In this document: in pieces, positions 1 to 64,000 of the stretch
Layout: each line of letters opens with the position of its first letter
Numbering within the stretch: position 1 is the stretch's first letter
NCBI GenBank assembly: GCA_951406725.2
Contig: OX597843.1
Coordinates: forward strand, 19,096,001 to 19,160,000
Source of the DNA: Octopus vulgaris
Taxonomy: Eukaryota
Reading direction: 5' to 3'
DNA length: 64,000 nucleotides
Translations under genes and position numbers: made by a program
The notes under the pieces: generated by a model
The model's database searches: none
What the model was told of the DNA's origin: nothing
The model's input: only the letters and a program-made list of their open reading frames with translations

Positions 1-104
1 TCTTTCACAGCCCTTCTTTTCATCAGATTTTAAGTCTACAATTTAATATTTTATCAGAAAACGTTTCTATGCTGTTTCCTTTCTAATTTGTTTTATGTGC
101 ACAG

Positions 105-176
105 AACTTTGGAGTATAATAAGATCGAGAAAATCGAACGTGGAAATTTCCTAAATCTTTACAATTTACAGAAACT
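105..176 (+). CDS. 72-bp LRR exon of an LRR/adhesion-type GPCR locus
   Basis: tgcacag acceptor and gtaagt donor, phase 2-2; translates TLEYNKIEKIERGNFLNLYNLQKL, matching the typical LRR consensus LxxNxIxxIxxxxFxxLxxLxxL. Confidence 0.88.
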
Positions 177-440
177 GTAAGTTCAACTTTTGCTGATAAT
201 ATTTTTGTAACGTAATATCACTATAAATTTCAAGTCTATTACATGCACTCGCATTTACACACACACACACACACATACACACACATTTACACACACACAC
301 ACACACATACACTCGCATTTACACACACACACACACACATACACTCGCATTTACACACACCCGCCCGCGCAGACTCAACTCACACACACGCGCAGACACA
401 CACATGCACGTACACACCGACACGGAGATATACATATATA

Positions 441-690
441 GAGGCGCAGTTACTACTGTAGTAAGAATGTTCTTACATATCACTTGGTCCTAAACCCAGT
501 GTCACCCTGTGGCACCCCGTGCGCGTCAATTTTCCTTTTGCTTCGGGTCGACCAAAACTTTTAAGTGGGTTTCGTTGAGGAAAAGTCATACAAATCAGTC
601 GTATGATACATATACATATACATATAATTTATATTGTATGTGTCTTTGTGTCTGCTTTTGTCCCTAACCCACTTAATGTTGGCAAAGAAT
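441..690 (+). mobile_element. degenerate tRNA-derived SINE fragment
   Basis: diverged match to the head and body of the SINE copies at 29477 and 36263. Confidence 0.5.
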
Positions 691-743
691 ATAATCAAGT
701 AAAACGGTATGTGAAATCATAGAAATGTCAGTAATGGTGGGGG

Positions 744-840
744 TGATGATGAAAATGATGATGAAAATGATGATGAAAATGATGATGAAAATGATGATGA
801 AAATGATGATGAAAATGATGATGAAAATGATGATAGTGAT
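744..840. repeat. 12-bp tandem repeat (ATGATGAAAATG)n at the 5' junction of a LINE
   Basis: directly visible; produces the MMMK run of ORF 725..1180. Confidence 0.9.
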
Positions 841-2511
841 ATGTTACGGCAAAATGATCAGCCACCTTTTATATATGGATGACCTAAAACTATACGCTGC
901 AAATGACAAACAGCTGGAAACACTATTAAAGACAGTTCATGGATTTACCAAAGAAATAGATATGAAATTTGGATTAGAAAAATGCGCCAAAGTAACCATG
1001 AAAAGAGGAAAGCTAGTTAAGAGTAACAACATCACACTAGATAAAACCAATGAAATAAAAGAATTAGACCAAAGCCAAACTTACAAATACTTAGGAATCC
1101 ATGAACTAGATAAGACACAACACACACAAATGAAAGAGAAAATAAAAAAGAATATTATAGACGAGTTAGATCAATACTAAAAATAGAGCTCAATGTTAAA
1201 AACAAGATAATAGGTATCAACACTATAGCTGTCCCAGTTATAAGTTACAGCTACAATATCCTTAACTGGACACTAAATGAACTGACCAAAATAGATAGGA
1301 AAACAAGAAAAATAATGACAGGATCTAGGATGCATCACCCAAAATCTGACATAGAAAGACCATATATACAACGTATAGAAGGTGGTAGAGGCCTTATACA
1401 GCTGGAAAACTACAATAAATTAACCACCATAGGACTGAAAACATATCTACTTCAGAAGGAAGGAAAACTGATACAAATAGCGGCAAAACACGAGCAAAAC
1501 AAAAAACAGTTCTCTGTATTTAAGGAAGCTGACAAATACAAACAAGAAATCATACCACCTAATAGATATGAAGAAGAAGAAGAAGAAGATGAAGAAACAA
1601 CAAAAGCTATAAAACAAATGAAATCCAAACTAAAAATAGAACAGCAACGAACCATGATAAAACGATGGCAAGAAAAGCCCCTTCATGGTAAATAGTGCAC
1701 TAAACTAAACGCAAAATAAATAGACAAAGAAAAATCCCAGCAATGGTTGAGAAGCTCAGGACTCAAAGCAGAAACAGAGGGATTTTTAATTGCAGCACAA
1801 GACCAAAGCCTCCCCACCAGAAATTACCAAAAATATGTAATGAAAAGAAATATAACAAGTAACTGCAGAATATGTGGAGATGGACAAGAAACAATAAATC
1901 ATATTATCTCTGGCTGCCCAGTCCTGGCGAAGAAGGAATATATTCACAGAAATACATAACAAAAACACCAGGACTTACAAACACATATAACAACAGAAAA
2001 AAGATGGTATAGGCACACACCAGAAAAGGTCACAGAAAACGAGAAAGCAACCATACTCTGGGATATGCCGATACACACAGATAGAGAAATTAAGGCCAAC
2101 AGACCAGATATAGTTGTCAGAGATCATGAAGAAAACAAATGCTTTCTAATTGATGTATCAATACCGGCAGATGACAACGTGTCTCTAAAAGAAATGGAGA
2201 AACTTTCAAAATACAAAGACCTGGAAATGGAGGTAACCAGAATGTGGAATCTAAAAACAGAAACAATTCCTATCATAGTAGGTGCATTAGGCATGATAAA
2301 AAATATTCAGATAAATACATAACAAAAACACCAGGACTTACAAACACATATAACATACAGAGAATTGCACTATTAGGCACTGCACACATCCTACGCAGAA
2401 CACTTTCCATACAATAACCATCAGAGCATCACAACAAATCACAGCACATACCCAAGGCAACAGAGCTGCGCTCGTAGTGAAGTGAAAGCACGCTATAAAA
2501 TAAAACTACTG
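841..2511 (+). mobile_element. 5'-truncated RLE non-LTR retrotransposon (R4/Dong-like), family A, disrupted
   Basis: RT motif LYMDDLKL, MHHPKSD, AAQDQSL, CCHC knuckle CRICGDGQETINHIISGC, PD-(D/E)xK endonuclease RPDIVV..LIDVS..EKLSKY; 3' end abuts (TAA)n; contains stops and frameshifts. Confidence 0.92.
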
Positions 2512-2524
2512 AGTGATAACAATG

Positions 2525-4362
<1,838 letters not shown>

Positions 4363-4819
4363 TAATAATAAAATTAATAATAAGAGACAATCCAGAAGAT
4401 CAAGTAAACGAGGATCGTACTGTTGAAGAAGATGAGGATCTGGGAAGAGGAGGAGGTGGAGGAAGTGTGGTATAATGTAAAGGATAGGATGATAAAGATG
4501 TTGAAGTGAATGTAACCGTGGAAGAAAGAGAAGGGCAACAACAACAACGACAACAAAATAGTTGTAGAAGTAGAAGGAGAAAAAATGAAGAAGAAAAAGA
4601 AGAAAAAGTAGAAGATAAGGTAAAAGAGAAGTAAATGTAGATGAAGGGAAAGATGTAGAAATGGAAGGGGGGGAAGGATCCCTACATAATAAGGAAAAGG
4701 AAAAACAGAAAAAAAAAACAAAATGAATAATTTAAAAAATAGGAGAAACGGAAAGAGAAGAGAAAGTAACAGAAAGAGTCATCAATTTTTCATTCCCCTC
4801 TCGCGTTCCATGCAGTCTT

Positions 4820-6560
4820 GCCATTGCCACTTTCAATTCGGAGTACTTGGTGATGTTTTTGCAACCTCTTTACTCACAATATTCATATCATTTGGCATGG
4901 GTGCATCAAGGGTCTGAAAGAATTTGTCTCTCTCATTCAATATGACAATATCCAACCGACGGTGTTCGACAACACGATCCGTCTGGAAATCAGAGTCCCA
5001 GAGTATCGTTACTTTTCCCTCCTCCTGCATAACTTTACTTGGTACATGTAAAGTTACCAGTTCTCTTTTGCCTCATGTCGGTATTTACGGCATAAGAGCC
5101 AATGAAGTTACACACTCCCGCTATCCTGGCGGCGCTTGTATTCTTTTTGTGCTAGGCTCTCACATCCCCTTACCCTTTTCCACACACTTTCCACAGAGTC
5201 TGCATTTCTGGGTGTCAGAAGTTTTAGTGATGTTATACTTCACTGATTTGGTAGCGAGAGCCTGGTCTTATGCAGCAATGATCAGGCTTTCGGTGGTACG
5301 CTTCAAATCACCTCGCTCAAAGCCCACGATGCTGTATTATCCTTAACGTCCTGTGTATTCCTTTCAAACTATCCATGCATTCTCATTTCACGAAGGTCTT
5401 CTTTTCTCTTCTCCTCAGCTCTAAGGTTAAACTCTGCCTTGTCCATCATTTCATTTGAATTTACACCTATATCTTTCGCAGCATATTGCAACAGTTCTTC
5501 ATCACTATTCATCAAATATTCGCCAAGCGTTCTCCTTTCACTCAAGGGTCTATATTAATTAGTCCTCTGCCACCATTCTTTCTTTTCACATACAGACTGT
5601 TTACGTTTGCGTTAGGGTGTAGCACCCCATGCAGCCTCATCAACTTTTTCATCTTTTTATCCAGTGTTGATATTTCCTCCTTGGGACATTTGAGGATGGT
5701 TGCACTGTATCTGACCACCGATACTGCACCGATTTTTTTTGCGGTAATCACATTTTTGGCACTCAGGTTCGATTTCAACACTATCTTCGCCCTTTTATGA
5801 TACACCTCGCTAATCTTGATTTTCATTTCTCTGTGTAGAATGTCATCCAAATTCTCCAAATATCTATGCCCACAACCGTCGGGTTCACCTATGGTCACTC
5901 TTCATGGTACCCACAATCCTCTGCAGTCTGCTTTCTTCCCTCGTTTCATTTTAAGTCCTGAGCATTTGGTAATCCTGAATTCCAAGGCGATGTCCCAACC
6001 ATACTTCTCACCTGTTTTGATTAAGGAATTTATCTGTTTTTCAGATTTCCCAAACAGTTTCAGGTCATCTATAAACAGAAGATGGTTCAATGATGGGCTT
6101 TTCTTCCCACATCCAGAACCCATCTTAACTTTCCTAAGTGTCATTGTTATGGGTAATAGTGCAATTACAAATAGTAACGAAGAAAACAAGTCACCTTGGC
6201 AGATGCCCCTTTTCATATTAACTCATCCAAGGAATACACTGAGTACAATTTGGTTTTCCACTCTTTCATATTATGCATCAGAAAATTTGTGATGTGAGCA
6301 ACACCAAACATCTGTATGCATTCAACTATCCAGGAATGAGACATCATATGCCTTCTTAAAGTCAATCCGAGCTATAGACATATTTGTATGTTTTTTTTCG
6401 CCAGGCCTCAAGCCTGTTTTATCGATGACCAGGTGATCCTGGGTACCTGATAACTCTTCCTACATCCTTTTTGTTCCATTGGTAGTATTTCTTCCTGTGC
6501 CAGGAAAATATGTGGTTTTGCCGCACGTATTTCAGTGATTATCTTCTAGATTATGTGTAG
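4820..6560 (-). mobile_element. degraded RLE non-LTR retrotransposon, family C
   Basis: GICQGD..SLLF, LNHLLFIDDLKLF, LHPNANV and ILWDSDFQTDRVVEHRRLDIV fragments on the - strand. Confidence 0.85.
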
Positions 6561-6588
6561 GCGTGCTATGGGATAATAGTTCCCATCA

Positions 6589-6667
<79 letters not shown>

Positions 6668-6678
6668 CATTATTATTA

Positions 6679-6751
<73 letters not shown>

Positions 6752-6769
6752 CATTATTATTATTATTAT

Positions 6770-6803
6770 TCAGTAGTTATATTTTTATAGCGTGCTTTCA
6801 CAC
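6770..6803 (-). mobile_element. about 30-bp 3' stub of RLE family A inside a (TTA)n tract
   Basis: reverse complement matches the family A terminus tgaaagcacgctataaaa..aactactga (2482-2511). Confidence 0.75.
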
Positions 6804-6853
6804 AATATTATTATTATTATTATTATTAATATTATTATTATTATTATTATTAC

Positions 6854-6892
<39 letters not shown>

Positions 6893-6894
6893 CA

Positions 6895-8304
<1,410 letters not shown>

Positions 8305-8335
8305 GCTATTATTATTATTATTATTATTATTATTA

Positions 8336-8784
8336 GTGAGAGAGCAGTGCATGCCATCAAAGTGACACTGGGGTAAAATATACAAAGCCCAGTATACCCA
8401 TCATGACTACCCGTCTGATAAGGGTACACCAGGCACATGCACCACAACCATATGTGCACGACATGGTAAACTCATAACAAGATAAACAGGATATGACCTT
8501 GCAGGTGGGGCCCAGTTAGAATTTTCCTCTGATCGGGTAACCCATCCCACTCAAAAGGTCCATGATTAAGGGTTGTTTAAGGACGTTGAACGAAACACCC
8601 ATGTTTCCAGAGGTGAATTATTCAAACCCCAAAGAATCCCTCGCAACACATGGCTATGATGCTCCTCCACTACTTCTGCTCGAGATCAGAGATGCACATA
8701 TCGTCAGCCACTAAGGGACATGCTCAACTGGTTAAGGTCAAACAAGATCAGAAGCTATGAGAGCCACTGCCTGGTACTACTGCA
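8336..8784 (-). mobile_element. non-coding interspersed element embedded in (TTA)n, copy 1 (internally deleted)
   Basis: homologous to 24270..24805 with the same two ends; trinucleotide tracts on both sides; strand inferred from the RLE orientation rule. Confidence 0.75.
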
Positions 8785-9419
8785 TTATCATCATCATCAT
8801 AATCATCATCATCATTATTATTACTATTATTCCTTTTACTATTTCTTTTCCGATTTCTTTTCCTCCTTGTTCTTATTCTTCTTCTTGCTCTCCTTTTCCT
8901 TTTATTTCTCATTTCTTATTGTTTTTCTCTTCTTGCACATCTTCTTTTCGTCCTTGTTCTTTTCTACTTTGTGTTCTTTGTTCTCTTCGTTTTCTTCTTT
9001 ATCTTCTTCATTCTCTTCATCTTTTCTCTTTCTACATCAATCTCTTAAAGCTTCTCAGTTTCATTCTCCTTTCTCATTTACTTCTACTTCTTCCTAAACA
9101 TATTTCTTTCTTTCCTTTTTCTTTTTCTTCGTTTTCTTTTCTTCTCCTCCTTCTCCTTCTTCTTCATCTCCTTTTCAATATCTTTTTCCTTTTTTCTTTA
9201 TACTTTTTTCTTTTTTCTTTCTACTCCTTCTTTTTCGTTTCCTTTTTTGTTTCTTCTGCTTCTTTCACTTCTTATTCTTCTACTTCTTTTTCTTCCTTCT
9301 TCATGTTTATCATAACATGCCTTGTCATCGTTTGGTCCATTCTAGTCCCACATTATTGCATTTGTTATGACATTTTTTTCCATATCAACTGTTATACTTG
9401 TTTTTTTTTATTTCTGCAG

Positions 9420-9491
9420 ATTTTTAAACGGAAATAATATTTCGAGCATTGAAGAAGAGAGCTTCCGAGCTCTTCGTCGATTACAGCAATT
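9420..9491 (+). CDS. 72-bp LRR exon
   Basis: tttctgcag acceptor and gtaagt donor, phase 2-2; FLNGNNISSIEEESFRALRRLQQL. Confidence 0.9.
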
Positions 9492-10408
9492 GTAAGTTCG
9501 TTCAGTTTTGCTGATAATACATTATTAATCTTATTGTTTCACAACTTTGTGCCCTCCTTCTCTCTTTTCCCTCGCTCTTTTATCACTCTAATTCATATTC
9601 TGTCCCTATATTGGCTCTATATCTGTTCCATTGTATAATATATATATATATATCTGCATCAAAACTCATTAACGGAATGCATGTTTGTATGTTCTTCTAT
9701 ATATATATGAGTGTCTGCGCGTATATATGACTATATAATTAGCATTAATATGATTCGCTTTCTCTTTCTTTTCTACCGGTTGTATTTTCCCGTCTTCCCG
9801 AATTCTTCTATTCATTTCCGACCTCTTCCTTCGTTCCATGTTATTTATCTAATGCAGCAACCTACATACAGTTGGAATAGTGAAAAATATAGTCGCATAT
9901 TTCTTTCTCTTTGTAAACGACACCAGTTCCCGTCACGTGTAATGAGCATCAATTTCCCAGATACTCTTTTACTGATGATATCTTCATAAACATTTGATCT
10001 GTTCTCATATTCATTCTTCGCTCGTTTTCTCCCTTTCAACTTATATTCTTTCAAATCATATTCTCATGTGTGTTTCAGTCGAGAATGTGAGTGCAACTTT
10101 GGGTGTGTATCATTGTATACACAAGTGCATGTGTGTATGAATGTATATGTATATGTGTGCCAGCCAGTATGTGCTTACGTATGTATCTCATTGCATGCAT
10201 ATGTGTTTTTCTTTTCCAACTTATTATCTTTGTCCAGGGGCCGTTCTCAAGCTCCGGATTATTCGTTGACATCATTTAAGTACTTTTTCTGTTTTTATCT
10301 TCATTAGCATCTTCGTTTTAAACACGTCTTCCTCTTGTTTTCTTTGCCTTCTTCGTTTCTTTCTTCTTATTCTTCTTCTTCTTCTTATTATTATTATTAT
10401 TATTATTA

Positions 10409-10478
<70 letters not shown>

Positions 10479-10601
10479 CATTATTATTATTATTATTATT
10501 TGACTTCTCATCCATTTTTTCCACTTTAAAGAAAAGTGATTTAATAACCTGTTATAAATATTTTCTATATCAACATTTATCCTATTTCTTTTCTGCTATA
10601 G

Positions 10602-10673
10602 ATCTCTTCAAAGAAACAGTATTTCGCATATTGAAAAGGGGATCTTCGAAGGTCTTATATTTTTAGAGAAATT
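10602..10673 (+). CDS. 72-bp LRR exon
   Basis: ctgctatag acceptor and gtaagt donor, phase 2-2; SLQRNSISHIEKGIFEGLIFLEKL. Confidence 0.88.
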
Positions 10674-11095
10674 GTAAGTTGGTATACTTTTTTCATACAA
10701 CGTTATGAATATAATATTTCTATATACTTAATGTCTTCTCGTTTCTCTTTCACTCTTTTCACTCTTACTAATTTTCTGTTCCTATCTTTGCCTTATCTTG
10801 TTCTGTATCTGAGGATGAGTTCAACTGAGATTTTATATGTTTTTTTATCAAAACATATTAATAGAAATGTAATATGTATGTTCATATGTATTTGAGTGTC
10901 GGCGTATATATATTTGACTATATAATTCCTATCGATATGTTTTGCCTCCACCTTAGTTATCCATTCGCGTCTTGAATTTTGTTTTTCCTCTTATTTTCTT
11001 ACCGTCTTCTTTTCCTTCCAATTTCTTTTATCCAACTGCAATTTAGTTTATTTATCTAATACAACCTGTATATATGCAAGTCGAACATATAAATA

Positions 11096-11970
11096 CTGGG
11101 TCATCCTATAAATAATGTGGTTTCCAGATGCATGAAATAAAAGTCGCAGTGGGACGGGATAAACTACCTTTATAGACTCCCTATAAAAGCAGATAATAAT
11201 TTTACCACGGATGTATTCTTAGAGCACGTTTTGAAGAGTGCAGTTCTATTTTAAGAGTTATTGTTTCAAAGCTATAATTGTAGTGACAAAGGAACATATT
11301 CGGCATATTTTGCTTTATGACTTCAATAAAGGCAGCAATGCAACGGGAAGTACGAGGAATATTAGTGCAGTTTATGGGGATCGGACAATAAGCGTAAGCC
11401 AGTGTCAACGGTGGTTCCAGAAATTCCAATCATGAAACTACAGCGTAGAAGACGAGCCTCCTCCTAGAAGTTTTATGGAGTGCAAGTGGGACGCCCTGCA
11501 AACCCTAGTGGAATAAGTAGAGAAGCTTGGATTTGATCATTCAACCAGTCACTCAAGTCAGCGCTAGAAGAAAATGACCGTCTTTGGTTTCAATACGAAA
11601 GTTGTTCTTCCATCAGGATATAGCGAGGATGACGTTCCAAAGGCTGGAGCAGTTTGGATGGGAAACCATGATCCACCCAACATAATCGGCGGACTTTAAC
11701 CCATCTGGTTATCATCTATTTTGCAGTCTTCAAAGTAATCTGGACGGAAAAAATATGAATTCTATAGAAGAGGTCAGAACATTACTGGAGGAATATTTTT
11801 AGCCAGGGACAAGTGAATTTTAGAAGAGAGGACTTGCACATCTACCAGCTAGATGGAAAGAGCATATTCCAAAATGGAGGAGAGTATATTCAAGATTTGA
11901 AAAGAACGTCATCTTAATTTCGAAAAAATAAGAAGTATAAAAAACCGGCAATATTAATGGGATGACTCAT
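11096..11970 (+). mobile_element. Tc1/mariner DNA transposon, internally deleted and decayed
   Basis: HTH KEHIRHILLYDFNKGSNA..RNISAVYG..SQCQRWFQKF; imperfect TIRs (CTGGGTCATCCTATAAATAATG / ATATTAATGGGATGACTCAT) flanked by TA. Confidence 0.88.
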
Positions 11971-13403
11971 TATATGTACTTACAATATTGCTACCTATTC
12001 CATTCTCTCTATAAACATAACCAGCTTACAACACTTACAATTGGCACCATATGCCTCATAATATGCCAGTGTAGTTACATTTCTAACTATTTTAGGTTTT
12101 CTTCTAATTATATTTCTTCTTATTTCAAACTAATACGTGTGAGTGTGTGTGAATGTGTGTGTGAAGTATGGGTGTAGCTGAAACACATTTTGATATCGTG
12201 TGAATGATTGTACGTGAGCATCACTGTATGAGCATGTATGTCTATCTCACAACATGTATCTGTGTTATTTTTCCACCATGTTCTTTTCCTCCAGAGTCCA
12301 TTCTCAATCGGCGAAATGGTCGCCACCGTTTCTTTAATTACATTTTCTGAGTTTTTTTTATATTTTGTACCACCTCATCATTTTCATCATGCCATCTTCT
12401 AATTTTCATCTTTCCCAGCTTCTTCTGCTTCTTCTTCTTCTTCTTCTTCTTCTTCTTCTTCTTCTTCTTCTCCTCCTCATCCTCCTCCTTCCTTCTTCTT
12501 CTTCTTTTCATTCTTCCCTCCTTTTTTCTTCTTCTAACACTACTTTTCTCTTTTCTTTTCCTCTTCTTCTTGTCTGCTTCATCTTCTTTTCTTCTCCTTC
12601 GTCTTATTCATCTTCATCCTTTTCTTCGTCTTCTTATTCATATTCTTTTTCGTCCACTTCTTCTTCTTCTTCTTCTTCTTCTTTTTCTTCTTCTTCTTCT
12701 TCTTCTTCTTTACCTCATTCCTTCATTCACCTTCATTCCCTCTCCTCTTTCTTGCTCGTTTCCTATTTTTCTTCGTCCTTTTCCTCGTCTTCTACTTCCT
12801 TTTATTTGTCTTCTTTTCCGCCTTCTTCTTCATCTCCCTCGTCTTCCTTTTCTTCTTTTCTCTTCTTTTATGTCTTCTTTTCTTCTTTGAATCTTACTCT
12901 CTTTCGCTTCATCTTGTTATATCCGTACACCCCCAATATCGTAGTACGGTCGATATTGTCGACGATCGATCAAGAACACACAGCGGCAGTAACAGACACG
13001 TAACGAACCAACAATTTTTATGAATCAACAACACACTCGAACAGCAACCAGTACCTGGACTTCGAAGACCAAACTAGCAACTGCCAACTACGTCCGACCA
13101 ATACTATTTATATGTAGTGGTCGCGTCTATTCTCGTCAGAGGTTGTCCTACTCTCGCTACACACATTTATCTCCAACTCTGGAAATCTATACGTTCTACG
13201 GTTGTTTTTCCTTCCCCATCTCCGATATTATCCTCATTTTCTCTTTCTGTAGCACCCCTTTATTATCATCAACAGCAGCATCATCATTAGGCTTCTCTCT
13301 GTCATTGTTAAATGTTCTTTTTCTGATTTTAAGACTGACGATTGAATATTTCATCAGAAGACTTTCGTTTACACTTTCCTTTATATATTGTTTTATGTCA
13401 CAG

Positions 13404-13475
13404 ATATTTGAACAATAATACAATCGAGGAAATCGATCGAGGAAGTTTTGATAGCCTTACCCGTTTATCGTTATT
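13404..13475 (+). CDS. 72-bp LRR exon
   Basis: atgtcacag acceptor and gtaagt donor, phase 2-2; YLNNNTIEEIDRGSFDSLTRLSLL. Confidence 0.9.
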
Positions 13476-13917
13476 GTAAGTTCAACTTTCATTCCCTTTC
13501 TTCCTTTCTTTCTTTCTTTCTTTCTTTCTTTATTTCTTTCCCTTTCTGTCTTTCTGACTAACTTATTTTCGATATATCGCCCATGAGTCTATGGTTCTAG
13601 GTGAATATGTGTCTTTGTATTTCTGTGTGTGTAAGTGTATGATCATATATGTTTGTGCGTCTATTTGTGAGTAAGAAAGGTCATAGTTATTAACTGTAAA
13701 TCATGCTATTAATGAATTACTTTAAACAACTATGAAAATGAAATCAATATATATGTGTGTGTCGTCCTGGTAACTTAATGGTTAGGCAAAGGAGACCGAG
13801 ACAGTAAGTAATAGCTAAAAATATTGCACTAAGGTCGATTCATTCGACTAAACTTCTGTAAGTTGCCGTCCCAGCATGGCCGCATTCAAATGTGTGAAAT
13901 AAGTAAATGAAAACAAT

Positions 13918-14030
<113 letters not shown>

Positions 14031-14445
14031 TGTTTGTCTGTGTATATATATGTATGCATTTTTGTCTCTGTGATTGTCCCCCAACACAATCACTTGACAT
14101 CTGATGTTGATATGTTTAAATCCCCGTAACTTAGCGGTTCGGCCAAATAGACCGACAGAATAAGAACTACACTTAGAAGGGAAAACACCTGAGGTCTATT
14201 TGCTTGAGTAAAGGCAGTACTCCAGCATGACCGGAGTCAAATTAGTGAGCCAAAAGTTGAGTAAGCGAGTAATATATATACGTAAAATGGATATATATAT
14301 ATATGAATGTATATATAAATACATATGTATATACATATATATATATATATATATTCATCTATATACTTGTATGTGCATGTATGTGTGTTTATATTTATAT
14401 ATACATATATATATATATGTATATATATATATATGTGTGTGTGTG

Positions 14446-14477
<32 letters not shown>

Positions 14478-14481
14478 TATT

Positions 14482-14528
<47 letters not shown>

Positions 14529-14534
14529 GTGTGT

Positions 14535-15060
14535 AAGAGGGACACAAGATGGAGGTTTTGAGAAGTTTTATAAGTCCCTTCAATTGTTTCGATCCATTTA
14601 GCATCCACCGCGTACGGGTGGGATACTTAACAACTTCTTTGGTAGCATCCGTTGGTGTAGATGTGTCTCTTCAGGTGATAATTGGATATAAGTCGGAGAA
14701 ACAATGGCTATTTTGCAAGGTAACTTCTCGGTTCGTGTACAGGAATGTAGCAAATTGTAGGATATAGCCTCATTTATATAGATCAAAGCTAAAAATGAAC
14801 AGATGTACAATAAATGAATGCCTTTATATGCATGTAAAGAGGGTTTGAGACGCAGACATTATTCCAGTGATTTGGAGGTGAAAACTATTGAAGAAGTGGC
14901 TCAAAGAATATTACGGGGTGGGGATACATGCTCTCATTCGAAGGTGGTACATTGCTATTGAGAGAAACGGTGACTATGTTGATGTGATTCACAGAGGACC
15001 AGCTTCGTTTTGATGTATGATACATGTTCCTGTGTTGGTAATTATATTTGGCCTAAAAAA
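14535..15060 (-). mobile_element. Penelope-like element 3' remnant with a degenerate hammerhead motif (14574-14680)
   Basis: - strand CTGAAGA-GA...TC-GAAAC-AATT-GAA (the U of the cleavage triplet is mutated); upstream LRLKPSLH resembles the end of a PLE GIY-YIG ORF; ends at (TA)n/(TG)n. Confidence 0.55.
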
Positions 15061-15361
15061 AAACGGTATTATTTTTTGACTCACCCTCGTAGCTATAACA
15101 CTATTAATGCTACTATCACGATGTGGCCGTAATTCTTCCTGTCTGCTTCTTCTTCTTGTTCTTATTCTTCTTGTTCTTATTATTTTTCTTCTTCTTCTTC
15201 TTCTTCTTCTTCTTCTTCTTCTTCTTCTTCTTCTTCATGATCATGATCATCAGCATCATCATTATCTTCTGCTTCCTCTTCTTTTTCTTCATTTTCTTCT
15301 CCACCTCCTCTTACTCCTTCTTTTTTCTTATTCAGCTCTTCCACTACCTATGCTTCTTTTT

Positions 15362-15439
<78 letters not shown>

Positions 15440-15574
15440 TTAGTACTAGAAGTAGAAGCACGTCCTTCTACTATGGGTTTTATTCCTGCACCTTTCGTCT
15501 TCACTATTTTCCTCACTATTTTCCTCTCCATTTTCTTCTTCGTTCCTTCCTTTTTAAATTATTCAACTTCTTTC

Positions 15575-18328
15575 CCCCCTTCCTTCCTCTTTCCCTTATA
15601 TTCTCTTGCCACTTCTCCATTCTTCATCGTCTTATGACATTTTCCTTCCCCACCTCCCAAATTCAGCTCAATTTCTCCTGGTCTTTCGCCTCTTTATTCC
15701 ACATTCTCCCCCTTCCTTCCTCGTTTCCCTTCTTCATATTCTCTTGCCACTTCTATAGTTCTTTATGTTTTATGACATTTTCCTTCCCCACCTCCCAAAT
15801 TCAGCTCAATTTCTCCTGGTCTTTCGCCTCTTTATTCCACATTCTCCCCCTTCCTTCCTCGTTTCCCTTCTTCATATTCTCTTGCCACTTCTATAGTTCT
15901 TTATGTTTTATGACATTTTCCTTCCCCACCTCCCATATTCAGCTCAATTTCTCCTGGTCTTTTGCCTCTTTATTCCACATTCTCCCCCTTCCTTCCTCGT
16001 TTCCCTTCTTCATATTCTCTTGCCACTTCTATAGTTCTTTATGTTTTATGACATTTTCCTTCCCCACCTCCCATATTCAGCTCAATTTCTCCTGGTCTTT
16101 TTCACCTCTTTATTCCACATTCTCCCCCTTCCTTCCTCGTTTCCCTTCTTCATATTCTCTTGCCACTTCTATAGTTCTTTATGTTTTATGACATTTTCCT
16201 TCCCCACCTCCCAAATTCAGCTCAATTTCTCCTGGTCTTTTCACCTCTTTATTCCACATTCTCCCCCTTCCTTCCTCGTTTCCCTTCTTCATATTCTCTT
16301 GCCACTTCTATAGTTCTTTATGTTTTATGACATTTTCCTTCCCCACCTCCCATATTCAGCTCAATTTCTCCTGGTCTTTCACCTCTTTATTCCACATTCT
16401 CCCCCCTTCCTTCCTCGTTTCCCTTCTTCATATTCTCTTGCCACTTCTATAGTTCTTTATGTTTTATGACATTTTCCTTCCCCACCTCCCCATATTCAGC
16501 TCAATTTCTCCTGGTCTTTTACCTCTTTATTCCACATTCTCCCCCCTTCCTTCCTCGTTTCCCTTCTTCATATTCTCTTGCCACTTCTATAGTTCTTTAT
16601 GTTTTATGACATTTTCCTTCCCCACCTCCCATATTCAGCTCAATTTCTCCTGGTCTTTACCTCTTTATTCCACATTCTCCCCCCTTCCTTCCTCCGTTTC
16701 CCTTCTTCATATTCTCTTGCCACTTCTATAGTTCTTTATGTTTTATGACATTTTCCTTCCCCACCTCCCATATTCAGCTCAATTTCTCCTGGTCTTTTAC
16801 CTCTTTATTCCACATTCTCCCCCCTTCCTTCCTCGTTTCCCTTCTTCATATTCTCTTGCCACTTCTATAGTTCTTTATGTTTTATGACATTTTCCTTCCC
16901 CACCTCCCATATTCAGCTCAATTTCTCCTGGTCTTTCACCTCTTTATTCCACATTCTCCCCCTTCCTTCCTCGTTTCCCTTCTTCATATTCTCTTGCCAC
17001 TTCTATAGTTCTTTATGTTTTATGACATTTTCCTTCCCCACCTCCCATATTCAGCTCAATTTCTCCTGGTCTTTCACCTCTTTATTCCACATTCTCCCCC
17101 TTCCTTCCTCGTTTCCCTTCTTCATATTCTCTTGCCACTTCTATAGTTCTTTATGTTTTATGACATTTTCCTTCCCCACCTCCCATATTCAGCTCAATTT
17201 CTCCTGGTCTTTAGCCTCTTTATTCCACATTCTCCCCCCTTCCTTCCTCGTTTCCCTTCTTCATATTCTCTTGCCACTTCTATAGTTCTTTATGTTTTAT
17301 GACATTTTCCTTCCCCACCTCCCATATTCAGCTCAATTTCTCTGGTCTTTCGCCTCTTTATTCCACATTCTCCCCCCTTCCTTCCTCGTTTCCCTTCTTC
17401 ATATTCTCTTGCCACTTCTATAGTTCTTTATGTTTTATGACATTTTCCTTCCCCACCTCCCATATTCAGCTCAATTTCTCCTGGTCTTTCGCCTCTTTAT
17501 TCCACATTCTCCCCCTTCCTTCCTCGTTTCCCTTCTTCATATTCTCTTGCCACTTCTATAGTTCTTTATGTTTTATGACATTTTCCTTCCCCACCTCCCA
17601 AATTCAGCTCAATTTCTCCTGGTTTTTCACCTCTTTATTCCAAATTCTCCACCCTTCCTTCCTCGTTTCCCTTCTTCATATTCTCTTGCCACTTGTATAG
17701 TTCTTTATGTTTTATGACATTTTCTTCTCCACTTCCCATATTCAGCTCAATTTCTCTTGGTCTTTCGCCTCTTTATTCCACATTCTCCCCCCTTCCTTCC
17801 TCGTTTCCCTTCTTCATATTCCCTTGCCACTTCTATAGTTCTTTATGTTTTATGACATTTTCCTTCCCCACCTCCCAAATTCAGCTCAATTTCTCCTGGT
17901 CTTTCACCTCTTTATTCCACATTCTCCCCACTTCCTTCCTCGTTTACATTCTTCATATTCTCTTGCCACTTGTATAGTTCTTTATGATTTATGACATTTT
18001 CCTTCCCTACCTCCCATATTCAGCTCAATTTCTCTTGGTCTTTCGCCTCTTTATTCCACATTCTCCCCCCTTCCTTCCACGTTTCCCTTCTTCATATTCT
18101 CTTGCCACTTCTATAGTTCTTTATGTTTTATGACATTTTCCTTCCCCACCTCCCATATTCAGCTCAATTTCTCCTGGTCTTTCGCCTCTTTATTCCACAT
18201 TCTCCCCCCTTCCTTCCTCGTTTCCCTTCTTCATATTCTCTTGCCACTTGTATAGTTCTTTATGTTTTATGACATTTTCCTTCCCCACCTCCCAAATTCA
18301 GCTCAATTTCTCCTGGTCTTTCACCTCT
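15575..18328. repeat. pyrimidine-rich tandem satellite, 138-139-bp unit, about 20 copies, running into an assembly gap
   Basis: unit tatgacattttccttccccacctccc..ttctatagttcttta repeated head to tail with 1-bp indels. Confidence 0.97.
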
Positions 18329-18428
18329 NNNNNNNNNNNNNNNNNNNNNNNNNNNNNNNNNNNNNNNNNNNNNNNNNNNNNNNNNNNNNNNNNNNNNNNN
18401 NNNNNNNNNNNNNNNNNNNNNNNNNNNN
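18329..18428. other. assembly gap (100 N, true size unknown)
   Basis: run of N. Confidence 1.
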
Positions 18429-18536
18429 CGGCCCCAAATATGACTTTGATTTTCACTTTTTACCAAAATTAAATAAAGTTTCGCCACTTATGTGAATATT
18501 CTGTTATTCAGATAATTCTACTGTCTTCCTTCGCAG

Positions 18537-18611
18537 CTTGTATCGGATAAGTATACTGACTGAAGTACCCAGTTGTTTTAACTCTCTAAATGCATTTTTT
18601 AAAACAACACT
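18537..18611 (+). CDS. candidate divergent LRR-like exon (75 bp, phase 2-2)
   Basis: ttccttcgcag acceptor and gtcagt donor; LYRISILTEVPSCFNSLNAFFKTTL; lacks the conserved LRR Asn. Confidence 0.3.
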
Positions 18612-19859
18612 GTCAGTTTTTCTTCTGTTGATTCTTGTGACTGGCTACACTCGTTTTCTATCCGGAACATAAATCCGTTTTCCAACACTTCACATCTGTT
18701 GTCGAAGTGGTTGCAGAGCAACATGATATTAAGTGGTTTGCATAACACAACATACCTCCCGTTCCAGGAATTGAAACCGAGATACCGTTATTAGCGACAT
18801 TTCGTTCGTCTTTCCTTTCTGCGTTCGAATCCCGCCGAGAAAACAAAAACTGAGAAAGAACGAAATGAGACCAGAATCAGGGTGTGTGTGTGTGTGCGAA
18901 TATAAAAGCCCTCAATGTTGGTTTCCTTGTCCTGTTTTTATGCTTTATGTGTACTGTATTTTTATTTGTATTGCTTTTACGTCCTGTTCTTGTCACTTTT
19001 TTTTTTTTTACCCCTCTGCAAAAGGAATTTTATTTAATTCCTTTTACAGGAAGGACTGCTTCGGTCGGATCGTGTTCTGCCCTTACCTTCGAGCTGGCAG
19101 AAACGTTAGCACGCCGGGCGAAATGCGCCAGGTCATGCGCCCTCAAAAGCAATCAAATTACCAAAACTTTATTTTTCATATGTCCTGGCAACACCCAGAG
19201 AATATTCTTATATACTTGACGCCTTTCTAAAATAAACGCCATTGTTTTTATCGATTATTGGGATGGCGATATCTGCTCAAAGGCACGACTTCATCTCTCT
19301 AGTTACTAAAGTGCAAACCCGACGAATTTTTATGTTTTCCTAGAAAAGATTAAAGAGTCGGTTCTAAATGATGTTTGTTGTTCACTGATTACATGACGAT
19401 GGTCAGAGGCGTTTCAGTCGTGATCATCCCGTCGATTTACTTCTATTCCATTGGGTGATGTGTTCTGTCCGTCGTTAAAACGATAGAATGTGAAACAGTG
19501 GAAGTTGGCTATTATTCCTTAACATTGTTTCAAATGCTTACGATCGGGCTGTTAGCGCAAATGATCGATTGATGGACATTCATTAGTCCTGAAACCCTCA
19601 TCTGCAAACATTATTTGAATTTACCACATGGAGTGGATGTTAATTTTCATAGAACCCTCCGAAATCTCGCCGTTTTATATAAGTCCGGCCTTACTATCAA
19701 GACGAACCATTCACTTGTTAAATGGCATCTGTGACGAAATCATTCCATTAGACGAATGTTAGTGATTATGTTCTATACGGTTTATTCCCCAAATGTGTTT
19801 GGAATAGTGAAATGTTCATGTGCATGGATGATCCCAAGTAAAATACAAGCTCTAACTTG

Positions 19860-20470
19860 CGAGCTGGCAGAAAGTTTAGCACGCCGGGTGAAATGCGTAG
19901 CCGTATTTCGTCTGCCGTTACGTTCTGGGTTCAAATTCCGCCGAGGTCGACTTTGCCTTTCATCCTTTCGGGATCGATTAAATAAGTACCAGTTACGCAC
20001 TGAGGTCAATATAATCGACTTAATCCGTTTGTCTGTCCTTGTTTGTCCTCTCTGTGTTTAGCCCCTTGTGGGTTGTGACGAAATAGGTATTTCGTCTGTC
20101 TTTACGTTCTGAGTTCAAATTCCGTCGAGGTCAACTTTGCCTTTCATCCTTTCGGGGTCGATAAATTAAGCACCAGTGAAACAATGGGCCGATGTAATTG
20201 ACTAGACCCCTTCCTTCAAATTTCAGGCCATGTGACTATGGTAGAAAGGATTATTATTAGATATTTTATTGGCTGAACGATATTTCGACAGTAAATGTGC
20301 CACGAAATGCTTGGCGATATTTCGCCCATCGCTACGTTCTGAGTTCATATTCCGTCGCTGTCTATTTTGCCTTTCATCCTTTCGATATCAATAAATTAAG
20401 TACCATTGAAACACTTATGTCGGTGTAATTCACTTAACCCCTCCCCCATATTGGCTGCCCTTGTAGACCT
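19860..20470 (+). mobile_element. cluster of three tandem SINE units with a Nin/Deu-like core
   Basis: repeated gttcaaattcc B-box followed by gcctttcatcctttcggggtcgataaattaagtacca; related pieces near 19090, 33365, 39470(-) and 50520. Confidence 0.75.
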
Positions 20471-20478
20471 TGTCGCAA

Positions 20479-20529
<51 letters not shown>

Positions 20530-20533
<4 letters not shown>

Positions 20534-21133
20534 TAGTTTCATTTTTATAGCGTTCTTTCACTTCACTACCGAGCGCAGCTCTGTGTGCCTTAGGTATGTG
20601 CTGTGATTTGTTGTGATGCTCTGATGGTTATCGTATGGAAAGTGTTCTGCGTAGGATGTGTGCAGTGCCTAGTAGTGCAATTTTCTGTATGTTATATGTG
20701 TTTGTAAGTCCTGGTGTTTTTGTTATGTATTTGTCTGAATATTTTTTTATCATGCCTAATGCACCTACTATGATAGGAATTGTTTCTGTTTTCAGGTTCC
20801 ACATTCTAGTTACCTCTATTTCCAGGTCTTTGTATTTTGAGAGTTTCTCCATTTCTTTTAGAGACACGTTGTCATCTGCCGGTATTGATACATCAATTAG
20901 AAAGCATTTTTTCTTCATGATCTCTGACAACTATATCTGGTCTGTTGGCCTTAATTTCTCTATCTGTGTGTATCGGCATATCCCAGAGTATGGTTGCTTT
21001 CTCGTTTTCTGTGACCTTTTCTGGTGTGTGCCTATACCATCTTTTTTCTGTTGTTATTCCATAGTGTTGGCATAGCTTCCAATGTATGTAGGTTCCAACT
21101 CTGTCATGTCTGTGAATATATTCCTTCTTAGCC

Positions 21134-21135
<2 letters not shown>
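20530..21135 (-). mobile_element. RLE family A, about 600-bp endonuclease-region copy
   Basis: KKEYIHRHDRVG..RPDIVV..EKLSKY plus the family A 3' UTR; bounded by (TTA)n. Confidence 0.92.
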
Positions 21136-21197
<62 letters not shown>

Positions 21198-21201
<4 letters not shown>

Positions 21202-21797
21202 TAGTTTTATTTTTATAGCGTGCTTGCACTTCACTACCGAGCGCAGTTCTGTGTGCCTTAGGCATGTGCTGTGATTTGTTGTGATGCTCTGATGGTTGTT
21301 GTATGGAAAGTATTCTGCGTAGGATGTGTGCAGTGCCTAGTAGTGCAATTTTCTGTATGTTATATGTGTTTGTAAGTCCTGGTGTTTTTGTTATGTATTT
21401 GTCTGAATATTTTTTTATCATGCCTAATGCGCCTACTATATGAATTGTTTCTGTTTTTAGATTCCACATTCTGGTTACCTCTATTTCCAGGTCTTTGTAT
21501 TTTGAAAGTTTCTCCATTTCTTTTAGAGACACGTTGTCATCTGCCGGTATTGATACATCAATTAGAAAGCATGTTTTTCTTCATGATCTCTGACAACTAT
21601 ATCTGGTCTGTTGGCCTTAATTTTTCTATCTGTGTGTATCGACATATCCCAGAGTATGGTTGCTTTCTCGTTTTCTGTAACCTTTTCTGGTTGTGCCTAT
21701 ACCATCTTTTTCTGTTGTTATTCCATAATGTTGGCATAGCTTCCAATGTATGTAGGTTCCAACTCTGTCATGTCTGTGAATATATTCCTTCTTAGCC

Positions 21798-21799
<2 letters not shown>
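21198..21799 (-). mobile_element. RLE family A, second 600-bp copy with the identical 5' end
   Basis: same boundaries as 20530..21135, with several substitutions and indels. Confidence 0.92.
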
Positions 21800-21854
<55 letters not shown>

Positions 21855-21857
<3 letters not shown>

Positions 21858-22029
21858 TATGTTTGACTTTTGCTTTATGTCTGTACATGTTGGCTCCAAG
21901 TCTCACCCAGGGACCACAAGAGACAACAGGTTGGAAGTTCTGTCCCATATATTTGGGGGTTTTTTTGTGTTGTACTAGTCAATGTCTAATACATAAAAAT
22001 AAAATTTAAAAAAAATAAATAAATAAAAT

Positions 22030-22062
<33 letters not shown>

Positions 22063-24207
22063 TGTTTGTTTTAAACCTTGGGATTACATAGAGAGTATTT
22101 TGCGTAGGATATGAGCAGTTCCCATGAGCACTATCTTTTGAATTTCTGCCATTTTGGGGTTTCCTGGTATCTGAGTTAGGTAGCAATTAGTCCCTTTCGC
22201 TATCATTCCCAGGGCACCTATGACAACAGGTATTGTTTTAGTCTTCCGCTTCCACATTTTACTGATTTCTATTTCAAGATCTTTATATTTGCTCAGTTTT
22301 TGGTAGGTCTTGACAGATACGTTTATATCGATTGGGACAGTCATATCAATGAGGAGGCATGTTGTTTGTCTGAAGTCTTTCAATATGATGTCTGGCCTAT
22401 TTGCATCTATCTTCCTGTCAGTTTGAATGGTGAAGTTCCAGAGGAGTGAGATGTGGTCATTTTGAAGCACTGGAGGTGGATTGTGTTCCCACCAGTTTTT
22501 TTCATGGGGCAAATCCAAGTTTTTGCAAATTACCCAGTGAATATATTGTGCAGCTCTATCATGCCTGTTGAGGTACTCTGTAGGCGCTAGAAGACTGCAT
22601 TTGGAGACAACATGATCAATGGTTTCATTTTGTTGTCGGCATACACGACATTGTTGGGCTACTGCCGTTCTTTAATATGTTGGCCTGGTAGTTTCTTGTT
22701 GGTAGGCATTGATCTTGAGCTGCTATGATAAACCCCTCTGTTTCAGATTTTAAGCCAGAGGCCATTAGCCATTGATGGGTCAGGGCTTTGTCAATATCTG
22801 CATTATTCGCTCTCTTTGGGTATTTGCCATAGAGAGGTTTTTCTTGCCATTTTTTATTCAGAATATCTAAGGCCGCAGTTTTGGCACGGGTTTTCATGCG
22901 CTTAGCTTTTTCTGTGCTTGTTTCTTGTATGTTTATCTCTAATTCCGAAATTGGTTGTATTCGGAATTCACTTAGATATTCCTTTGCCTGTTTTGTGACT
23001 GAGTATGATGCTTTCTTGTTTTCATGTTTTGAGACAAGTTTTAACATCCAGTCCTCAGAGATTTTCAGGTAGGTGTCTAGGCCAATTGTAGCAATCTTCA
23101 TTGTTATTGCAAGTTGTAAAAGACCACGGCCTCCCTCTTTTCTTGGCAGATAGAGTCGTTCTGTATCTGCCTTAGGGTGGTGCATTCTATGCAGTGTCAA
23201 CAGTTTCCTTATTTTTCTGTCGAGCTGACATATTTCAGTAATTGACCAGTTAACAACATTGAAACTGTAAGTCACGACTGGTATGGCTAAAGCATTGATC
23301 GCTTCGATCCTGTTTCTTGCATTCAGCTCTGTCTTGAGTATTGCTCTCACTCTTCGATAGCATTCTCTCCTGAACCTTTCCTTCATCTCTGAATGCCTTA
23401 TTCCGTTCCCTTCAATTACCCCTAGGTACTTGTAGCTCTCCGCTGGGTCTAGTTCTTTTATGACATTCTGCTGGTCAAGGTTAACGTTAGATGTTTCTGT
23501 CAGTTTTCCTTTGATAAATGTAGCTTTTGCACATTTATCGAGGACGAAATGCATTCTGATGTCGTCACTGAATTGTTTGACTATCGCTACTAAGCCCTTG
23601 AGTTGTTGGTCATTTTTTGCAAAAAGCCTTAAATCATCCATGTAAATGAGATGATTTATATTTTTATCAATCATTTTATACCCGTACTGCGCGTCATTGA
23701 GCAGCTTTGAGAGAGGTATTAAGGATAAACAAAAGAGGAGTTGTGACAGTGAGTCACCCTGGAAAATGCCACACGAAATTTTTACATCACCAGCATTTAG
23801 GGATTCATTGTCACTGTTCAGAGTTAGTCTGGTTCTTCATGATCTCATACTTACAGTCAAGAGGTTTCCTGCAGAGTAGGTGCTATCTTATACATTTCCA
23901 GGCATTTCCTAATCCAGCTATGTGGTAGGCTATCAAAAGCTTTTTTATAGTCTATCCAGGCTATTGATAAGTTTTTGTGTCGTTTGTGACAATCTTCTAA
24001 GATCATCTTATTGATGAGTAGTTGGTCTTTACAGCCGTAAGATCCACGTTTACATCCTTTCTGTTCATTAGGGAATATGCTGTTGTCTGTTAAAAAACTA
24101 TAGGTATATTCCGTCAGGACAGATGTTAGCGTTACTATAGGTATATTCCGTCAGGACAAATGTTAGCGTTACTATAGGTATATTCCGTCAGGACAGATGT
24201 TAGCGTT
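21855..24207 (-). mobile_element. RLE family B, longer 5'-truncated copy
   Basis: ORFs 22625..23674 (IYMDDLRLF) and 22084..22518; GIFQGDSLS and WIDYKKAFDS upstream; homologous to 2579..4252. Confidence 0.93.
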
Positions 24208-24211
24208 TTAA

Positions 24212-24269
<58 letters not shown>

Positions 24270-24805
24270 GAGTGAGAGAACAGTGCATGTCATCAAAGTG
24301 ACACTGGCGTAAAATATACGAAGCCCAGTATACCCATCATGATTACCCGTCTGATAAGGGTGCTGCAGGCCCATATCCATATGTGCGCGACATGGCGATC
24401 TTATATCAATATAAACAGTGCATAACTCTACAGATGGGTTCGAGTTAGAATTTTCTTCAATTTCAGTAACCCATCCCGCTCAAAAGTACCCTGAATTAAG
24501 TTTGTTTAAAGATGAACAAAATACCCAAGTTTCCGGAGAGGTAATATTGAAACCCCAAAGAATTCCTCGCAACACATGGCTATTGTACTCCCAACTACTT
24601 CTGCTCGTGATCAGAGATGCACATATCGTCAGCCACTAAGGGACATGGCTAACTGGTTAAAATCAAGCAAATGACAAGCAAATCTGTGGTATTGAGCAGA
24701 ATATTTGCTGTAGGCCATCTTTTATACCAAAACAAAACAATGTATATGATAATACTTCCAATCACTTGAGATCAGCAGCCATGAAAGTCACTGCCTGGTA
24801 CTGCA
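24270..24805 (-). mobile_element. non-coding interspersed element embedded in (TTA)n, copy 2
   Basis: homologous to 8336..8784 with about 100 bp of extra internal sequence. Confidence 0.75.
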
Positions 24806-24902
24806 TTATTATTATTATTATCATTAATATTATTATTATTATTAATATTATTATTAATATTATTATTATTATTATTAATATTATTATTATTATTATTATT
24901 AC

Positions 24903-24942
<40 letters not shown>

Positions 24943-24953
24943 ATTATTATTAA

Positions 24954-25022
<69 letters not shown>

Positions 25023-25024
25023 CC

Positions 25025-25074
<50 letters not shown>

Positions 25075-25173
25075 ATTATTATTATTATTATTACTATTAT
25101 TATTATTATTATTATTATTATCCTTATTATTATTATTATTATTATTTATTATTATTATCATTATTATTATTAT

Positions 25174-25242
<69 letters not shown>

Positions 25243-25716
25243 AAGTAGTAGTAGTATTGTTTTTGGTGTTATTATTATCATTATTAGTATTGTTGTTGTT
25301 GTTGTTGTTGTTATTATCATTAGTTTATTTAAATTCTTGCGTCACACATACTATGATCTCCTCATCGACTCTCTGCTCCACCTGTTTCTTCTTATCCTGC
25401 TTAATCCATTATTAAAAATTGTATTTAATATCTACTTTTCTACTGTTTGTCAAGTGGATTGTTTCTCAAATAATTTTTACTCGGAACAATTGTACATTTT
25501 TCCCTGGTTAAAACGGAATTTCCCACTTGGTGCAGCTACATATTTTAGTAATTGTTTGCAAGTGCTATGATACTTGTGAAGCTTACTTTCAACGACGCAA
25601 ATGTCTCGTTTTCACAATTGCAAGTTTATGGTTGCATGAAAAATTCGGACAAGCTGAAGTAGACGGGGTGGGCAGTGAGGAGAGGAGAGAAGACAGAGAA
25701 ATAGACACACACACAT

Positions 25717-25764
<48 letters not shown>

Positions 25765-25782
25765 GTGTGTGTATATATATAT

Positions 25783-25880
25783 AAACATTATTTTATATAA
25801 TTAGGGTTCAGCAAAAAAATTTACCTATTCTACTGTAGTAGAATTTTTTTGCTGAACCCTAATTATATAAAATAATGTTT
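25783..25880. repeat. perfect inverted repeat, about 39-bp arms and 20-bp spacer, between (TA)n tracts
   Basis: aaacattattttatataattagggttcagcaaaaaaatt followed by its reverse complement. Confidence 0.9.
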
Positions 25881-25982
25881 AAGTTTACCGTAAATGGTCC
25901 TTTTACATTTTACATACTGAACACTGCTTGGTAAAATTGTTAATTACAAATCAATTAATTAAATTTACCCTTATTATTATTA

Positions 25983-26108
<126 letters not shown>

Positions 26109-26218
26109 CTTTCTGCTTATCAAAATGTTTATCTAATTATTAATCTGTCTCGTTACCGTTCTCTCTCCCTCCCTCTTTCTTCCCTTTCTCCCTCCATCCC
26201 TCCCTCCCTTACTCTCTC

Positions 26219-26267
<49 letters not shown>

Positions 26268-26360
26268 TTATCTATCTATCCATCTGTCTGTCTATCTCGC
26301 TTTCTCTCTCTTTCTCTTGCGCTCTCTCTTTTTCCATATACATACATTCCGAAATATACA

Positions 26361-26392
<32 letters not shown>

Positions 26393-26405
26393 GTATGTAT
26401 GCATG

Positions 26406-26452
<47 letters not shown>

Positions 26453-26460
26453 TTATATAC

Positions 26461-26550
<90 letters not shown>

Positions 26551-26650
26551 GTATTTATGGATAAAACCATTATCTGAAATATCGATCTTATCCGATGGCT
26601 TGCATGGGAATAAAAATCTCAACGTTAATGATTGATTATTGAAATTATAA

Positions 26651-26784
26651 TTAAGGGTATCTAAGAGATACCACCACGCCAGAAATAGCACCCAAAACTT
26701 GACACTGAAACCGCATTAATGTGGTTTTAGAGTAAAGTTTTGGCTGCTATTTCCAGCGTCGTGTTATCTCTTAGAAACCATTAA
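26651..26784. repeat. imperfect 130-bp palindrome (MITE-like)
   Basis: tctaagagata/tatctcttaga, gaaatagca/tgctatttc, ccaaaactt/aagttttgg and aaaccgcat/atgtggttt nested around cattaatg. Confidence 0.75.
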
Positions 26785-26828
26785 ATAAAATTTATATATA
26801 TATACATATATATATATATATTTTCTAG

Positions 26829-28305
26829 TTTCAGCTCAGAGCTGCGGCCATGCTGATGGATCGCCGTTTTGTGCTACACTGTTCTTACGAAGAACCTCGT
26901 CTAATATGTGGCACTTGGTGAAGAATGGAGTTCGATATAGCTACTCTCATTTGCACCTCTTGCCGTGAGGTAGGTTCATCTGGGACTCTTGACAGGAAGA
27001 TGTCCAGCTTTGATTTAAAAACCGCTACATCTACTTTGTGCAAGTTCCTCAGACTCTTTGTGAGAATATTAAAAAGTTGTGGGCCCTTGAATCCCAGGCT
27101 TTTGCAGAAGCTGGTCCTGAAGCGTGATGGCACTATGCAGTGTCGTCCCGCTCTAGTATTGGTGTAGCTTACAATGCCAAAATTTGGCACAATTCCTTCC
27201 AGGTTCTTCCAAACATATATTGCTGCATACCTCTCCCGTTTTCTCTCCAGGGAGTAGAGTCTTAGCTGTTTCAACCTTTCCCAGTAGCTGAGCTGTTGCA
27301 AAGAGACGATCCTCTTTGTGAATCTTCTCTGGATTGCTTCAAGGTCCGCTGTTAATTTCACACTGGTGGGTGACCATAGCTGTGAGCAGTAATCCATGCG
27401 GCTGAGGACGAATGTCCGCCAGAGGACCAACATCGTTTCCTTATCTCTGGTTCTGAATGTTCTTAGGATCCATCCATCCAGTCGTCTGCACTTTGTCGCA
27501 ATCCTGGTAATGTGCACTTGGAAAGAGGTATCATCACTCATGTCGATACCCAGATCCCTCACAGACTTAGGCTCTGGGATTGAAATTCCCTGTGGACCGG
27601 TGTATCCTGTAAGTTTAATATTCAGTTTTGGATGCTGGTAGCGCAGGGCCTGGAATTTTTCAGCATTAAGCTGCATATTATTATCTTCAGCCCATCTGTA
27701 GATTGAGTCCAATTCCTGCTGCAGGTGTGCAACATCGCTGGGGTTCTGTATTTTCGGCGAGACTTTCGTATCGTCTGCATAGCTTGCCAGAGTGGCTATC
27801 CGGGCATATCTGAGAGGGCCACTATCAAAAGCAGTGGTCCCAAGACAGTGCCCTGTGGAACACCGCTCACTATTTGTGTGTTCATAGAGGTGGCTCCATT
27901 AACCACTACTGCCTGACTCCTATCTTTCAGGAAGTCATTTAACCACACTCCAAGTTTTCCAGCTATGCCGAGATCACGCAGTTTGTGGCATATCATACCA
28001 TGATCCACCTTGTCAAAAGCTTTTGAAAAATCAAGGTAGATTACGTCCACATTTGATTTGTTGAGTAATTGTCTCAACACCCAGTCATAATGTTGTAAGA
28101 GCTGGGTCAGGCAGCTCCTACCTGGTCGAAAACCATGCTGGGTATCACTCAGCAAGTTATTTTCCTCAAGGAATGCGATTAGTTTCTTTCTGACTATCCG
28201 TTCCAGGAATTTGCTGATGTGTGAAGTCAGAGAGATAGGCCTATAGCTTTTGTCATCTGCTCTACTTCCCTTTATGTATTGGGCATATTATTTCTTCCTT
28301 CAGCT
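26829..28305 (-). mobile_element. CR1-clade LINE, 5'-truncated
   Basis: QHGFRPGRSCLTQLL, YLDFSKAFDKVDH, GVPQGTVLGPLL, SYADDTK, LYSLERKRER; flanked by (TA)n. Confidence 0.93.
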
Positions 28306-28552
28306 TGTTATATATATATAACGGAAGTTAATTAGTCCGATGGGTATTTCCAAAGTTAAAACGCTGACGAAAATGCGAGCTTTGGTAATTAACGATTAAC
28401 GGTTTCGTGCCTAGATTTATATTTGTTTTTGTTTTGGTTTTTGTGAATTCTCCCTATATAGATATTAGTTATTAATATTTGAGAGAATAAAATCCAAAAG
28501 ATGGTGTAATTTAAATGTTCATTTTGAATTGGTAAAAGGTGTTTTTTTTAAA

Positions 28553-28607
<55 letters not shown>

Positions 28608-28967
28608 ATATAAGTTAAATTAGAGATAAAACCACTATTAGGCAAATCAAACTGTGAAAAACATAAACCAAAACATAGAAATAAAAATAATTAATATAAT
28701 ATACAAAATATATAATATATATAATATTTTAATTATTTAAATTGAAAGTTAAAAATTTAAGATTATTAATTTACATTTATAAATTTATATATATATATAT
28801 ATTTAATTTTTTTTTTATTAAATATATATATCTATCAAAAAGTATTAAAAATTTAATATAAGATAAATATATATGTATGCATGTATGTATGTATGTATGT
28901 ATGTATGTATGTATGTATGTATGTATGTATGTATGTATGTATGTATGTATGTATGTATGTATGTATG

Positions 28968-29439
28968 TGCAAGCCATTCAAACACAACTCTAATCCGATT
29001 TTCACACATACACACAGAAACTTTTTCTGCATTAATCGAACACTAAAGAACGAAAGCCAAAAATCTCTTATGATAGTATAAATATAATTACTAACATGCG
29101 TGGTATTCGTTGTTTATTTCTCATCATGGCTTAGATACAATTGTAAAACTTTAAAATATGACAGCCAAGATAAGATGGACGGTAAAACTGTACTTATTAT
29201 AGATACTTGAACAGGGATCGGAAAGGCAGTGGCAGAACATCTATCACAAGGAACTAAGGTTATATTAACATACTGTAACTTAACTAAAGCGAACACAGCA
29301 GCCGATGAAATGCTTTCTTCAACTGGTGTTTATTGGAAAATGATCAAATTTTCGTTCTTAATTGTCCGGTTGATGCAGAAAAAGTTTTTTTTTGTGTATG
29401 TGTGAAAATCGGATTAGGGTTGTGTTTGAATGGCTTGCA
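28968..29439. mobile_element. non-autonomous inverted-repeat element (about 88-bp arms) carrying a host gene fragment
   Basis: 28968-29055 is the imperfect reverse complement of 29350-29439; the interior has SDR coding similarity. Confidence 0.7.
29100..29327 (+). pseudogene. retinol dehydrogenase 11-14-like SDR N-terminal fragment with an in-frame stop
   Basis: VVFVVYFSSWLRYNCKTLKYDSQDKMDGKTVLIIDT*TGIGKAVAEHLSQGTKVILTYCNLTKANTAADEMLSSTG aligns by eye to DGKTVIITGANTGIGKETA..LA.RGA.VILACR...KA..AA.EI. Confidence 0.82.
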
Positions 29440-29476
29440 TATACATACATACATACATACATACATACATACATAC

Positions 29477-29880
29477 AGGCACAGGAGTGGATGTGTGGTA
29501 AGTAGCTTGCTAACCAAGAACTTGGTTCCGGGTTCAGTCCCACTGCGTGGCATCTTGGGCAAGTGTCTTCTGCTATAGCCCCGGGCCGACCAATGCCTTG
29601 TGAGTGGATTTGGTAGACGGAAACGGAAAGAAGCCTGTCGTATATATGTATATATATATATATATATGTATGTGTGTTTGTGTGTCTGTGTTTGTCCCCC
29701 TAGCACTGCTTGACAACCGATGCTGGTGTGTTTACGTCCCCGTCACCTAGCGGTTCGGCAAAAAGAGACCGATACAATAAGTACTGGGCTTACAAAGAAT
29801 AAGTCCCGGGGTCGATTTGCTCGACTAAAGGCGGTGCTCCAGCATGGCCACAGTCAAATGACTGAAACAAGCAAAAGAGG
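29477..29880 (+). mobile_element. tRNA-derived cephalopod-type SINE, full length
   Basis: head ggagtgg(c)tgtgtggtaag..ggttcagtccc, internal (TA)/(TG) tract, tail ggcggtgctccagcatggcc..tgactgaaacaa. Confidence 0.88.
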
Positions 29881-30041
29881 AAAAGATAGAGTAAAGAATA
29901 AATTAAAAAATAGCAAGTTCTGGGGTTCGATTCATTCGAAGCACATTTCTTCAAGGAATTGCTCCAGCATTGCCGCAGTCTAATGATTGAAATAAACCCG
30001 GATTCGCCGGATATTTATTTCGGTACTGTAATATAATGGAT

Positions 30042-30463
30042 GGATTTTTTCGGTTTGAACGGCAGTTTTTAAGATAATTTCTAGGTAACAAAAAAATTTT
30101 AAACTTCGTATACTGGTAGAATTTGTTTATAAAACATCTTTTTTCTTGACTTTATTAAGAAAATTCTACAGTTTGTAAGATATTTGTTGTTTTTTTCTTC
30201 AATTTCTGCAATTTCAACCAATCAGTGGCGTCCAGTGAGGTAAAAAAAACATTCTGTGCCGTATGAATATGTCCCTCGTTTAAGAAGCAACCTGGGTATA
30301 TTTACATTTGTGAAGAAAAAAAGATACACTTCCCCCACCCCTAACCCTAACCCTAACCCTGAAATAGATTGAAATGCAATAGATCGATACTAGGGTCAGA
30401 ATTATGGGTGACATTTTCATATGACACCGCTAGAAAAATCTGCCGTTCAAACTGAAAAGATCC
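30042..30463. mobile_element. MITE with about 29-bp TIRs starting GG, an 8-bp TSD and internal (CCCTAA)n; Merlin-like
   Basis: GGATTTTTTCGGTTTGAACGGCAG / CTGCCGTTCAAACTGAAAAGATCC; flanks TAATGGAT and TAATGGTT. Confidence 0.8.
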
Positions 30464-30871
30464 TAATGGTTATAAACCCAAACTCGACCATCAAAGTTTA
30501 AAAAGTTTTTATCGAATAAAAATACAGCAAAACCAAACTTCAACGCAATAACATTTTTATGCAGCGAGTTGCTACATTCTCGACGAACTAAAATCAAAGC
30601 TGCACACGTCGTGCCGCAAACAGAACAGAACTCCGCGCAGCCGCACTGGAAGGTACATAATGGCAATCGAGACGATCAAAATCACGTGATCAAAGCTAAA
30701 CTCAAAATTTGTCTCTTTTTTAAGCTTCACTCGTCATTCTGTGGCCACTCTGGGGCACCGCTTTGAAGAATCGACCTCATTCCTTGTTATTATTATTATT
30801 ATTTTTATTATTATGATTATTATTATTATTATAATTATCACTATTATTATTATAATTATTATTATTATCAA

Positions 30872-30955
<84 letters not shown>

Positions 30956-31325
30956 GGAGAAGAGAATTAATACATTCGAGCTTTGGTGTTGGAGAAGACT
31001 TTTACGGATTCCATGGACAGCGAGACTCACCAATGGAGAAGTTTTTAAGCAGATAAGGCCGAAAATGTCGTTAGAAGCTAGGATCACCAAGCATAGATTG
31101 GCATATTTCGGTCATATTATGCGGAGAAAATCCCTGGAGGAGGACATCATACTCGGAATGGTCAGTGGCAAGAGAGGAAGAGGCCGACCAAGAACCCGCT
31201 GGCTTCACACCATCAAGAGTGATACCGGAATGGACATGGCCAGTCTGAATGAAGCGGCCCAGGAGAGAACTGACTGCAGGACACTGATCCAATGAGTGAC
31301 CGAGAGTCGACTTCGACTGAGCGGA
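30956..31325 (+). mobile_element. RTE (BovB-like) LINE 3' fragment
   Basis: FELWCWRRLLRIPWTAR..LAYFGHIMRR..GKRGRGRPRTRW. Confidence 0.88.
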
Positions 31326-31327
31326 TA

Positions 31328-31560
31328 TCAAATATATATATAAAACTGAGAATGTGTGTCTGTCTGTCGGTCTTCTGTCTGTGTGTTTCCCTAAAACTTG
31401 AGAACTACACAACCAATTTCATTCACATTTTACACATGCCTTACTTAGGGTCCGGGAAGTGTCATCGGCAAAAAGATGTTGAACTTCTTGCCTAGAGCGA
31501 GCCCATAGCAACATCATATCTTCTCCACTATTTCAGTATTACGTGTTAAAAGTGAAACAA
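31328..31560 (+). mobile_element. probable non-autonomous Helitron 5' fragment
   Basis: TC..TATATATAAAA start followed by a (GTCT)n tract, like the start of the element at 60352; no 3' CTAG hairpin found. Confidence 0.45.
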
Positions 31561-32779
31561 AAACGTTTCTCTATTTTATGTCAGATACTTTCACTTTAAC
31601 AATAAAAATAATAATTACAATTGAATAATATGTAGTAAGTAATAATTAAAATCAAACTAAAGTAACATAACAAAAGTAAAAATAGAAACTGGTATAATAG
31701 ACGAAACCACTGTAAAATACCTTATTGTTGATGTCGCTATTTGACCTCAGATTAACTCTACTGATTCATGAGCAATGACGTTCTTGACGTGAACATTCCC
31801 TCTTTTTAGACATAGTTTATCATAGGTCACATAATCCAATATGTTATTAATTTCCTAAAATACTGTAAATTATTGTTCCTCAAGTATTAGGCTTTTATTT
31901 CTTAGCAGAACAATAGACCATGTAGGAGTTCCCTCTTAATAATGTTTGCAATCTGGTCATGAACGCAGAAAATTCAAAAGATGTCATCTTTTAGAGAGTG
32001 ACACAAAAAGAACACTTGTTTTAAGGTAACTTGGAACAAGGAAAATGTCAATTGCCTAAATACCTCAATGAATGAGTTGTGGAAAAAAGATATTAATTTT
32101 TACTTAATACATGGTAGTTCAATCAAGAATAAAGACAGATGAAGTACATGTATTATTTGGGATCGAATAGATTGGTAAACTGGCAAGATGTTGGAAGTAG
32201 TTGAAAAGGGATGCAAATGCGTGGATACAAAGATGAACGAAATATAATATTTATACATCCGTGATGAAATGTAAACTATAGAGAACAAAAGCACACCCTC
32301 CTTGTTCTAGTCTGTTGGGTAGGCTAAAGTTATTTGAATTTTCATGCAAATAGTTACAGTCTGATTTCGTCTCTTGACAGAAATCTAAGAGTTATCCATT
32401 CTGCACTTTCACCGGACATGCGAAGTAATATGTGAAGTTGGTGACAGTGAATTTTTACTACCCGACCAGGCCATTTAATCTTCATAAGTTTGTCCAAATC
32501 GTTTTTACATTTTATTACTTTTTGGTTCCCATTGAAACATATTGTTGAAAGAATCCATATTGCATATTACTGGTACCTATTTCCAAGAAACCAAAGGAGA
32601 ATATGGCATGAAGTGACGAGTGTGTGATACGAAATAAAATATTCATTTCTTTTGAACTCGACAGTTTTTCTGAACAAAAACATTATCAACAAAATCCATT
32701 CAAATGTCATATAATAATGATTTTAAATATTAATTAATATCTAGAGATCTATATTCATTTCTGTAAATGTCGTTATCAG

Positions 32780-32852
32780 GTTTTCCAGCAGTCATCGTTA
32801 TAATTACCCTGGCAATTAACTCCACAAACAATTACATCAAAATCGCAGAGGT
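32780..32852 (+). CDS. adhesion/secretin-class GPCR exon, TM4-ECL2
   Basis: ttatcag acceptor and gtaagt donor; (G)FPAVIVIITLAINSTNNYIKIAE(V); phase 2 end joins in frame to CWL of the next exon. Confidence 0.88.
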
Positions 32853-33243
32853 GTAAGTATTTCTCTTTTTCGTTCACCTCATTTTCTCTGCTCTTCACAA
32901 CTAATATTATTGCTAGATATATATTACCCCTTTAGTATTGTAGAATACTAGGTCAGCTAGCATCAAGCCACGACTTTGATTGCTGGTAGTAAACCTACTT
33001 CAATATCATTGTTAATGCTTTTGTTCTAAGACTCATGAATATCAATGATTTCATTTGTGTTTCTCCTCTCTTCAATTTAATAAGACCAAATATCTACTGA
33101 TGAAAGCAACATACAAAAATATAAACAAAACATATATATATATAATCAATGCAAACATGAACAAGCAAGAAAAAACAATAACGCGAGGACGTGGAACAAG
33201 TACTGTTATTGGGTACTCAGGAAAGGAAAGAAAAGAAAGAGAA

Positions 33244-33276
33244 TTTCACGTTTCGAGCGGAGCTCTTCATCAGAAA
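33244..33276 (-). ncRNA. minimal type I hammerhead motif (Penelope-type), probably inactive
   Basis: - strand TTT-CTGATGA-A-GAGC-TCC-GCTC-GAAAC-GTG-AAA; G at the cleavage position. Confidence 0.6.
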
Positions 33277-33672
33277 TACAGAAAAAGTCCAAAGAAGGAA
33301 AGACGGAGAAAGAAAATCACCAACAATACACACGCAGTCACATATTGAAATGACCGGAACTGCCGCTACGTTCTGAGTTCAAATTCCCCGAGATCGACTT
33401 TGCATTTCATCATTTCGGTGCCGATAAATTAAGTACCAGTTACATACTGGAGTCGATCTCCCCCGAAATTTCAGGCCTTGTGCTTATAACAGAAATGCAT
33501 ATTTTCTTTATATAATTTGTTAAAAATCATTTTTATTAAATTCCCTCTTAAATTGAAATGACATAGACTCACTTCTGTGCTATTCTCATCTCCATATCTT
33601 ATATATATACAAATTTCAAATGTATAGACCTCTAATCTTTTGTCAACCTGTGTGTGCGTGTGTGTGTCTGTG

Positions 33673-33733
<61 letters not shown>

Positions 33734-33791
33734 GTATTTCTCAGTGTCTGGACATCGAAAGGCCCAATAAAAATATTTTACTCATTAACGT

Positions 33792-34300
<509 letters not shown>

Positions 34301-34443
34301 CATAATTTGTCGCAAGTATGAGACATTTTTTCGTTTCGTTTTGGATCGAAATCACTCCACATAAATCCTTGTCTGATACTTCATTTTATTGGCTGAACAT
34401 CTGATGAATTTCTTTTCTTCATTGCTTTCTGTTTTCTTTGTAG

Positions 34444-34832
34444 CTGTTGGTTAAACATACCTTCTTTCTTTGCTGCTTTCCTGACTCCCGTTGTGATGGT
34501 CCTCATCTTCAACTTTATCATGTTCTCTCGTGTGATAACACGTCTCATATCAACGCAAAGAAACAAAAGATTTGAACACAAAAGAAGAAAAGTGCGTGTT
34601 TTGGGCCTGGTTGGTTTGATGATTTTGCTTGGATTCACATGGGTCTTTGCATTCTTGGCTGTTAGGGAAGCGACAAAAGTGTTTGAGTATCTTTTTTCTA
34701 TATTCAATACCCTTCAAGGAATGTTTATCTTCCTATTTTATTGTGTGTACAAGAAAGATACACGCGATGTCATCAAAGAGTCCGTGAATAAACGAAAGAG
34801 AGCGAATCCCAGGAGAGTTGTCGCCGGCAGAA
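34444..34832 (+). CDS. adhesion GPCR exon, TM5-TM7 and helix 8
   Basis: ctttgtag acceptor and gtaagt donor; CWLNIPSFFAAFLTPVVMVLIFNFIMF..LLGFTWVFAFL..YLFSIFNTLQGMFIFLFYCV are class B2 motifs. Confidence 0.95.
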
Positions 34833-35151
34833 GTAAGTGCGATTTGTGTTGGTTTCTTTTTTATTCATTGCACCGTGAGAACCATCGCCAATATTGTCGT
34901 GATAGTGATAATCACAAACACCATTTCTAACAACACAGTCACTTTTAGGATAGACATCATCAAAATATCAACACTGCTGTTGTCGTCGCAATCATCGTCG
35001 TCATCATCATCATCATAATCACTACCTTCATCATCATCGTCGGTGTCGTCTTCGTTGTCGACGTCGTCCAGATGGGGGGAACACATACGCCACAGAAACC
35101 GGGAAACCGGACCCATGAGCCTGGCAAGGCTTGAAAAGGGCGACGTTTATC

Positions 35152-35213
<62 letters not shown>

Positions 35214-35402
35214 GTATATATTAGAACGTTTGGAGATGATGTACAGGTATTTAATATTAGAAGAAATGAAGTACTCAGAAATTCGGATGGTTTTATATTT
35301 ACAGATATTTATTTGTATATTACATGTTTTTATACATCATATAACTTATATCATATATTAGCGCTTTTGTCTATTCTGGTGGAGTTTTCAAATTGAAATA
35401 AG

Positions 35403-35441
<39 letters not shown>

Positions 35442-35550
35442 ATATGTATGTATATATGTATATATGTGTATATATGTATGTATGTGTATATATGTATCTA
35501 TGTATATATGTATGTATGTGTATATATGTGTATGTATATATGTATTTATG

Positions 35551-35645
<95 letters not shown>

Positions 35646-35702
35646 ATATATATATGTATGTATATATATATATATATGTATATATATATGTATATATGTA
35701 TA

Positions 35703-35771
<69 letters not shown>

Positions 35772-36262
35772 GTATATATATAATAAAGTTTATTTGTCAA
35801 CAGAATGTGGCAGTCCTCCACAGGAACGTGTTACTGTTGTTGAGCTCCAGGGAAACATCCTTTCCTGCTGCCTACCAGATGTATTTCTCTTTAGGGGATC
35901 AGCGATTATGACCCTTTAAAAAGTACATAGCATGAGCAAGATGAGTAAGCTCCCATCACTGACCTGTGATTATCTCACACCGAATACGGGAAGCAACCCC
36001 GAAACATAGGTCTGTGGGTATCATAAAGGCTAGAGATGGGGACGATGAACTCCGTTGCTCATGTTATGCTAGACGAACACAAACTGTATGTCGGTGGCCT
36101 ACTGGAAAAAGTGTTTTCCTGAGGCTAAACAACAGTAAGATCATCCTAAGTAGGACTGTCACATTCTGTTCACAAATAAACCTTACTGTTCGATACCGTT
36201 ACATATCTCTCGCTCAAACATCTAAAACTAGTTGTTTTTCTCATATATATATATAAATATAT

Positions 36263-36610
36263 AGGCGCTGGAGTGGCTGTGTGGTAAGTAGCTTGCTAAC
36301 CAACCACATGGTTCCAGGTTCAGTCCCACTGCGTGGCATCTTGGGCAAGTGTCTTCTACTATAGCCCCGGGCCGACCAATGCCTTGTGAGTGGATTTGGT
36401 AGACGGAAACTGAAAGAAGCCTGACGTATATATGTATATATATGTATGTATGTATGTTTCTGTGTCTGTGTTTGTCCCCCTAGCATTGCTTGACAACCGA
36501 TGCTGGTGTGTTTACGTCCCCGTTACTTAGCGGTTCGGCAAAAAGAGACCGATAGAATAAGTACTGGGCTTACAAAGAATAAATCCCGGGGTCGATTTGG
36601 TCGACTAAAC
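36263..36610 (+). mobile_element. tRNA-derived SINE
   Basis: near-identical to 29477..29880, 3' tail shortened. Confidence 0.88.
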
Positions 36611-36845
36611 AAATAAAAAATAAAAATTAAAATATATATATATAAATATATACATATATATATGAATATATATATATATATAAATATATATATTAACTAT
36701 ATATATATATATATATATAAATATATATATTAACTATATATATATATATATATAAATATATATATTAACTATATATATATATATACATATATATATAAAT
36801 ATATATATTAACTATATATATATATATATATATAAATATATATAT

Positions 36846-36886
<41 letters not shown>

Positions 36887-36994
36887 TCGGGGTGAGTACT
36901 TGATAATTATAAGCACCTGTGTATACCGTTTGGTGGTGTAGGTGGTGGAGTAAATTGATCAAAATAAAAATAAAAACATGAGGCGAAGGATTCA

Positions 36995-37072
36995 GCGGTA
37001 CATATGTTTCGGGCCTTTATTAGACAGATTTATAACAAAGCATAATGTATGTCTGTGGCCTTCTTCAGCCGC
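36995..37072 (-). ncRNA. type I hammerhead ribozyme (left palindrome arm)
   Basis: exact reverse complement of 38621..38698. Confidence 0.8.
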
Positions 37073-38620
37073 GCACAACAGCTTCCACAAGGACATGTGT
37101 TACATCAAAAATTCTTGGTTGGGGATGCAAATCCTCTCATTCCCGTACGACATAATGCGGCAGCAGCATAGAATTGAAGCGTCCATCTCTTTCTTCTCTC
37201 AATGTAGAATGAGGAAACTTGGATGTTGAGGTAATGTAAATAAATAAATACGTATATAGAGGTGAAGATGGAGGGGCGAGAGTTCGGGACGAGGGATAAA
37301 AAATATATATAAAAAATGTACGTATAGAATAATATAAAAATGTACGTATAGAATAATATAAAAATGTAGAGGATAAAGATATAAAGAGTTGTAAGGAGAT
37401 GTAAAGGGGGTATAAAGAAATATAAAGAAATATAAATAAATGTAAAGGCATAAGGTTGTAAAGTAAAAATAGAAATGGAAATAATAGTAAAAGAAGTAAA
37501 AGAACCTGATAAAAACATGATAAAAGTGTAAAAGAATGTAAAGATAAGGGATGTGTAGAGGTCGCGGACCAAGCATGGTGGTCAGGAGATTGATAAAACT
37601 TAGTTGTAGAACTGTCAGTAAATTAACAGTTTCGTCGTAAATCAGAGCTGATGAGAATTTAATCTGGTTCCTTGAATTAAATGGACTTCCAGTACATACA
37701 TATCATCATGGATACATACACCCACATACACGCGTACATATACGTCTCCAAGCCTGTAAGCATACACACGCACTCGCGTGTAAACACGTACATAAACACA
37801 CACGCACCCACACGCACGCGCGCACACACACATACATACAACAGAATATCCGCATATATAGACGGACATTACGCGCGTACACGCTCACATGTATATACGC
37901 GCGCCCCTCACTACATACGCACACGTATATGCCCACGTCTCTTGGAGACGTATATGTACGCGTGTATGTGGGTGTATGTATCCATGATGATATGTATGTA
38001 CTGGAAGTCCATTTAATTCAAGGAACCAGATTAAATTCTCATCAGCTCTGATTTACGACGAAACTGTTAATTTACTGACAGTTCTACAACTAAGTTTTAT
38101 CAATCTCCTGACCACCATGCTTGGTCCGCGACCTCTACACATCCCTTATCTTTACATTCTTTTACACTTTTATCATGTTTTTATCAGGTTCTTTTACTTC
38201 TTTTACTATTATTTCCATTTCTATTTTTACTTTACAACCTTATGCCTTTACATTTATTTATATTTCTTTATATTTCTTTATACCCCCTTTACATCTCCTT
38301 ACAACTCTTTATATCTTTATCCTCTACATTTTTATATTATTCTATACGTACATTTTTATATTATTCTATACGTGCATTTTTTATATATATTTTTTATCCC
38401 TCGTCCCGAACTCTCGCCCCTCCATCTTCACCTCTATATACGTATTTATTTATTTACATTACCTCAACATCCAAGTTTCCTCATTCTACATTGAGAGAAG
38501 AAAGAGATGGACGCTTCAATTCTATGCTGCTGCCGCATTATGTCGTACGGGAATGAGAGGATTTGCATCCCCAACCAAGAATTTTTGATGTAACACATGT
38601 CCTTGTGGAAGCTGTTGTGC

Positions 38621-38698
38621 GCGGCTGAAGAAGGCCACAGACATACATTATGCTTTGTTATAAATCTGTCTAATAAAGGCCCGAAACATATGTACCGC
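38621..38698 (+). ncRNA. type I hammerhead ribozyme (right palindrome arm)
   Basis: GCGG-CTGAAGA-A-GGCC..GGCC-C-GAAAC-ATAT-GTA-CCGC; stem I GCGG/CCGC, palindromic stem III ACATATGT, predicted cleavage after A38694. Confidence 0.8.
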
Positions 38699-38913
38699 TG
38701 AATCCTTCGCCTCATGTTTTTATTTTTACTTTGATCAATTTATATATATATATAAATATATATATTAACTATATATATATATTCATATATATATATGTAA
38801 CTATATATATACATACATATATATATATGTAACTATATATATATATACATATATATATATGTAAATATATATATACATATATATATATGTAAATATATAT
38901 ATATATACATATA

Positions 38914-39128
<215 letters not shown>

Positions 39129-39190
39129 ATACAATCCAGGAATTAACAAGTTTAAAATTAATATTTTATATCGTTTTCTCGTGTTTCCAG

Positions 39191-39237
39191 GATTTGGTAA
39201 TGAAATCGAGGATAGAAGAGCAGAAACAAACTTCTAA
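39191..39237 (+). CDS. terminal coding exon of the adhesion GPCR
   Basis: gtgtttccag acceptor; phase 1 matches the previous exon; (R)[14 protein letters not shown], ending in a class I PDZ-binding-type motif. Confidence 0.72.
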
Positions 39238-40412
39238 GTGAAAATTGAAAAAGTGCCTTCAAAAATCGCCTTCGATAATATTTTACGTCATAAAATAATA
39301 TTTTCTCCATATATGATATTAAATATAAATGTATAATATTAAATATAAATAAATACTCTTAAATATGAATATATAATATTAAATATAAATATTAATATTA
39401 AATATAAATATATACTCTTAAGTATGAATATTAAATATGAATATATAATATTCTTTTCTCTAGGCACAAGGTCGGAAATGTTGGGGGTGGGGGCCAGTAC
39501 GCAACTGGTACCTAATTCATCCATCCCGAAAGGATGAAAGCAAAGTCGACCTCGACGGAATATAAATATATAATATTGAATATAAATATTCAATATATTT
39601 GCTTGTTAAGAAACTATATTTGTACCTTTCGGTTCACCACTAGGCAACCGAGAGACTGCATAATCCACAATAATATAATCTTAAATGTTTAGTTTTCGGC
39701 TTTTTTTATTACTCTATATCTGTATCCTATGACCCGTCGTAACATTTCTATTTAGCCTATTGTTTGAAACACAGGAAAACAGAAAATGTTGTTTTGATTT
39801 GAAACTGTGTTGATATTCTTTCCTATTGCCACTTTAATTTTAACAATGTAAACCTTAAAATTGAATAAAGGATTAAATCTGACTTATTGCTTGCTTTTGT
39901 TTTTTTAGATGAAATAATGTAATACTGTAGTCTAAGTTCAAATACGGCCTGGAGGGGCAGTGATTTCATCTCTTATTTTAAACATGCCACTAAAAAGTTG
40001 AAAACCTGCAAGATATATCCAACTGATAAGATTTATAATCGTTTATCTAATTAACATTATTAGGTCTTTCAACTCTCGTTGTTCTAGCAATGAATGTTTC
40101 ACAAACAATTATATTCCATCTGTCTTTTACACATTCATGTCTACTTTCACTGTACAAATGTCACAACAACACGTGACTGCACATGCGAAAATGTCTACAT
40201 TGAAGTTAGACTAGTTAGGCTGCAATATCTCGGTATCCAACGTATTTAAACATCCGAGGATACAAGTCTCCCCACTGAACGAGATGCCTGTTTGTCGTAA
40301 GATTAACCCTTGGTTGTTGCTGGTACTCCTTTTCAGATGAGTGCACTGAAAGTGTCTTTCTCGTGGATACAACGCACCGAACCAATGGCCCATGCACCTT
40401 TATATACATATA

Positions 40413-41130
40413 CTGGGTTAGTAAAAATAGTGCGTAGCGTTTTTAAGTAAAATTCATTTACAATAATCAGGTAGCTGTACATACCTTTACTCAACTACAT
40501 ATTTTCTATTTTACTCCACTACATTTCTCCATCTCTGAGGCAGCTTCATGATCCCTTCCTCCCAGAACTTGGTATCCTTCTGGCTGTTGAATCGATGTAA
40601 GATTTTATAGAACTGAGCTTCTTCCCAGCAAGGATCAGAATAAATGATAATCAGAAATTGCAAGCTCAGGTGAGTATGGTGGGTAGGGTTGGACATTCCA
40701 TCCAAGCTGTGTCAGTTTCTGCCTGGTCTGCAAAGAAACGTGCGGTCTAGCATTGTCCGGATGTAAGACGATACCTTTTCGGTTGGACAATTCCGGACGT
40801 TTTTCATCAATTGCCTCCTTTTATCAGTCTAATCTGGAACAATAGTAGTCTGAAAGTAACATCTGATTTTGTGAACGTAGCTCGTAATATAAAATACCCT
40901 TCCAATCTCACCAGATACAGAGCATCACCTTCTTCGGATACAGACTAGGTTTTGGAAAAATTGAATGTGGTTCATCTCGTTTTTCCCAGGACGTTTTTCT
41001 TTTATGGTATTAAAAATAACCCATTTCTCATCACACGTCAACATTCTTTTCACAAATGGACCATTTCTTTCTCCTGAGTAGAGAACTGCAAGTGGAAATG
41101 CGCACTTTTAAGTTTGCTTTTTCTGTTAAG
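40413..41130 (-). mobile_element. decayed mariner transposon (3' part)
   Basis: KFWEEGIMKLPQRWRNVVE C-terminus; TA-CTGGGTTAG TIR-like end. Confidence 0.75.
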
Positions 41131-41932
41131 TTATGATGCTCTCGTACGAGCGATAGCGAGGGCTACAAACCTCGCCGAGACGAACGAGGAAATCGTTACT
41201 AAATTCAATCTTCTGCTGATTCGGCCGGGAGAGACCGCATACATTCAGTATGTCCACTAAGTCCAGGCAAATAGGTGGGAATCTCAGGTGGTACAGGAGG
41301 TTTGATCCAATCGCGAACTGTTGGATGTCACGACCGGGCAGGATATCTGAGAAGTGTTACATTTTTAATGCTGTGTATTGTGCCTCCCAATCGAAGCTTC
41401 GCCGTAGTCTTTTCGAGAATATGCGCTTGGTCCAATGTGAGTGCGTATGTCCATCTGTTATGCACCAAGGGAAACCTACTGCTGCCGCATCGACCCTGTA
41501 CAATGTCTCGAGGCATAAGAGTGAACGAGTCGATCGATGTTTCGATAAATGGCCGTAGTAAATCCGATACATTTTACGTGCTACGCATTGTGCCGCCAAA
41601 TCGAACATACACCATAGCCTCTAAGAATCGATCGATCCCAAGTGTTTGATCGTGTTATACGTTAAGTGATTTCTGTTGCTGCAATAGCCGCCTATGCTCT
41701 GTCTCGCGACCTCATTGTGTATAAGGCTGAGGATTTGCGTCTTCACCACAGACGCCAGATCGAGTACTAGTTTGTGTGTTCTTGTGTCTTTTAAGTAATG
41801 AGTATTCCGCCGCTGACACGAAGTTTTGTCAGAGTGAACGACTCGAGCGAATCGCCAAATAAAGGCAAGAGTACGTCCGATAGACTCTCAAGTGGTGCTT
41901 AGGGCGCCGCCGAATCCAGGCACTGCTTTACA
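41131..41932 (+). mobile_element. probable solo LTR (about 800 bp)
   Basis: CpG-rich block flanked by the 5-bp direct repeat TTAAG, ending in CA, with AATAAA about 70 bp before the end; 5' TG not intact. Confidence 0.55.
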
Positions 41933-41954
41933 TTAAGTCAATTAACGCTCACTC

Positions 41955-42023
<69 letters not shown>

Positions 42024-42113
42024 GTATATCTATATATATATATATATATATGAATGTATGTATATCTATATATATACATATACATACATACATACATACA
42101 TACATACATACAT

Positions 42114-42157
<44 letters not shown>

Positions 42158-42564
42158 CCGAAAAGGCTTTTCCTATAGTTTTCAAATGCGTAAAACCTCC
42201 AAAACTCATTGTGCATAGTGCCCACAAAATCGACTAAAATAGGCTCGGAGGGGGAAGATTGGGAGTGGAGGGGAGACATTTAATTTTGTTTCTTGTTAAA
42301 AAGATTCTCCACATTATTTCCAAGGGCACCGTGAATAAAAAGGACCCTGAAAAATCCGTCAAAACGAAGAAATTCCAACTTAACGGGCTACCTATCGCTG
42401 ACGTCCGACAAATTTTCGTTAAATCAGGATTATTTTCCGTGCCTTAAACAAAAATAGGTCCAAATTTGAGGAGAACTTATAACTGAATCCGAGGACCTTT
42501 CATGCAAAGTTTGAAAATGATTCGCTCTTAGGATTTAAATGCATTGGTAACAAAAGAGAAGCAA

Positions 42565-42654
<90 letters not shown>

Positions 42655-42840
42655 CTACAAAATTAGAAAATGGAGAAACATACTTAAATCAATAAAACAT
42701 CAACCATCAGATGATACCCAATCAATACTTTATTACACCATTACATATGAGTAAAGGCATTATACAACATATATAGTAAATATAAATAGACAAGGAAATA
42801 GAAATATAAAATATAAAATATAATATGTAATTATATCATA

Positions 42841-42950
42841 TCTGACAGCTGTTTCGGCAGTAAGGGCAGTCATACCTCATTTAACCTATAAGCCATAAAG
42901 GCAGGTATAAATGAGGCATTAACCAGGATGCCCCACGGCCTCTTCAGAGA
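42841..42950 (-). ncRNA. type I hammerhead ribozyme with an extended stem II
   Basis: - strand TCT-CTGAAGA-GGC..GCC-GAAAC-AGCT-GTC-AGA; canonical GUC site; palindromic ACAGCTGT; stem II extended by GGGCA/TGCCC and CCTCATTTA/TAAATGAGG. Confidence 0.85.
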
Positions 42951-44486
42951 ATTTAATTTGTTATAATTGTGAAAAAAATTATGAAAAAATTATTTTTCCA
43001 TATACATATAAATATAAAAATATAAAAATGTAAAATATAAAAACTTGAAGAAAATGGAAAAGCATAGATAGAATAATCAATATATTTATTATAAAAGTCA
43101 ATTCATGTTGCGTACGCGCCTTTTGGTTTATTACTTAAATGCATATTTATGCAATTAAATTGCTTTATGAATTTGAGAAAAGCAAAAGCCTTCATCAGGG
43201 ACAAAGCTTACTGCTATCAGGGCAAACATTGACTGTTATATTTTCCATCCTAACGGATGGAGAGTTCATTCCAACTGAATTGTAGCACGTATGTCTTAGA
43301 TTCTGTTCTAATAATAGCTAGAGGTTGATGCTGACCTCACTGAACAAGGGGTAGGTATAGTTCAGAAGAACTAGGTTATGTTACTATTCACCCTTTTTGG
43401 TGGTGCTAATCAACTTTTTGCAAGCTAGCCATTATCTTCATCCCTGTTCAGCTCTTTCTAACTGTATTTATAGAAGAAACTGTAATTACAAAATCATTAC
43501 ACTTGAAGTTATGGATTGAATATTGATCTATTTAACTGCTACAAAAAGGTGAAACAAAACCCGAAAAAAAACAACTCCCGCTTTGAAGTGCTCTCTCGAG
43601 AAGAGAGTATTCTCTACCAAAGTAAAAAAAAACCCACCAGATATAATACTAAAAGCTTTTAACGAAATTGGGGATGTCTATTTACAGCAGTGTAATGAGC
43701 CCTCATTCTGGCAGATTAACACCTATCTATATGCTCTGTCTACTACTGCAAAGTAGTACATGAATGAGATTCAAAAAGGGAACAAAACTGAAACAACAAT
43801 GAAATATAGTCATGAGGGGATATATACATATCCCCTGATGGGCTTCCTTCAGTTTCTATCTACCAAATCCACTTACCAGACTTTAGTCGGCCTAAGGTTA
43901 TAATAGAAAATAGTTGCTCTAGTTGTGATGCAGTTGGATTGAACCTGGAACCATGTGCTTGAGACTGAAGCTCCTTACCACACAGCCACGCCTGTTTATA
44001 AATTTATTATTTCGTTCATTATTTCTCAACTTTATTTGTTCCAATGAGTGTTCTGCGACCATGCTGGGGCAACGTCTTGAACAGTTTTGCTTGAATGTAT
44101 GTAGCGTAACACTTAATTTATTTTGTAAGTGTTGTACTTCTTGGTTCGGTGTCTATTGTCAAACTGCTAGGTCCTGGCACGGAAGCAAAACAAGCGCAAT
44201 GCTCATGTGGCAATCAAGGAAACGGTACAAAGTCACACACGTACAAATACAAATACACACGCAAACAAACGTACACACACACTCACACACACACACACAC
44301 TCACTCTCACACACACACTCACACACACACTCACACACACTCACTCTCACACACACACACTCACACACACTCACTCTCACATAATACACACTCACACTCA
44401 CACACACACTCATACACACACACACTCATACACACACACACACACACTCACTCTCACACACTCACTCACACACACACACACACTCA

Positions 44487-44521
<35 letters not shown>

Positions 44522-45299
44522 TCTCACACACACACTCACACACACTCACACATATGCGACGATCTTCCACATAGTTTCCTTCTATCATTTCCATTTCAGG
44601 GCATTGGGAAATCCGGAGCTATCAAACATCTGAACCACAAAGATCAATCTGCATCTATTTGTTAATTATATAATTGTTATGGAGTTATTAATCTAAATTA
44701 TTAAATAATCTTGGTATACAGGGACAGGTTAAGAAACATCTCCAAGAATAGTTGTCTTGTACCTGAGTTCACATGATGCTAAAAATAACAGTGAGTCGTT
44801 CACAAACTTGTCTTCTATTTCATACCAGATTGAAGGACACTGTAAGAAAAATTCCTGTTTTTTATATTTATTGCCTTTCTTGAATATCGAAACAGAATAC
44901 GGGAACCATCAAATTTACTTTGATTTACATTTTCCAAAGCGAAGGATACTTACGGCATACTTAGAAAAGAAATAGACATAATGGTGGTATGACAAAGCTA
45001 GAAGCAGCAACCAATAGCCTTCATGTCTCTGTAGTTTTTCATATAAAAAATTGAAGGACAGTTTACGAAGCATTTATCAAGTATTGTCCATTATATGGTC
45101 TGGGATTATGCTAGAGATAGAAACGAAGCATCGTGATATATTTTTAAATAGAAAAGTGAAAGACATTTTAAGAAACGTCTATGAAAAAATTGTTACCAAC
45201 ACATTATTTACATACATACATATGCACACGCACACACACATACACACAGACAGAGATAGACATACAGACAGACAGAGGCACACACACACATCTGTATAG

Positions 45300-45630
45300 C
45301 CTGGTATTCTTTTACTGATTTCAGTTGTCTGACTGCGGCCATGCTGAAGGGTTTTAATAGAACAAAACCATCCAAGGACAACATTTTATAAACCAATCGA
45401 TCTCTTTTTGCCGCACCGCTAACAAACGGAGACGTAAATACATCAACACCGGTTGATTTATACTTGTACATACTTCGGGCTTCTTTCAGTTTCCATCTAC
45501 CAAATCCGTTCACAAGGCTTTGGTCGGTCCAACCGTATAGTAAAGGAAACTTTACAATATTACCGTGCAGTCGGATTGAACCCGGAACCATGTGGTTGGA
45601 AAACACACTTCTTTTATCTCACAGCCACAC
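45300..45630 (-). mobile_element. tRNA-derived SINE, diverged
   Basis: reverse complement of the 29477-type head, body and tail. Confidence 0.7.
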
Positions 45631-46179
45631 CTGTATACACATTCATTCCATCGTATTAATCTCTCTCTCTCTCTCATCTCTCTCATGCTGTCTCTATCTC
45701 TCTCTTTCTCTCCCCTCTCTCTCGTTCTATCCCACTCTCAGCCCCTCTCGCCTCTCCCCCCTCTCTCTAACCTTGTTGTATATTACAGAATCATTCTAGC
45801 TTTCGTATTTCCTCTCTACCTCCCACTCTCACTCCATCTTCTCTTTCTTCCTTACTCCCCTTGCCTCTTCATTATATATCACTCTATCGCATCGCATTTC
45901 TTCCTCGCTTTTATAAGGCAAATTACTTAGAGTTACCTCCCTTAACTTCCAAATCTTAATTCGTACTATTTTTTACTTACTTCACTCATTACACTGTGGC
46001 CATGTTGGGGCACTGCCTTGGAAGAAATTTTAGTCGACCGAATCGACCCCAGTACTTCTTATTTTTTATTTTATTTTTGCTTAGCCTCGTACTTATTTTA
46101 TCGGTATCTTCCTTCGATCCACGAAATTGGTAAATACCCCGACACCAGGTTGTCAAGCGGTAGTAGGGTAGAGACACTA

Positions 46180-46213
<34 letters not shown>

Positions 46214-46391
46214 ATGCCTCACCCTACGACGTTGGTTGGTTGGTTCGAAAAGCAACTTCAGTTGAAATAACAATTATTTAAATGTATGTACAAATAATAA
46301 TTAAAGCCTACACAGGTCTTTTTTTGGGTTTTGTTAGCCTATGAATGCGCTAAACTGTATGTATATATGTATGTATATATACATAAATATA

Positions 46392-46437
<46 letters not shown>

Positions 46438-47139
46438 TATGTATATATATATGTATATATATACATATTTATACATATATATTTATGTGTGTATATATAT
46501 ATGTGTATGTATATATATATATATATATATATATACATAAATATATATATATATGTATGTATATATATATACATATATATATACATATATATATATATAC
46601 ATAAATATATATATATATACATTAATATATATATACATATATGTATATTTTGTTATGTATATGGGTGATGAGTATATGTGTGAGTGTGTGTGTGTGCGCG
46701 CGCGCGCACGTGTAGTATGAGTGTGTCTTTGTAAGTGTGCATGTATGTATGTATAACTATATGTGTATGCGTGTCTGTGTCTGTTCCCAACCACCGCTTC
46801 ATAAACGGCGTTGGTGTATTTACGTCGCATGACGTAGTAATTCGACAAAATACACTGATGTAATAATCACAAGGCCTAGCAAAAAGAAAGGAAGGTTGGA
46901 TTTGGGCGAATAAAATTTCTTTGACACGGTGCCCCAGCATGAGCGCAGTAATATAACTGAAATAAATAAATATGTACTTTTTAAAAACATAAGATTGGAT
47001 GAAAATAATTTCCTGCAAGATTTTAAGCAGGGGACAGGAACTTTACGGAAAGATATTAAAGAAAACGATTATAGTCAATATTTTATTATTTTTGTAAAAC
47101 TTGAATTGTTTCTGAAAGACTATTTAAAGACAAACATTT

Positions 47140-48290
47140 TACAAGACAAACAGAAAAGCATTGAGGCACCAAAAATAATCGATAGATTTCGTCCCCTTTG
47201 TCCGGTTCTCACCAGAGAAGCAGAGGTCGATGAATCGTGTGCGGACGTACACAATGTTATATCCAATATTGTTGTCATTCAAGGGGGAATAGTAACATAT
47301 TCCCGCCATTGTATGACAATATCTTGTGTGACAAGGGATGGTGGGAGAAATGATGTTCATTGCCCATCATCTGTCACCGATATCACCAGAATCGGACGAG
47401 ACACAGTTCTAGCCAGTCTTCCATTTAAGAAAACGATTCTTTTTATCAATCCCACAAATTTTAAAATTAAAAAAACTTCAATTAGGTTTTTTTCCTGGTA
47501 TCATATTTACGACATTCTACATTTATAGGTGTAGACATGTTTGATAAGACCATATACCTTATTGATTGGGATGATAATACAATTAGAAAACAATACATAG
47601 TCAAAGAGGTACCAGCAGATATTGCTGTAGGACCACTGAGTAAAATTTTAATAGCATTTTCCAACATTAGCAAAGTATCCTGTTATAATTTGGATGGCCA
47701 TCAGTTATTTGAAGTAGACATCCATTCTCTGTACCTAGCAACCAACATCACCGTGTACCAAAACAATTTTTATGTCCTCCAGGGACATATTATTTATAGA
47801 ATTTCAGGTACAGGTGCTGTTTCAAAGAGGGAAATTGGCAGGAAATGCCGGTATATTTCCGTTGGAAGAAATACAATTTTCTTGACCGATTATTTCGGGG
47901 TTCCTCATGCTATTGGAACAAATGAAGACTTTTGGCCCCGTCTGTCACACTGCCCATGTTTCAACAACTCTATTTATATTGAGGATTGCTATAATATGGC
48001 ACAAATTCTACCTCTGTCAACATCTTCTATATTAATAATCGACAGGAATAAGAAAGCTATAATATTCAATGATACTGGAGAAATAATTAGCAAAAATAAT
48101 TTAACTTTTGTCTCCCATCCTTTTCTCATTTGCAGATTAAACTCAAACACATTTCTAGTCTTTTATCGCGAAATGAAAGGACTTCAGTGTATCACCTGTC
48201 CTGAACTAACCATGTAATTATCCGTCACTAAATCCAGAGGAAATTTTGCGAAGTTGAATGGAGGAAATTCTTTCAAAGTTTCACTTCTCT
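47140..48290 (+). pseudogene. beta-propeller (NHL/TolB-like) coding remnant with a frameshift and stops
   Basis: two long non-repetitive ORFs in different frames (46929..47528 and 47537..48217) with PxDIAV, VSCYNLDG and IFLTDY strand patterns; joined by a frameshift near the T run at about 47490; boundaries approximate. Confidence 0.6.
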
Positions 48291-48334
48291 GAAGCATATT
48301 TGCAGGTACAAGTTGATGAGGAATGTTCAAAATT

Positions 48335-50130
48335 ATTGACAATAAATACCCATAAAGTGTTGTATAAATTTAATTGACTTCTTCCGTTTGATATAAACGT
48401 AGCACTAGGCATTTCCCAACACGTTATGGACACAATGCTCGCAGGTTCGGATTTCGATATAGCTTACCTTGACGATATACTCATGAAAATGTGAATCTCG
48501 GAGTCAGCATACTGGGCATGTTAAAAAGGTCTTCGAAAAGATAAAAGATTATGGGTCTAAGCTCAGCGAGGGAAAGTGTGAATCATTTATGCCAAGAATA
48601 TAATATCTAGGGCAGATTATCGATAAAAATAGACGTAGACCAGACTCGTGAAAGCCGAGTGCAATATAGAATATGCCTCACCCGACAAACATTACAACGT
48701 TGCAAGCATTGGGGTGGGGCTCGCAAATTACTACCAGGTACACATAGCGTATATGCATGATTTGAGAGCACCGCTGAATAACTTGTTAAGTAGAACTGGT
48801 CGGACAAATGCCAAAATGATTTTAAGCAAGTTAAAAGCATCTTAACGTCAGAATTGTTTTTATCACGTTTTGACCCGAATTTAGAAATGGTAGTGGCATC
48901 AAATGCTAGTAAAATTTGGTATTTGAGCTGTAATTTTACACAAATATGATGATGGTATCGTGAAAGCTGTAGCTCATGCTTTGCGTTCCTTATTTCCGGC
49001 TGAGAAAAGTTAGAGTCAAATAGAGAAAGAAACATGAGCCATGAAATTTGCGGTAAAGAAGTTCCATGAATTTATACATGGAAGACGATTCCGTCTGCAG
49101 ACAGACCACTGCCAATTATTGTCAATCTATGGATCAAAAAAGAGTATTCCCACACATACAGCCCACAGACTGCAGCAGTGGGGAACGATCCTGCTGAATT
49201 CAAGATGGAGTATTTTCCATCTAAAAAACTGGGACATGCAGATGGTTTGTCGAGGCCAAAAGACACACTGATAGCGGTGTTAAGAGCCGAGAATGAAATA
49301 AAACAAAGTATATTTTGTAAGGTTGTGCGTGAATTGCCTGTCACATTGAAAGAAATAAGAATTAAAATAGAGACGGACAAGTTAATGGTGAAAATGACAA
49401 AATAGTGAAATCAGAAGAAACAAGAAAAAGTGTGGCTGGACGTAACACAGTTTCGAAACTGTATTCGATATGTGATAAGGTGCTTATGTATTGCACAAAG
49501 GGCCGTAATGTCTGCCTGAATACAAAATCAAATGTTAAAGGATTTCCACACTGGATATCCAAGAATTTCTAGGATGAAAACGCTTATGAGGAGCTATGTT
49601 TACGGCCGAAAATGTATCAAGATATTGAGAAGTTGGTAAAATCCTGCAAAGGGTGTGCTCTTGCAGCAAAATCACCAGCCATATAATTTCAACCTTGGCC
49701 CAAGACCGATATTCCATAGACCAGGTTGCACAGATTCCGCAGGACCGTTAAACCGATCATATTATCTAATAGTGGTTGATAACTTTACAAAATGGTCAGA
49801 AATGTTTAAATGTAGAGAAACGACCTCCACGGTAAAGTGGAATTTTTACACGAACGTTTTGCTAAGTCAGGTGTTCCGTATATCCGTCGTCTCCGATAAC
49901 GGTACAGAATTTGCGGCGAATGAATATAAGAATTTTTGCAAGATGTACTCAATTGAACATATGACTATTCCTCCGTATCATCCAAGGTCGATCGGACAAG
50001 CTGAACGCTTTATGGGAACTTTCGAAAGGGTACTAAAGAAATCCAGAAATGAGTTGGTGGATGATGTAGCATTGACACAATTCCTGAGAGTTTGTCGTGT
50101 AATATCTTTTCAGGCAAGTAGTCTGCGGAA
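48335..50130 (+). mobile_element. Gypsy LTR retrotransposon pol remnant (RT-RNase H-integrase)
   Basis: AYLDDIL; SQIEKE..FAVKKFHEFIHGRRFRLQTDH; integrase DSAGP, VVSDNGTEF, PYHPRSIGQAERF; many stops. Confidence 0.92.
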
Positions 50131-50673
50131 CTGATGTATGTCGATAGAGAGCAATTAAAGGAAGCAATTGGCAAATAAACAGCACGAATTTGTTCTAGAT
50201 GGAAAGGACGTTGGATGAAACGTGTGGCTTGAGAAGGGGACAACTCTTCGCAGGAAATGAAATACCGGATTGATACGCATTGTAGTTTTCTTGTTATAGT
50301 CCGGCTACTTCTTGATCATAACTTGTTCAGTAAGTTAGGGAGAAAGAAAGAGACGAGAGGAGTAGCAAGAGAGACGCGGAATGATAAGGGTAGAAATATG
50401 ATGAGGGGCAGAGAGAAAAGGAGAAAGAGAAAAAGTCGAATGATAGAGAGAGAGAGAGGAGGGGGAGAGAGAGAGGGGAGGGGGAGAGAATATGATAATA
50501 CAAAAAGAGTTAAGAAAGAAATTCCGCCGAGTTGACTTTTCCTTTCATCCTTTCGGAATCGATAAATTAAGTACCAGTGGCGTACTGGGGTCGATCTAAT
50601 CGACTGGCCCCCTTCCCCAAAATTTTGAGCCTTGTGCCTAGGATAGAAAACTATAATATATAGGATGGCGCAA

Positions 50674-50706
<33 letters not shown>

Positions 50707-50788
50707 AAGAGGGGGACGGAGTCAGACACAGAGAGACAAAAATAGAGAACGTGGGAGAGATAAAAGCAGAATGGTGTATATGCTTTCT

Positions 50789-50821
<33 letters not shown>

Positions 50822-51954
50822 TATGATTTGAGAAAGAAACCGGATTAGGCGGTGTTATATAATGAGGTAGGAGAAAGAGAAAAAGAGAGAGAGGAGGGAA
50901 AGAGTAGGAGAAAGGGAGAGATAAGGGGACAAATGGAGATAGAGAGAGAGACAAAGGAAGAAATGCAGCGAGGTGATGCATGCATAGATTCATAAATACA
51001 TACATACGCACATATATATATATACATATGTAATTATTGTACTAATGAGTATATGTCAATTAGTGCGTTGATGTGTTGAGTAAAGCACTGGCACAGTTTG
51101 GGGCTACCTGGTGTCATCCGCATTTGGGGTATATTTCCGTTGGATCTACTTCAGGAATTCCACAGAGTTAGTTGAGATAATAATCGATTAATGAAACAGA
51201 AGAAGGATTTGGTATTAGTTTTTATTTTGTATGATGATTGTTTCCACCCATCCCGCGACTGACCCCTGCGGGTGTGGGATGCTGCGCATCATATTGTGTT
51301 ACATCAATTCCCACCAAAAATATTTAGTTCAGGCAATCATGTTATTTGCCCGCTTCATTAGGGAATCCGACTTTGCTACGATTGTCCTTATCCTATTCAT
51401 AAACAATAATTGTAAAGAATTGTAAATGCAAACGTATAAACTATTGGAAAGGAAAGAAAATATACAAGAGAAAGTATTTGGGAAAGAAACAGAGATAGGG
51501 TGAGACCCGTAAGAGAAGGATTAGACAGCATTAAGTTTAAAGGGAGGGAGGGGTATTATACTTGCTAATAGGGAGTGGTGTGTACACAGGCACAAATACA
51601 CGCACACAATCCTCACAAAGACGTAGACACCCACGTTCACCCTGATCCACGTAGGCCGTAAACTCTTACAGTCCTACGGTTTATGACAGTAAAGATCTGT
51701 CATCACGGTTACTTTAAGATCTAGGGAGATGTCGTTTGAGAGACTGTTTGGCGTATGTTTTATGTCTAGCACGCTGGGGTACAGATTCAGCCATCAGGCG
51801 ACCAGACACACCCGTACGTTTACTAGTAAATATATACATATATGTGCACACTTGTAGTGGCGTACGTACACACACACGCACGCACACACACACACACACA
51901 CACGCAGACACACACATACATACACACACACACACGCACACGCACGCACGTACA

Positions 51955-52003
<49 letters not shown>

Positions 52004-53035
52004 GCCGACGCTGGTGATTACTCTGATCACGGCGGAAAGAAGGTCGAAGTTTCGGGTCGGCTGCAAAGACGGAGACGGATGCGTGTACTTCTCGAAGAAC
52101 TATTCCTAGAAGGCGCTTCACCCGAAGGTTGCAGCCGTCTTCTCCGCCGTTTGACTTTGCTCCTTGGCCAATGTATCGAGTTTGTTCCTCCACTCAATCG
52201 TCACGGTTAACTGCTGCAGACGATGTTGCCTCGGTGGAAGGCGTGGTCGATCGCTTGTGTCGAAGGATAAGACTAAAATCGCTGCCTCGTACGGCACAGC
52301 CCCTACATCCTGTGGAACCGTGTCTCGTAAAGTGGATCGTGTGGCTTCCCAGACGACACTCAAAAACATTCCTGTGTGTAGTCGCTCTGCTGAGCAGGAC
52401 TCTGGACGCCAAATCGAGTCGCCAAATGCATGCGATCGTTTTGCTCATTTGGTCTTCGAAAGAACGGCTAAGTGGCCCTGAATCTGCATTATTTATCATC
52501 TAAAATCGAAGAGCACGTCAAGAAGCATCTGTAAAGTATTATCCTCTATGTGGTCTCACATTATGCTAGAAATAACAGCCAAGTATATTCAAGTAAAATG
52601 AAGGATAGTTTTAGTAACTCTCTCCCTCTCTCTCACTCTTTCTCCTCTCCTCTCTCTCTCCCTCTCTCTCTCATTAGCAACCTCATCGTAAGGTCAAGAG
52701 TTCGATACATGGTGACGCGTTGTGTCCCTAAGAGAAATCACTTTATTTCACATTGCCCCAGTCCACTCAGCTGACAAAAAGGAATTGTACCTGTAATACA
52801 AACGGGGCCAGCGTTGTCAAATTCTGTGTCACGCTGAAAATTCTTGAGAACTACGTTAAGAGTACACGTGTCTGTGGAGTACTCAGCCACTTGCACGATA
52901 ATTTCACGAGCAACAGGCTGTTCTGTGGATTGCATCAACTGGAAACCTAGTCGTCGTCACCGACGGAGTACCAGCTACAACGACAACAACAAAAATAGTA
53001 AATATAAATAATAAATATAAATATATGTACGTGTT

Positions 53036-53089
<54 letters not shown>

Positions 53090-53173
53090 AGGAAGTCGGT
53101 AGACGATCAACGGCAGATGTCTGTCACTGTAAATGCGAATGTATGTATGTGTGTATGTTTGAATGTATGTATA

Positions 53174-53205
<32 letters not shown>

Positions 53206-53723
53206 CATATGTATGTATGTGTGTATGTAGTTAGGTAGTACGTACGCATGTATGTATGTATGTATGTATGTATGTATGTATGTATGTATGTATGTATGTC
53301 TGTACGTATGTGTGTGTGTATGTATGTATGTGTATGCACACATACTCCCACTTTCGCACGTACATACACAAAAGCATTTGCATTGAAGCGAGCGGAACAA
53401 TTATTCTGGATAAAAGAAAATATTCTAAGACGATAGACACCTAGGTTACAAGAACAGACACAGATGGAGACACGGATCCACACATATAAAGATGCACATC
53501 CATACATACAAACATGGTACATAGTTGCATAACACACACACACACACACACATACGCGCGCGCATGCATACACAAAGAGACGGAGGTGCATACATATACA
53601 AACACATGCTCACAGACACATACATATATACACATGCATACACACACATATATACATACACACACATACAAACACACGTACATGCATACATGTATAGGCA
53701 CACACCCACACATATTTTCAAGC

Positions 53724-53928
53724 TTCAGCCCAGAGCTGCGGCCATGCTGAGGCACCGCCGTTTGGCGAAAGAGTACAACAGGGGTCTCCGCCATCCTCTT
53801 CCGGAGCCTCGTGGGGCTTTCAGGGGTTTTCGCTCAATAAATACACACAACGCCCGGTCACGGAATCGAAACCGCGATCCTCCGACCGCGAGTCCGCTGC
53901 CATAACCACTGGGCCATTGCGCCTCCAC
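53724..53928 (-). mobile_element. tRNA-derived SINE with a CR1-like 3' tail
   Basis: A box TGGCCCAGTGG, B box GGTTTCGATTCC; tail aaacggcggtg..cagcatggccgcagctctgggctgaa matches the CR1 3' end at 60127-60165. Confidence 0.85.
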
Positions 53929-54459
53929 ATGCGCACTAACAAACAAAAGGGAACGCAGTCGAGATTTTACCGGTGAGTCTGTGAAATTATGAAGAAAATG
54001 ACTCTCCCCAGACACAACGGAATTCTAAGACGAGTTTTGGTGTAAAGGGAAACTACTCTCATTGTTATATATTAAGAATTATCTCCCTTGCCGAGGAAAA
54101 TTTAAGACGTATGGAAGGCTTAAGATGTAGGAATTAACCACTGCAGACAATATCGAACTCCTGCAGACATGCAGACACGCATATATCGATTTGCATATGT
54201 CCAAGCATATATATATCCACATCCTGTGATCGTGATCACGTGACTGACCGGAAAATCGAATGTTTGTATTCATCGTTCGGCCACAATGTACTTGGCGTCG
54301 TTTTGACTTTCCAATGCTGCCACTCCGCCGGATGCGAGAGGGAGCCACCATCTCACCCTCATTGGAAGGCTATTCCGTGGCAGGGTGGATATTTTACGGC
54401 TGAGTGGACTGGAGCAACGTGAAGTATAGGGCCTTGCTCGTCTATACTTGCATGAGTGC

Positions 54460-54499
<40 letters not shown>

Positions 54500-54505
54500 A
54501 TAAAT

Positions 54506-54563
<58 letters not shown>

Positions 54564-54622
54564 GTATGTATATATCTATACATACATATACATACATGCA
54601 TACATATATAGATACATATATG

Positions 54623-54678
<56 letters not shown>

Positions 54679-54913
54679 TATATTAGAGATAAAACGACTA
54701 TTAGGCAACTGAAACAGAGATAGACATAAACCAAAACATAAAAAATAAATATAATTAATATAATATATAATATATATATAAAATATAAAATTTTAAATAT
54801 AAATTACAATTTTAAATTTTTATATTTAAAAATTTTTAAATTGTTAAACTTAAAATTTTTTTTTAAATAACTAACGAAAAAGTATGAAAAAGTTGAATTA
54901 AATATAATAAGTA

Positions 54914-54975
<62 letters not shown>

Positions 54976-55347
54976 GTATATATATATTCTTTTATTCTTT
55001 TACCTGTTTCAGTCATTTGACTGCGGCCATACTGGAGTACCGCCTTCAATGGATTTAGTCGAACAAATCATCCCCAAGTGTTATTTTTTAAGCCAAGTAA
55101 CATATTCTATAGATTTCTCTATTGATGAAATGCTAATATACAGGGATGTAACCGACCCAACAGCGGCTGCCAAGTGGTTGTAGGGCGACAAACAGGGACA
55201 CAAACGCACACAAGCATATGTATGTGGGTGTATGTGAGTGTGTTAAATAATAAGGCACAGAAAGGGAATGACACTCCCCAGACATAACAAAATATGCTTC
55301 AACACACGAACTCACATAAAGAATCTTGAAAACCAAATCTCAAAAGG

Positions 55348-55390
<43 letters not shown>

Positions 55391-55405
55391 ACATGCATAT
55401 ACATA

Positions 55406-55830
55406 GGCGCAGGAGTGTGTGGTAAGTAGCTTGCTTCCAACCATATGGTTCCGGGTTCAGTCCAACTGCGGGCACCTTGGGCAAGTATCTTCTTGTATAG
55501 CCTCGGGCTATTGTAGAAGACCTGGTAGACGGAAAGTGAAAGTGGCCCGTCGTATATATATATATATGTATATATATCTGTGTGTATGTGTGTATGTGTG
55601 TGTGTGCATGTGTGTGGGGGTTATGTGTGTGTGTGTGTGTGTGTGTTTGTTTCCCCCGATATTGCTTGACAACCGATGCTTGTGTGTTTACATAAGCGGT
55701 TCGAAAAAAGGGACCGATACAATAAGTACTAGGCTCACAAAGAATAAGATCTGGGATCGATTTGCTCGACTAAAGGCAGTGCTCCAGTATGGTCAGGTTC
55801 AAATGACTGAGACAAATAAAACAATAAAAG
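55406..55830 (+). mobile_element. tRNA-derived SINE, diverged
   Basis: same family as 29477; further pieces near 14050-14270, 43840-43995(-), 56290-56560 and 56890-57070(-). Confidence 0.75.
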
Positions 55831-57120
55831 ATACCTGTGTGTGTGTGTGGACGACGGGCTTCTCACAGTTTCCCCCTACCAAACCCACTCACAAGGCTTC
55901 AGGAGGCTTTAGTTGGGCCGAGGCTATAATATATAGCACGTGCCTAAGTTTATTTTATTTTTATTTTTTTGTGTTTTTGTAATGTATAACTTGTGTATAT
56001 ATGAATTGATTGTCTAAGTATGTATCTGAGAGTCGGTTGTCACAAAATGACCCTGGTTGAAGGCTATTTATGTGGAAAATATTCCCGGTTCGAGTATATT
56101 TCATCATCTGTACCTTACGACCCATTAATGACTTCGGATAGTCTAGATTGTTTATGGGTATATGACCCTTTCTTCCATATAGTGTTATAAACCCATAAAT
56201 AAAAATGGTCATGAGCGCAAAAAGGGTTATAAGCCCCTAAAATAAAAACAAAAGTAAACTTGGTCACGAGTCTCCTACCACTATAGCCTCGGGTCGACCA
56301 AAGCCTCGTCAGTGGATTTGGTAGATGGAAACTAAATGAAGCCTGTCGAATATTGTGGGTGTATGTGTCTCTGTGTGCGCGCGTGCGCATGTATGTGTGT
56401 GTGTGTGCAGGCGCGTATCTGCAGGTGTGTGTGTTTTTGTTTCTGTGTCTGTCTCTCCCCCCCCCCATCACCACCTGACAACCGGTGTTGGTGTTCAGCA
56501 AAGTGACTCATGCAATAATTACTAGATTAAAAAAATATCCTGGGGTTGATTGGTTCGACTAAAAGCTTAAAACTTCTCTGATCGTCACCGAGGTGAGGAA
56601 GCCAAAACATATTCGTTTCGAGTCAAAGCCTAAATGTTAAATTTTAGATTAAACTGCACCTGAAGAAAGCGTCTTTTTTTTCATGATGTAATTGATTTGT
56701 TTTCCAATAGAAAAACACATCTGAAACAATTGTAGTGAATCTTATCCTATTTATGTTCTTAATTAGTTTATACCGTAGCTGGAAACTTCCTTTCATTGAA
56801 TCGAGAACTTACGGTCGATCGTGAAATTGAATGCCGGAATGCATATATATATAAATATATATGTGTGTGTGTGTGTGTGTGTGTTTGTTTCAGTCATTTG
56901 ACTGCAGCCATGCTGGAGCACTGCCTTTAGTCGAGCAAATCGACTCCAGGACTTATTCTCTGTAAGCCTAGTACTTATTCTATCGTTCTCTTTTGCCGAA
57001 CTGCTAAGATACGGGGACGTAAACACACCAGCATCGGTTGTCAAGCGATGTTGGGGGTACAAACACAGACACACAAACATATACACACACATACATACAT
57101 ACATACATACATGCATACAT

Positions 57121-57151
<31 letters not shown>

Positions 57152-57156
57152 ATACA

Positions 57157-57189
<33 letters not shown>

Positions 57190-57369
57190 GTATATATGTG
57201 TGTGAGTGTGTGTGTGCGTGTACATATATACATACGTATAAATAAATATATATGCATATATATATACAAACATACAGATATGTATACATACATACAAATA
57301 CATATATATATGTATAGATGCATGCATATACATATGTATGAATATATATACGCATATATATATACATAC

Positions 57370-57414
<45 letters not shown>

Positions 57415-57539
57415 TACATAAATATATATCTACACATAGTGACGTATACGTATGCTCGTCAGTACGCGAGCGCACATGTGAGCGTTGGAGTAGCCATGCT
57501 TACGTGTTTACTATGAACTTTTAGAAAATTTAGAAAATT

Positions 57540-59088
57540 GGTCAACTCATTTTAAAAACCTTCTTGGGAAGAATGCCAAAATCCCTGATAACCCCACTCT
57601 TCCAAGTGTACCTATATCAGACACGCTGGACATCAACACCTCCCCTTTTACCATATTTGAACTAACAGCAGCCACTAAGCAACTAAAAGCCTCGAAAGCA
57701 TTTGGTCCCGACAACATCCCAGCTATGATTTGGAAGGATCATAGATTTCACACACTTTGCAACCACACACTTTGCAACCACACACTTTCCACCTTTGTCG
57801 ATCCAAAGATTTGGCACCAATCTCAGATCATCCCAATACCCAAAAAGGCGATTTATCCCTCGTCACCAACTACAGGGGTATATCTCTAATGTCAATTGCT
57901 GCAAAACTGTACAACAAACTGATTCTAAATCGTCTTGTCCTTTTTGTTGAACCTTTGCTCCGAAAGAACCAAAATGGATTCAGACATGGGCGCTCAATGC
58001 TGAGCCAGATACTATGCCTACGCAAACTTATTGAAGAATCAAAAGCATTTAATCGCGATCTTGCAATGGTATTTGTAGACTTTTCTAAAGCGTTCGATTC
58101 TGTAGATAGGTACAAGATGTTTGAAATCCTTAAGCTCTACAGGATACCAGACAAAATCATCTCTGCCATCAAGGTCCTCTACTCAGATACGTCTTCAATC
58201 ATCTTAACCCCTGACTGAGAAACATCATCTTTCTCAATCAAAGCCGGAATACTGCAGGGAGACACACTCTTGTGACAGTTGATACCATCTCTGGCAAGGG
58301 CTTTGAAATAAAACCAAGAAGAAGTTCCAGACACCCAGCTGAATACTTGACAGACACTGACTTTGCTGATGACATCGCTCTTATCAGTGATTCTCTCTCC
58401 AATGCCCAGTCTCTTTTACAATTTCTCGAACAAGCCTCAAATTGTGTAGGTCTTTACCTCAATGAGGCCACGGCTGAATATATAAACAAGTGCCTGTCCA
58501 ACAGTGATTGCATCATCCATACTCTCAACAATGCGCCCCTAAATATGGTTTCTGATTATAAATATCTTGGGTCATACATATCATCATCTGAAAAAGACTT
58601 TCTGACTAGAAAGGGTATGGCCTGGTCAGCCTGAAATGATATGCATAAGATCTGGTCATAAAATCTAAGTAGAGACTTCAAACTTGAAATCTTCAAAGCC
58701 ACAGTCGAAGCAATTCTACTATATGTCTCAGAAACCTGGACGTTATCAAAGATGGAACTTACACTCAAAATCTCTCGTGGAAGCGCCATCCAACCAAAAT
58801 GCAAATATATGGGAAACTACCACCTGTGTCATCTCTTGTGAAAGGTAGGAGAGTCCAGTTTGCTGGATATTGTTGTAGAGCTGAAAAGAGGTAATTTCTA
58901 CTCTTCTCCTCTGGAAGCCATCTACTCGCAATACCAGAGGCCTCACACTCTCCTACCCTGATGTAATCTCCAGGGATACAGGAATCCAGCAACAGGACCT
59001 CCGTAATGCTATGATGGACCGTGAAGTCTGGCGTAGCATGGTAAATTCCATTGTCTCGACCACGGTTGAACAATGATGATGATGATGA
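57540..59088 (+). mobile_element. RTE-group LINE, 5'-truncated and decayed
   Basis: NYRGISLMSIAAKLYN, QNGFRHGRS, FVDFSKAFDSV, DFADDIAL, YKYLGS; (TGA)n tail. Confidence 0.9.
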
Positions 59089-59176
59089 ACTTTTAACCTT
59101 AATTTATATAAGTAGCGGAATTATAACACAGTAATTTCCCTTTGAATAATGGTATTTTTTCATAGCGTTTTTCAGA

Positions 59177-59250
59177 TGGCCAGATAACCGAAGAGATGGT
59201 GTTGTGGATTTCCACTTCGGCATCCGAAACTCAGAGTTTTATCTTGGCCA
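59177..59250 (+). ncRNA. degenerate type I hammerhead motif
   Basis: GGCCAGATAA-CCGAAGA-GATG..CATC-C-GAAAC-TCAGA-GTT-TTATCTTGGCC; long stem I; U4-to-C change in the core. Confidence 0.62.
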
Positions 59251-59348
59251 TTGAATAATGGTAACATATTAATTTACAGATAAATTTCTTCTATTTGCAT
59301 AATATTGAGGTCTCTTTCTTTTGTTATCTTACCGTTTTTACCAATATA

Positions 59349-59399
<51 letters not shown>

Positions 59400-59401
<2 letters not shown>

Positions 59402-60170
59402 ATCCCAGAGCCTAAGTCTGTGAGGGACCTGGGTATTGAGTGATGATACCGCTTTCCAAGTGCACATTACCAGGATGGCGACAAAGTGCAGACGACTGGC
59501 TGGATGGATCCTAAGAACATTCCGAACCAGAGATAAGGAAACCATGATGGTCATCTGGCGGACATTCGTCCTCAGCCGCCTGGATTACTGCTCACAGCTA
59601 TGGTCACCCACCAGTGTAAAATTAACAGCGGACTTTGAAGCAATCCAGAGAAGATTCACAAAGAAGATCGTCTCTTTGCAACAGCTCAGCTACTGGGAAA
59701 GGTTGAAACAGCTGAGACTGTACTCTCTGGAGAGAAGACGGGAGAGGTATGCAGTAATATATGTCTGGAAGATCCTGGAAGGAATCGTGCCAAAGTTTGG
59801 CATTGTAAGCTACACCAGTGCTAGAACGGGACGACACTGCATAGTGCCAAAGACCCCAGCAATGCTATCATGCTTCAGGACCAGCTTCTGCAACAGCCTG
59901 GGTTTCAAGGGCCCACAGCTTTTTAATATTCTCCCAAAGAGTCTGAGAAACTTTCACAAAGTAGATGTAGCAGTTTTTAAATCAAAGCTGGACATCTTCC
60001 TGTCGAGAGTCCCAGATGAACTTACCTCGTGGCAAGAGGTGCAAATGAGAGTAGCTATATCAAACTCCATTCTTCACCAAGTGCCACATATTAGACGAGG
60101 TTCTTCGAAAGAACAGTGTAGCACAAAACGGCGGTGAATCAGCATGGCCGCAGCTCTGAGCTGAAGCAAA
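59400..60170 (+). mobile_element. CR1-clade LINE 3' fragment, same family as 26829..28305
   Basis: ORF 59436..60137 closely matches ORF 26885..27712; flanked by (TA)n. Confidence 0.93.
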
Positions 60171-60178
60171 CAAAACAA

Positions 60179-60276
<98 letters not shown>

Positions 60277-60351
60277 GTATGTATGTATGTATGTATGTGT
60301 GTATATATACATCTGCACACATGTACATATATAGAAGTATATGTGTTCATA

Positions 60352-62023
60352 TCTATTATATCAAAGTCAATGTCTTTATGTGCGTTCGTGTGGTATTTAT
60401 ACCTTTGAAAACTGCTGCACCGATCCTAATGGAATTTCGAACAAAAAATCCAAGCCTGGGGAGAAGGGTAATGCTGTGTGTTTCATACAATTTGATGGAC
60501 CAAAATTATTGAATGGATCCTTATGATATTTGGAGCTTAGATTCAAGGCATAAGGGCAGGTATAATGCAATATGTTTAGTTTGAATTTCAGATGGCTTAA
60601 AGGGGGCAGAATCCCCATGAAAATTCATAAATTATCGATGTTCATGAAATATCAACCATGGGTAATTGACACACATCAAGAAGTATTCTCAAAGTTTCCA
60701 CTTCACATGAAGATTCCTAAGACACCCTAATGGGGGCCTTAACTCCCAAATTTTAATCATTTCTTTTAGGATCCAAAACTAGGTCAAAAGTACTGAATGA
60801 ATCTTTATGAAATTTGGAAATTATATTCTATGCATAAAGGCCATAACGCCCAGGAAAATTCATATATTATTGCTGTTGATGAAATTTTAACCATAGATAT
60901 TAGACACAAATGAAGTAATGTTTATATAATTTCATCTTCTTACAAGTTAGAAAGACCCCTTCATGGGGACTTAACACCCACAATTTTGTCATTTTATCCA
61001 AGGAAAGACGAATAGTTGTACTCTTGGAATCTGTGGGGTCATCCGAGCATAAAAGATGAGCATTATTTGTAATTCAATGGTACAACAGTGTAAGAGATTG
61101 CTTTGACATACACTTAGATTGTGATTTCTGCAATGTGCTGCATAAATTGTCAAGTAAATGAGAGGCATCTTTGACTCCACTGATTCAGTTGCAAAGTGTT
61201 GAGTAAAGTTATTTGGTTGCAGACCGCCTTTCAGTCTTTTTATTATCACTGGGTCACACATAGTCCCCACATGGTAACATTGATTTCAAGGCCTTCCCAG
61301 ATGAGTGACTGGTTATTCAAAGACATTTATGGTTCGTAAACTTATTCTGTCCAATTATGTATCATTATAGTGGTCATTTGCAAACTCCAGAGGTGACACT
61401 TTCATTTCTCCTTAGCCCTCACACCACACAGTTGTTAATATTTATTTGAGTTGGGTCACGCCCTTCCAATTGCTATAGATCCGTAATGCATCTTACGGTT
61501 GTGCCTGTCACCTACATGGGGAGGAATACTACATTGGGAGATGTAACGCCTAGGGTAGGGTAGCTGACTGCTTATTGTGATCATTCATCTTTTGGTTTCC
61601 TGTAGCTTTGCTCTCTTTTACAAACATATATTTCCTATTTCAAAGGAATTCAAACAATATATATAAGACCCAAGTTAAAAAGATTCTCAACAATTCGACT
61701 TCTCTGGTTGACATTAAGATACCCACCCCCAATAGGGGCCTTAACTCTCACATTTTAGAGCTCCATGACCTACATTTTTCAGGAGCAAAATCCTTTTAAC
61801 AGGTTCTATAAGACTGGAATTTTGGAATCGGCGCATATAAATCAGTAGTAAGGGATACATGTGATTACAATTTTTTTAGGGTGCGTAAAGAGGGAAACAA
61901 TCTTCATCTGCAATTTTGATGAAATTCGAAACATAGATATTCCAGTTCATTAGAGAAAATATACCAGAAAAGTCTAATTCTTCAATTGCATGTAACACGG
62001 GCAACGCCGGGTAACTCTGCTAG
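60352..62023 (+). mobile_element. non-autonomous Helitron
   Basis: A|TCTATTATAT 5' end; 3' GC-rich hairpin region CGGGCAACGCCGGG followed by CTAG|T; internal degenerate subrepeats. Confidence 0.75.
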
Positions 62024-62213
62024 TTAATCCTAAAATTAAATTGTAAAATTGAAATAGTTCTTAATTGCATTTTAAGTCCCCTGAATTCTTGTGTAACCAC
62101 CCCCATTTTGGAAAGCCCTGGCCTAAACCACAATAAGACAAAGTGAGATAACCCTAGATACATCATATATTATATAGAAATACTATCTCTACATGATATA
62201 TGAAGAGAAAAGA

Positions 62214-62268
<55 letters not shown>

Positions 62269-62684
62269 TTATTTATAGCAGACGTTCTACTCTAAGCTAG
62301 AAATAAAGGGAGATAATTATGAATATACGCGAGGATATTAAAACTGTTTTTAGAACAATAGAAGTGTTTAGGGAGGTGCTTAGGCATACAACAATAGCAA
62401 CAACAACAACAAAGGAACAGTTGAAAGTTTATCTTTATTTCAAAAGTTAATCTCTAACAACAGGGGAGACAAACCAGCAAAGGGATTTCTTTGTGATAGA
62501 TAGATCTGCTAGAAGTAGTAGCCAAATCGACCACAATTCATACTTATCCCCTTAAAGAAGAATACGCTGGACAATGTGTGTGTGGCTCCTGTACATTAAG
62601 AATAAAGTTAGGGTGGTCATGGCCGGAATGCATTTGATCATAAATTTCTGACCTGGGACTAAACAACAACATTTATGCAGAAAT

Positions 62685-62887
62685 TCACTCTGTTTGACTT
62701 AGACGTTCGAGGGCTGCATAGCACTCATATTGCTCAAGTGCTTTTATGAGTGTTTCCAATGTACGTTCCATTGGATCACAACCCCTAAACCATCTGAGGA
62801 GCATCTGATAGCTCTGTTCTACTGTGTCGAAGGGATAGTCATGCCTGATCATCTCTAGTTCAACATGTCTAATTCCTAATTCCATTC
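62685..62887 (-). CDS. terminal exon of a death-domain protein; upstream exons not found in the window
   Basis: ttttgcag acceptor; (G)MELGIRHVELEMIRHDYPFDTVEQSYQMLLRWF..TLETLIKALEQYECYAALERL* fits death-domain helices 2-6. Confidence 0.85.
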
Positions 62888-63075
62888 CTGCAAAAGATAC
62901 AAAAAGAAGAAATAATTGCAACAACATTAACAATAACACGAAAGATATGAACCGTGGGTTGTAATAAATATAACAAAGAAACTAGTAAAGAAACATGAAT
63001 AAGGTAAGACAAAGTTCTCTTTTTCTAAGAATGCTGATTAAAAAATAACAAAGTTGAAATAAGGTATAAAGATAC

Positions 63076-64000
63076 TCATCATCATTTAGGGCCTACTTTT
63101 CATGCCGGCATGGGTCAGACAGTTTAATTGAAACTGGTAAGCCAGAGAGCTGCACCAAGTTCCAGTCTTATTTGGCATGGTTTTTACAGTTGGATGCCCT
63201 TCCTAATGCCAACCACTCCAAAAGTGTAATAAGTACTTTTAATGTGCCACTGGCACAGGTGCCAGTTATGTGACACAAAGATCGACCACGAATATCATAT
63301 TACTTGGCTTGAGGGGTTTTCTCAAACATGGCATATCGCCAAAGGTCTCCATCACTTATTATTGCCGTGATGAGGTGCTTCACCACCTCATGCCATGTCT
63401 TCTTGGGTCAGCTCTATCCACAGGTTTCCTCCCCATTTAGAGACAGGCACTTTTTTTACATCGGCTCCCCTCATCCATATGCAGCACACAACCATAGCAG
63501 TGCATTTGTCTCTCTTGAACACCAGATCTGATGCCTCTCACTCCCAACTTATTTGTACATGCATACTGACATTGCGCATCCACCAAAACATACTAGATTC
63601 ATTTCTTTCAAGCCTACACATGTCCTCAGCAGTCACAGCCCGTGTTTCACTGCCGTGTAGTATGGCTGTTTGCACAGAAGCATCATACAGTCTGCTTTTA
63701 ATTCGGAGGGAGAGGCCCTTTGTTACCAACAGAGGTAGGAGCTCTCTGAACTCTACCCAGTCTATTCTTATTCTAGCAGCTATATTCTCAGAGCACCCAC
63801 CTCAACTGCTGACTTGGTCACCCAGATAATGGAAGGTATACACTACTTATAAGTATTTGCCCTGCCATTTCATGGAATCTATTTTCTGTACATTTCTAGA
63901 ATTTATTGAATCTGTGCACATTCCACACACAAAATCTATTTTCACTGTTAACCTTCCTCTTATGTGTCCATAGCTAACATTGGGTACATCTTAAGGAGTT
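63076..64000 (-). mobile_element. RTE LINE 3' region
   Basis: KGLSLRIKSRLYDASVQTAILHGSET..RLERNE..M; FHYLGD; 3' UTR ending in (ATG)n. Confidence 0.8.

What the first reader, a model, noticed from the sequence alone, without database searches (positions are those of the whole stretch)
28880..29475. Inverted-repeat element carrying a captured retinol-dehydrogenase fragment (Pack-TIR-like)
Seen: about 88-bp imperfect inverted arms (28968-29055 and 29350-29439), extended outward by mutually inverted (TATG)n and (CATA)n tracts, enclose about 290 bp that translate to a membrane anchor plus a decayed Rossmann motif (DGKTVLIIDT*TGIGKAVAEHL). The fragment is uninterrupted by introns. Known: Pack-MULE and Pack-TIR elements capture host gene pieces. 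Inference: gene capture by a microsatellite-associated TIR element, possibly through an mRNA template. It is invisible in the ORF track because of the stop codon.
Basis: partly seen in the sequence, partly recalled or inferred. Interest (0 to 1): 0.75.

Follow-up and report, generated by a model that had tools for sequence, protein, structure and literature searches.

The report
Octopus gene fragment inside inverted repeat
In an octopus genome, a dead, decayed copy of the first 280 bases of a retinol-dehydrogenase gene sits between two mirror-image 88-base arms, most likely an old mini-transposon that swallowed a piece of a host gene, a known process not previously found reported for cephalopods.

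Summary
The structure is real. Arms 28968-29055 and 29350-29439 are inverted (79 of 89 columns identical; score 127 against a shuffle maximum of 35). The interior is a decayed copy of codons 1-93 of an octopus RDH11/14-like gene (63% identical to O. bimaculoides XP_052834074.1, E 1e-23), with three stops, a one-codon deletion and neutral G/C-to-A/T decay (about 0.16 substitutions per site, roughly 30-65 My). Homology stops at the inner edge of the right arm. No other RDH piece lies in the window.

The mRNA-template idea is unsupported: the only junction that several octopus gene models share (residue 111/112) lies beyond the fragment, so it is probably part of one genomic exon. The mirror (TATG)n/(CATA)n tracts need not be part of the element; the window has such compound tracts without an insert. 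The arms are too alike for the age of the cargo (8 mismatches against about 26 expected; outer half 1 of 45), as expected of maintained TIRs or hairpin conversion.

Arm copy number, a TSD and a transposase partner could not be shown: no octopus genome was searchable. Best reading: Pack-TIR-like relic (0.5). A local fold-back or a Penelope-type inversion stays open.

The parts
28610..28867 (+). AT-rich dispersed repeat ending in a TA tract; left neighbour, not part of the element
   Evidence: Aligns over its whole length with a second copy at 54664-54930 (221 of 292 columns), both ending in (TA)n
28868..28967 (.). (TATG)n tract, 25 units; probably target-site microsatellite or slippage product of the TA/TG junction
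   Evidence: similar tracts elsewhere in the window
28968..29055 (+). Left arm (88 nt), putative TIR, begins TGCAAGCC
   Evidence: outer 45 nt differ from the right arm at 1 site
29056..29069 (+). 14-nt spacer between arm and ATG: RDH 5' UTR or remnant of the element's own interior (undecided)
   Evidence: no parent DNA available to compare
29070..29349 (+). Decayed copy of codons 1 to about 93-94 of an octopus RDH11/14-like gene: N-terminal hydrophobic anchor and first Rossmann strand-helix-strand-helix; stops at 29079, 29085, 29208; one codon deleted near 29241
   Evidence: 63% identity over 93 aa to XP_052834074.1; score peaks at codon 92 and falls from codon 95-96
29350..29439 (-). Right arm (90 nt), putative TIR, ends GGCTTGCA
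29440..29477 (.). TATA then (CATA)n, 9 units; mirror of the left tract, cut short by the SINE-like repeat
29478..29888 (+). Multi-copy SINE-like repeat abutting the right tract; hides the original right flank
   Evidence: Matches at 33793, 34130, 36264, 36476, 43841, 45478, 55406, 55663, 56882 and others; the label SINE is recalled, not from a call

Best explanation
A dead Pack-TIR-like relic of 472 bp (28968-29439). A small non-autonomous DNA transposon (MITE-like, about 88-bp terminal inverted repeats, ends TG...CA) sits in a TA-derived microsatellite, and its interior has been replaced by about 295 bp copied from the 5' end of one of the tandem octopus RDH11/14-like genes. Shown: the symmetry, the identity and limits of the cargo, its neutral decay, and that the arms are younger-looking than the cargo. 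Inferred: (1) the arms are TIRs of a dispersed family; (2) capture was by template switching or gap repair at a break in the hairpin-prone element, from genomic DNA of the first coding exon; (3) the outer 45 bp stayed alike because the loaded element or its family kept transposing after capture, or through arm-to-arm conversion, or the donor was already an old pseudogene; (4) the mirror microsatellites come from a self-complementary (TATG)n(TA)m(CATA)n target or from slippage at the TA/TG and CA/TA junctions. It makes no protein.
For: Arms 79/89 identical, far above shuffles. Cargo begins at the parent's Met1 and its homology ends within 8 nt of the right arm's inner edge; the arm does not continue the RDH frame (anchored score 0 against 45.8 for a positive control). 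tblastn of 7 RDH proteins finds only this stretch in the window. 32 of 93 codons differ from all six Octopus sequences, each by one base; 16 of 47 columns invariant in Octopus and Argonauta are changed; 18 of 62 parental G/C sites against 4 of 71 A/T sites. Arms: 8 mismatches against 26 expected at the cargo's rates (P 3e-5); outer 45 nt 1 against 14 (P 1e-5); inner 42 nt 7 against 12 (P 0.08); outer against inner Fisher P 0.014-0.026. Cargo size matches Pack-TIRs (median 224 bp) and most are single-copy gap-filling products (PMC8277862 sections 7, 8 and passages). O. vulgaris has 963 TIR families, 6.8% of the genome (PMC13282606 supplement). Mirror microsatellites from slippage at element ends are described for pineapple Ac-mMITEs (PMC8449440 section 6).
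Against: No second copy of the arm: none in the window (0 of 14 comparisons with seven neighbouring repeat ends reached P below 0.19); a protein search with one arm reading frame found no candidate; 4 exact look-ups of arm-spanning left ORFs and 3 of right ORFs were absent. These negatives are weak but nothing positive offsets them. No TSD. The only transposase trace in the window, a mariner HTH at 11235-11432, has unrelated ends. The termini could not be assigned to a superfamily. No element-interior sequence can be shown between arm and cargo.
Confidence: 0.5

Rival explanations
1. Local fold-back. An old truncated RDH duplicate carried its own upstream sequence (the left arm); a later template switch copied that flank in reverse onto the 3' break, as far as the microsatellite. 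No transposon is involved and the arms are single-copy.
For: Arms single-copy in the window; left arm lies only 14 nt from the ATG; arms younger than the cargo's decay; the RDH cluster sheds orphan first exons (P0003, P0042); no TSD.
Against: A single duplication followed by neutral decay does not predict 1 of 45 mismatches outside and 7 of 42 plus a gap inside. The inverted copy stops in the microsatellite and does not run on into the AT-rich left neighbour. No other RDH sequence nearby.
Confidence: 0.22
2. Penelope-type retro-event. A chimeric or in-trans RDH transcript was inserted by a Penelope-like element, whose insertions favour (TA)n and are often flanked by an inverted, 5'-truncated copy; the arms are that terminus and its inverted copy.
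For: PLEs form inverted repeats flanking the unit, favour microsatellites and can retrotranspose host genes in trans (PMC8557442 passages). They cover 6.83% of O. vulgaris. An 802-bp, 99.8% identical inverted repeat in (TA)n with a hammerhead-core motif in each arm lies 7.5 kb away. The cargo starts just before the ATG, as a transcript 5' end might.
Against: No hammerhead-core motif in the arms and no similarity to the neighbouring PLE-like arm. The inverted copy would have to end by chance exactly at the RDH junction. The cargo lacks the 3' end that retrocopies usually keep (own knowledge) and shows no A-to-G excess (3 W-to-S against 20 S-to-W changes; weak).
Confidence: 0.14
3. Two separate, oppositely oriented ends of a microsatellite-bearing Helitron/HINE-type repeat happen to flank, or captured, the RDH piece.
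For: Microsatellite followed by a CCGATTTT-like word recalls invertebrate Helitron 5' ends (recalled resemblance); Helitron-like elements are in the window (31326; 60350-62024); HINE/DINE-1 carry microsatellites and were mis-annotated as MITEs (PMC4067079 passages).
Against: HINE subTIRs are 12-15 bp with a 3' stem-loop, not 88-bp symmetric arms. No similarity to the two Helitron-like ends in the window. None of the six CTAG[TA] words found at 28000-31500 lies within 500 bp of the arms. Both arms stop at the same inner position.
Confidence: 0.09
4. Spliced mRNA was the template of capture by a TIR element.
For: One gene model (P0042) joins R64 directly to residue 112, which could be skipping of an exon 65-111; the fragment reads through that point.
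Against: Four other comparisons put the junction at 111/112, beyond the fragment: isoforms P0038 and P0039 are identical to 111 and differ after, P0003 turns to unrelated sequence after 111, P0047 joins at 112. The Val65 codon itself supplies a GT (AAG|GTT in the fragment), as a cryptic donor would. Tan et al. excluded intronless copies of multi-exon genes from Pack-TIRs.
Confidence: 0.08

Closest known systems
Animal Pack-TIRs (Tan et al. 2021, PMC8277862)
   Same: Short host sequence (about 295 bp; their median 224 bp) between two inverted ends; exonic cargo; apparently single-copy locally; fits their gap-filling model.
   Different: Their cases have ends matching an annotated TE consensus, cargo at least 90% identical to a unique parent, and often a parent within 15 kb. 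Here the ends are unassigned, the cargo is old (about 16% diverged) and no parent lies within about 29 kb left or 34 kb right. The words octopus and mollusc do not occur in their main text; their supplements were not read.
Plant Pack-MULEs
   Same: Long imperfect TIRs directly abutting an exon fragment of about 300 bp (size).
   Different: No 9-11 bp TSD, no MULE-type assignment; TIR 88 bp. Tan et al. found no Pack-MULE in their 100 reference genomes.
Microsatellite-targeting MITEs: pineapple Ac-mMITE, guayule/rice SaTar, Micron (PMC8449440, PMC5907723)
   Same: TIR element of 400-550 bp embedded in TA-derived microsatellite, no visible TSD, mirror-image microsatellites at the two ends, chained to other repeats through microsatellite linkers.
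   Different: Those are high-copy plant Mutator derivatives, and several rice families are stated to be non-Pack; copy number and superfamily are unknown here.
Octopus RDH11/RDH14-like genes (XP_014783143.1, XP_014783145.1, XP_052834074.1; XP_029652826.2, XP_029653020.1, XP_029653115.1)
   Same: Codons 1-93 at 57-63% identity.
   Different: Fragment lacks residues 95-334, including the catalytic half; three stops; glycine-rich motif broken.
Penelope-like element inverted insertions (PMC8557442)
   Same: Inverted repeats flanking a unit in a TA microsatellite.
   Different: No hammerhead core, no RT or GIY-YIG remnant, equal inner ends of the arms.

Membership tests
Pack-TIR (Tan et al. 2021) | Internal non-TE sequence of 100-5000 bp between inverted ends | tested here: met
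   294 nt, RDH-derived
Pack-TIR (Tan et al. 2021) | Both flanks belong to the termini of one recognised TIR TE family | not testable with these tools
   No octopus genome or repeat library searchable; window, GTDB and protein searches negative
Pack-TIR (Tan et al. 2021) | Identifiable parental host locus elsewhere, not flanked by the TE | tested here: inconclusive
   Parent gene family identified by protein; which paralogue, and its flanking DNA, not obtainable
Pack-TIR (Tan et al. 2021) | Cargo is not an intron-less retrocopy | tested here: inconclusive
   Fragment stops before the shared 111/112 junction; one model leaves a junction at 64/65 possible
Pack-TIR (Tan et al. 2021) | Young: at least 90% nucleotide identity to the parent (their search cut-off) | tested here: not met
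   At least 14.5% of non-synonymous sites changed against all available paralogues; an operational cut-off, not a mechanistic feature
MITE / TIR DNA transposon | Terminal inverted repeats, under 600 bp, no coding capacity | tested here: met
   472 bp, 88/90-nt arms, only a broken host ORF
MITE / TIR DNA transposon | Target-site duplication | tested here: inconclusive
   Flanks are TA-derived microsatellite and a SINE-like repeat; only low-complexity shared words; a TA duplication would need one change on the left
MITE / TIR DNA transposon | High copy number and an autonomous partner with the same ends | not testable with these tools
   One mariner fragment in the window has unrelated ends
Pack-MULE | 9-11 bp TSD and MULE-type TIR | tested here: inconclusive
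   No such duplication seen, but the right flank is overwritten
Helitron / HINE (DINE-1-like) | 12-15 bp subTIRs, 3' stem-loop or CTRR end, asymmetric ends | tested here: not met
   Symmetric 88-bp arms; no CTAG[TA] end near them; no similarity to local Helitron-like ends
Penelope-like element structure | Pseudo-LTR with hammerhead core, or RT/GIY-YIG remnant | tested here: not met
   Motif scan and Pfam/Rfam find none at the locus; Naiads lack hammerheads, so this does not exclude all PLEs
SDR, RDH11/14-like (cargo origin) | Homology to the N-terminal anchor and Rossmann motif | tested here: met
   E 1.2e-23, 63-66% identity
SDR, RDH11/14-like (functional gene) | Open frame, intact glycine motif, catalytic half | tested here: not met
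   Three stops, ends at residue 94, no further exon in the window

The most novel reading that the evidence does not exclude
This is one copy of a multi-copy, microsatellite-targeting Pack-TIR family in octopus that kept transposing for tens of millions of years after capturing the RDH 5' exon (hence fresh outer arms around an old cargo), the first cephalopod counterpart of plant SaTar/Pack-MULE elements; its hairpin transcripts could feed small-RNA or A-to-I editing pathways and act on the tandem RDH cluster.
Probability: 0.12. Interest if true: 0.6.

Novelty: new member of a known kind. Interest (0 to 1): 0.3.

Why it matters
If confirmed it extends TIR-mediated gene-fragment capture to cephalopods, for which the searches run here listed no report, and gives a rare old example in which arms and cargo keep different clocks, a handle on whether loaded elements go on moving. 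Multi-copy Pack-TIRs were only 4 of 281 in Tan et al.. As it stands it is a dead pseudogene fragment with no sign of function, and the process is known from 55 animal species, so the importance is modest.

Tried and rejected
Arm copy number: blastn in the window, shuffled-control alignments to seven neighbouring repeat ends, an exact 23-nt scan of GTDB prokaryote contigs as a contamination long shot (0 matches), one protein search with one of four open arm frames among 40-130 aa proteins (no candidate), and exact look-ups of 10 window ORFs (0 of 10): all negative, all weak. The word-index protein search with the stop-containing fragment found nothing; the exhaustive search succeeded. Idea that the inner arm is decayed RDH coding sequence: rejected for the right arm (anchored score 0; unanchored 54 of 300 shuffles as good); the left arm's 5 of 300 unanchored is one of four tests and is not taken as support. 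Rfam on 28000-31000: 8 sub-threshold microsatellite-driven matches only. Pfam on 86, 94, 92 and 113 window ORFs (low-complexity and short ORFs were filtered out first): no transposase with related ends. The species and chromosome of the window, and so whether the parent cluster is in cis, were not determined. No paper held all of octopus, retinol dehydrogenase, expansion, tandem (0 hits). The viral and metagenome contig collections stayed unchecked.

Full report
Observation. Positions 28969-29055 and the reverse complement of 29350-29438 align with 79 identities in 89 columns (8 substitutions, one 2-nt gap), scoring 127 against a maximum of 35 in 1000 dinucleotide shuffles; with the terminal base the arms are 28968-29055 and 29350-29439. 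A (TATG)n tract of 25 units lies to the left and TATA plus nine (CATA) units to the right. The 294-nt interior reads, from an ATG at 29070, as a hydrophobic stretch and a broken Rossmann motif, with three stops rather than one.

The cargo. Pfam gave adh_short at only E 0.011 and the PDB search gave SDRs, best E 2e-6. The exhaustive search returned 30 proteins at E up to 0.001, one far ahead of the rest: P0003, E 1.2e-23, which is XP_052834074.1 of Octopus bimaculoides. It aligns from its Met1 to Val93 at 63% identity with one gap. A search with its first 111 residues gave 10 proteins at E up to 1e-20, among them RDH11- and RDH14-like proteins of O. bimaculoides, O. sinensis and Argonauta. Three O. 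bimaculoides records share a longest-contig length of 10,083,081 and three O. sinensis records 17,062,404, from which I infer a tandem cluster. The window is therefore taken to be octopod DNA; the species was not determined. tblastn with 7 of these proteins finds only 29070-29345/29360 in the window.

It is dead and old. Of 93 aligned codons, 32 differ from every one of six Octopus sequences, each by a single base; 16 of 47 columns invariant across those and Argonauta are changed; 18 of 62 parental G/C sites changed against 4 of 71 A/T sites. That is neutral AT-biased decay, JC distance 0.16 (95% range 0.11-0.23), or 30-64 My at the 0.0036 per My rate used by Bonar et al.. The estimate rests on protein-inferred parental bases and would shrink if a closer donor exists in the source species.

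Breakpoints. A back-translation profile of five paralogues scores upward to codon 92 (29340-29342), is flat to codon 95 and then falls; the right arm begins at 29350. The arm is not a continuation of the gene (anchored score 0 against 45.8 for a control). On the left, 14 nt separate arm and ATG; their origin is unknown.

Introns. No parent DNA was available, so I used gene-model junctions. Isoforms P0038 and P0039 are identical to residue 111 and differ after it; P0003 turns to unrelated sequence after 111; P0047 and P0042 join at 112. The fragment ends about 17 codons short of this junction. Only P0042 suggests a donor inside the fragment, after R64, where the next Val codon supplies a GT, the pattern of a cryptic donor. 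So lack of introns is expected of a genomic copy of the first coding exon; an mRNA template is possible but has no positive support.

The arms. They have no other copy in the window and resemble none of seven neighbouring repeat ends, including a mariner fragment, two Helitron-like ends and a MITE-like element. Their divergence is uneven: 1 mismatch in the outer 45 nt, 7 plus a gap in the inner 42 (Fisher P 0.014-0.026). At the cargo's own G/C and A/T rates 26 mismatches are expected and 8 are seen (P 3e-5); the deficit lies in the outer half (1 against 14), while the inner half is compatible with the cargo's age (7 against 12, P 0.08). This is what maintained TIRs would look like, but arm-to-arm conversion in the hairpin, or capture from an older pseudogene, would also give it.

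The microsatellites. Insertion into a plain (TATG)n tract would leave direct, not mirror, flanks. But compound tracts running (TATG)n, TA-rich middle, (CATA)n occur without any insert at 42009-42114 and 54549-54610, and a TG...CA-ended element in (TA)n creates TATG and CATA junction units that can expand; the same logic was given for (GA)n and (TC)n at the two ends of pineapple Ac-mMITEs (PMC8449440 section 6). The left neighbour is a repeat whose second copy at 54664-54930 also ends in (TA)n; the right neighbour is a multi-copy SINE-like repeat. The locus is thus a chain of repeats linked by microsatellite, as described for SaTar arrays (PMC5907723 passages). No TSD can be read.

Mechanism. 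Most likely a MITE-like TIR element in a TA-type microsatellite had its interior replaced by a genomic RDH first-exon piece through gap repair or template switching, the route Tan et al. propose for most single-copy animal Pack-TIRs. The steps from 'inverted arms' to 'TIRs of a family' and the order of events are inferred. Rivals are a local fold-back of an RDH pseudogene's own flank (0.22), a Penelope-type inverted insertion (0.14; such a structure lies nearby), opposed Helitron-type ends (0.09) and mRNA-templated capture (0.08). These figures are my judgement.

Comparison and novelty. It works like a Pack-TIR but cannot be filed as one: the defining match to a known TIR family was untestable, and it is too old for Tan et al.'s 90% cut-off. 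Six literature searches listed no cephalopod Pack-TIR; the library lacks most subscription papers. Papers seen: PMC8277862 abstract, sections 7, 8, 14 and passages, not its supplements, which list species and may bear on mollusc coverage; PMC13282606 parts 1-2 of 3 and its supplement; PMC8449440 passages and section 6; PMC5907723, PMC4067079 and PMC8557442 passages only.

Verdict. A real, well-delimited gene-fragment capture inside an inverted repeat, probably a new instance of a known kind, non-functional as a gene, with its decisive test one genome BLAST away. Interest 0.3.

Noticed in passing
window 36951-38742: An 802-bp inverted repeat, 800 of 802 identical, around a 188-nt spacer and flanked by (TA)n on both sides; each arm holds a hammerhead-core motif (37068 minus, 38625 plus). 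Looks like a very recent Penelope-like inverted insertion, or an assembly fold-back; Rfam found no hammerhead there.
   Followed up: partly
window 34397-34834 (+) and 32780-32853 (+): Secretin/adhesion-type GPCR coding segment (7tm_2, E 3e-15, profile 148-250) and a likely preceding transmembrane exon. No earlier exons were found by Pfam, so the finding may lie in an intron of this gene or upstream of a gene fragment.
   Followed up: partly
window 46914-48217 (+): Two overlapping ORFs (204 and 243 aa) with no Pfam hit; the second resembles molluscan NHL-repeat clusters by features (score 0.94, low recognition value).
   Followed up: partly
window 11095-11950: Decayed mariner element; Mos1-type HTH at 11235-11432, E 8e-21.
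   Followed up: partly
window 60350-62024: Helitron-like element: TC/TA-rich start and a GC hairpin followed by CTAGT at 62020; another Helitron-like start at about 31326. Labels are from recalled anatomy.
   Followed up: partly
window 30039-30465: MITE-like element with about 25-bp imperfect inverted ends and an internal (CCCTAA)n telomere-like run at 30340-30360.
   Followed up: no
window 15575-18328: Tandem array of about 20 copies of a 139-bp unit, 96% matches, ending at a 100-N assembly gap (18329-18428).
   Followed up: no
window 62688-62981 (-): ORF with a Death domain, E 2e-9.
   Followed up: no
window 48794-50131 (+): Decayed LTR-retrotransposon pieces (RNase H-like and integrase); many LINE reverse-transcriptase fragments at 695-8400, 20500-24150, 26888-28287, 57745-60134.
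   Followed up: no
P0003, P0042, P0047 (Octopus database proteins): Several octopus RDH gene models are chimeras of a first or second exon with unrelated sequence, suggesting orphan exon copies within a tandem RDH cluster.
   Followed up: partly

Follow-up and report, generated by a model that had tools for sequence, protein, structure and literature searches.

A hammerhead-bearing palindrome in an octopus GPCR intron is probably a recent head-to-head insertion of a high-copy Penelope-like element

Introduction

An almost perfect palindrome with a hammerhead ribozyme motif near each outer end lies in the last intron of an adhesion GPCR copy of Octopus vulgaris, raising the question of what this structure is, how it was formed and whether it could act on the transcript around it. 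A sequence-only reading of the window, that is, of the whole 64,000-nt stretch analysed here (assembly GCA_951406725.2, contig OX597843.1, positions 19,096,001 to 19,160,000 of the forward strand), had proposed a young, non-coding insertion of Penelope-like element (PLE) or retrozyme type, through which the intron could either self-cleave or fold into an 800-bp duplex that hides the ribozyme.

Results

Self-comparison and repeat annotation bore out the two near-identical inverted 802-bp arms placed in (TA)n that had been described at this locus (Table 1). The arms differ at 2 positions (36964/38729 and 37319/38374; 99.75% identity) and are separated by a 188-bp spacer (37753-37940) without self-complementarity, and a TA-rich microsatellite flanks the insertion on both sides. 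The palindrome and its (TA)n site thus stood, whereas the span had to be corrected: the insertion begins at 36882, and the 69 bp that follow are not flank but the element's own 5' start, here called the tail, which is present on the left arm only and is 100% identical to positions 1-82 of a full-length copy, L050:5338-9755. Read on the minus strand of this L050 reference, the insertion consists of ~3450-4418 followed by 1-82 (the tail), plus an inverted copy of 3640-4417. It is 96-97% identical overall to the L050 3' UTR, and because the spacer falls within the same alignment it is assigned to the left copy; in other copies of the family this sequence likewise runs on from the arm. The two copies meet with a 2-nt overlap, and a 6-bp inverted repeat spans the junction. 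A 24-bp duplication is common to the two arms and absent from the other segments among 28 aligned. As had been reported, six-frame translation of the insertion gave no RT ORF, and the insertion is non-coding solely because it is truncated.

Table 1. Features of the palindromic insertion and of its host GPCR copy (window coordinates).
Feature	Position	Strand	Evidence or comparison
Most upstream exon kept in the adhesion GPCR copy (P0121 residues 730-754)	32779..32853	+	
7TM exon, adhesion GPCR G6-like (residues 755-883)	34445..34832	+	7tm_2 match
Left target microsatellite, TA-rich, five AAATATATATATTAAC-type units	36632..36881	.	Same array, element-free, in paralogs L121-L123
69-bp tail, first bases of the element's 5' UTR, on this arm only	36882..36950	-	100% match to L050
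Main copy, distal PLE 3' UTR: left arm (36951-37752) and spacer (37753-37940)	36951..37940	-	96.7% identity to L050
Main-copy type I hammerhead motif, antisense to the GPCR exons; predicted cleavage after 36999	36995..37072	-	Mirror of the right-arm motif
Head-to-head junction	37941..37942	.	Sequence; family comparison
Second copy, inverted and tail-less (reference 3640-4417; right arm)	37941..38742	+	L050 alignment; 24-bp duplication
Type I hammerhead motif, sense to the GPCR exons; palindromic stem III; predicted cleavage after A38694	38621..38698	+	
Right target microsatellite	38743..39124	.	
Last coding exon (14 protein letters, not shown, then stop)	39191..39237	+	

Five paralogous GPCR segments at 96-99% identity were compared with the window, and two (L124 and L125), from which the segment is missing altogether, were dropped as uninformative. 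In each of the other three (L121, L122 and L123) the microsatellite is kept and the element is absent; L122 is colinear with 34400-36881 and then with 38740-39400, and the microsatellite has 5+1 units in the window compared with ~6 in the empty paralog L121, counts from which no target-site duplication stands out. Contigs of four public runs matching 37753-38742 consisted of family sequence; among the matches listed, none crossed the junction, and family continuations appeared as loose ends at 37941/37942. Because empty-site paralogs exist, the tail and the spacer are one-sided and non-palindromic, respectively, and the arms differ at two sites, these sequence comparisons argue against a fold-back artefact and indicate that the palindrome is real and very recently inserted, in keeping with the young age that had been proposed. 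In L121 (C39), a different ~700-bp insertion with an internal direct repeat occupies the same TA tract, which suggests that this tract is a repeated insertion target.

The high-copy relatives expected of a PLE-type insertion were found in the octopus genome itself: a 303-bp arm query returned 1453 candidates, and the 40 that were scored are all 99-100% identical. The 22-nt ribozyme motif has 1184 exact genome matches, compared with 0 for a control. Wider stretches around 20 copies showed an ORF upstream of the arm sequence, and the full-length copy L050 spans 4418 bp, with an 836-aa ORF, a 1.75-kb 3' UTR and the ribozyme core at 4300. The predicted structure of this ORF (pLDDT 78) has telomerase RT as its top fold-search match, and its motifs include ADKT at 125, LYRDD at 356 and VIY..YIG at 715-732, together with the cysteine motifs CNCRCASEC at 696, CQLC at 793 and CIH at 823 and one Cys between VIY and YIG. 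Motifs and predicted fold point to a PLE-type RT followed by a C-terminal GIY-YIG-type endonuclease, the latter by motif alone, and in this sense the RT and GIY-YIG partner for which a genome-wide search had been suggested was located. Pfam called neither RT nor GIY-YIG on the L050 ORF, and GIY-YIG was called in 1 of 12 members of the protein alignment (E 0.012); the PDB sequence search left the ORF unrecognised, whereas the fold search did recognise it. Two low-confidence N/R/T-rich inserts (residues 486-551 and 629-694) make the ORF ~130 aa longer than most relatives. Among 150 scored endonuclease-domain matches, 8 lie in open frames of at least 828 aa, some of them 5'-truncated, and because of these long open frames the octopus family appears young.

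A protein search identified 1378 relatives among 8000 scored candidates, the best 120 at 30-44% identity, and the 11 relatives that were aligned have the same Hydra-type motifs as the L050 ORF. Section 11 of PMC8557442 lists for the Hydra clade RWK in place of GxKF/Y, a change of DKG to DKT, a CxCX5C linker, CxxC and CxH flanking a conserved E and N, the absence of CCHH, insertion into (TA)n and a hammerhead close to the 3' end. The L050 ORF has DKT, CxCX5C, CxxC and CxH and no CCHH. It also has RW, which is invariant in all 12 aligned proteins, with A as the third residue (K in 7 of the 11 relatives; the published Hydra-1_Crog has RWR in the supplement of PMC8557442). Downstream of 95 of 98 motif matches a TA-type run begins within 300 nt, the rest being two tandem junctions and one stray match, and the hammerhead core lies at 4300/4418 in L050 versus 2403/2507 in Hydra-1_Obim. 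By the motif criteria of that section, the family is classed as a PLE with Hydra-clade motifs. A Naiad PLE was considered and rejected, because the endonuclease motifs are C-terminal and a hammerhead is present, whereas in Naiad the endonuclease is N-terminal and a canonical hammerhead is lacking.

A type I hammerhead motif near the outer end of each arm was likewise confirmed at the sequence level, without support from Rfam, which gave no hammerhead at the gathering threshold or at E<=10. The right-arm motif has the CUGANGA / GAAA / NUH core and stems I-III of this type: stem I is GCGG (38621-24) with CCGC (38695-98), the core CUGAAGA-A (38625-32) is followed by stem II, GGCC...GGCC (38633-36/38678-81) with a long loop, and then by CGAA, and stem III is a perfect 8-nt palindrome, ACAUAUGU (38686-93), next to A38694, the predicted cleavage position. 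The left arm carries the mirror motif on the minus strand, giving one motif per strand. The constrained hammerhead fold (-19.5 kcal/mol) lies ~7 kcal/mol above the minimum (-26.6 kcal/mol), with a monomer probability of ~2e-5. Minimal PLE hammerheads reportedly cleave as dimers. In the available text of PMC4209133, metazoan PLE hammerheads cleaved little as dimers and not detectably as monomers, and according to the accessible part of PMC11167929 the hammerhead of a lizard PLE depended on the element's protein. Of 95 ribozyme copies from 56 other loci, 82 have exactly the core and stems seen here. Among diverged copies, the motif was matched at 12 of 15 loci; L111 has core substitutions, stem II of L115 carries a double change from C-G to U-A, and L114 has one wobble change. 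This persistence fits a role of the ribozyme in the element's own cycle. A further hammerhead-like motif, at L120:139-230 (+) beside a diverged element copy, belongs to a different family, and its stem III is a different 8-nt palindrome.

The proposal of an 800-bp duplex that hides the ribozyme gains support from folding of the whole insertion, in which all 78 bases of the right-arm ribozyme are predicted to pair with the left arm, a prediction that ignores proteins and kinetics. The right-arm ribozyme is sense to the GPCR exons, as had been read, and a plus-strand transcript of the insertion contains this single sense ribozyme. If the intron were transcribed, the left arm would be made first and the right arm would zip onto it; the masked single ribozyme would neither fold nor meet a dimer partner, and the transcript would be an ordinary long-dsRNA substrate of ADAR or RNAi type, long duplexes being a normal ADAR-type substrate in the accessible text of PMC9989829. 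Self-cleavage of the GPCR pre-mRNA, the other outcome that had been envisaged, is unlikely because there is one sense ribozyme, its stem III is of the dimer type and masking is predicted to be complete, and the hammerhead at this locus is predicted to be carried along silently. When singleton substitutions were counted on the sense strand of the element, A>G was not in excess (A>G 14, T>C 45, C>T 31, G>A 20), and thus there was no sign of edited templates.

The placement in the last intron of a GPCR gene held for the exon and both splice sites, with a GT donor at 34833 and an AG acceptor at 39189-90. Octopus proteins that match the 7TM exon carry the name adhesion GPCR G6-like, and P0121 joins this exon to the exon at 39191; P0121-type matches are gene models, probably of paralogs in the same assembly, and are not independent evidence. 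That a GPCR pre-mRNA is made here is doubtful, since the copy shows only its last three exons in this assembly. Homology to three paralogs begins abruptly at ~31698, beside a repeat at ~31340-31560 that we take, by resemblance, to be Helitron-like. With 150 of 152 candidates scored, the preceding exon was matched at E<=1e-20 at six sites in the genome, but not at this locus, and the rest of the window plus 99 kb upstream gave only two distant N-terminal exon matches at 41-69% identity. The copy is likely a 5'-truncated duplicate, although the missing exons could lie within an assembly gap at 18329-18428.

Several further features were observed around this copy. The adhesion GPCR G6-like gene is in recent tandem or segmental expansion, with five other copies at 96-99% over the whole query and many at 70-82% (C30, C31, C39). 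In the preceding GPCR intron, 33243-33285 (-) holds a minimal hammerhead-like motif (CUGAUGA-A, a 4-bp stem II, GAAAC-GU and a G where cleavage would occur), which was probably left behind by another PLE family. A 139-bp tandem array of ~20 copies (15575-18428) ends at a 100-N assembly gap, and inverted repeat pairs at 91-95% identity lie at 2578-4102 / 22000-23526 and at 26821-27540 / 59437-60174, the latter pair falling within a LINE-type RT fragment (26885-28287).

The palindromic shape is not peculiar to this locus but is what the family routinely produces. The first 100 listed motif matches (contig C1, 2.4-169 Mb) correspond to 69 loci, of which 27 are head-to-head, compared with ~0.17 expected by chance; extrapolated from C1, the genome may hold roughly 300 palindromes of this family. 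We analysed 25 of these 27, leaving out two with spacing >9.7 kb. Exactly one arm is tailed in all 25, and in 36 of 37 palindromes when 12 further loci, including the one in the window, are counted; the exception, L042, is complex and has no tail. Single-ribozyme loci are divided between 10 tailed and 9 untailed. At 9 of the 25 C1 palindromes, the 5' end of the untailed arm lies >50 nt, and as much as 3.8 kb, beyond that of the tailed arm, so that at these loci each arm has sequence absent from the other; at the window locus the untailed arm is the shorter one, and at many short loci both arms stop within ~10 nt of each other. Junctions across loci are blunt, overlap by 1-5 nt or contain a few extra bases.

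Arms of one palindrome usually appear to be of the same subfamily. With L042 and pairs overlapping by <200 nt left out, 25 of 27 pairs have an arm-to-arm distance below the median of the distances to other copies; the partner arm is the nearest copy in 14 of the 27, ties with others in 5, and is further away than other copies in 8. Gene conversion between arms is not separable from a shared template in this comparison. At L099 and L103, 0-1 differences separate the arms over ~750 bp, compared with 17-36 to the nearest other copy; this may reflect gene conversion between the arms or, alternatively, recent insertion from a rare source copy. We also observed a cluster of 5' truncations at element positions ~4150-4166 (L084, L085, L093, L097, L098 and L102), a possible RT pause or RNA break site.

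Discussion

Overall, the palindrome is very probably a recent, 5'-truncated, head-to-head insertion of a high-copy PLE with Hydra-clade motifs, likely made by two-strand priming, with a hammerhead that is predicted to be silent. A fold-back artefact of assembly or of a read, to which the near-identity of the arms and the want of a junction-spanning contig among the matches listed might point, is extremely unlikely: the tail is one-sided, the spacer lacks self-complementarity, 2 sites distinguish the arms, the flanks are colinear with empty-site paralogs rather than mirrored, and the same asymmetric tail rule recurs at 36 of 37 loci. We regard as close to negligible the chance that the insertion is a non-autonomous non-LTR retrozyme spreading as a small circular RNA. 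Retrozymes consist of monomers of 150-450 bp in head-to-tail tandem (PMC7229834; bioRxiv 10.64898/2026.07.22.740005), and no such tandem is present at the locus; although the type I hammerhead and the missing local ORF would suit this reading, the insertion is made of 3' UTR from an element that bears an ORF and whose copies are truncated at variable 5' points, and the two ribozymes lie on opposite strands. The L050 alignment largely refutes the non-coding, retrozyme-type element of the sequence-only reading, and the insertion is better described as a truncated copy of an autonomous 4.4-kb element without a small tandem monomer. It is also very unlikely that the insertion is a functional regulator whose sense hammerhead cleaves, or whose duplex modulates, the GPCR pre-mRNA. 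Against the intact core and stems (as in 82 of 95 copies of the other loci examined), the sense orientation of the right-arm motif and the standing of young repeats as main A-to-I targets in metazoans in the accessible text of PMC9989829 must be set the single sense ribozyme, the lack of detectable cleavage by PLE monomers and the protein dependence of the lizard PLE hammerhead (in the parts of PMC4209133 and PMC11167929 available), the predicted pairing of 78 of 78 ribozyme bases with the other arm, the absence of upstream exons from this GPCR copy, and the very recent date of an insertion that the paralogs lack.

The origin of PLE tandem and inverted structures is stated to be unresolved in section 15 of PMC8557442, and self-priming was proposed earlier for Penelope inversions in the accessible text of PMC3846280. 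Applied here, one cDNA or antisense template would fold back on itself to prime the inverted arm, and one side would afterwards lose its tail. Besides that precedent, several observations suit such a route: the window's untailed arm lies wholly within the tailed copy, the 6-bp inverted repeat spans the window junction, many short loci have both arms ending within ~10 nt, and arms have private variants in common. We nevertheless consider it unlikely, though not fanciful. The one-tail rule and the unique sequence in each arm at 9 of 25 loci disfavour simple fold-back, since a single folded, tailed cDNA needs an extra step to give arms that each have >50 nt (to 3.8 kb) of their own, and several junctions are blunt, without overlap. 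In vitro, by the accessible text of PMC11167929, the protein of the lizard PLE PAc nicks and extends both strands, and its RT starts at two sites bounding the tail; PAc is of the Poseidon clade, whereas the octopus element has Hydra motifs. A comparable course, to which we give slightly better than even credence, is two-strand nicking of (TA)n with two RT start sites, one source RNA and 3'-to-3' joining of cDNAs. The RT-endonuclease would nick both strands of (TA)n; of the two 3'-OH groups, one would prime reverse transcription from the tail end and the other from the pLTR end, ~70 nt upstream; both cDNAs would be templated by RNA from one source copy and both would stop early; and their 3' ends would then be joined to each other, using little or no microhomology. 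More tentatively, and with somewhat less than even confidence, we suggest that PLE palindromes arise by such asymmetric twin priming, with a dimeric RT-endonuclease, two fixed start sites, one source RNA and head-to-head joining.

The locus is thus a routine product of an active-looking transposon family and is not one to be pursued as a GPCR-regulating ribozyme. The family, being young, with long open ORFs and a strict one-tail rule, is useful for testing the origin of PLE palindromes, and its arm counts weigh against plain fold-back and agree with the use of two strands and two start sites that another PLE shows in vitro. If twin priming is true, each such insertion would supply a long dsRNA from the outset, in an animal whose RNA is known to be heavily edited.

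Comparison with known systems

In LINE-1 twin priming, 5' inversion is explained by priming from both target strands. The two L1 segments do not overlap, whereas here the 3' end is duplicated, giving a palindrome. In the literature within reach, which left out subscription journals and Repbase, we found nothing describing this octopus family or with PLE twin priming as its main subject. Metazoan non-LTR retrozymes (PMC7229834) resemble the insertion in having a type I hammerhead and no local ORF, but the octopus sequence is part of an autonomous element, without a small tandem monomer and with ribozymes on opposite strands. Hammerhead pairs on opposite strands are described for Schistosoma in the available text of PMC4209133, as here.

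The Hydra-clade PLEs, as far as the accessible text and supplement of PMC8557442 describe them, have RW/DKT, CxCX5C, CxxC/CxH, no CCHH and (TA)n targets in common with the octopus element, as well as a hammerhead ~100-120 nt from the 3' end, whose stem III is palindromic and whose core adjoins a mismatch. They are 'generally <3 kb', whereas the octopus element is 4.4 kb long, with its 1.75-kb 3' UTR, a long loop 2 and two ORF inserts; the N/R/T-rich inserts are reminiscent of the asparagine-rich inserts of rotifer Penelope. Hydra-1_Obim of Octopus bimaculoides (2507 bp; File S1 of PMC8557442) differs in protein and ribozyme when compared by eye, and because of these differences the present family is considered distinct from it.

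Penelope inverted pLTR/tail structures, in the accessible text of PMC3846280 and in section 6 of PMC8557442, likewise have an inverted 5'-truncated copy beside a main copy and a tail at one end only; their tails are 30-40 bp long, compared with ~70 bp in the octopus. With Poseidon PAc of Anolis, as described in the available part of PMC11167929, the octopus element has in common a tail that is the start of the next unit, AT-rich targets and a hammerhead in the pLTR region. PAc belongs to another clade, and its ribozyme overlaps the ORF start, with RT start sites inside the ORF, whereas both ends lie upstream of the ATG in the octopus element. Compared with the earlier Penelope descriptions in those accessible texts, the octopus family adds a one-tail rule that has been counted (36 of 37 loci) and documented arms with mutually unique sequence.
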